A DNA stretch of 32,000 nt from Trichodesmium erythraeum IMS101. GTDB lineage: Bacteria > Cyanobacteriota > Cyanobacteriia > Cyanobacteriales > Microcoleaceae. The notes beneath the pieces were generated by a model. That model was not told where the DNA came from. It did not search any database and was given only the letters and a program-made list of their open reading frames with translations. The position numbers were made by a program, and so were the translations under genes. Numbering within the stretch: the first letter of the stretch is position 1; the number at the start of each line of letters is the position of its first letter. The DNA lies in NCBI RefSeq assembly GCF_000014265.1, contig NC_008312.1:3720001-3752000 (forward strand), given 5' to 3'. Below are positions 1-32,000 of the stretch, one piece after another.

Positions 1-738
1 TCACCATTAGCTTATACAATTACAGGAATATTTTGGCTATTGGGAGGATACTTTTTAGTAGCTATTTTATTAGGACCAGATGGAATTATTCAACAAATTG
101 CTACTAGAGACCAACTAGGAATTACAGAACCGCCAGTCGATGCACCCTACGAATTTTTGAAGGCTTATCTGGGTATTATGGGTTCTCTTTCTTTATTTTT
201 ATTGCCTATGTTATCTATGAGTTTATATGCGGAAGAAAGAAAACGAGGCACTTTAGAATTATTAGCAACTTCACCTTTAACTAACTGGACAGTGGCAACA
301 GGAAAATTATTAGCTGTATTAACATTTTATATTTCTATGGTATTGCCATTGTTGGGTTTGGAGGCTATTGCTCTTAATGCAGCAAAGCCACCTATTTCAC
401 CACTTTTATTATTGTCAGGACATGGGGGTTTAATATTACTAGCTGCGGCGGTATTATCATTAGGAATGTTTGTTTCTTCTTTAACAGATAGTGCTATTTT
501 ATCTGCCATTCTGACATTTGCTTTGGTATTATTTCTCTGGGTAATTGATGTGGTAGCTAATGCTGTTAGTGGTCCTTTTGCACAGGCATTAAAACATTTA
601 TCTATGCTGACACATTACACTAATATTATTCAGGGACTTGTAGATACTGGCAGTATAATTATGTTGTTGAGTTATGTTGTTTTGGGAGTATTTTTAACTG
701 CTCAATCAATTGATGCTTTAAGGTTCCAACGTTCTTAA
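1..738 (+). CDS. ABC-2 family transporter permease (GldF-like), 5' end outside the window
   Basis: Frame 1 is open from base 1 (SPLAYTITGIFWLLGGYF...) to TAA 736-738. It has multiple hydrophobic helices and the YAEERKRGTLELLATSP motif typical of ABC-2 permeases. The TTG at 40 in the ORF track is probably internal. Confidence 0.8.
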   Translation, partial: SPLAYTITGIFWLLGGYFLVAILLGPDGIIQQIATRDQLGITEPPVDAPYEFLKAYLGIMGSLSLFLLPMLSMSLYAEERKRGTLELLATSPLTNWTVATGKLLAVLTFYISMVLPLLGLEAIALNAAKPPISPLLLLSGHGGLILLAAAVLSLGMFVSSLTDSAILSAILTFALVLFLWVIDVVANAVSGPFAQALKHLSMLTHYTNIIQGLVDTGSIIMLLSYVVLGVFLTAQSIDALRFQRS

Positions 739-1286
739 TATTCAGGAAGAATACGGAAGTTAAAGGGAAAAAATTAGAGGCAAAAAAAAGGTTCATAAGA
801 GAGAAGTTTTTTTTATGACTATAGGGTTGAAAATTTTGCCTGCTATTACTGTATCTGAATCAGGTAAAATTCTCTATTTCCTATTCTAATTCCTATCTTT
901 AATATACTCAGTAGGGATGTTGTATGCCAAATTTATACTATTCCTTAAAATTATGAATATATATATTTTATAGAGTAGGAAACTGCTGTATTTTTAGTTT
1001 GCTTGTTAAACTCTTTTGTATTGAAATAACTTATTGTTGTATAACTCGTTCAAAGAAAAATCCTGATAACTTCTGACTTCTGATTTTAAGTTGCTAAGGG
1101 TGTATCTTAAATGCGTATTAGCTGATTCTATGATTCATAATTAGGCAAATAAAATATAACAGTATTACTATTATTTTGATATTTATTGTTGGTTACCCTT
1201 CCGGTTTCTTTGAAGACCAAATTTATCAATTTTTTTTCATCTAATAGAAACTATTTTTTCTCCTCATTTTTTTTCATCCATTTTTT

Positions 1287-3581
1287 TTAATTATACAGAC
1301 TTGGAAGTAACTTATAGTATTCTATTTTGTTTTGTGTAAACAGTTTAGGGTCAATCTCCATCTTGTCAATTGTTTCTAATAATTTATTCAAAAAATCTGT
1401 TCCTGTTCTTTGTATCTGTAAAGTTATTCTTTTAGACTTAGGAATAATTTCAATTTTGGTAATACTTTTTCTGAGTTTAACAAATTCCATAGTTGTTAAT
1501 TAGTTGATTTTTGCCAACCCCAGATTTCAGTGATGTACTCTGTCAGTTCTCGACTAATTAACTCAAGAGGAGTTTTATTGCTTAAATCTAATTTGTCTTG
1601 TTCATTTACCCATTGAATAAACTTGCCTACATATTTCTGGTAAGCACCTGTTAGATTTTCTCGCATTTTTCCCAATGTTTCACGAGTCAGTAAATATCAA
1701 ACTTGACTCTCCATAAATTCTGTTTCTACTTTTTTACTTTCCGGGTAATTATCTAATAATTGGAGCCATGTTTCTAGCCTCTCAATAAGAAAGTATTTTT
1801 CTATAATTTTATCCATAAAAATAGTTCGTTTTATATCGTCTTTGTCAAGAATATTTGAAAGTTATTGCCAACTCATCCAGGCACTAGAATTACTATCTAT
1901 AACTAACTTACTTAATATTGACGATAATTCAACTTTTTCTGGGGAATTATCTGGTTTTGCTAGAGATTTATCTGGAGAATTTTGCCGGCTAATATCTGGA
2001 ACGTACCTTGAAGTTAAATATGATTCTAGTGTATCTGAATATTCGTCTGTAAATTTGTCTGAAGACTTATCTTGAAAATATTGGGAATTAAACTGTTTAT
2101 AAAATTTATCTGGAGACTCATCTGTCAATTTATCTCGATATCTATCTTGAAAATATTGGGAATTAAAAAAATTATCAGCTTCCATAAAATCACATAGTTT
2201 AAATTTCACTTTTTCTTCTGGAAAACTAATACTCTTTTCTATTGCAGATTCCAATAGTGGCAAACTTTTTTCATAAGTTAGTGAGTGAGATTTTAGAGAA
2301 GTAAGATAAAGCTCACTAGTTTTAGAATTGCTAATTTTTAAATTATTACTAATCTCAGGAATATGGAAAATACTTTTCTTTTTTTGCCATAAATATCAAG
2401 TCAAAGAATTGATTGTCTCAATAAAATTTTTATGCCAATTTTACTTGAAATTACTTAGCTCAAAATTTTTTATCTCTAAAATCGAAAAATGCGAAAAAAG
2501 TTGTTTAATAAACAAGTCTTTAAAATTATCCCTCGTAATTTTTCCAACTAATGCTAAATCCCATAGTTAAAATTTATATTTCTGAGAATAAAATATCTTT
2601 TCACAACCGATTCTTAGTTTTTCCAGTTTGAAATATTTTTGTGTAGAGTCTTGGAAGTATTCTGGATTATTTTGCAAATCTTCAATCCCTTCTTTAGATT
2701 TTTTTTCTATCAGTTTTAAACAAACATTTTGTAATACCTTGACAATGTCATACCCGAGATTTTTATCTGCTAAATAATCTATAAATTTATTTTCAATTAA
2801 GTTTCTAAAAAGTCAAAAAAACCTGATTATCTGTTTCTACTATCTCTAAAAAATTATCCGGCAAACAAGAAGAGATTTTACATAACAGAGTCTTCGTTAA
2901 GCTGCCATTATTTTCAAGTATTGGCAATGCTTTCCACAGGTATAAAAGTTTTAAATTTTTACTATCTGGAATTGATGAATTTTCGCCAAACGTATCCAGA
3001 AAACTTTGCGCTTTTTCTTCCATTCGAGGAACTTACTTGCCCAAAATTTTAATTTTTTCTTGTGACTCTGCTGGGCAATTAAAAATAAAATCTATTGATG
3101 AATTATTTAACTTCAACCAACTATCTACTTCCTGGAATTTCCAAACTAAATTATCAGAGTTATCCTGAGTAGTCTTATCAAGATACTCACATAAGTAATT
3201 AACTTTTCATATTTATCTTTGGTCGGAGCAATTAAATCTTTGACATATTCCTGGTCTAGATTTTCTTCTTTCTCAAACTCCTCTTGACTAAAATCTCACA
3301 ACACTATATTATCAGGAAAAAAATATTTTGAAAAATTATCTGCCTTAAGTATTATTTGTGCCCACTTGCAATATTCAGGGTCAACCGAACCTATAGCTAA
3401 AGATATTTTGCTGCCCAGATGAGTAGACAGGAAAAGCAAAGGAATATCTAGAAGTAATAATGATGATACTATCTTTGGTTGACTAGTTGGTTGACTAGTA
3501 AGTAATAATTTTTTACTATTCAAAAGTACATTTAGTCTTTGAAGCAAAATATTTTGCTCAGATTTTTTAAGTTTTTTTCAT
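1287..3581 (-). pseudogene. Large decayed gene of unknown family (about 760 codons originally)
   Basis: The minus strand reads as long sense-like stretches joined by single defects. ATG 3581-3579 is followed by an A7 run (T7 on + at 3572-3578) that shifts into ORF 3296-3547. An in-frame TGA at 3296-3298 is followed by DFSQEEFEKEENLDQEYVKDL. There is a frameshift near 3185 and an in-frame TAA at 3033-3035 just before ORF 2805-3023. Further fragments lie at 1862-2263 (internal NSQYFQD.. repeats) and 1287-1490. Stop-free runs this long are unexpected in such AT-rich DNA. No family recognised. Confidence 0.45.
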
Positions 3582-3639
3582 ACCTTTTCTATTAATACAG
3601 CGCTTTTCAAATTTATCAACTACATCACCATAACCAAAA

Positions 3640-3790
3640 CTTTGTAGGGAGGTTCCATGGAAGGTTCCTATTTGCAACGTCTCTGCTGTGGTCTAGGGTG
3701 ATGAAAACTGCTGTAATTATTCTTGGAGGCTAATTTTTTATTCTAACTGATGGCTGATAGCTGACAGCTGAATGCTTACAGTCACTATAC
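3640..3790. repeat. Dispersed cyanobacterial repeat patch: palindrome TTCCATGGAA plus five STRR-like heptamers
   Basis: GTAGGGAGGTTCCATGG (palindrome core 3653-3662) recurs as CGTAGGTTCCATGG at 31052-31064. Five tandem heptamers CTGATGG CTGATAG CTGACAG CTGAATG CTTACAG lie at 3747-3781. Confidence 0.6.
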
Positions 3791-4001
3791 CTATTTCCTT
3801 CCACCAAAGTATAAGTATTCACCCAGATATGATATCAGTTGAGAGCATCAATAAATTTAAACTTGACATCAGACTATCATAGATTTCAATGTAATACGTT
3901 GTAGTATTATATGGTAGCAAAAAAAAATCGACCCGCTAAAGCGGGACAATAAAGGAAAAAGAAAAACAGGGCAAAGGGCAAAAGGGGAAAAGAGAAAAGG
4001 G

Positions 4002-5813
4002 TTAGAGAGTTCTCCCGCCATCGCAGACAAGACGAAAACCAGTAATGTAGTTGTGGACGTCGCGCCTAATAAAGTAGTAGCGAACCGCAGAACGGCAAAT
4101 ATAAGGATAGCTGATCCAAGAACCGCCCCGCAGCGGTGATAGACTTTTATTTCCATTTAGCCAAACACTGCCATCTGTAGGCGCACCATCATAGTTATCA
4201 TGCCATTCATCAGCACACCATTCCCAGACATTCCCGTGCATATCGTACAAGCCAAAACTATTGGGTGGAAAATTTCCCACATCTGTTGTTTCTTTTCTAT
4301 ATTTTCCTTTTGGCCCATTACCGTAAGTGTACCTGCCATCATAGTTGACTAACTCAGACGTTATGGTTTCTCCAAAATAAAATGGTGTTGTTGTTCCTCC
4401 ACGACAGGCATATTCCCATTCTGCTTCGCTCGGCAGTCTATAGTCTCTTCCCGTTTTCTTAGAGAGCTTTTGACAGAACTCTGTAGCGTCATTCCAACTT
4501 ACCCTTTCTACAGGGCGATTTTTTCCTTCAAAACGAGAAGGGTTGTTTCCCATAACTGCTTGCCATTGTGCTTGAGTGACTGGATACTTGCCCATGAAAA
4601 ATTCTGGCACATTTACATAATGTTGCGGACCTTCATCATCATCTCTTTCTGCTTCAGTCTCTGGAGACCCCATGAGGAATATACCTCCGGGAATTTTTAC
4701 CATTTCTAGAGAAACTCCATTACCGATGTTTTCTGTCATTACTTCTGCTTTACCTTCACTGCGACTTATTATGTTTCCTCTACTGTTAACTCTCACAGTG
4801 GTAAACGTCTGAATGGGAATTTTTGGTCGTGGTGGAGGAGTTTGTTTTTGTCTAACTTGTTCAGTTTCCCTAGAATAATTAGCGATCGCTGTTGATAAAT
4901 CATTATTCATATCAAGAAATTCTAGGGATAAATTGTTTTCCCTAGCATATTTAATAATCACTTTTTTAGCTTTTTCTACATTCTCTATCCCCGATGACTG
5001 AGCTATTTTGAGAATCTTATCAAATTGTTTGGGATAAAGAATCTTATCAGAAGAAATTTGAGCAAGACTTTGAATATTGTCCTTGATAGTTTTATATTCC
5101 TCAAGTTCTAAAGAATTATCATATAGTCTACGAGTTTTTTCTGTGGCAAAAATATTTTTACTTTCTATTGCCAGACCTCTTTGAGCTTCCGTTTTCGTAT
5201 CTTTTCGCCCACTTTTTTGTGATTTTTCGTATTTTTCCTGAGCTCTATCAATAAAAATATTGTTCTTTGCCGTGGTTTTTGATAGTTCTAAAAATTCGTA
5301 AATATTTTGGTAACCTAATGTCTCTAAATACCCTTTAATTCTTTTTAATTGTGTTTCATCTAAAGTTTCTAAATTTGGTTCATCGACATCTTGATTAATT
5401 TGAATATTGTTTCTGTTGATTTCATTTCTGATAAATGATTCTGGAACAAAATTTTTATATTTTCTAACTAACCCTTGAATTTCCGATTCGTAAATAAATC
5501 CTTTACTAGAAATTAAGTCTATTTCTGTTATTAATTTTTCTTGTTCTACTTTGCCTGGAGTCTCTTGCTGGCTAGTCTTTGCCATTTCTGCTTCTTTTGC
5601 TCTTTGACCAGGGTCCCCCATAATCTTTTTAATTTCAGGAATTAGAGCTAAATATTCTCGATACTGCGCCCCTTTTCTTCCTGGTAATTTGCTTTTTGCC
5701 GACCACTCTGCACGTTTTTGTATTAGAATTTCCTCGAATTTTTCATCAGACCAAGATTCTTTTGGATCTATTCCCAAAAGTATGAAATAATTTTCCCGCT
5801 GTTTTTCTGGCAT
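4002..5813 (-). CDS. Multidomain protein with C-terminal formylglycine-generating-enzyme (FGE/SUMF1, PF03781-type) domain and N-terminal degenerate J-like modules
   Basis: 603-aa ORF. C-terminal signatures are FMGKYPVTQAQW, RLPSEAEWEYACRGG, YDMHGNVWEWCAD and RGGSW. The N-terminus has NYFILLGIDPKES... and NIYEFLELSKTTA... J-like helices without HPD. Confidence 0.85.
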   Translation of the reverse strand: MPEKQRENYFILLGIDPKESWSDEKFEEILIQKRAEWSAKSKLPGRKGAQYREYLALIPEIKKIMGDPGQRAKEAEMAKTSQQETPGKVEQEKLITEIDLISSKGFIYESEIQGLVRKYKNFVPESFIRNEINRNNIQINQDVDEPNLETLDETQLKRIKGYLETLGYQNIYEFLELSKTTAKNNIFIDRAQEKYEKSQKSGRKDTKTEAQRGLAIESKNIFATEKTRRLYDNSLELEEYKTIKDNIQSLAQISSDKILYPKQFDKILKIAQSSGIENVEKAKKVIIKYARENNLSLEFLDMNNDLSTAIANYSRETEQVRQKQTPPPRPKIPIQTFTTVRVNSRGNIISRSEGKAEVMTENIGNGVSLEMVKIPGGIFLMGSPETEAERDDDEGPQHYVNVPEFFMGKYPVTQAQWQAVMGNNPSRFEGKNRPVERVSWNDATEFCQKLSKKTGRDYRLPSEAEWEYACRGGTTTPFYFGETITSELVNYDGRYTYGNGPKGKYRKETTDVGNFPPNSFGLYDMHGNVWEWCADEWHDNYDGAPTDGSVWLNGNKSLSPLRGGSWISYPYICRSAVRYYFIRRDVHNYITGFRLVCDGGRTL

Positions 5814-6841
5814 AATAGTCTCAAAACTTTACTCTGCAAATATTCGACTAAATATGATTTTAACCTTATTTTGATTTTTCCTAAAGTCCGGTTAAATTAA
5901 AAGTATTTAATTCTTAATGCTATGTTATAATTTTAAGGCTTACGGGAAAAAAATTAATCTCGTAACAAAAAGTTACACATAGTCATCCTAACAGTCCCTA
6001 CTCTGCTAGAGAGTACAAAGCTCTTCTAAAAAAGGATTTGCTAAACTGAGCTGAAAGTTTTATGGGAAAAGCCTTACAGCATCTATAGTTTTCCATGGAG
6101 AGTTGAGAAAACCTGGAATTGGTTATCCTAAAAATAACAGGACTTACGCACCAAGCGCTATATGAGGTTATCCTCCACCAGGAAGAGAATTATTAGTAAA
6201 AGTTTGTGTACCAACACCCTCAGTCGTAGGAAGACTTCCGACAACTCCTGCTAAAAAATTACCAACTTTATTAAAAAAGCCCTGATTTTTCAAAGGAAAC
6301 TGGAGAAACTGAACCTGTTGTTCTGTCGCCAAAACACTATAGTTTAGACAATGATTAATTCTCATATTAGGGTCGGGCGGACCTTCTCGAGAGCCAATAA
6401 TATATTAATTGCTCATAGCTTTTCCTCAATTAATTGATATTTAACAACTGGCAATTTAATCACCATCACCGTTACCGCCAACCTCTCCACCATCTCCAAT
6501 ATCAGCAATATCACCTATATCCGCAAGTTGTTCGTACTCATATATTTCAGTATTTAAATCATCATTTTGTTTGATTCCACTCTACATATTTTCATTATTA
6601 TCAACTAGGTAAGATATATTATTAAAGTCATTATTTTATCTGCTTTCATTCCAGACACCTTTATTCTCAATATTATCTAGTTTATTATCCGGTTGTGTTC
6701 GGTTTGGCGACTGAGAATTAATAGCAGGGTTTTTCAGGCAACTATTACCATTGTTAGGGATCCAAATTTGGTGATATTTATCCAAAAGCATTCCACCGTA
6801 TGCTTGAACATCATATTCTTTATGAATCCTTAGATTCTATC

Positions 6842-7086
6842 AGAAACTCAAACCTAAATAATGCCAATTTTTATCTAGCTTTTTTCAAACGAGCTAATAA
6901 GTAAAAGTACAAATTTACAAAAAGCAAATTTAGTAGGAGGATATCAGATAGAAAGCTAATTTTAGTAAGGCAAATTTATCTGGTGCTAAAACTTATGGAT
7001 GGAAAAGAAAAAATGCAAACTTTATTGATACTATAATGTATGAGGAAAAAAAATTTATTGACACTGAAACATTCATCAATAATTAA
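6842..7086 (+). pseudogene. Pentapeptide-repeat protein remnant (3' end, frameshifted)
   Basis: Three frames give SNLNNANFYLAFFKRANK*, TNLQKANLVGGYQIES* and ANFSKANLSGAKTYGWKRKNANFIDTIMYEEKKFIDTETFINN* (TAA 7084-7086). These show the A(N/D)LxxAxL pentapeptide periodicity. Confidence 0.4.
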
Positions 7087-7113
7087 CCCACAAAATAGAC
7101 AATAAAAGAAAAT

Positions 7114-7506
7114 ATGATAACCCGTAAAATAATCAAAACCGACAAAGCACCAGAGCCAGTTGGCCCTTATAATCAAGCGATCGCTGCCACTGGCCAAATG
7201 CTGTTTATCTCTGGTCAAATAGCGATCGACACCAAAACTAATCAAATAGTCTATAGGGAGGATGTAAGTAAGCAAACAGAGCAAGTCATGGCCAATCTCG
7301 AAGCTATCCTTACTGAAGCCAACACTAATTGGTCAAACGTCGTCAAAACTACAGTCTACCTGAAAAACATGGACGACTTCGCTACCGTCAATAATGTTTA
7401 CGCCAAATACTTCGACCCTGAGAACGCACCCGCTCGTGCTTGTGTAGAAGTAGCACGTCTACCCAAAGACGTACTTGTAGAAATTGACTGCATTGCTGTG
7501 ATATAG
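7114..7506 (+). CDS. ridA: RidA family (YjgF/UK114) reactive intermediate/imine deaminase
   Basis: 130 aa with APEPVGPYNQAI, SGQIAID and ARACVEVARLPKDVLVEIDCIAV, which is the canonical RidA length and motif set. Confidence 0.9.
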   Translation: MITRKIIKTDKAPEPVGPYNQAIAATGQMLFISGQIAIDTKTNQIVYREDVSKQTEQVMANLEAILTEANTNWSNVVKTTVYLKNMDDFATVNNVYAKYFDPENAPARACVEVARLPKDVLVEIDCIAVI

Positions 7507-7611
7507 GAATTTTAAGCTTAGGCAGGAAGGGTGAAAAAAACATCCTCCTGAGCAAAAAATCATCTCAACATCCGTATACCTTAGAAGTCGCTACTAATGA
7601 GTTTTAATTAA

Positions 7612-7915
7612 GATAGAAAAATTACTGATTTTCCGGAGTTTACTTTACACAACATTGATGATTTTCTGGAGCTTCAGGAGTCGATACTGATGAGTTATTA
7701 TATGGTTGGGTAACTACACTTTGAAGGATAGAGTTAGCATTTACCAACAGAAAGTTTTTTTCTCAGTGATGATCCGGAGATAGTCTTATAAATAAAATGG
7801 AAAGATTGCTGATTTTCTGTGTTTTATCTACACAACATTGCTAGAAAATTACCAATTTTTCGGATTTTACCTACACAACACTGCTAATTTTCCGGATATT
7901 ATCTACATAACAGTG
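7612..7915 (+). repeat. Array of ~32-43 bp direct repeats, consensus ATTTTCYGGAnnTTAnCTACACAACAYTG
   Basis: One copy at 7621-7657 with a truncated copy at 7658-7680, then three contiguous copies at 7804-7840, 7841-7883 and 7884-7915. TCCGGA occurs at 7632-7637, 7773-7778 and 7891-7896. The copies fall in different reading frames, so the array is non-coding. Confidence 0.7.
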
Positions 7916-8328
7916 ACTAAGAATACTAAAATCTCACATAATGGTACTTAGTTATGCTCAAGGTAAAAAATCATTTTTTTTCGTGGCTATTTTTTGAGGC
8001 TGAAATCTACAGACATAATTGATATAAACTATACATAATCGAAATCTACTCAGCATCTACTAAATAACCCAACAAATATTTCATATATTCTTGACTTATG
8101 CAACTTATTTAATAGATGTCAGTAAAATTAAAGTTTTCAGCTTAATTAATCAATTAATCAAGTTAATTTATCGCTTATAAAATTTGATGTATATGTAATT
8201 TTTAGTTAGCAAACTTATCATATTTTAGTGATTCAAAAACCACCTAAAAACAAAGATAATTATTGATGAATAAATACATAATTAAACTTGAATAAATGTC
8301 TTAAGAGAGTATATAATATTTGGAAATC

Positions 8329-11300
8329 ATGAACGATCAAAATAAAACTAAAGAGGAACTAATTCAGGAACTAGTAAAACTTCGTAAAACTGTTAGTAAA
8401 TTAGAAGAAGCTAATTCAAATTCCCAGTTAATAGGACAAAAATTAAATAATGTAATTGAAGATCGCAATGCAGCACTAAAAGAATCAAACGATCAGCTTA
8501 TCCAAGAAATTGTTAAACGCCAACAAGCCGTAAAAGCTTTGAGAGTAGCAAAAGAAAAGTTACTAACTGTTTTGGCAGCAGTACCAGGTACAGTATCTTG
8601 GATCAAGTCAGATTTACAGTATATAGAAGTTAATCAGCGTTTAGCTGATATGTTTGATCTACCCAAAGAAGAATTTCCGGGAAAACATATTGGTTTTTTA
8701 GAGACAAGTTCTGAGTTTAATGACTTTATCAAAGAGTTTTTTGAGAGTTCGCAGTTAGAAACAACCCGTGAAATTGGAGTAGTAGTTGATGGGAAACCTA
8801 GAAACTATTTGGTAGTTGCACAAAAGTATCATAAAAATCAAGCTGCCTTTATAGTAGGTATAGATATTACTGAAAAAAAACAAGCAGAATACAAATTAAG
8901 AAAAGCAAAAGAACAGTTAGAAACAGTTTTAGCAGCAGTACCAGGTACCGTATCTTGGATTAGTTCAGACTTACGCTATATTGAAGTTAATCAGCAGTTA
9001 GCTAATATTTTTAGTATGCCCAGAGAAGAATTTCCGGGGAAATATATTGGTTTTTTAGGGATCAGTTCTGAATTTAATGATTTTGTTGAGGGGTTTTTTG
9101 CTAGTTCTGATCTCGAAACAATAGGTGAGGTTGTATCACAAATTGATGGGGAAGATCGAAACTATTTAATTATTGCACAAAAGTACAATCAAAACAAGGC
9201 TGCTTTTGTCATAGGTATAGATATTACTGAACGCAAACAAGCAGAAAAAAATCTGTTAGTTAGTAAAGAAAAACTAGAAACAGTATTAGAAGCTGTTCCA
9301 GGAATGGTTTCATGGATTAATTCAGATTTAACCTATATTGAAGTCAATCAAAAATTAGCTGATACATTTAACCTAGCACCAGACGAATTTGTTGGCAAAA
9401 ATATTGCTTTTATAAACAAAAATTATAAATTTAATTCTTTAATTCAAGATTTTTTTGCTAGTCCTGAGCAGGAAATAACTGCTGAGATTACTTCAGAATA
9501 CAATAATATATCCCAAAATTATTTAATAGTTGCTCGCAAATATAATCATAATCAAGCAGCATTTGTAGTTGGAATTAATATTACCGAACACAGACAAGTA
9601 GAGTTAGAGCTTGGGGTAGCTCAAGAACAGTTCAAAACTATTTTAGAAGCAGTGCCAGGAATCGTATCTTGGATCAGCTCAGATTTACGGTACTTAGGAG
9701 TTAATAAACACTTAGCAAAAACTTACAATTTACCCCAAGAGGCTTTTGTTGGTCAAAATATTGGCTTTCTCAAATCTAGTGAAAAATTTAGTACATTTAT
9801 GCAGCAATTCTTTGCTAGTTCAGCTCAGGATGCCTATGAAGAAATATCTGCTTGGGTTAATGGTACTCTCCGAAGTTATTTAATTGTCTGCCACAAATAT
9901 GCTCAAGGGGCAGCTGCTTTTGCTGTAGGCATTGATATTAGTGACCGCAAGCATGCAGAGGTAGCACTACAAGAAGCTGAAGAAAAATATCGTACTATCT
10001 TTGAAAATGCCATTGAAGGAATTTTCCAAGCATCTCCAGAAGGTCACTTGATCAGTGCTAACCCGGCATTAGCTCGAATTTATGGTTATGGTTCTCCTGA
10101 AGAAGTGATTGCTGATCTGGTTTGTTTGCCACATCAACTTTACAGTCATTATAAATACCAGGAGCAATTTATCCAAAAATTAAAGGAGCATGGTCGCTTA
10201 GTTAATTATGAATCACAAATTTATCGTCCAGATGGCAGTTTAATTTGGATTTCCGAAAATACTAAAGCTGTATACGATCAAGATGGCAAATTAATTCGTT
10301 ATGACGGAACTGTCGAGGATATTACAGAACGAAAACAAGCACAAGAAGCTCTACAAATAGCTAATCAGCAGTTAGAAGCCAAGGTTGAGGAACGCACTCA
10401 AGCTTTAGTGGAATCAAATCGTTTGCTAATGATAGAAATTTCAGATCGTCGTCGTGCTGAGATTGCCTTAAGAGAATCTGAAGCAGAATTACGGGTGTTA
10501 TTTGAGGCCATGACTGATATAGTTACTGTCTTTGATTCCCAAGGTAGATATGTCAAAATTTTCTCTACTAATTCTAAGGTATTATATACTCCTACCAATG
10601 AATTGATTGGCAAAAGTGTTGATGAGGTTTTGCCCCCTCAGCAAGCTAGCTTATTTATGATTAATATTCAACGGGTGCTGAATACCCAGGAAACTGTGAA
10701 TGTAGAATATAGTCTATTTCTATCTGATCATCAACAGGATAATGATATACATAGTCTATCATGCGAAATGTCTAATTACCAATCTTACCAATCCCATCCC
10801 GATCATTATTCTTCTATTTCTCAACCTAATAAAGCTTGGTTTACTGCTAACGTTTCACCATTACCAGATAACTGTGTAATTTGGGTAGCGCATAATATTA
10901 CAGAACGCAAACAGGTGCTAGATGCTTTGCGAACAGCAGAGGAAAAATACCGCACCATCTTTGAAAATGCCGCAGAAGGAATATTTCAAACTACTGTTGA
11001 TGGACGCTTTATTAGTGCAAATCCAGCTTTAGTTAAAATGTGTGGGTTTTCATCAGAAACAGAGTTAAAAGAGAGGGTAACTGATATTGCTAAACAACTA
11101 TATGTTGACTTAAAGCGTCGCTCTGAGTTTGTTGCTCAAGTTGAAAAATATGGCTCTATATCAAATTTTGAATCAAAGATTTATCGTTGCGATCATAGTG
11201 TGATGTGGATTTCTGAAAATGTTCGTGTAGTTCGTAATTCTGAGGGAGAAGTACTTTATTATGAAGGTACTGTTCAAGATATCACAAAACGTAAATATAT

Positions 11301-11952
11301 AGAAACTGAACTGCGCTTAGAACAACAAAAATCTGACAGTTTATTATTGAATATTTTGCCTGCTCAGATAGCTGGAAAATTAAAACAAAATCAACGTGCG
11401 ATTGCAAAACGGTTTCAAAATGTGACTATTTTGTTTGCTGATATTGTGGATTTTACTAGCTTTTCGGCTCGGATATCTCCCACTGAACTAGTGCATAGGC
11501 TGAATCAAGTTTTCTCAGAGTTTGATAAATTAACTGAACAACACAATTTGGAAAAAATTAAAACAATTGGAGACTCTTATATGGTGGCTAGTGGTTTACC
11601 CAAAGCCAAAGAAGATCATGCCGAGGCGATCGCTAAAATGGCAATAGATATGCAAAAGGTAATTAAGAAATTTTTAAATGATCGCGGAGAACCTTTTCAA
11701 ATTCGCATTGGTATTAACACCGGGCCTGTAGTAGCAGGAGTAATTGGTATTAAAAAGTTTGTTTATGACTTGTGGGGTGATACAGTAAATGTAGCATCTC
11801 GGATGGAATCAAGTGGAACACCTGGTAAAATTCAAGTTACCGAAGCTACTTATCAACTTTTACAAGATAAGTTTTCATTAGAGTCACGAGGGTATATTCC
11901 GGTTAAAGGTAGAGGAGAAATGATGACTTATTGGCTTATAGATCAGGGATAA
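8329..11952 (+). CDS. Multi-PAS sensor class III adenylate/guanylate cyclase
   Basis: The ORF is open from TTG 8320; ATG 8329 is the likelier start. It has an N-terminal coiled coil, four 119-aa PAS-like repeats (VLAAVPGTVSWI...), two PAS/PAC modules (EEKYRTIFENA..EGIFQ) plus a third, less typical PAS-like module (LRVLFEAMTDIVTVFD) between them, and a C-terminal CYCc domain (VTILFADIVDFTS, KTIGDSYMVASGLP, IRIGINTGPVVAGVIG, DLWGDTVNVASRMES). Confidence 0.95.
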   Translation: MNDQNKTKEELIQELVKLRKTVSKLEEANSNSQLIGQKLNNVIEDRNAALKESNDQLIQEIVKRQQAVKALRVAKEKLLTVLAAVPGTVSWIKSDLQYIEVNQRLADMFDLPKEEFPGKHIGFLETSSEFNDFIKEFFESSQLETTREIGVVVDGKPRNYLVVAQKYHKNQAAFIVGIDITEKKQAEYKLRKAKEQLETVLAAVPGTVSWISSDLRYIEVNQQLANIFSMPREEFPGKYIGFLGISSEFNDFVEGFFASSDLETIGEVVSQIDGEDRNYLIIAQKYNQNKAAFVIGIDITERKQAEKNLLVSKEKLETVLEAVPGMVSWINSDLTYIEVNQKLADTFNLAPDEFVGKNIAFINKNYKFNSLIQDFFASPEQEITAEITSEYNNISQNYLIVARKYNHNQAAFVVGINITEHRQVELELGVAQEQFKTILEAVPGIVSWISSDLRYLGVNKHLAKTYNLPQEAFVGQNIGFLKSSEKFSTFMQQFFASSAQDAYEEISAWVNGTLRSYLIVCHKYAQGAAAFAVGIDISDRKHAEVALQEAEEKYRTIFENAIEGIFQASPEGHLISANPALARIYGYGSPEEVIADLVCLPHQLYSHYKYQEQFIQKLKEHGRLVNYESQIYRPDGSLIWISENTKAVYDQDGKLIRYDGTVEDITERKQAQEALQIANQQLEAKVEERTQALVESNRLLMIEISDRRRAEIALRESEAELRVLFEAMTDIVTVFDSQGRYVKIFSTNSKVLYTPTNELIGKSVDEVLPPQQASLFMINIQRVLNTQETVNVEYSLFLSDHQQDNDIHSLSCEMSNYQSYQSHPDHYSSISQPNKAWFTANVSPLPDNCVIWVAHNITERKQVLDALRTAEEKYRTIFENAAEGIFQTTVDGRFISANPALVKMCGFSSETELKERVTDIAKQLYVDLKRRSEFVAQVEKYGSISNFESKIYRCDHSVMWISENVRVVRNSEGEVLYYEGTVQDITKRKYIETELRLEQQKSDSLLLNILPAQIAGKLKQNQRAIAKRFQNVTILFADIVDFTSFSARISPTELVHRLNQVFSEFDKLTEQHNLEKIKTIGDSYMVASGLPKAKEDHAEAIAKMAIDMQKVIKKFLNDRGEPFQIRIGINTGPVVAGVIGIKKFVYDLWGDTVNVASRMESSGTPGKIQVTEATYQLLQDKFSLESRGYIPVKGRGEMMTYWLIDQG
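8551..9978 (+). repeat. Four tandem 357-bp coding repeats inside the cyclase gene
   Basis: Repeat units start at 8551, 8908, 9265 and 9622, an exact 357-nt period. Units 1 and 2 look roughly 80% identical at DNA level by eye. Confidence 0.85.
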
Positions 11953-12457
11953 TTCTAATTACAGGAAAAAAATTTCCAACCCTTATTATACTTATCCCAC
12001 ACTTTACTGATCCACTACCTAAAAGTTTTTATAAGGTTAAACACTAATTATTAACCCACATTCTGGACTTCAAGCATACTACCAGTATACTATTAAGGAA
12101 GAAGGAGGATTAGAGCTTCTATTATTTCTAATAACTATCAATACTTTTTGTAATATTTTTTTTCACTAACAAACCTCATGGTTATTATCAGGTCAAGCTT
12201 TCAATGGCATTTCTTATATGCTACATTTTGACGTGCGGAATGTAAATTATAGGAATTGGCTTACAATATTTTTAGTTTTTTGATATAATTTATAATTTAA
12301 GCAGAACTTACGTATTGCTTCTATATGTGGTATGTTTTTGATAGTTGTTTCCGATATTTATACTAAAATTAGTGTCTTTGGGTAAGCTCTGTTAGAGTTA
12401 TAATTGTCAAAAGTTTTCTTTTCTTAAGGCTAGGAATTAATAAACTAACAAAACTAA

Positions 12458-13939
12458 ATGATTACAGGTGAACTAAAATCAAAAGTAGATAAGTTATGGT
12501 CGACGTTCTGGAGCAATGGTATTAGTAACCCATTGTCAGTTATTGAACAAATATCTTACCTATTATTTATTAAACAACTTGATCAGCAGGAAGCAGTTAA
12601 GGAGAAAAAAGCGCGACGGCTAAAAAAGGTAAAAGAAAAACTAATATTTTCAGAAGCATCACAAAGCTGTCGATGGTCTCACTTCAAGGAATTAGCAACA
12701 GATAAGATGTTTGAGGCTGTAAGGGATGAGGCTTTTCCTTTTATCAAAACTTTGGGGGGAACTTTAGAAAATAATGCCTACTCTCGACACATGAAGGATG
12801 CTGTATTTATGATAGGCAGCCCGGCATTATTGGCAAATGTGGTGCAACAAATAGATAGTTTACCCCTCGATGACCGAGATACTAAGGGGGACCTCTATGA
12901 ATATATGCTTTCTAAGCTGAATACTGCGGGGCAAAATGGACAGTTTAGGACACCGCGCCACATTATTAAGATGATAGTGGACTTGATGACACCCCAACCT
13001 AATGATGTCGTTTGTGACCCTGCTTTTGGTACGGCTGGGTTTTTGGTCGCCGTAGCAGAACATTTACAACAACTCAAGGATGAGAATGGTTCCTTAGTTT
13101 TGAATGCACCAGGAAACAAAGAGCATTTTTATCAGCATATGTTTCACGGTTTTGACTTTGATGCCACAATGTTGCGTATTGGTAGTATGAATTTAATGCA
13201 GCATGGTATTGAAAATGCTCAAATTGAAGCGAGGGATGCTTTATCGGAAGACCACGCGGGGGTTGAGGAAATGTTTACTTTGGTTTTGGCTAACCCACCG
13301 TTTAAGGGGTCGATACAAAAGTCAAGTATTGCTAAAGATTTAACTAAAATTGTTAATACTACTAAAACAGAGTTGTTATTTTTGGCTTTATTTTTAAGGT
13401 TATTAAAAACGGGGGGTCGGGCGGCGGTTATTGTGCCTGATGGGGTTTTATTTGGTTCTTCTAAAGCCCATAAAGATGTTCGTAAGATGTTAGTTGAAGA
13501 GCATAAGTTAGATGGAGTTATTTCTATGCCATCGGGGGTTTTTAAACCTTATGCGGGGGTATCAACAGCGATTTTAATGTTTACAAAAACGGGGGCGGGT
13601 GGTACTGATTTTGTTTGGTTTTGTGATATGCAGGCGGATGGTTTTTCGTTGGATGATAAACGGCAACCTGTAGAAGAAAATGACATTTCTAATATTACTA
13701 AAAGTTGGCAAAAACGGAATCCTAAAAAAGATAAGGACCGGAATAGTAAGACGTTTTTTATACCGAAGGATGAGATAAAAGATAATGGTTATGATCTTTC
13801 TATTAATAGATATAAAGAGGTGGCATACGAGGAGATAGAATATGAGCATCCTTTAGTAATTTTAGGTAAGTTACGAGAATTAGAGGATGAAATTAATCAA
13901 GATTTGGATGAGTTGGGGCAGTTATTAAATGGAGATTAA
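12458..13939 (+). CDS. hsdM: Type I restriction-modification system, N6-adenine DNA methyltransferase subunit M
   Basis: 493 aa with an HsdM_N-like start (LWSTFWSNGISNPLSVIEQISYLLFIK), motif I VCDPAFGTAGFL and motif IV LANPPFKG. Confidence 0.95.
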   Translation: MITGELKSKVDKLWSTFWSNGISNPLSVIEQISYLLFIKQLDQQEAVKEKKARRLKKVKEKLIFSEASQSCRWSHFKELATDKMFEAVRDEAFPFIKTLGGTLENNAYSRHMKDAVFMIGSPALLANVVQQIDSLPLDDRDTKGDLYEYMLSKLNTAGQNGQFRTPRHIIKMIVDLMTPQPNDVVCDPAFGTAGFLVAVAEHLQQLKDENGSLVLNAPGNKEHFYQHMFHGFDFDATMLRIGSMNLMQHGIENAQIEARDALSEDHAGVEEMFTLVLANPPFKGSIQKSSIAKDLTKIVNTTKTELLFLALFLRLLKTGGRAAVIVPDGVLFGSSKAHKDVRKMLVEEHKLDGVISMPSGVFKPYAGVSTAILMFTKTGAGGTDFVWFCDMQADGFSLDDKRQPVEENDISNITKSWQKRNPKKDKDRNSKTFFIPKDEIKDNGYDLSINRYKEVAYEEIEYEHPLVILGKLRELEDEINQDLDELGQLLNGD

Positions 13940-14432
13940 TCTGCAAAAGGAGGAGTTTAGTTATGCTTATATTTGAGGGGTTGCTACTGTGGCGGGTTGT
14001 GTTTTTCAAGGAACTACTCCCCCTTTAGATGGGTTGGGAATTGATTTAATTTTAACTTGATTAAAATCACGACTACCAGAAAATTTTCCGATTCTTTATG
14101 TGCTGGTAAAATGTAATTCTAGGGGGGTTATTAATGATGATATTGTCCCCTTTCCTTTGTCTGTGAAAAACTATAATGATTTGAGGGTAATTAATCGTTA
14201 TCCGCGGATAATTTTTATTGTTGTGGTTGTGCCGGAAAAGGTGGAGGAATGGCTACTAAAATCTGAATCATCTCTTTGTTTTCTAGGTTGTGGTTATTGG
14301 TTATCTTTGGCGGGTGCTGATGTGACGAAAAATCAGGATAATATTACTGTTTCAATTCGGAGAAAAAATATGTTTAATCCTCAAGTTTTAGAGGGAATTA
14401 TGGAGAAGGTTTGGCAAGGGGATATGTTATGA
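13929..14432 (+). pseudogene. DUF4365-like (PD-(D/E)XK fold) gene with two in-frame TGA codons
   Basis: ATG 13929 overlaps the hsdM stop by 11 nt. The single frame runs to TGA 14430-14432, with internal TGA at 13974-13976 and 14058-14060 and no frameshift. Conceptual product: MEINLQKEEFSYAYI*GVATVAGCVFQGTTPPLDGLGIDLILT*LKSRLPENFPILYVLVKCNS...IIFIVVVVPEKVEEWLL...GYWLSLAG. Confidence 0.55.
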
Positions 14433-14965
14433 ATTTTATTGTTAAAGATATTAATTTATTTAATAATATTCAGCGGGAAGTTGTGGCTAATTATTTGGAA
14501 TAAGGAGGTTGGAAGCAGCAAAGACTGATTGAAAATGAGGGGATAATTTGGGGTAAGAATGGGGTAGATTTTTCTAATATGACTTTGGTTTTACTATTGA
14601 ATCAAGAGGTTGCAGATTTTCTTTTAAGTATTAATTTATTGGTGGAAAATTTGGCTAATTTTGAGGGGATAACTGAGTTGGAAATTTTGCTAAAGTTAAT
14701 GACTAATTTGCCTAATGTGGAGATACAGGGGTTAATTGTGGGGATAAGGTCACCAGAAGGTGATATACTTAGTGGAGATGTTGATTTTATGGGGGTGGTT
14801 ATGAATAAGTTGGAGAGGATAAAAATGGTATTATTTGATAGGGATTATGTTGTGGGAATTAGGGCTGATCAGGAGCGTTTGCCTGTGTTATTTGGGGGGG
14901 ATTTGGTGAAGGGACATAATGGTTTTGTTTTGAAAAATGTTTGTAATTTTGAGGTGGATAAGTAG
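14429..14965 (+). pseudogene. Unknown-family gene with one in-frame TAA, start overlapping the upstream stop (ATGA)
   Basis: ATG 14429-14431 overlaps TGA 14430-14432. A 179-codon frame runs to TAG 14963-14965 with an internal TAA at 14501-14503. Product: MNFIVKDINLFNNIQREVVANYLE*GGWKQQRLIENEGIIWGKNG... continuing into track ORF 14579-14965. Confidence 0.5.
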
Positions 14966-15022
14966 GATGGGGAAGGAGTTAGGAATTGAGTTTTTTTTTG
15001 TTGAGTTGAAGGGATTAATTGG

Positions 15023-16231
15023 ATGAAATGGCAGCGTGTTTTTGTTGAAGATGTAGCTAAAATTGTAACTAAGGGAACTACTCCTACTTCTATAGGTTTT
15101 AGCTTTTCTAAAGAAGGTATCCCTTTTCTACGAGTCAATAATATCCAAGATGGTAAAATCAATCTTGGTGATGTTTTATTTATTGACTCAAAAACGGATC
15201 AAGCTCTTGCGCGTTCTCGAATTTTAAAAAAAGATGTAATAATTTCAATTGCTGGTACAATTGGAAAAACCGCAGTTATTCCTACTAATGCTCCAGCAAT
15301 GAACTGCAACCAGGCACTTGCAATAATAAGGCTTCACAATAATGTAGACCCCTACTATTTTAACCATTGGCTGAATACAGGAGATGCGTTTCGACAAATT
15401 ACAGGTTCAAAAGTGACAGCAACTATTTCTAACCTAAGTCTTGGTTGTATCAAAAAGCTCAAAATCCCCCTCCCCCCAATAGAAGAACAGCGCCGAATAG
15501 CTGCAATACTCGACCAAGCTGATGCTATCAGACGAAAGAGACAACAAGCGATCGCTCTAACAGATGAATTATTGCGTTCTACATTCCTGGAGATGTTCGG
15601 CGACCCTGTTATTAATCCGAAGGGGTGGGAGGTAAAAAAATTAGAGGAAGTTGCATTAAAACGCAAGGGGGCTATAAAATGCGGACCTTTTGGTAGCCAA
15701 CTACTTATAAGCGAGTTTGTCAAAGATGGTATTCCAGTATACGGAATAGACAATGTTCAAAAAAATGAGTTTGTTTGGGCCAAACCCAAGTATATTACTA
15801 CTGAAAAGTACGAGCAATTAAAAAGCTTTTCTATCCAGGATGAGGACGTTCTGATTTCAAGAACTGGAACAGTTGGAAGAACTTGTGTCGCACCACCTGA
15901 TATCCCTAGAAGTATCCTTGGACCTAACTTGCTGAAAGTTTCCTTAAATACTAACAAAATGCTTCCTAAATATTTGTCCTATGCTTTAAATCACTCTAAT
16001 CCCCTGATTGAAGAGATAAAAAGAATGTCACCAGGTGCTACAGTTGCAGTTTTTAACACAACAAACCTTAAAGCTTTGAGGTTAACAATTCCCCATATAA
16101 ACCTGCAATCCCAGTTTGTCAACTTTACTGAAAATGTTGAATTGACAAAGCAAAAAGAGTCTAACTACCTCACAGAATCCAACAACCTATTTAACTCCCT
16201 GTTACAACGCGCATTCAAAGGCCAACTATAA
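15023..16231 (+). CDS. hsdS: Type I restriction-modification system specificity subunit S
   Basis: 402 aa with two target-recognition halves separated by the central conserved helix PLPPIEEQRRIAAILDQADAIRRKRQQAIALTDELLRSTFLEMFGDP, and a C-terminal conserved helix ending LLQRAFKGQL. Confidence 0.93.
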   Translation: MKWQRVFVEDVAKIVTKGTTPTSIGFSFSKEGIPFLRVNNIQDGKINLGDVLFIDSKTDQALARSRILKKDVIISIAGTIGKTAVIPTNAPAMNCNQALAIIRLHNNVDPYYFNHWLNTGDAFRQITGSKVTATISNLSLGCIKKLKIPLPPIEEQRRIAAILDQADAIRRKRQQAIALTDELLRSTFLEMFGDPVINPKGWEVKKLEEVALKRKGAIKCGPFGSQLLISEFVKDGIPVYGIDNVQKNEFVWAKPKYITTEKYEQLKSFSIQDEDVLISRTGTVGRTCVAPPDIPRSILGPNLLKVSLNTNKMLPKYLSYALNHSNPLIEEIKRMSPGATVAVFNTTNLKALRLTIPHINLQSQFVNFTENVELTKQKESNYLTESNNLFNSLLQRAFKGQL

Positions 16232-16247
16232 TAAAAGGAAAAAACCC

Positions 16248-19200
16248 ATGACCTCAAACTTTGACTTTCTCAAACCCCACTACCCCAAACTACACCAAAC
16301 CGCCACCCAGGCAGAAACATTAATCAACAACGCCCCCCGGGCCAGTTGCTTCTACACCCGCTACACCTTAGAACAAGCGGTTATCTGGCTCTACGAAAAT
16401 AATCCTTACCTAGAGCTCCCCAAGACCTACAACTTAGGGGCATTAATTCACGAGCAAACCTTTAAAGACAACCTCCAAAACAACCTTTTCCCCAAACTCC
16501 GCATCATTCACAAAATAGGCAACGCAGCAGCCCACGACCCCAAACCCATCACCTCCAAAGATGCTCGTTACCTCATCCAAGAACTCTATCACTTCCTCTA
16601 CTGGCTCACCCGCTACTACAGCCCCGACGGCAAAAACCTCCCTAACCTCAAATTCAACCCCGACCTCATTCCCACAAGCACAACTAAGTCAGACCTCACC
16701 CTCGATAAACTCCAACAACTCGAAACCCAACTTTCTACCGCCCAAGAAATGCAACGCATCGCCGAACAAAAAGAAAAACAAACCACCGCAGAACTAGAAA
16801 CAGCAAAAGCCGAACTCGCCCAACTCAAACAACAAAACCAGACCAAAAGCGATCGCCACGACTACAACGAAGCCGATACCCGCACCTACTTACTTGATAT
16901 TTTACTCAAAGAAGCTGGTTGGCCGATACATCTGCCAGAGTCTACAGAATACCAAGTCACAGGAATGCCTAACGAAACAGGAAAAGGTAAAATTGACTAT
17001 GTATTTTGGGGAGATGACGGCAACCCTTTAGCAATAGTAGAAGCAAAACGCACTCGCAAGAGTCCCCAAACAGGACAACATCAAGCCAAACTATACGCCG
17101 ACTGTCTGCAAGCAGAATTTAACCACCGCCCCGTCATTTTCTACAGCAACGGTTATGAGCATTGGATATGGGATGATTTTAACTATCCACCCCGCCCCAT
17201 TCAAGGCTTTCTCAAAAAAGACGAACTAGAGCGTTTAATATTCCGCCGGAGTCATCGTCAACCCCTCCATACCCTGGATGTCAACCCCGACATCGCCGGA
17301 CGTTGTTATCAAAAAGAAGCTATCTGTTGCATCAAAGAAATATTTGACAACAAACAGCGTAAAGCATTATTAGTCATGGCAACAGGAACAGGTAAAACTC
17401 GGACAGCCGTCAGTATTGTAGAATTATTGGAACGAGCCAACTGGGTGAAACGAGTCTTATTTTTAGCGGACCGCAACGTCCTCTTAACTCAAGCCCAAGG
17501 TGTCTTTAACAGTAACCTTAACAGTATTACCACTGCAAACCTAACCGAAAAAAAACAAGACGCAGAAAACGCCACCATTGTCTTTTCCACCTACCCCACC
17601 ATCAGCAACCGCATCAACGCAACTGATGGAGATAAACGCTTATTCAGTCCTGGATATTTTGATTTAGTTATAGTAGATGAAGCACACCGTTCCATCTATC
17701 GCAAATATCGGCAAATATTTCAATATTTCGATGCTCTACTTTTAGGTTTAACAGCTACACCCCGCAATGAAGTAGACCGGGACACTTACAGTATTTTTGA
17801 CTTAGAGCCTGGGGTTCCCACCTTTGCTTATGAATTAGACAGCGCCATCAAAGACGGTTATCTCGTTCCTCCCAGTGGTGTCGAAGTTCCCTTTAAGTTT
17901 ATGCGGGCAGGTATTAGATATTCAGAACTGCAACCAGAGGAAAAGACAGCCTATGAGGAACGGTTTGCTGATGCAGAAACTGGGGAAGTGCCGGACAAAA
18001 TTAATGCTACAGCTCTTAATACTTGGTTATTTAATATTAGTACCGTAGACCAAGCGCTACAGTTATTAATGGAGCGGGGGCTAAAAGTAGAAGGAGGCGA
18101 TCGCCTCGGTAAAACCATCATTTTTGCTCGCAACCACAAACATGCTGAGTTTATTTCTGAACGGTTTAATGCTAATTATCCCCACTACAAAGGTCAGTTT
18201 GCTCAAATTATTGATAGCCAAAGTTCCTACTCTCAAAGTTTGCTGGATGACTTTTCAAATGCAGACAAACAGCCAATTATTGCGGTGTCTGTAGATATGT
18301 TAGATACAGGGGTAGACGTGCGGGAAGTAGTTAACTTAGTATTTTTCAAACCAGTCTATTCTCGGATAAAATTCAATCAAATGATTGGACGCGGTACTCG
18401 TTTATGCCCTAACTTATTTGCTCCGGGTGATGATAAAACAGAATTTTTAGTATTCGACCTGTGCAGTAACTTCAGTTATTTTGAGCAACAGATAGACGAA
18501 AAAAATGTAAAAATTCCTGACAGTCTCACAACAAAATTAGTCAAATCACGCCTTGAACTGAGTCAATTAGTACCCACTGGCGAGTTAAAAAATAACCTCT
18601 TAGATGAGTTGCATCAATATATTAACTCAATGCCCAAAGATAACTTTTTAGTGCGCCCCCATTTGCAGCAAGTAGAAGAGTTTTCCCAGAGAGAGCGATG
18701 GAATGAGTTAGGAGAAAGCGATCAAGAAATAATAGGGGAGTCATTAGCAAGTTTACCCAATGGTTTACCAAAAGAGAGCCATTTAAATAAACGGTTTGAC
18801 CTAATATGTGTCAAATTACAGCTAGCATTGTTAAAACAGTCAACAGACTTTATCAGACTCCGGGATAATATTCGAGATATTTGCTCTCAACTCGCCCAAA
18901 AGTCTAACATTCCCATGATAGCAGCAAAACTACAAGTTATTGAAGAAGTACAAGCAGAGGAATGGTGGCGAGATATTACAGTAGAAATGGTTTCAATTTT
19001 ACAGCAAGACTTACGAGAATTAGTAAAATTTATAGATAGCCAAGAACAAAAAATTATGTATGTAAACTTTGCCGATGAAATGGGAGAAGTGCAAAATGTC
19101 AACGTTCCCACCCAAACATCAGGGTTTAGTCCTCTCCAGTATAAGAAAAAAGTAGAGGCATATATTCGGAGTAATGAGAACAATGTTGCTGTTGCTAAAT

Positions 19201-19607
19201 TAAAACGTAATATCCCCTTAACCGACGCTGACTTAACAGCATTAGAAGAAATGTTATTTAATAGTGAAGTTATAGAAGATAGGGAAATATTTGCCGAAGT
19301 TTACGGTCAAAATATTAGTTTAAAACTATTTATTAGAAAGTTAGTCGGATTAGATAGAAATGCAGCCAAAGAATTATTTAGTAAATATTTAAACAGCAAA
19401 TTTAACACCAGTCAAATTAGATTTGTTGAGAATATTATCGACTATTTAACTCAAAATGGAGTGATGTCCCCAGAATTATTATATGAGCCACCTTTTACAG
19501 ATTTACACACGGAAGGATTAGATGGTATCTTTGCAGATAAAGAGGCAGATAACATTATTGAGATATTGACAGAGATTAATGAAAGTGTTGATTATGACGT
19601 AGCTTAG
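16248..19607 (+). CDS. hsdR: Type I restriction endonuclease subunit R with N-terminal DUF4145-like domain
   Basis: 1119 aa. AAGGA lies about 10 nt upstream of ATG 16248. Domains in order: DUF4145-like LRIIHKIGNAAAHD, a coiled coil (aa ~150-200), a PD-(D/E)XK nuclease KIDYVFWGDDGNPLAIVEAKRT, and helicase motifs MATGTGKTRTA, VIVDEAHRS, LGLTATPRNE and MIGRGTR. Confidence 0.95.
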   Translation: MTSNFDFLKPHYPKLHQTATQAETLINNAPRASCFYTRYTLEQAVIWLYENNPYLELPKTYNLGALIHEQTFKDNLQNNLFPKLRIIHKIGNAAAHDPKPITSKDARYLIQELYHFLYWLTRYYSPDGKNLPNLKFNPDLIPTSTTKSDLTLDKLQQLETQLSTAQEMQRIAEQKEKQTTAELETAKAELAQLKQQNQTKSDRHDYNEADTRTYLLDILLKEAGWPIHLPESTEYQVTGMPNETGKGKIDYVFWGDDGNPLAIVEAKRTRKSPQTGQHQAKLYADCLQAEFNHRPVIFYSNGYEHWIWDDFNYPPRPIQGFLKKDELERLIFRRSHRQPLHTLDVNPDIAGRCYQKEAICCIKEIFDNKQRKALLVMATGTGKTRTAVSIVELLERANWVKRVLFLADRNVLLTQAQGVFNSNLNSITTANLTEKKQDAENATIVFSTYPTISNRINATDGDKRLFSPGYFDLVIVDEAHRSIYRKYRQIFQYFDALLLGLTATPRNEVDRDTYSIFDLEPGVPTFAYELDSAIKDGYLVPPSGVEVPFKFMRAGIRYSELQPEEKTAYEERFADAETGEVPDKINATALNTWLFNISTVDQALQLLMERGLKVEGGDRLGKTIIFARNHKHAEFISERFNANYPHYKGQFAQIIDSQSSYSQSLLDDFSNADKQPIIAVSVDMLDTGVDVREVVNLVFFKPVYSRIKFNQMIGRGTRLCPNLFAPGDDKTEFLVFDLCSNFSYFEQQIDEKNVKIPDSLTTKLVKSRLELSQLVPTGELKNNLLDELHQYINSMPKDNFLVRPHLQQVEEFSQRERWNELGESDQEIIGESLASLPNGLPKESHLNKRFDLICVKLQLALLKQSTDFIRLRDNIRDICSQLAQKSNIPMIAAKLQVIEEVQAEEWWRDITVEMVSILQQDLRELVKFIDSQEQKIMYVNFADEMGEVQNVNVPTQTSGFSPLQYKKKVEAYIRSNENNVAVAKLKRNIPLTDADLTALEEMLFNSEVIEDREIFAEVYGQNISLKLFIRKLVGLDRNAAKELFSKYLNSKFNTSQIRFVENIIDYLTQNGVMSPELLYEPPFTDLHTEGLDGIFADKEADNIIEILTEINESVDYDVA

Positions 19608-19792
19608 AAACCATATTTTGTGAGTCTTAGGGATTAAAATAATAGGGGTAAATAAGCATCCCTATGTTTACCCCAACTAACAGCAAAACCTTTAATAAAA
19701 ACTAGTTTTACAGTCGTGAAAAATCTTTTAGTTACTGTTTAGCTGATTGACTCTAATGTTTTTTTCTCTTAGAACTTTGTACTGTCCAATAA

Positions 19793-20176
19793 CTAATCTT
19801 TTCTACTATTGAATAAGGCACAACCGCCTAAAAACAGAAAACCTCCGACAGTAATTAAATTATTTTTATGACTAATTAAGCCGATATTGTAATTACATTT
19901 TCTTGAGAAACGATAAGAACTTTGATACTCACAAATTGTAGTTTTGTAAAACCACAAAGTTCCTAGCATTGTAACTAAACCAATAGTAACGAGACCTTCT
20001 GGTATGTGAGTTACCTTAAGCCATTCTGGAATTTTGAATTTACTACTACTAGACTCAAGTTTCCTTATTGGTGTAAATTTTTTCTTACTGCCAGGTTTAG
20101 GGCCTGGGCTTTCTTCCAGTTCAGGTTTCAGTGGAGGCGGTGGTGGTGGTGGTGGTAGTGGTAGTTTTTTGCTCAT
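19793..20176 (-). CDS. Hypothetical membrane protein with N-terminal poly-proline tract
   Basis: 127 aa with ATG at 20176-20174. It starts MSKKLPLPPPPPPPPLKPE and has two hydrophobic segments (GLVTIGLVTMLGTLWF, TVGGFLFLGGCALF). No family recognised. Confidence 0.45.
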   Translation of the reverse strand: MSKKLPLPPPPPPPPLKPELEESPGPKPGSKKKFTPIRKLESSSSKFKIPEWLKVTHIPEGLVTIGLVTMLGTLWFYKTTICEYQSSYRFSRKCNYNIGLISHKNNLITVGGFLFLGGCALFNSRKD

Positions 20177-20325
20177 ACCTAAAATTCCTCTAACAACTCA
20201 GACATTTCAGACTGTGACTTATTTAAGTTATCATTATAAATAATTAGAGTATTGACATCACAATGTCTTGAAAAATCTCTAGCCCTTCTCAAGTTACCTC
20301 CATTCCTATCCAAAAGATTTGATTT

Positions 20326-20901
20326 CTATTGTAAAACCTTCAGAAACTCAGCTAACCATCTAGGAATAGCAGGCCAAGCAGGTCCAGTAACAAGAGAACC
20401 ATCCACGAACGCTTCATCAACTGAAACTTCAACGTATGTACCCCCTGCAAGAGTCACCTCAGGAGCACAAGCAGGATAGGCAGTGCAGCGCTTTCCTTTA
20501 AGTACATCCGCAGCAGCTAAAACCTGCAAACCATGACAGAGAGCAGCAATAGGCTTCTTCTTTGAATCAAAGTGGCGAACAATATCCAATACTTTTTCAT
20601 TCAAACGAATATATTCTGGCGCACGTCCCCCAGGAACCACCAAAGCATCATAAGCATCATAGCTTTCTGGATCAACATCATCAAAACTAGCATTCAGCGT
20701 AAAATTATGTCCCGGTTTCTCACTATAGGTTTGATCACCCTCAAAATCATGTACCGCTGTTCTGACTATATCTCCTTTCTTTTTATCAGGACAGATAGCA
20801 TCAACTTCATGCCCCACCATTTGCAATGCTTGAAAAGGTACCATCACCTCATAGTCTTCTACAAAGTCACCCACGATCATTAAAATCTTCTTTCCCGTCA
20901 T
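20326..20901 (-). CDS. DJ-1/PfpI family protein (type 1 glutamine amidotransferase-like)
   Basis: Motifs [13 protein letters not shown] and the nucleophile elbow [14 protein letters not shown] 20901-20899 has GAGG about 8 nt upstream; the track's TTG at 20907 is two codons further up. Confidence 0.9.
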
Positions 20902-21261
20902 CTTCAACTACCTCATAAAAAAGTGAAAGTTTAAATTTTATTTATTCTACAACACCTATACAATTTTCGCGCTCACTAGGTAAAACCTAGTAATGCCTCC
21001 TCAAAGATATTTGCTTCTTGCTTCAACCGCAAGAGGCCAACCTCTTCCAATTTACAAGCATAAATTATGGTACAGCCTACCCTATTTCTTTGATTAACTT
21101 CCCCGTAGTGATATCAAACCAGCACTATATTTAAGTCCTGGTATATTCCAATTCCAGGGCAGTTAAAAGTAAAGCACTAATTCAGTTATTAGTTATCAGT
21201 AGTTTTCTTGCCTCAAAGTAGCGATCGCCAATTTCCGCCTCAAATTCAACCCTCAGAATTC

Positions 21262-21410
21262 TATCGACCTCCGTATTCGAGACCGATAAAATCCAACTTT
21301 TAACCCCTTACCTCTTAGTTCTTACATTTGACTTTTGACCTTTAACTTATCAACTTCCGTATTTGAAACCAATAAAATCTTACCTTTAACTTTTGACCTT
21401 TGACTTTTAA
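21262..21410 (-). repeat. Duplicated unit of a 10-bp-stem hairpin followed by a CYTTTRA heptamer tract
   Basis: Hairpin A1 is TATCGACCTC/cgtattc/GAGACCGATA at 21262-21288. Hairpin A2 is TATCAACTTC/cgtattt/GAAACCAATA at 21348-21374. Heptamer tracts lie at 21297-21352 and 21383-21410 (CCTTTAA CTTTTGA CCTTTGA CTTTTAA). Confidence 0.65.
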
Positions 21411-21510
21411 CACTCCGGTGATAGCTAGTCAGGCTAGATGTCAGAGAACAGTCAAAATAACCAACCACACTACCACCATTACATATTTTAAATCAAGTCT
21501 TCAAAAAAAA

Positions 21511-23316
21511 TCAATCTAATCGTAACACCGCCATAAAAGCTTCCTGTGGAACATCAACCGTACCCAAGGACTTCATCCGCTTCTTACCCTTAGCCTGTTT
21601 TTGTAATAACTTCTTCTTACGGCTAATATCCCCACCATAACACTTAGCCAAGACATCCTTCCGTAAAGCAGGAATATGCTCACTAGCAATAACCTTAGAA
21701 CCAATAGACGCTTGAATTGGTACCTTAAACTGATGACGGGGAATTAACTCCTTCAACTTTTCCGCCAAAGCCCGGCCTACCCCATAAGCCTTATCCCGAT
21801 GCACAATTATAGCCAAAGCATCCACTGGTTCAGCATTAATCATAATATCCAACTTAACCAAAGGATTCTCACGATAACCTATAAGATGATACTCCATACT
21901 AGCATAACCGCGAGACCGAGACTTCATTTGGTCGAAAAAATCCGTAACCACCTCTGCCAAAGGAATCTCATATACTAAAGTAGTTCTACCCTGAGCCAGA
22001 TACTTCATATCCTTAAATACCCCCCGTCGTGACTGACCCAGCTCCATTAACGTCCCTACATATTCCTCTGGAGTAATCATTTCCACCCGAACATAAGGCT
22101 CCTCAATTTTTTCTCGCAAATTAGGCTCCGGCAAGAAATTTGGGTTATCAACCAAAATCACCTCCTCCTTACTAGTAGTTACCTGGTAAACCACCGATGG
22201 AGAAGTAACAATCAAATCTAAACCATATTCTCGCTCCAACCTTTCCTGGACAATTTCCATGTGCAGCAGTCCTAAAAAGCCACATCGAAATCCAAAACCC
22301 ATAGCACTCGACGTTTCTGCCTCATAAGACAAAGCTGCATCATTAAGTTTAAGCTTATCCAATGCTTCTCGTAAATCTGGAAACTGGTCAGCATCAGTAG
22401 GAAATAATCCACAAAACACCATAGGGTTAGCTGACCTGTAACCTGGCAGAGGATCCTGAGCCTGTTTTTTGGCCAAAGTAATCGTATCTCCCACCCTTGC
22501 ATCTTCCACCGCCTTAATAGCCGCCGAGAAATAACCAACCTCTCCTGCATGAAGCTCCTGTACTGGTTGTTGAGTTGGAGACAAAACTCCTAGATCATCT
22601 ATCTCATATTCCTTTTTAGAAGCCATAAGTCGGACGCGATCGCCCTTAGCAATAGTCCCATCCATAACCCGGAAATATACAATTACCCCTCTATAGGAGT
22701 CATAATAACTATCAAATATCAGGGCCCGTAATTTTTCACCTATAGTATCTTGTGGTGGTGGTACTAACTGAACAATGGACTCTAAAATTTCCGGAATTCC
22801 TATTCCTTCTTTAGCAGAAGCTAAAATTGCACCCGAACAGTCTAAACCAATTATTTCCTCTATTTCCTCTTTTACCCGTTCTGGTTCTGCCCCTGGCAAA
22901 TCTATCTTATTTAAAACCGGGATAATTTCTAAATCATGCTCCAAAGCCAAATATACATTAGCTAAAGTCTGAGCCTCTACCCCTTGGGAAGCATCTACCA
23001 CCAACAAAGCACCTTCACAAGCCGCTAAAGAACGGGATACTTCATAAGAAAAATCTACATGACCAGGTGTATCAATAAGATTTAAAACATATTCTTCCCC
23101 ATCTTTAGCATGGTAATTCATTCGGGCAGCCTGGAGTTTAATTGTAATGCCACGCTCCCTTTCTAAATCCATCGTGTCTAAGAATTGCTCTTTCATTTCA
23201 CGGTCTGCCACCGTACCGGTTGCTTGTAGTAAGCGATCTGCTAAAGTTGATTTTCCGTGGTCTATATGAGCAATAATGGAAAAATTACGAATATGAGATA
23301 CAGGAACTTTTGTCAT
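21511..23316 (-). CDS. lepA: Translation elongation factor 4 (LepA/EF4)
   Basis: 601 aa with [32 protein letters not shown], and the LepA-specific C-terminus ...[28 protein letters not shown]. Confidence 0.98.
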
Positions 23317-23343
23317 ATTTTTTTTTTATAATGTGATACTTTC

Positions 23344-23470
23344 GTCGACATACCCCTCGCCCTAAGCCGTTGGGGATTCTCTCTTCACAGGGAGAGCCAA
23401 GCAGGAATATCAACCCCCACCCCGATCTCTTTACCTTCGGTGACCTTTTTTCCCGTCTGCCCGACGGTAC
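23344..23470 (-). mobile_element. Solo IS200/IS605-family right end: tnpB 3'-terminal remnant plus omega-RNA (reRNA) scaffold
   Basis: A GC-rich island in AT-rich spacer. The minus strand reads ...GGTAAAGAGATCGGGGTGGGGG...TGAAGAGAGAATCCCCAACGGCTTAGGGCGAGGGGTATGTCGAC. This parallels the right end of the tnpB element at 26925-27040 (GAGTAAATCTGGGAAGGCGGG...TGAAGTGAGAATCCCTCC...CAGGAGTATTTCAAG). One frame gives a TVGQTGKKVTEGKEIGVGVDIPAWLSL* tail, like a TnpB C-terminus. Confidence 0.55.
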
Positions 23471-24328
23471 TTTATACTCTTCACTTTAACGAAAAATTAG
23501 ATTTAAAGCCTTGCCCATCAGAAGCCGACTTTTTAATTGTTTTTTTTTAATACATATGCTATAATAACTTTTAAATAATTACTTGTAGGTTGACCATCCG
23601 AAAAAAAATGGACCTAGAAGCAAAGGTAAAACTAAAGTCAACTTTCCCCACTTGCCACATAAAAAGTAGTATAATTAGGAAAGTATGTTAAATGTAAAAT
23701 GTCAACCCACCAAAGAACCTCACCATTAATAGAATTGACATTGAATCAGATTAGCCTTGAAAAAGAGAAAAAGAAAATAACCCATCTCATCAGTTTCTTA
23801 AAATAAAATGACAAATATCTAGCCATGTATAATGGTAAATCCTTACTCAATAGACTTAAGATTTAGATATCAACTTGTACTGATTATTGAGAATTACCAC
23901 ATAAATTAAAACTAACTTAACTCTATTCTCACATTAGCATAGAAATATTAAGCTATCGCAAGAAATACCTTGTCCTCAAGCCAGACTTCGGTAAACATAA
24001 TTTACTGAGATTTTAATTATAGGCTTGACAAATAAGTAATAATGTAGTATGACTAAACATTGTTTATAAGATGCTATAATTTATAATAAAAAACTATAGT
24101 AATAGTAATTCTATATTGACATTGTCCAAAATATAGCCTTGCTACTTTTGGCAAAAAGAGAATAAGAATTAAGGTAATAGTGGGTAAGAAGTTCGGAGTT
24201 TATTTCTAGATTTTTGAATTTTCACAACCACTTGATTAGATTGTTATGTATACAGAATTATATTATTTCTGAGTAACATTGTTAAATTAGTTATTGTATA
24301 TTAATAAATCAATTTAGGATTATTTAAC

Positions 24329-24562
24329 ATGGGGATAAATGAGTCTAAAATTAATCAGCGAAAGTCAACTGAAAAAGTGGAATTATCTATACATATAGAT
24401 TCTAGGTTACTAGACCAAGTTCAGCATTTGACAAATGATCCCAGTAAAGTAATTGAAAGTGCTCTTCGTCAGTGGTTAAGAGGAGGTATTCCCGAAGATG
24501 AATTAGCTTTAACCCTTCAGAGAAACCCTCCTATCCCTCCAAGAGGTGAATGGAATGATTGA
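24329..24562 (+). CDS. Small hypothetical protein, ribbon-helix-helix-like
   Basis: 77 aa. The segment VELSIHIDSRLLDQVQHLTNDPSKVIESALRQWL has a beta-strand/helix/helix pattern reminiscent of CopG/RHH. No partner toxin ORF is nearby. Confidence 0.45.
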   Translation: MGINESKINQRKSTEKVELSIHIDSRLLDQVQHLTNDPSKVIESALRQWLRGGIPEDELALTLQRNPPIPPRGEWND

Positions 24563-24873
24563 AACTTAATTTTTTCTCAAGTTTTATATTCTCTAATTTA
24601 TAATTTAATAGTACAAATATTATTAGTATTTATTGATACTATTAGTATTTATTAATTAAACAAAAACTTGATTTTCATTATTTGAGAATAAAAATATAGT
24701 AAATTATCCAAACTTGTGAGAAATTAACCTAACTTCAAAGACAATCTTTGGATATTCTCAATATCAATAGTAAATAATTACAATTGGTGTAATCTTAAAA
24801 TAAACCAGTGAATAGCTAGATAGCTATTGGTAAAAATGAATTGAATAGGAAATAGATATCAAGAATTTGAAGA

Positions 24874-25344
24874 ATGTCAAAATACACTAATTTGGGTGTA
24901 AGTTATTATTCTTTACTTGGACTTCATCCCAAAGCATCTAATCAAGAAATTAGAAGGGCGTATCGGGAATTGAGTAAGCACTATCATCCAGATACTACAG
25001 ATATGCCACAATTACTCGCCACTGCTAAATTTCAGGAAATTAATGAAGCTTATGCTACTTTAGTAGACTCAAACAGAAGATTAGAATACGATAAAAAGAT
25101 TAAGCACTTATATATAAATGATTTTGAGCAAAAAATTAACTTCAATACTGACTTTGTATCTAATTCAAAATGGAAAAATTTATCTAGCTACATAGACAGT
25201 ACAGACAGACCATTATCTCCAGGTGAACTATTTGCCCTATTAATTATGGGAATAACTCTGTTTGGTTGTTTGATAATAGCTATTATTATTGGCCTCATGC
25301 GTCCTGAATTAACTATTCAATCCATTAATCTACCAGGAATTTAA
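24874..25344 (+). CDS. J-domain (DnaJ-like) membrane-anchored protein
   Basis: 156 aa with YYSLLGLHPKASNQEIRRAYRELSKHYHPDTT (HPD present), then INEAYATLVDSNRRLEYD, and a C-terminal TM helix LFALLIMGITLFGCLIIAIIIGL. Confidence 0.85.
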   Translation: MSKYTNLGVSYYSLLGLHPKASNQEIRRAYRELSKHYHPDTTDMPQLLATAKFQEINEAYATLVDSNRRLEYDKKIKHLYINDFEQKINFNTDFVSNSKWKNLSSYIDSTDRPLSPGELFALLIMGITLFGCLIIAIIIGLMRPELTIQSINLPGI

Positions 25345-25734
25345 TTGAGTTAACCAAAATTAATTGTATATTTAATAGTCATTTAAGTTAGAGCAGCAAA
25401 CCCAAAATTATATGTACAAAACTCTTATTAGTCAAACTTTTGTAGTTTAGGATATTGCCCGCTAGATCTTTAGCTTACCAATAGTTACAATTACTTTTTC
25501 AGTTACTTAATACCTCCAGATAAAACCAGAACTTGAAATACCGAAGTTTATTATTCCCACATTTTTGGTCAGAGAATATTTGTAGCCCAATACCATAATT
25601 TATCTAAATGTTGGCAGAAGACTCGTGCTCTCCCGTAGGGGAGTGTCCATGTCTGCCAATCATTCTTGTAGCTTGACCAATAATCTGTTCTAATATAGAA
25701 GTTAAAAAGTAGGTAGTAGACGCTTGAAAAAGCG

Positions 25735-26929
25735 TACACAAATTTAGATTTTATCCAACTCCTCAGCACTGTTAGTATGCTTTGTTACATCTACAACAAA
25801 GCCTTAGCTTCCAGGACTTAAATTTGGTATGAACACCAAGAAAAAAGTGGGCTACAAACAAAACTTATCTATGCTGAAGAACTGGAAAAAGCAGGAATAT
25901 TTAGATTTTTTGACTAAAGTAATTATTATACCACTCCAGCAAGGCTTAAGACATTTACAAGCTACTTTCACCAACTTTTTTTGGGGGACAGACTAAATAT
26001 CCTAATTTCAAGAAAAAGCCTAATGGTCGAAGTTCTGGTTTGCGAAGGCAGCATTCAAGTGTAAAGATACTCAAGTATATCTAGCTAAATGTGCAGAACT
26101 ATTACCTATTAGATCGAGTAGACAACTACCAGTAGGTTGTATGCCTAGTGCAATAACTGTAAAACTTGATTTTAGGGGTAGATAGTCTGTATCTTTAAGA
26201 AATTTTTAATACTATAAATTTGAGACTCAATCCGACTAAGAAACAAGTGGGCATTGACTTGGGTATTACTAGCTTACTAACTACCAGCGATGGAGAAAAA
26301 GTGGCCAACCCAAAGAATCTTCAGAAGTTACACAACAAACTGAGATTAACTCAGAAGTATCTGAGCAAAAAAACTAAAGGGTTTAATAATTATCATAAAA
26401 CTCGACTCAAAGTAGCTAGGATACACGCCTTAATTAAAGATTCCAGACTAGACTATACTCACAAGCTAACTACTCAATTAATAAGAGAAAACTAAGCTAT
26501 TGTAGCTGAGGATTTAGCAAATAAAAAACATGGTCAAGAATCACTTATTAGCAAGAGCTATAAGTAATGCTAACTGGGGATAAATAGCCAGGCAATTAAA
26601 GTACAAAGCTGAGTGGTATGGACGGGAATTATAGCAATTGAACAAAAGCTTAGGACGCTCTCTCTATTCCGGATTTGCGAATATAACCGAAATTAATGTC
26701 TTAACCTATACTTCGACTGCTATAATAAAAAATGATAGATATTTCCTCACTTCTAAAGAGTTGTTCTAGTTGTGGTTATGTAGTAGAAAAATTACCTCTA
26801 AATATTAGAGAGCAAGATTCTCCTAAATGTAGTAGTCACCATGACAGGGACATAAATGCGCATTTTAAACATTTTGGCTTTGGCTGCGGGACTCGCCGTA
26901 TCATTCTAGGCCACGGTCTTTATATCTGA
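25735..26929 (+). pseudogene. tnpB: tnpB (RNA-guided nuclease, OrfB_IS605) with multiple frameshifts and stops
   Basis: Fragments in different frames: KFRFYPTPQH (about 25741); YPNFKKKPNG; VGIDLGITSLLTTSDGEKVANPKNL...KVARIHALIKDSRLDYTHKLTTQLIREN (RuvC-I); AIVAEDL (RuvC-II); KAEWYGREL followed by about 90 nt of extra sequence; DRYF..SKSCSSCGYVVEKL..HHDRDINA (zinc finger and RuvC-III). Confidence 0.8.
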
Positions 26930-27040
26930 AGAGAGTAAATCTGGGAAGGCGGGTGCTATGAAACAGAAAGCCTCTAACAGCAATGAAGTGAGAATCCCTC
27001 CCTGTCTCCTAAGAGTAGCGTCAGGAGTATTTCAAGTGTA
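26930..27040 (+). ncRNA. omega-RNA/right-end scaffold of the decayed tnpB element
   Basis: It sits immediately 3' of, and overlapping, the tnpB end. It contains TGAAGTGAGAATCCCTCC...GGAGTATTTCAAG, the GAATCCC...hairpin...GGAGTAT(G/T)TC pattern I associate with cyanobacterial IS605 right ends. Confidence 0.4.
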
Positions 27041-27164
27041 ATAACTTTAGCAAGATCAAGAATTTTTATAGTATAAGATTTTGCTCTAGTGAAAATAAAT
27101 AAGTAGACCCTGCCTGAAAATGAGAGGCATTTAACCTAATTTTTCCTTGTAAGAACACAAATAA

Positions 27165-27437
27165 ATGAACTTACCCAGCCCAGATACTCCCTTATATAAC
27201 CATCCTCTACCAAAAATTGAGGAATGGCTTCAAGAAAATGGTTGTCAACAAAATCCTGAAAAACTTCACTGTTGGTGGGTTGAAAAACCTAACTGGCAAG
27301 CAGAATTATTACTTGATATCGATCAACTGACTATACGTTATGTAAATGCAGGTGTTGATGGTAGTGATATTCAACGCTCTTTTACATATTCCTTAAGTCG
27401 CCGGGATATTGAAGAAGCTATTTTTTCCGGCCCCTAG
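27165..27437 (+). CDS. DUF3143-like conserved cyanobacterial/plastid-lineage protein
   Basis: 90 aa with LYNHPLPKIEEWLQENGC, LHCWWVEKPNWQAELLLD and RSFTYSLSRRDIEEAIFSGP, matching my memory of DUF3143. Confidence 0.7.
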   Translation: MNLPSPDTPLYNHPLPKIEEWLQENGCQQNPEKLHCWWVEKPNWQAELLLDIDQLTIRYVNAGVDGSDIQRSFTYSLSRRDIEEAIFSGP

Positions 27438-27452
27438 TTGGACTAGAGTTAA

Positions 27453-28199
27453 TTAAATTTTACCAAATCTACGTTCACGCTTCTGATAAGCACACAAAGC
27501 CCGATGAAATTCATAACGATTAAAGTCAGGCCAAAGTGTCTGAGTGACATAAATTTCTGAATAAGCCATTTGCCATAGTAAAAAATTACTAATACGCATT
27601 TCCCCACTAGTACGAATTAATAAATCTGGGTGAGAAATACCAGCAGTATAAAGGTATTTTTCAAAAAGTCCTTCATTAATTTCTTCTGGCTTAAGCAAAC
27701 CTTTTTGTATTTGGGTGCCGATCGCCTTACAAGCGTGTACAATTTCCTGGCGTCCTCCATAATTAGTAGCGACAGTAAATTTAATTCCCTGATTTGGCCG
27801 AGTCATCTCCATTGAGTGTTTAATCTCAGCTTGTAAAGATACAGGCAAAGAACTTAAATTACCCACAAATCTAATTTGAACATCTTCTGCGACTATCTCT
27901 TGCAGTTCTTGGCGCAAAACTTTTTCAAACAAAGTCATCAGAAAATTCACTTCTTCTAGTGGTCTTCCCCAATTTTCACTAGAAAAAGCGTAAGCTGTTA
28001 AAGCTTCTAGACCCCAATCTCTACAACATCGCAGTAAGTCCTTAAGTGTTTCCACTCCCTTTCTATGGCCCATAATTCGAGGTAAACCACGACTTTGAGC
28101 CCAACGACCATTACCATCCATAATCACAGCCACATGATGAGGTAACCTTTCTGGTTCCAGATCGACAGGTAAATCTTGTAAGCAAGTTCCTTGATTCAT
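27453..28199 (-). CDS. uppS: Isoprenyl transferase (undecaprenyl-diphosphate synthase family)
   Basis: Motifs [24 protein letters not shown] and [19 protein letters not shown] 28199-28197 overlaps the cdaA stop 28198-28196 (ATGA), so I prefer it to the upstream in-frame ATG at 28241. Confidence 0.93.
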
Positions 28200-29110
28200 C
28201 TTTTCTTTCGAGGACCTGATGGACTTTGATGAAGTACCCATGAAATTAATTGTGATCCTTTTGATCCTATTTGACGTCCAATATTAACTAAAGGAAGTGA
28301 TTTTGTACTTTTTTCACTACCTGATAGAAATAGACGTTCCTCTAATAACTCTTTTAGTCTATTACTTGTTAAGGGTCGATTCAAAATTCCTTTTTCAGCT
28401 AGAGAGATAGAACCGGTTTCTTCAGAGACAACTATACAGAGACATTTTTCCACTTGTTCAGTAATTCCCATAGCTGCTCTATGACGAGTCCCTAATTGCC
28501 TTGAGGCTATTTTCTCAGACAAAGGTAGAATTACACCTGCTGATATAATTTTGTGTTCTCTAATTAAGACGGCCCCATCGTGTAATAAAGTTTTTGGCTG
28601 AAATATAGTTTGTAATAGCTCCTTAGAAAGTTCAGCATTTAATTTTACACCAGGTACAGAAAAATCTCTTTCATCTATCAGTCCATTTGTTTCTATAATT
28701 AACAATGCACCTATCCGGTTTTGGGACAGTTGTTTGATAGATTCTACTATCTCATCAATAATATTATTTGATTCAGGGAGAACTCGGCGATTATGTCCAA
28801 ACATTTGGATAATTTCTCCCTGTCCCAACTGTTCGAGAAACCTACGAAATTCTGATTGTAATATGACTGCCATTGACACAGCAGAGCCAATAACTAAATT
28901 TTGAAGAGCAAAACTTAATAGTTTTAGATCAGCCAAATGACTTAGAGCCGAAGCTAACATTAAGACAATAAAACCTCTTACCATCCATAATGCACGACGT
29001 TCCCCTATGATGACCAACACCATATATATCAGAGCGAGAACCAGTCCAATATCGATACTATGTAGCAATAAGGACTTCATATCGATACTATTTCGGAATA
29101 AGGACTTCAT
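28196..29110 (-). CDS. cdaA: Diadenylate cyclase CdaA (membrane-anchored DisA_N domain)
   Basis: Three N-terminal TM helices, then [18 protein letters not shown] and [12 protein letters not shown]. Two in-frame ATGs (29110 and 29080) arise from a 30-bp tandem duplication. Confidence 0.92.
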
Positions 29111-29467
29111 CAAGCCTAGGTCATTACCGTTTAATTTATTTTTTTTTACATTGGTAGGATACTAGCAAAAAGGAAGATATTTCAACCGAACATTTTGCGT
29201 AAGCATGAAATGTTCTAATGGTATGATATCCTTTCTAATAAACTAATTCCTAATTAACGATCATTGATTAAGAATAATTAGCAGACTTATGGGTCAATAA
29301 ATAGAACTGTTTATATTGGTTATATATACCTTAATAGGAAGGTAGATGGTTGCCCACCACAGACATCAGAAATTTATTTACCTTTGCTTTATTAGTGCAA
29401 TTATATCATTTTTGTGGGAATACGATTAATTCCAAAGCTATAGAAAGCATCACAGGGTTTGATTAGT

Positions 29468-29506
29468 AAAAAAAAAATAACATCCTCATGCCTATTAGGC
29501 ACGGGG
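29468..29506 (-). terminator. Candidate intrinsic terminator between lysA and cdaA
   Basis: The minus-strand RNA is CCCCGUGCC-UAAUA-GGCAUGAGG (9-bp stem with one C.A mismatch and one G.U), followed by AUGUUA and U10 (A10 on + at 29468-29477). Confidence 0.4.
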
Positions 29507-30905
29507 AGAGTTCTTGTCAGACAAAACTCCGATGTCCCTTGATGTTTTACTGGCACAAATATACTCCATCGGTCATACTTTTGTTAACGACCTAAACTTA
29601 TACTATTGGCAGGAAATAAGTAAGACGAATTACCATTGCCTTTTTTGGTGCCTTAGACTATTCAACCCAAGAATTTATTGGCCTTGAAAAGAAGCGGCAA
29701 GACTGAAAATATAATGAAATTTACTAAGTATTTGGAGCTTGCTGATTAACTCTCAAAGCATTGACAAAAATTATGCCTAAGGCAAATTTTGAATTTATCA
29801 AAGTACAACAAGTAAGGTTACTCAAGCTCATGGATAGATCGGATGAGTGGGCATACCTAGACCGAAAAATCAGGGGACAATTCTTAGTACAGTGGACCTA
29901 GTCACCTTGCTATTTATCTGTGTTTCCCTGCCTCTGTACTTTTATTTTTCCGTAGAACAACTCTCATCCCATTAGACAATAGATATGCTAACCCTATTTA
30001 CATTAGCAAAAGCAGGAAAAAAGATGAGCAATATTTGGATATAGAGCTACTGATTATAATTTGATAGAATTTTGAGAAGATTTAATGACAATTAATACTA
30101 AAAAAACTACAGCAGAATAGTGAATAAATTGTACAAAATGTGCTCCGGGGTATTCGGAGCAAAACCTTGTTAAAGATATTTAGTAAAAAGGTACAAATTT
30201 CATTATTGATGTACTAAAATAGGTTTAATATATACTTAAATATTTTTTTGATTGTACTGCAAATTACCGTAATTCATGACATTAAATTATCTAGAATTAA
30301 GGCTACAAAAAAGTTGTATAAATACCTAGAAAATTGGAAAATATGTGACTACTCTCTCTCTTATTTTTACACTCCGATCAATAGGATTTATAACTAAATT
30401 AACCTCATATTTATAAACAAATACGCTTATTATGTATATCTATTAAATCTAACAATTTTCGAGACTCATAGGTTTTTTATTAATATATTTTCTCTCATAT
30501 TCCAAAGCCAAAATACTTTTTTTCTACTTATATTGAGTTTTTTTAAAGTTCGCTACATTATTGGTACACTAACTTTTATTGCTGCCTGACTTCTTAAATG
30601 CTGGGATAGTTTTTTAGATAAAGACTTACTTAACTTTCGTTCTTTATAGATTCTCTAAAAAAGGCTACTTCTTAATTCGTTTCTTTAATGGTAATGGTGC
30701 TTTAATTTTTTGACTATGTACGAACACTCTTATGCAATGTCACTACCGTAGCAAAAATTTAAATTCCGAAACCTATACTTAGCTAATGCTAAAACTATTT
30801 TTAGTTTTCCAATTTTAGGGTAGTTAGTGACTTTATGTTTAACTACTTTAAATCCAGTAGATGGTAAGTAAATCAGCACAGTTTGTCCGTGAAGGTATTA
30901 ACATA

Positions 30906-30939
30906 AGTTGGGTAAGTTACCCTAACCCAACTCGTTTTT
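30906..30939 (+). terminator. Candidate intrinsic terminator in ORF-free DNA
   Basis: AGTTGGGT (30906-30913) pairs with ACCCAACT (30925-30932) across an 11-nt loop, followed by CG and T5 (30935-30939). No ORF lies upstream on the + strand. Confidence 0.3.
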
Positions 30940-31593
30940 ATTGGACGTGAGACTTTCTACCTCATCCTGACTCCTTTCCTAGACATTCCTGATCATGGGT
31001 ACATCCTAATTTGGTGAGTTAACATACCATCAACCCATATATAATTTTCCCGTAGGTTCCATGGCTTACATTTCAGATATGCCTTATTACCTGATACAGT
31101 TTTACAGTCGTGGCAATTTTGCTAGAACAGCTATTTATTCTTGTATGTGTTGTCACCACCCTCAAACCTTTGTTTTCTGTGGTCTACTTTCATGAGGTCT
31201 GTTGGTTTGAAGTTTCGTCCACAAGATGCCCATTTATTCTTTTGCGGTTACTGTCATTCCAAACCCTGGACGTGTAATTTCCAGCATTCCCCCAGAAAGC
31301 CTTGCAAAAACAGACTTAACCAAATAAATTATGGCGTTGATTTTTATCCCGTTGTGGGATAGATACAATACTTCAATCTAGGGAGTCATAATTTGACTTT
31401 TTAACTAACATTTAAAAGAACTTATCTATGAAAAACAATCAACTAAAAAGTTAGCCAAGAAAGATAAAAATTTTAACCCAGTTTTTCAGCTATCTAGCTT
31501 TTTTATTAAGAAAAACTATCCTAAAGGCTAAAATTAAGACAAATTTTATTTTAGTTAATACTATTCTTTAAAAGAAGAGGTAATTTTTAATTG

Positions 31594-32000
31594 TCATGTT
31601 GTTAACTTTGGAAGTGTTGCTATTCGTTCTGGTAAAGTATCTTTACTAAGTAAATCTTGATAAGTTTCCCTCTGTAAAATTATATTAACCTCCTTTTCAG
31701 CAACCAAAACTGCTGCTGGGCGTGGCAAACGATTATAGTTAGAAGCCATACTATAATTGTAAGCACCTGTAGCCATAACTACAAAACAATCTCCTGGTTG
31801 AGTTACTGGTAAGGTAGCATTCTTGATCAAAATATCACCAGACTCACAATGTTTACCAGCAATAGTAACTACTTCTGTGCTTGGCTTAGATAATCTATTA
31901 GCTACAATTGCTCGATAAACTGATTGATAAGTAATTGGTCGAGGATTATCTGACATTCCCCCATCTACAGATATATAAGTTCTAATTTCAGGAATTTCTT
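31594..32000 (-). CDS. lysA: Diaminopimelate decarboxylase, C-terminal part (5' end outside the window)
   Basis: The frame stays open to the window edge: ...EIPEIRTYISVDGGMSDNPRPITYQSVY...ATGAYNYSMASNYNRLPRPAAVLV. These are canonical LysA C-terminal motifs. The Met at 31956 in the track is internal. Confidence 0.9.
   Translation of the reverse strand, partial: EIPEIRTYISVDGGMSDNPRPITYQSVYRAIVANRLSKPSTEVVTIAGKHCESGDILIKNATLPVTQPGDCFVVMATGAYNYSMASNYNRLPRPAAVLVAEKEVNIILQRETYQDLLSKDTLPERIATLPKLTT

Follow-up and report, generated by a model that had tools for sequence, protein, structure and literature searches.

The window, as we call the whole stretch of DNA analysed here (32,000 nucleotides from Trichodesmium erythraeum IMS101), contains a type I restriction-modification (R-M) operon in which hsdM, hsdS and hsdR are all complete, uninterrupted open reading frames with the characteristic Pfam domains: HsdM_N and N6_Mtase, two stretches of Methylase_S, and HSDR_N, ResIII, Helicase_C and EcoEI_R_C, with HsdR also carrying an N-terminal DUF4145 domain. 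The HsdM protein is an exact match to ABG51635 of T. erythraeum IMS101, and its locus tag is presumably Tery_2418. Within the 1.08 kb between hsdM and hsdS there are two further coding frames, the first starting with an ATG at 13929 which overlaps the hsdM stop (TAA, 13937-13939) by 11 nt and running for 168 codons including its stop TGA at 14430-14432, the second starting with an ATG at 14429 which overlaps this stop as ATGA (14429-14432) and running for 179 codons including its stop TAG at 14963-14965. Three nonsense codons interrupt these frames, which are otherwise open and without frameshifts. The coordinates of both frames, the overlaps and the three stops had been given correctly to the base in the original prediction, and its view of an accessory defence-type module nested inside an otherwise intact type I R-M operon agrees with the domain searches of the flanking hsd genes. 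A scan of the + strand found no terminator-like site in the spacer before hsdS and no terminator separating the cassette from hsdM or hsdS, promoter-like matches were at chance level, and searches for RNA elements, tRNAs and tandem repeats in or near the cassette found none. The features of the locus are:

12458 to 13939, + strand: hsdM, type I R-M methylase, 493 aa, intact (Pfam HsdM_N 3.3e-17, N6_Mtase 6.1e-66)
13180 to 15031, + strand: compositional block with a C-poor, G/T-rich coding strand (C 3-13%, C3 about 0-0.05 in composition scans), spanning the hsdM 3' third, both pseudogenes and the spacer
13929 to 14432, + strand: pseudogene of a DUF4365/DREN-type PD-(D/E)XK nuclease (PDC-M02A), 167 codons plus stop (Pfam PF14280, PADLOC PDC-M02A, intact orthologues)
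14429 to 14965, + strand: pseudogene of the partner protein (short PDC-M02B form), 178 codons plus stop (PADLOC PDC-M02B, intact orthologue P0072)
14966 to 15022, + strand: spacer from the partner stop to the hsdS start, 57 nt, free of C (from the sequence)
15023 to 16231, + strand: hsdS, specificity subunit, 402 aa, intact (Pfam Methylase_S 1.3e-29, two stretches)
16248 to 19607, + strand: hsdR, restriction subunit, 1119 aa, intact (Pfam ResIII, Helicase_C, HSDR_N, EcoEI_R_C, DUF4145)

With its stops masked, the product of the first gene matched Pfam DUF4365 (PF14280) with E=5.5e-16 and 59.3 bits against a gathering cut-off of 24.3, covering positions 1-138 of the 139 in the profile, which bears out the earlier assignment to this PD-(D/E)XK nuclease family; it also matched PADLOC PDC-M02A (E=2.7e-39, residues 2-164 on positions 4-164 of 167). 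A search for intact orthologues was successful for both genes, with proteins of equal length which are 96-98% identical to the masked products (90-98% over the whole range), while among the individual nuclease orthologues P0001 is 96% and P0003 80% identical. The family match and the orthologues show that these frames did not arise by chance. The fold was assessed on P0003, standing in for the window's own product: its AF2 model (pLDDT 85) gave as best Foldseek matches in the PDB the SPARDA DREN-APAZ chains 9vx6, 9qcc and 9jt2 (probability 1.0), followed by Hjc resolvases, and hence the modelled fold is a PD-(D/E)XK fold like that of solved DREN domains. The residues D39, Q59 and K61 are invariant or near-invariant among homologues and correspond, by motif position and family membership rather than by residue-level superposition, to residues that are catalytic elsewhere, namely D41/Q60/K62 in NbaSPARDA and Q62/K64 in TmuRE. 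Q59 is kept in at least 90% of 40 homologues and is replaced by Leu in the window, P0001 and P0002. Orthologues such as P0003 carry all three residues; the window nuclease retains D39 and K61 but has Leu for Q59, and its frame contains two in-frame TGA codons, so that both the complete catalytic motif and an intact ORF are lacking.

The stop-masked product of the second gene matched PADLOC PDC-M02B (E=6.3e-22) in two stretches, which cover only profile positions ~1-91 and ~296-380, the central ~200 positions being absent from this 178-aa protein; its orthologue P0072 is intact and 98% identical. The cyanobacterial partner is a short form (about 180 aa versus about 380 aa for the PDC-M02B profiles) which has kept the N- and C-terminal regions. 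Searches of Pfam, NCBIfam, PDB sequences, Foldseek against the PDB and profile comparison returned only PDC-M02B and weak HicB/SUKH-3 hints: neither the partner nor its orthologues matched any Pfam family, including APAZ and Piwi, and for the partner neither the PDB sequence search nor the fold comparison gave a significant match. The AF2 model of the partner is of moderate quality (pLDDT 64, poor in the C-terminal half), with a weak fold resemblance of the N-terminal domain to HicB antitoxins (probability 0.57-0.72). Since both genes match its HMMs, the pair is not the uncharacterised module for which it was originally taken, as it is already catalogued by the same embedding logic as PDC-M02, a phage defence candidate of PADLOC-DB v2 (CAS_00021, 894 cassettes in RefSeq) which was predicted from recurrent embedding in type I R-M, BREX and DISARM loci, and which is placed among 145 predicted candidates rather than among experimentally confirmed systems (Payne, Hughes, Fineran & Jackson 2024, bioRxiv 10.1101/2024.01.29.577857). 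A main-text literature search gave no mention of the name, which we found only in the supplement of that paper; a defence function of PDC-M02 is therefore a prediction, given its place among predicted candidates and that no other paper naming it was found.

More than 60 loci carry the pair with its 4-nt ATGA overlap, and most of them are not part of hsd operons. The two genes form a conserved, overlap-coupled pair: in all 56 loci of a nuclease-seeded metagenome scan that have both genes intact, the partner begins 3 nt ahead of the end of the nuclease gene, and the partner is of the short form in 48/56 and of the long form in 8/56. The order, nuclease then partner on the same strand, is the same in the window as in PDC-M02. 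A natural fusion of nuclease and partner is found in L090, and in L101 the N-terminal domain of the partner is fused to a PLD plus SNF2-helicase protein. With regard to recurrent linkage, this was found between the two genes but not, as a general feature, to hsd genes, as most copies stand alone: among the loci collected, hsdM or its remnants lie directly upstream only in copies from the Trichodesmium clade, and the window hsd proteins otherwise have only weak hsdM-like or hsdR-like matches near two distant loci, L110 (flanked on both sides) and L090. Intact pairs without any hsd gene occur in Hormoscilla, a tar-biofilm MAG, Nostoc, Coleofasciculus, Achromobacter and all but two of 80 metagenome loci. 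The contexts are varied, with IS66, UPF0175, PIN and HNH genes as neighbours, and Okeania genomes contain multiple, often decayed copies each.

By analogy with known systems we tentatively suggest, at somewhat less than even probability, that in the intact module the partner gates a nuclease that acts as a toxic effector. The nuclease would be toxic and non-specific, and would be inert until the partner assembles or releases it, as in SPARDA; binding of the nuclease would fall to the N-terminal domain of the partner, and the partner's variable C-terminal part would serve either to sense infection or to restrain the nuclease, making the partner a putative sensor or inhibitor. The outcome would be abortive-infection or toxin-antitoxin-like protection which backs up the R-M system, and T. 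erythraeum would have lost the function of the module with hsdMSR remaining intact.

A selfish toxin-antitoxin (addiction) module, with the position in the hsd operon being incidental or stabilising the locus, is an unlikely but by no means negligible reading of the ancestral pair. The small two-gene operon with overlapping genes is consistent with it, as are the weakly HicB-like N-terminal domain of the partner, the varied neighbours and the multiple, decaying copies in Okeania, together with a pattern in which loss of the nuclease comes first and leaves orphan partners behind. This asymmetry compares two scans of different taxa, with the partner-seeded loci coming from the pseudogene-rich Okeania and Hormoscilla genomes: in the partner-seeded scan the nuclease was broken or absent next to a full-length partner in seven loci (L005, L007, L009, L011, L012, L013 and L016), with the same nuclease damage in L015, where the partner is cut off by the contig end, and was intact in only two (L008 and L010), whereas the nuclease-seeded scan gave an intact nuclease with a damaged partner only in L038 and perhaps L052. 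L009 and L010 are two versions of one Hormoscilla locus, of which only L010 has the nuclease. On the other hand, the family was picked up through its recurrent embedding in R-M, BREX and DISARM loci, L101 joins the same adaptor domain to PLD and an SNF2 helicase in an architecture typical of defence systems, and DREN nucleases are known immune effectors. The addiction and anti-phage readings are not exclusive, because many abortive-infection systems are toxin-antitoxin-like.

It is very unlikely that both proteins were accessory subunits of this type I R-M enzyme, either as restriction regulators or as an extra nuclease. The 11-nt overlap does couple the pair to hsdM, there is no + strand terminator before hsdS, and in Trichodesmium lineages the pair is conserved as a single block with the 3' third of hsdM, with the hsdM 3' remnant and pair of L001 being 90% identical at the nucleotide level from window position 13398 onward. 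However, most loci have an intact pair without any hsd gene, and L001, L035 and L036 have an intact pair beside what is only a remnant of hsdM, the reverse of the window, where hsdMSR is intact and the pair is dead. As most copies are not in hsd operons, any functional cooperation with the R-M system is hypothetical.

The history of the T. erythraeum copy was followed by polarising its nonsense codons with outgroup contigs, and the substitution at nuclease codon 59 from the polarised substitutions and the homologue alignment:

13974 to 13976, + strand: nonsense codon 1, TGA at nuclease codon 16, ancestral CGA (Arg), C>T; C at 13974 in L002, L001 and L004, T in the window and L003
14058 to 14060, + strand: nonsense codon 2, TGA at nuclease codon 44, ancestral GGA (Gly), G>T; G at 14058 in L002, L001 and L004, T in the window and L003
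14103 to 14105, + strand: nuclease codon 59, CTG (Leu), ancestral CAG (Gln of the D...QxK motif), A>T at 14104
14501 to 14503, + strand: nonsense codon 3, TAA at partner codon 25, ancestral GAA (Glu), G>T; G at 14501 in L003 and L001

Both nuclease stops are common to the window and the strain-variant contig L003, in which the partner is intact, and the third stop is specific to the window lineage. The order of decay indicated by these comparisons is the change of Gln59 to Leu, then of Arg16 and Gly44 to stops in the nuclease, and last of Glu25 to a stop in the partner. The T. erythraeum copy is a pseudogene pair in which the nuclease broke before the partner. Intact orthologues are under purifying selection, with a dN/dS of 0.12-0.24 among intact copies versus 0.42-0.59 for the window clade compared with L001. 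We hold the identity of both genes and the pseudogene state of the cassette to be highly probable. Trichodesmium genomes are rich in pseudogenes, and a dead cassette fits that character.

There is very little probability that the cassette is still functional, either by read-through or recoding to full-length proteins, or by the truncated ORFs left by the stops (110 aa, Tery_2419, and 128 aa, Tery_2420) acting alone. In favour of this, nothing else interrupts the frames, the truncated ORFs carry gene annotations and are also present in many field contigs, and the DNA is about 98-99% identical to contigs lacking one or more of the stops (L002 and L003). Against it, sister lineages have ordinary Arg, Gly and Glu codons at the stop sites, the standard code gives a normal reading of the other genes examined in the window, and the 110-aa ORF starts at codon 58, so that it is missing the N-terminal helix as well as the invariant residues D34 and D39. 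The dependence on read-through which had been considered as an alternative to inactivation is unlikely, as Leu has already taken the place of the Mg-coordinating Gln in the nuclease and dN/dS in the clade is raised two- to threefold relative to intact copies.

The cassette had been described as lying in the most C-depleted DNA of the window, and this is indeed so: the twelve 300-nt windows with the lowest C content in the 32 kb are all within 13701-15100, and the longest stretches without any C are those at 14916-15031 (116 nt, spanning the spacer) and 14769-14864 (96 nt). The depletion extends into the 3' third of hsdM, where C3 falls at 13178 and from about 13180 is down to 0.02-0.05, as in the cassette, and the composition changes abruptly at hsdS, where G3 goes from about 0.35 to 0.08; homology of L003 to the window in blastn stops at 15027, just inside hsdS. 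The 5' part of hsdR (about 16248-17800) is unusually C-rich, with a C3 of 0.3-0.67. As for the mutations themselves, the original prediction had derived all three stops by C to T transitions from CGA, CGA and CAA, which holds for 13974 only. The C-depletion reflects a strand-asymmetric drift from A/C to G/T rather than C>T hypermutation: the largest classes among the 57 substitutions polarised to the window-clade branch are A>G (13), A>T (12) and C>G (10), and A/C>G/T changes number 39 versus 5 in the reverse direction. A burst of cytosine deamination which both inactivated the cassette and caused the depletion is scarcely credible, even if one stop is a C>T change and the cassette is the lowest-C DNA of the window, as the other two stops are G>T, C>T makes up only 4 of the 57 polarised substitutions, G rises as much as T, and the L001 copy, which is intact, already has a C3 of 0.01-0.05. 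A C>T bias is also lacking from the few substitutions that postdate the split from L003. G/T-rich third positions as a family-wide trait, for instance as rare codons keeping toxin levels low, were rejected, as among 49 loci they were restricted to the Trichodesmium, Okeania and Hormoscilla clade, outside which the pair is not G/T-richer than its neighbours.

A more specific interpretation, which we consider distinctly improbable, is that the 1.85-kb block of the hsdM 3' third and cassette is a record of strong local strand-specific mutational pressure in Trichodesmium, by which A and C on the coding (non-template) strand are turned into G and T. As long as the genes kept their function, the pressure would have acted on synonymous sites, bringing C3 down to about 0, and non-synonymous sites would have followed after loss of cassette function, with transcription-associated asymmetry in a constitutively transcribed defence operon as a possible source. 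Alternatively, the block may have arisen by selection at the RNA level or by recombination with an unseen allele rich in G/T. If a true mutational process is at work, the pseudogene pair would be a rare neutral read-out of it in a cyanobacterium.

GCA_018457135.1 and two Logan read-set assemblies carry the 2-kb region 13200-15199 with 100% identity, and three further assemblies have 100% identity to the stop-bearing region over 1.1-1.5 kb, so that the stops are the same in six independent assemblies. Both truncated ORFs are on record for IMS101 and GBRTRLIN201, the 110-aa ORF also for strain 21-75 and Trichodesmium sp. ALOHA_ZT_67, and they recur in many field and metagenome contigs. Sequencing or assembly errors in genes that are actually intact have virtually no probability as the source of the stops, as nothing but the near-identity to intact orthologues speaks for them, and they are ruled out by 1.1-2.0 kb of identical sequence in GCA_018457135.1 and five independently assembled read sets, by the same truncated proteins in three named strains and many metagenome contigs, and by the nested phylogenetic pattern of two stops being common to L003 and the third not. 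The stops are therefore genuine and, together with the sense codons of the outgroups, confirm the proposed inactivation of the cassette.

The locus should accordingly be annotated as hsdM, two pseudogenes, hsdS and hsdR, with Tery_2419 and Tery_2420, deposited as two ordinary genes, being in fact fragments of a dead PDC-M02 cassette. As the window copy is non-functional, its direct biological importance is small; the pseudogene pair is genuine, but is a rather ordinary example of an already catalogued candidate module. Together with its relatives it provides comparative evidence on PDC-M02: a compact short-partner form which is dominant in the cyanobacterial loci collected, near-universal ATGA coupling, a nuclease-partner fusion, the N-terminal domain of the partner on a PLD plus SNF2 helicase protein, and decay of the nuclease first. 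Together these point to a testable model of a toxic DREN nuclease that may be controlled via an adaptor domain, SPARDA-like but without an Argonaute.

Similarity to PrrC of the EcoprrI locus, cited as the classic embedded system (Payne et al. 2024, bioRxiv 10.1101/2024.01.29.577857), is limited to an accessory nuclease-type abortive-infection gene being located within an hsd operon. There is no homology, as PADLOC scans of both products and their orthologues give only PDC-M02 models, and whereas PrrC is a single-gene ABC-ATPase anticodon nuclease, the pair consists of two genes with a PD-(D/E)XK nuclease (DNase or RNase being the presumed substrate class) and is mostly found outside hsd loci. 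With type II toxin-antitoxin systems (HicAB) the pair has in common the small overlapping two-gene operon, a presumed toxic gene which decays first with orphan partners persisting, and the weak HicB-like fold signal, but it lacks membership of these sequence families, the nuclease gene comes first and encodes the smaller of the two proteins, and the partner also occurs in long and helicase-fused forms. SPARDA (NbaSPARDA, TmuRE-Ago) has the same nuclease domain family (DUF4365 = DREN) with the D...QxK motif and provides the best fold matches through its DREN-APAZ chains, and a non-specific nuclease that is inert until activated by its partner is a likely further similarity. It differs in having APAZ and Argonaute, whereas the window nuclease is a stand-alone protein of 167 aa with only DUF4365, next to hsdM and hsdS; as there is no APAZ or Argonaute and the partner has no Pfam match, guide-dependent sensing is not expected. 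The closest correspondence is with PDC-M02 itself, of which both HMMs are matched (up to 1e-52 and 1e-34 in the orthologues), with the same gene order, overlapping genes and embedding in a type I R-M operon. While it differs in being a pseudogene pair and in the 178-aa partner lacking the central ~200 residues of the ~380-aa form, the window cassette is, judged by these matches, a degraded member of the catalogued candidate family PDC-M02, with the short partner form.

The frames between hsdM and hsdS, their overlaps, the three nonsense codons and the hsdS start were all found at the originally predicted positions when the sequence was re-read:

12458-13939, + strand: hsdM, with TAA stop at 13937-13939 and HsdM_N and N6_Mtase domains (protein ABG51635)
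13929-14432, + strand: nuclease frame, 168 codons from the ATG at 13929, with terminal TGA at 14430-14432
13974-13976 and 14058-14060, + strand: in-frame TGA codons, the sole interruptions of the nuclease frame
14429-14965, + strand: partner frame, 179 codons from the ATG at 14429, with terminal TAG at 14963-14965
14501-14503, + strand: in-frame TAA codon, the sole interruption of the partner frame
15023 onwards, + strand: hsdS, with Methylase_S in two stretches
16248-19607, + strand: hsdR, with DUF4145, HSDR_N, ResIII, Helicase_C and EcoEI_R_C domains

The nuclease start overlaps the hsdM stop by 11 nt, the partner start overlaps the nuclease stop (ATGA), and no terminator-like site was found on the + strand from hsdM to hsdS. 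The flanking hsdM, hsdS and hsdR genes are intact as judged by their Pfam domains, with the N-terminal DUF4145 of HsdR (residues ~21-111, window 16248-16580, Pfam E=3.6e-08) preceding the HSDR_N nuclease and helicase modules.

With the stops masked, the nuclease product matches Pfam DUF4365 (E=5.5e-16), known from SPARDA systems as the DREN nuclease domain, and the AF2 model of the orthologue P0003 (80% identical to the window product; pLDDT 85) was closest in the PDB to SPARDA DREN-APAZ chains (probability 1.0), followed by Hjc resolvases, in agreement with the DUF4365, PD-(D/E)XK-like fold initially proposed. In PADLOC-DB, the window's own products matched the nuclease and partner profiles of phage-defence candidate PDC-M02 (PDC-M02A, 2.7e-39; PDC-M02B, 6.3e-22) and no other model, while intact orthologues reached 1e-52 and 1e-34, respectively. 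The original prediction was thus right in placing an accessory module of nuclease plus partner inside an hsd operon, but the module is not new: Payne et al. 2024 (bioRxiv 10.1101/2024.01.29.577857) give PDC-M02 as one of 145 predicted 'phage defence candidates', equivalent to cassette CAS_00021 with 894 RefSeq instances, and used the same reasoning, the prediction being based on the repeated embedding of its genes in loci of the type I R-M, BREX or DISARM kind.

The partner has no family in Pfam or NCBIfam, no sequence relative in the PDB and no significant fold match, and its structure model is confident at residues ~10-90 only. Its PADLOC alignment to PDC-M02B falls into two pieces (residues 1-92 on profile positions 1-91, and residues ~96-177 on positions ~296-380), and in a profile comparison residues 94-160 were placed on residues 289-354 of a 377-aa Achromobacter partner; the Trichodesmium partner is therefore a short form without the central ~200 residues. 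Such short partners (175-198 aa) are present in 48/56 intact pairs from the cyanobacterial and metagenome loci collected, with long partners (363-385 aa) in the remaining 8. Examples of intact pairs are those of L001, L036, Hormoscilla L010 (6501-7549) and Coleofasciculus PCC 7420 (MC7420_830 and the gene downstream) with a short partner, and Achromobacter L028 (6001-7634) with a long one. What remains at the window locus is a decayed representative of PDC-M02, a candidate family already catalogued, with the short form of the partner.

The nonsense codons are genuine, as GCA_018457135.1 and five independently assembled read sets are 100% identical to window 13200-15199 (three of the sets over 1.1-1.5 kb), and truncated cassette proteins are also on record from strains GBRTRLIN201 and 21-75 and from many field contigs, which excludes assembly error. 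By exact protein look-up, which assigned the window to T. erythraeum IMS101, the two longest residual ORFs of the cassette are Tery_2419 (14100-14432, 110 aa, annotated 'DUF4365 domain-containing protein') and Tery_2420 (14579-14965, 128 aa, annotated 'hypothetical protein'). The genome of Trichodesmium erythraeum is pseudogene-rich.

The substitutions at the stops were polarised with the homologous loci L001 and L004, and compared with L003, a closely related strain-variant contig:

13974, + strand: first nuclease stop, C>T from ancestral CGA (Arg16), common to the window and L003
14058, + strand: second nuclease stop, G>T from ancestral GGA (Gly44), common to the window and L003
14501, + strand: partner stop, G>T from ancestral GAA (Glu25), window only

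A single stop therefore arose by the C>T transition predicted for all of them, the other two being G>T. Still earlier, the nuclease had lost Gln59, which is near-invariant among 40 homologues and whose counterparts by motif position are Q60 of NbaSPARDA, which coordinates Mg, and Q62 of TmuRE, mutation of which abolishes activity; it is replaced by Leu (CAG>CTG at 14104) throughout the clade, in the window and in the orthologues P0001 (96% identical) and P0002. We infer that loss of the catalytic residue was followed by the nuclease stops and then by the partner stop. Dependence on read-through of the stops, the alternative offered at first, is unsupported, as Gln59 is already Leu and dN/dS is raised to 0.42-0.59 for the window clade vs L001, compared with 0.12-0.24 for intact copies.

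The cassette was correctly described as the most C-depleted DNA of the window: the lowest-C windows and longest C-free runs of the whole 32 kb are all located there, with C content falling to 3-7% in 14400-15000. By base composition, the C-poor block extends on the + strand from ~13180, inside hsdM, to 15031; the third-position C fraction (C3) is 0.03 in the 3' part of hsdM, 0.02 in the nuclease and 0.00 in the partner, with G3 of 0.26-0.35 and T3 of 0.43-0.48 across all three. L001, which is homologous to window 13398-14965 (the partner stop) at 90% nucleotide identity, carries both genes intact with C3 already at 0.01-0.05. A deamination burst is rejected as the source, since C>T accounts for just 4 of the 57 polarised substitutions on the window-clade branch (A>G 13, A>T 12, C>G 10, G>T 5, C>A 4). 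On this branch A/C>G/T changes number 39 vs 5 in reverse (binomial p=1.4e-7), and no such bias was seen among polarised substitutions of L001, L004 or deeper branches. The coding strand has thus drifted toward G and T in a strand-asymmetric manner, and this became visible at non-synonymous sites once selection was relaxed. Among the loci compared, only the clade of Trichodesmium, Okeania and Hormoscilla has G/T-rich third positions, and lepA and the DJ-1 gene, native to the window, show a milder form (C3 0.07-0.08, G3 0.24-0.27). The drift may reflect a local mutational asymmetry.

The 5' part of hsdR (16248-17800) has the opposite composition to the cassette block: third positions of its coding strand are strikingly rich in C and poor in G/T (C3 0.3-0.67, G3 0.00-0.12). 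The remainder of hsdR is ordinary, and there is a HIP1 site, GCGATCGC, at ~16851. In composition, the operon resembles a mosaic created by recombination with foreign hsd alleles. Likewise, hsdM (12458-13939) seems mosaic: compared with the remnant in L035 (729-1508), identity is 92% over the final ~170 residues and only 66% over residues 25-116, and the shift in composition at ~13180 fits a recombination junction within the gene. The 3' third of hsdM accompanies the cassette in L001, L035, L036 and L048. Homology to L003 (99% nucleotide identity upstream) ends at the first hsdS codons (window 15023-15031, L003 ~2323), and therefore different specificity genes follow the same cassette in T. erythraeum-like strains. 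Elsewhere, a 357-nt tandem repeat at 8547-9467 (2.3-2.6 copies, 75-77% matches) represents duplicated PAS modules inside ORF 8320-11952, which encodes a 1210-aa PAS-domain adenylate/guanylate cyclase. Coding density is low throughout the window, and no ORF of at least 90 aa and no tRNA or Rfam match was found in 2263-3869, 5813-6976, 23316-24874, 25344-27165 and 29113-31594.

The pair recurs as an overlap-coupled unit. With the partner as seed, a scan in which each species was represented by one genome gave 18 loci (from Okeania, Hormoscilla, one MAG each of Trichodesmium and Spirulina, and further cyanobacterial MAGs), and a nuclease-seeded metagenome scan gave 80 loci, including 56 intact pairs; in all loci with both genes intact the partner start precedes the end of the nuclease gene by 3 nt, equivalent to the ATGA overlap of the window. 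Recurrent hsd linkage holds for the Trichodesmium clade (the window, L001-L003, L035, L036 and L048), and weakly for L110, with hsdM-like and hsdR-like matches one on each side of the pair, and L090, with an hsdM-like match upstream, but not for the other loci collected, where neighbours are unrelated and include IS66, UPF0175, oxidoreductase, glycosidase, caspase, kinase, PIN and HNH genes. In the Trichodesmium clade, pair and hsdM show reciprocal states: in L001, L035 and L036 the pair is intact and the upstream hsdM reduced to a remnant, and in the window and L003 hsdM is intact and the nuclease dead. Several pair copies per genome occur among L004-L017 (Okeania, Hormoscilla and tar-biofilm cyanobacterial MAGs), Okeania KiyG1, Okeania SIO2B3 and MAG08, for example, having two apiece, and many of these copies have a fragmented or deleted nuclease gene beside an intact 'orphan' partner.

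With regard to decay, seven partner-seeded loci (L005, L007, L009, L011, L012, L013 and L016) have a full-length partner and a broken or deleted nuclease; the nuclease is also broken or absent in L015, where the contig end cuts off the partner, and is intact in this set only in L008 and L010, the latter being the same Hormoscilla locus as L009 with the nuclease present. The reverse state, an intact nuclease with a damaged partner, was seen in the nuclease-seeded set only in L038 and possibly L052, a comparison weakened by the different taxon make-up of the two scans. Two metagenome contigs show other arrangements: in L090 (JAESFT010000381.1, 4001-5032) nuclease and short partner are fused in frame in one 343-aa ORF, and in L101 (JADMIO010823515.1, 493-4709) a DUF4365 nuclease gene overlaps the gene for a 1240-aa protein, in which ~90 N-terminal residues equivalent to the PDC-M02B N-domain are followed by a PLD nuclease domain and a SNF2/DEAD helicase, a different, larger architecture on the same adaptor domain.

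While the importance of the locus is modest, the window copy of the pair being dead, the comparative data provide a concrete, testable model for candidate defence family PDC-M02. The most economical model is that the partner would control activation or restraint of the nuclease, comparable to SPARDA, where the DREN domain on its own is a monomer without activity that is switched on by induced tetramerisation. The nuclease would be the costly or toxic component, the N-domain of the partner may serve as its adaptor, and the variable remainder of the partner could be a sensing or regulatory part. The locus shares the nuclease domain, and probably also the logic, with SPARDA, but contains neither an APAZ domain nor an Argonaute, and the likeness to PrrC of the EcoprrI locus is limited to the embedding in an hsd operon.

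Follow-up and report, generated by a model that had tools for sequence, protein, structure and literature searches.

Type I restriction-modification operons of a cyanobacterial HsdR clade carry a mirror-image codon skew on the two sides of the specificity gene hsdS: the sign of the skew is set by position relative to hsdS, with co-oriented genes upstream rich in G at third codon positions (G3-rich) and those downstream rich in C (C3-rich). This conserved pattern is apparently undescribed, and no compositional signature in hsdS flanks was reported in the literature searched. Recent substitutions indicate that the skew is kept up by a fixation bias against current mutation, and it is probably linked to recombination at hsdS. 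Our best explanation, which we put forward tentatively, is that repeated recombination centred on hsdS gives rise to a strand-asymmetric fixation bias.

The window analyzed here, a 32,000-nt stretch of Trichodesmium erythraeum DNA, contains a member of this clade, whose operons are organized as hsdM-(cassettes)-hsdS-(cassettes)-hsdR (Table 1). HsdM matched both (i) the N6-adenine methyltransferase family PF02384 (6e-66) and (ii) the HsdM N-terminal domain PF12161 (3e-17); HsdS matched PF01420 in two stretches, giving two target-recognition domains (TRDs); and HsdR combines an N-terminal DUF4145 domain with HSDR_N, ResIII/DEAD/Helicase_C, and EcoEI_R_C, that is, a nuclease, an SF2 motor, and an EcoEI-type C terminus. 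From these matches, the operon is a Type I restriction-modification system with an EcoEI-like HsdR, whose enzymatic activity is predicted. The hsdM-hsdS interval (13929-14965) consists of two pseudogenes, casA and casB. The casA ATG overlaps the hsdM stop, in-frame TGA codons lie at 13974 and 14058, and the repaired translation covers positions 1-138 of the 139 in DUF4365; casA is intact (167 aa) in loci L180/L181 and L169, the last of which keeps an hsdM 3' remnant adjoining casA. Codon 25 of casB is Glu or Lys in intact homologs, and L171 has a G at 14501, and the casB stop is polarized as a window-derived G>T change (GAA->TAA). C->T-type stops in the cassette, as proposed in the initial annotation, are thus unsupported where testable.

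Table 1. Coordinates of the operon features and skewed arms in the window
Feature	Coordinates	Strand	Basis or remark
hsdM, Type I methyltransferase subunit	12458..13939	+	Pfam HsdM_N + N6_Mtase
casA, full-length DUF4365 (nuclease-like) pseudogene	13929..14432	+	three-frame translation
casB, 178-codon gene of unknown function, inactivated in the window strain	14429..14965	+	TAA at 14501
Spacer upstream of hsdS, non-coding	14966..15022	+	zero C in sequence
hsdS, specificity subunit	15023..16231	+	Pfam Methylase_S
hsdR, restriction/translocase subunit	16248..19607	+	Pfam DUF4145 + HSDR_N + ResIII + EcoEI_R_C
Left arm, G excess, peak +0.79	13200..15022	+ strand counts	GC skew
Right arm, C excess, down to -0.565	16100..17900	+ strand counts	GC skew

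Along the + strand of the window, the 300-nt GC skew climbs from ∼13.2 kb to its maximum at 14750-15049, is ∼0 over hsdS, and reaches its minimum at 16400-16699; outside 12.9-17.8 kb, the rest of the window stays between -0.44 and +0.31 (sd 0.16). The extreme, sign-flipping skew that the initial annotation had described within one co-directional operon is therefore real (sliding 300-nt skew of +0.79 to -0.57), and its hand counts on 60-nt lines were all exact, namely G21/C1 at 14761-14820, G17/C3 at 14641-14700, C25/G5 at 16261-16320, C21/G3 at 16441-16500, and G10/C10 at 15181-15240. It was also right about a mosaic of codon choice: two-fold pyrimidine codons show a C:T ratio of 6:48 in the G-rich block 1 and 39:8 in the C-rich block 2, C occupies 1 of 86 four-fold sites in the hsdM 3' half versus 58 of 85 at the hsdR 5' end, and G occupies 31 of 86 such sites in block 1 versus 3 of 85 in block 2. 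The window skew is located at synonymous sites, and amino-acid composition, which had been named as a possible source of the bias, is not its cause.

Within hsdM, GC3 skew per quarter is +0.35, +0.22, +0.80, and +0.83, the 3' half being G3/T3-rich from ∼13200, with only 0-3 third-position C per 50 codons from 13208 on. casA has C at 4 of 168 third positions (skew +0.83), and casB shows the strongest skew in the window (G3 62, C3 0); C is still present at codon positions 1 and 2 of both pseudogenes. The window hsdS is AT-rich and unskewed (GC3 skew -0.15, GC3 0.31). The first 150 codons of hsdR contain C3 26-33 and G3 2-5 per 50 codons, and GC3 skew per sixth of the gene is -0.78, -0.60, -0.64, -0.02, -0.02, and -0.14, the C3-rich/G3-poor bias being maximal in 16248-16850 and having faded by ∼17900. 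Elsewhere in the same genome, lepA, DJ-1, and ORF 40-738 have coding GC3 skews of +0.5 to +0.58, and RidA has -0.41; because other genes of this AT-rich genome reach +0.5 to +0.58, the G-rich block is, at the whole-gene level, less exceptional than the C-rich block.

The left-G/right-C pattern is shared by ∼44 non-redundant cyanobacterial operons of the HsdR clade and is absent from ∼90 homologs from other phyla (<53% identity), which lie near 0 skew. Median GC3 skew in the clade is -0.52 over the first 200 hsdR codons (n = 54) and +0.53 over the last 200 hsdM codons (n = 19), compared with +0.02 for hsdS and 0.00 for 173 other ORFs on the same contigs. Four-fold identity between orthologs is at about the composition-only expectation, indicating that synonymous sites are saturated and that the pattern is conserved regardless. 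The pattern occurs in hosts of 35-54% GC, with no correlation between skew and locus GC; the window is more extreme in raw skew than typical clade members, and three members (L106, L132, and L104) lack the skew. Third-position spectra of the two arms mirror each other (left, A.18, C.13, G.39, T.30; right, A.23, C.44, G.14, T.19), and the arms have a GC3 of 0.56-0.61, compared with 0.43 for other genes and 0.34 for hsdS. Amino-acid usage is shifted slightly in the direction of the skew, codon position 2 does not differ from that of GC-matched outgroups, and the skew of ORF-free spacers (left +0.27, right -0.05) falls far short of that at third positions. Extreme cases deplete the complementary base, with A:G of 179:14 in L004 and C:T of 9:67 in L126.

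Unrelated ORFs embedded as cassettes follow the same position rule, with positive skew in 17 of 19 left of hsdS and negative skew in 32 of 41 on its right (Mann-Whitney p = 4e-8). Uma2 nucleases take opposite signs on the two sides, with a skew of -0.68 in L116 (right) and +0.41 in L131 (left), and L180 carries five genes left of hsdS at +0.43 to +1.00. Once the outgroup baseline is subtracted, the skew weakens with distance from hsdS, from -0.55 to about -0.15 in hsdR and from +0.63 to +0.23 in hsdM, such that the bias is highest at the hsdS borders and the gradient runs in opposite gene-relative directions in the two genes. A ParB-like gene upstream of hsdM (+0.5) exceeds the hsdM 5' quarter in skew, the bias ends at the operon ends, and in cassette copies outside an operon the skew has decayed from +0.8 to +0.3. 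Replication-associated skew, which switches at the origin and terminus, likewise flips sign along one strand, and the hsd polarity is terminus-like (+ to -); however, replication skew is weak, chromosome-scale, and present in all DNA, whereas the hsd skew spans 5-7 kb, reaches 0.8, and affects the co-oriented genes of one operon. Flanking genes of either orientation have medians of ∼0, and right-hand spacers are at only -0.05, arguing against a replication-associated switch; the earlier statement that neither present replication nor transcription direction explains the skew is borne out.

Recent polarized substitutions run against the skew. In hsdR, 103 were from C and 43 to C, with C>T at 78 versus T>C at 34 (p = 4e-5), a balanced G>A and A>G (18 and 15), and a per-site C>T on the + strand exceeding G>A. 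hsdM showed G>A at 9 versus A>G at 1, with C>T at 3 and T>C at 5, and the Trichodesmium left arm, on 4 alleles only, showed 12 changes from G versus 4 to G (p = 0.04). The recent spectrum implies an equilibrium GC3 of 0.35 and a skew of +0.04 (CI -0.29 to +0.38), versus the observed -0.46. Since recent substitutions erode the skew, a selection-like force or fixation bias on G versus C at synonymous sites must be maintaining it.

Alignments of close strains show that hsdS is replaced wholesale between strains by homologous recombination; its composition is at mutational equilibrium. Every close strain has a different hsdS, the TRDs of the window being 20-32% identical to those of 99%-identical strains; TRDs vary between strains, and the central and C-terminal regions of hsdS are conserved. 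The left junction lies at ∼15000-15004, ∼22 nt before the hsdS ATG, where the L171 alignment stops at 15004 and the downstream hsdS is unrelated; the right junction lies at ∼16182, ∼50 nt before the hsdS stop, where the L084 alignment begins. The adjoining hsdR DNA was co-imported with hsdS (3.4% divergence versus ∼1% further away), and junction-proximal differences resemble ordinary imported polymorphism, not repair scars. Such exchange of hsdS or its TRDs is pervasive, its junctions falling at the borders of hsdS; the operon contains no recombinase and no inverted hsdS copies.

We consider that the skew may be a side effect of break-initiated recombination that recurs around hsdS, or may be an adaptation for it. 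A break, whose existence and polarity we infer, would occur at or beside hsdS, and 5'->3' resection would then leave single-stranded DNA, of the + strand to the left of hsdS and of the - strand to its right. The bias could then arise by (i) heteroduplex repair that keeps G on the invading 3' tail, i.e., a strand-asymmetric GC-biased gene conversion (gBGC), or by (ii) selection for G-rich invading tails; either route would yield + strand G excess on the left and C excess on the right, fading with distance and stopping where homology ends. A heterologous hsdS would form no heteroduplex and would hence be exempt, which is our proposed reason for its lack of skew. Counted in support are the clade conservation with saturation, the position rule, the two-sided gradient, the mirror spectra, the stop at operon ends, the flux against the skew, the pervasive hsdS/TRD swaps, the decay of cassette copies outside an operon together with the hsdM remnant kept in L169, and precedents at human meiotic hotspots and in recombining bacterial genes. 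Counted against are (i) the weak spacer skew, unchanged position 2, and avoidance of A-ending codons, all of which fit codon-level selection; (ii) the complementary-base depletion in L004 and L126, which simple G/T-mismatch-biased conversion fails to explain; (iii) the ParB-like gene and the three unskewed loci; and (iv) the small left-arm flux sample and the plain imported look of junction-proximal differences. With still more reserve, we suggest that hsd operons might carry a bacterial recombination-hotspot footprint, in which recurrent conversion with fixed 3'-tail polarity has written a mirror skew into the flanks. If so, the flanks would serve as recombination arms dedicated to the fast exchange of restriction specificity, and local, sign-flipping synonymous skew would offer a general sequence-only detector of bacterial recombination hotspots.

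Several known systems share some of these features. Pneumococcal phase-variable systems provide one example of hsdS/TRD exchange, and Type I systems exchanging hsdS/TRDs via conserved flanks provide others, e.g., in Xylella (preprint 10.1101/2022.09.01.506293). The likeness is that conserved flanks are used to replace specificity genes by homologous recombination, as seen here among all close strains; the difference is that the present operon lacks a recombinase and inverted hsdS copies and that its flanks bear a compositional signature. Human meiotic double-strand-break hotspots share the geometry of single-stranded DNA and are likewise flanked by strand asymmetry (Hinch et al. 2023, PMC7615360). 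Both show kilobase-scale mirror asymmetry about a recombination centre, affecting the 3' tails that remain after resection, namely the + strand to the left of the centre and the - strand to its right, but the meiotic asymmetry is a mutational signature in rare human variants, whereas in the bacterial hsd operons equilibrium synonymous composition is shifted and current mutation opposes it; moreover, unlike at meiotic hotspots, no programmed breaks are known at hsdS. A higher GC3 has been described for bacterial genes that recombine (Lassalle et al. 2015, PMC4450053), and the hsd arms resemble them in their raised GC3 (0.56-0.61 versus 0.43 and 0.34) and in AT-biased mutation opposed by a fixation bias (C>T 78 versus T>C 34). 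As described so far, gBGC is strand-symmetric, and that study never mentions skew, whereas G is favoured on the left and C on the right of the + strand in hsd operons; if conversion is the cause, the hsd arms show a strand-asymmetric variant of gBGC.

The main alternative, which we regard as possible though somewhat doubtful, is translational or mRNA-level codon selection, through which the HsdR:HsdM ratio, timing, or the stability of the mRNA would be set. Genes upstream of hsdS (the modification module) would use wobble-decoded G/T-ending codons, with slow translation and a G-rich, SD-like mRNA, and the restriction module would use Watson-Crick-decoded C/A-ending codons, with fast translation and a G-poor, unstructured mRNA. 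Such selection fits the concentration of bias at synonymous sites, the unchanged position 2, the unskewed right-hand spacers, the restriction to co-oriented operon genes, and the selection-like force demanded by the flux data; hsdR also shuns the rare A-ending codons ATA, CGA, AGA, and GGA, and C3-richness is seen on the contigs in some genes for housekeeping or abundant proteins (phycobiliprotein -0.44, cysK -0.52), low-expression-type genes being G3-rich. However, defence genes of low expression would hardly be expected to undergo the strongest codon selection of a genome, and among the few reference genes compared in four-fold boxes, phycobiliprotein, whose bias hsdR exceeds, prefers T (T 0.49, C 0.25), whereas C reaches 0.54-0.73 in hsdR, although cysK too is C-rich there (0.61). 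Further, the gradient is centred on hsdS with opposite gene-relative directions in hsdM and hsdR, hsdS is without bias despite being a stoichiometric partner, and one nuclease family is biased oppositely on the two sides. Relaxed selection does not account for the G enrichment of hsdM, given an A/T-rich mutational equilibrium, and in hsdR the flux between G and A is even despite the preference for A.

Chimeric assembly by horizontal transfer, in which donor blocks of differing codon usage are not yet ameliorated, is improbable as the origin of the skew. The earlier suggestion of modules with different histories holds insofar as hsdS is a swapped cassette with co-imported hsdR DNA, and in AT-rich Trichodesmium the hsdR 5' part (GC3 ∼0.6) is compositionally alien and the 3' third host-like; import probably accounts for the more extreme raw skew of the window. 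Donor codon usage does not explain the skew itself, as the same sign flip occurs in the ∼44 diverged operons across the whole range of host GC, with saturated synonymous sites and skew uncorrelated with locus GC, and we know of no type of donor genome from which neighbouring co-directional genes would take on opposite skews.

[quoted passage not shown] Its geometry and base classes resemble the tail mutation asymmetry at meiotic hotspots and also mitochondrial strand gradients, and the C-free left spacer and slight amino-acid shift agree with it. Vertebrate mitochondrial DNA has a strand-composition gradient of mutational origin, caused by single-strand exposure in replication, across the whole genome; both systems show a positional gradient and third positions of C>A>T>>G on one strand with a G/T-rich complement on the other, but the hsd pattern is local, flips sign, and lacks support from the mutation spectrum. 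On both arms, recent substitutions act to reduce the skew, the excess of C>T over G>A on the hsdR + strand is the opposite of what is needed, GC is raised in the C-rich block, the casB stop is G>T, the pseudogenes retain C at positions 1 and 2, and promoter-like sites are at chance level. The available substitutions also point to no surplus of T>C and G>C on the + strand to the right of hsdS, nor of A>G and C>G to its left. The deamination-type hypermutation proposed earlier, including a strand-coordinated kataegis/APOBEC-like form, is not supported, given the eroding flux, conservation in saturated orthologs, raised GC3, and the G>T stop.

Selection on sequence features, either avoidance of GC-palindromic restriction sites through depletion of G or C on each strand or G-run/C-run (G-quadruplex) structure, is very unlikely and largely refuted by run counts and the position rule: many loci have fewer GC-palindromes than codon usage predicts (z -2 to -3.9) and three hsdM genes show a slight enrichment of G4+ runs, but palindrome avoidance predicts an arbitrary sign, the depletion differs between loci (none in L112 and L126), and G3+ and C3+ runs, on which the initial annotation had suggested selection, equal the synonymous-shuffle expectation. 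Canonical G4 motifs number 0 in nearly all arms, which, with these run counts, also argues against a pilE-type G-quadruplex/G-run recombination initiator.

A recount on the + strand reproduced exactly all five 60-nt base counts of the initial annotation, and the extreme, sign-flipping G/C asymmetry that it had described is real: in 300-nt windows, the GC skew begins to rise at ~13.2 kb, reaches +0.79 (14750-15049), lies at ~0 across hsdS, and falls to -0.565 (16400-16699), against a range of -0.44 to +0.31 (sd 0.16) in the rest of the 32-kb window. The accompanying codon-choice pattern holds as well, with third-position counts in the window locating the skew at synonymous sites. In the 3' half of hsdM there are 0-3 third-position Cs per 50 codons, and in the first 150 codons of hsdR there are 26-33 Cs and 2-5 Gs per 50 codons. 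Because two-fold pyrimidine codons end in C:T at 6:48 in the left arm (upstream of hsdS; G excess) and 39:8 in the right arm (downstream; C excess), and C occupies 1 of 86 and 58 of 85 four-fold sites, respectively, amino-acid composition is not the cause of the skew.

Features of the hsd operon, its surroundings, and loci in other strains
Feature	Location	Strand	Remarks
Strongly G3-skewed ordinary gene	40-738	+	
RidA-like gene	7114-7506		GC3 skew -0.41
hsdM	12458-13939	+	Pfam
casA, full-length DUF4365 pseudogene	13929-14432		in-frame TGA at 13974 and 14058
casB pseudogene, 178 codons	14429-14965		in-frame TAA at 14501
hsdS	15023-16231	+	Pfam
hsdR	16248-19607	+	Pfam; DUF4145 + HSDR_N + ResIII + EcoEI_R_C
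hsdR codons ~750-930	~18500-19040		G3-richer than neighbours
127-aa ORF	19793-20176	-	directly downstream of hsdR
Strongly G3-skewed ordinary genes	20326-23316 and 27453-28241	-	
Mobile or phage-like element with casA-casB	L169/L170 1-13116		
T. erythraeum 21-75 locus	L176 8590-14924		
Conserved ORF with ESIAVVGLIEPL	L112 1986-2726; L116 13-606		90 nt upstream of hsdM

In the window, the operon is flanked by a PAS-adenylate cyclase gene and lepA. Both genes of the cassette between hsdM and hsdS, casA (nuclease-like) and casB, are pseudogenes in IMS101, and in both the codon phase is still kept. The cassette proteins had no NCBIfam match, and casB had none in Pfam either; its family is confined to Oscillatoriales-like cyanobacteria (Okeania, Hormoscilla). 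A promoter and terminator scan gave only chance-level hits and Rfam gave no matches, so that an antisense transcript is neither favoured nor disfavoured. The 127-aa ORF downstream of hsdR, which opens with nine prolines (MSKKLPLPPPPPPPPLKPE), is without a Pfam match and is conserved in contigs of other strains.

Skewed genes do exist outside the operon, a point that leans towards the refuting condition set in the initial annotation. Coding GC3 skew, the value of (G-C)/(G+C) at third codon positions, is +0.5 to +0.58 in lepA (- strand) and others in the window, is negative in the RidA-like gene, and spans -0.42 to +0.77 on a related Okeania contig; the hsd local extremes are nevertheless larger (casB, third-position C 0 of 179; hsdR 5' part, -0.78), on a scale of comparison formed by genes in the window and on the same contigs. 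The Trichodesmium genome shows large third-position G and C heterogeneity from gene to gene, and the lepA, DJ-1/PfpI, uppS-like, and membrane-protein genes have coding-strand skews of +0.4 to +0.58 on either strand. Within hsdR, the G3-rich stretch at codons ~750-930 recurs in nearly all HsdR homologues, also outside the cyanobacteria, and is a family-wide amino-acid or codon-context effect that is independent of the clade-specific skew.

Orthologous operons were gathered by exact-protein look-up and by scanning metagenomes with the HsdR N-terminus specific to the clade (genes of the metagenomic loci being called as ORFs), and the clade set comprised 44 non-redundant loci with an HsdR at least 56% identical to that of the window. 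All fetched orthologous operons carry the same sign flip, except for three clade members without skew (L106, L132, and L104). The median GC3 skew was -0.52 (IQR -0.63 to -0.41; n=54) for the first 200 codons of hsdR, +0.53 (n=19) for the last 200 codons of hsdM, +0.02 (n=39) for hsdS, and 0.00 (IQR -0.12 to +0.11; n=173) for other ORFs on the same contigs. Some members go far beyond the extremes of the window, among them L004 in hsdR (A:G 179:14, four-fold C 0.73) and L126 in hsdM (A:G 5:52, four-fold G 0.71). The pattern was not found in at least ~90 homologues of other phyla (40-52% identity), an outgroup consisting mostly of non-cyanobacterial homologues among the matches listed in a full-length HsdR alignment search of genome contigs. 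Moreover, four-fold-site identity between diverged members equals the composition-only prediction (e.g., 0.54 versus 0.54 and 0.47 versus 0.49), indicating that the bias is maintained independently and not inherited.

The sign of the skew depends on which side of hsdS a gene lies. Genes of unrelated kinds within the operons are G3-rich in 17 of 19 cases upstream of hsdS and C3-rich in 32 of 41 cases downstream (median skews +0.33 versus -0.25; Mann-Whitney p=4e-8), and the Uma2 nuclease family carries opposite signs on the two sides (left, +0.41 in L131; right, -0.68 in L116). In L180, a second Trichodesmium-clade operon, five genes left of hsdS, including DUF4365, casB, a PIN gene, and a 58-codon ORF without third-position C, range from +0.43 to +1.00, followed by hsdS at -0.08, the hsdR 5' part at -0.79, and the adjoining thiC at +0.09. 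After subtraction of a GC-matched outgroup baseline, the skew runs from -0.55 at the 5' end of hsdR to ~-0.15 at its 3' end, and from +0.63 and +0.41 near the 3' end of hsdM to +0.23 upstream. The median is ~0 in genes beyond hsdR (57 on the + and 41 on the - strand) and in opposite-strand upstream genes; the bias thus ends with the operon, and beyond it only tightly linked, co-oriented upstream genes are biased in the same way.

The mean third-position spectra of the left arm (A.18, C.13, G.39, T.30) and the right arm (A.23, C.44, G.14, T.19) are near-perfect complements, with other genes at A.27, C.21, G.21, and T.30; GC3 is 0.56-0.61 in both arms, 0.43 in other genes, and 0.34 in hsdS. On the left, codon choice maximizes G and minimizes C (GGG, CGG, TTG), and on the right it maximizes C and minimizes G (GGC, CGC, CTC). 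A pure keto/amino rule (G+T versus A+C) was rejected, since the four-fold boxes of hsdR do not favour A-ending codons. The first-position shift in leucine codons (TTR 0.60 left versus 0.14 right) follows from the third-base preference and therefore does not discriminate between models.

The gene at the centre of this pattern is itself exchanged. Strains whose arms are 98.5-99% identical have unrelated hsdS alleles, whose target-recognition domains (TRDs) are 20-32% identical and whose exchange junctions lie ~22 nt before the ATG and ~50 nt before the stop, and in many further close pairs one or both TRDs differ. Divergence in the 500 nt at the start of hsdR is raised where the adjacent hsdS has been swapped (3.4% versus ~1%, 2.6% versus 0.2-0.8%, and 14% versus 5-8%). 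These allele comparisons mark hsdS as a recombination hotspot. The differences beside it are ordinary polymorphism that recombines, not mutation bursts, and the junction-proximal C/G differences, which resembled repair scars, belong to shared recombining haplotypes. The T. erythraeum 21-75 locus holds hsdM, the cassette, ORF104, and an intact hsdR at the same place and lacks hsdS; DNA recognition by this system should be impossible.

Recent substitutions run against the skew. No HsdR relative at 71-99% identity to the window was found, and hsdR was therefore polarized indirectly, through population groups from the metagenome scan: three groups of close alleles (18 sequences), in which singleton third-position changes over codons 1-700 were counted with the minority state taken as derived and assembly errors possibly included. 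C>T exceeded T>C (78 versus 34; p=4e-5) and changes from C exceeded those to C (103 versus 43; p=7e-7), whereas G>A and A>G were balanced (18 versus 15). The equilibrium of this spectrum lies at a GC3 of 0.35 and a skew of +0.04 (bootstrap -0.29 to +0.38), the observed skew being -0.46. In the left arm, four alleles only gave G>A 9 versus A>G 1 and C>T 3 versus T>C 5, and a small test with eight Trichodesmium alleles gave 12 changes from G versus 4 to G, and 10 to C versus 2 from C. In the cassette, with the mobile-element locus L169 as outgroup, L171 lost G five times and gained it once. Since substitutions erode the skew, a selection-like fixation bias, rather than local mutational bias or hypermutation, keeps it.

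Decay of the two-gene cassette differs from strain to strain. Both genes are intact in L180 and L181, whereas in L171, L178, and L179 casB is intact and the DUF4365 gene is truncated as in IMS101. An intact pair (skews +0.62 and +0.80) also lies on the mobile or phage-like element, which further codes PolB, dUTPase, RNR with an intein, Bro-N, ArdA (anti-restriction), DUF932, and reverse transcriptase; its casA is preceded by the last 31 codons of hsdM, indicating capture from an hsd operon. Compared with the copy in the operon, that on the mobile element is on balance poorer in G (54 versus 32) and richer in C (34 versus 7), and more distant out-of-operon copies have falling skews of +0.77, +0.44/+0.32, and +0.28. 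This fits upkeep within the operon and decay outside it. L169 and L172 raised the possibility that the skew belongs to the cassette genes themselves, a reading weakened by the hsdM remnant in L169 and by the unsaturated synonymous sites of the casB copies.

A literature search for a known explanation of the skew found nothing specific. We tentatively favour a recombination-centred, strand-asymmetric fixation bias around hsdS, a reading that we hold to be plausible but short of probable. A break at or beside hsdS, followed by resection, would expose the + strand as single-stranded DNA to the left of hsdS and the - strand to its right; heteroduplex repair might then keep G on the invading tail, if its polarity is as we suppose, or G-rich tails might be selected. 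Such a bias would jointly account for (i) the mirror symmetry, raised GC3, and gradient, (ii) the exemption of the heterologous hsdS and the loss of bias where homology ends, and (iii) the hsdR flux imbalance in C/T but not G/A. Meiotic hotspots have the same resection geometry, with mirror-image strand asymmetry in flanking DNA (PMC7615360), and the raised GC3 of the hsd arms is comparable to bacterial GC-biased gene conversion (PMC4450053).

The other class of explanation that survives, and that we hold to be somewhat less likely, is selection at the codon or mRNA level, in which upstream genes would use slow, wobble-decoded codons and downstream genes fast, Watson-Crick-decoded ones (expression and tRNA supply being presumed). 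The spacers are only weakly skewed (+0.27 and -0.05), codon position 2 is unchanged, and rare A-ending codons are avoided in hsdR, all as such selection would have it; however, a gradient centred on hsdS and an unbiased hsdS fit it poorly, as do a gene family whose bias differs in sign between the two sides and a codon usage unlike that of the phycobiliprotein gene. The chimeric assembly proposed in the initial annotation holds for hsdS and adjoining imported DNA, but it does not explain a pattern that hosts of 35-54% GC have in common; import probably explains so extreme a raw skew in an AT-rich host. Deamination-type hypermutation is rejected by the clade-wide conservation and the opposing substitutions; further, of the cassette stops read as C->T-type, that of casB is GAA>TAA, with G>T derived in the window, and both pseudogenes, contrary to hypermutation, retain C at codon positions 1 and 2. 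Selection on G-run or C-run structure fails because runs are as frequent as synonymous shuffling predicts and there are no G4 motifs, and long-range RNA pairing between hsdM 3' and hsdR 5' was dropped at a roughly estimated pairing probability of ~0.38, equal to that of generic sequence.

If the recombination reading is true, the arms would provide, to our knowledge, the first bacterial case in which flanking genes preserve the polarity of break repair in their equilibrium composition. GC-biased gene conversion would then gain a strand-asymmetric form, and loci diversified by cassette exchange, for instance those for defence specificity or surface antigens, could be found from sequence alone. 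Should the translational reading hold, the operon would carry an unusually strong position-coded codon programme balancing its modification and restriction arms, a regulation problem still open in Type I systems outside E. coli. On either reading, bias in these genomes is strongest in two sets of defence genes of low abundance, which calls into question the routine reading of codon bias as a sign of expression level or foreign origin.

Further features accompany these operons. Palindromes of 4 and 6 bp that contain GC are rarer than codon usage predicts (z -2 to -3.9) in the window arms, L086, L088, and L099, and not in L112 and L126, a depletion in keeping with general avoidance of restriction sites among cyanobacteria. 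Small nuclease or toxin-antitoxin-type genes land preferentially in the gaps next to hsdS (L073, L087, L088, L112, L116, L126, L131, and L180), among them DUF4365, DUF559 (Vsr-like), Uma2, YhgA/Rpn-like Transposase_31, PIN, DUF433-HTH, and DUF2442. The conserved ORF with ESIAVVGLIEPL, which had no Pfam match at E<=0.001 and is 'ParB-like' by appearance only, is likewise G3-rich in its two operons (+0.54 and +0.47) and may be an extra operon member.
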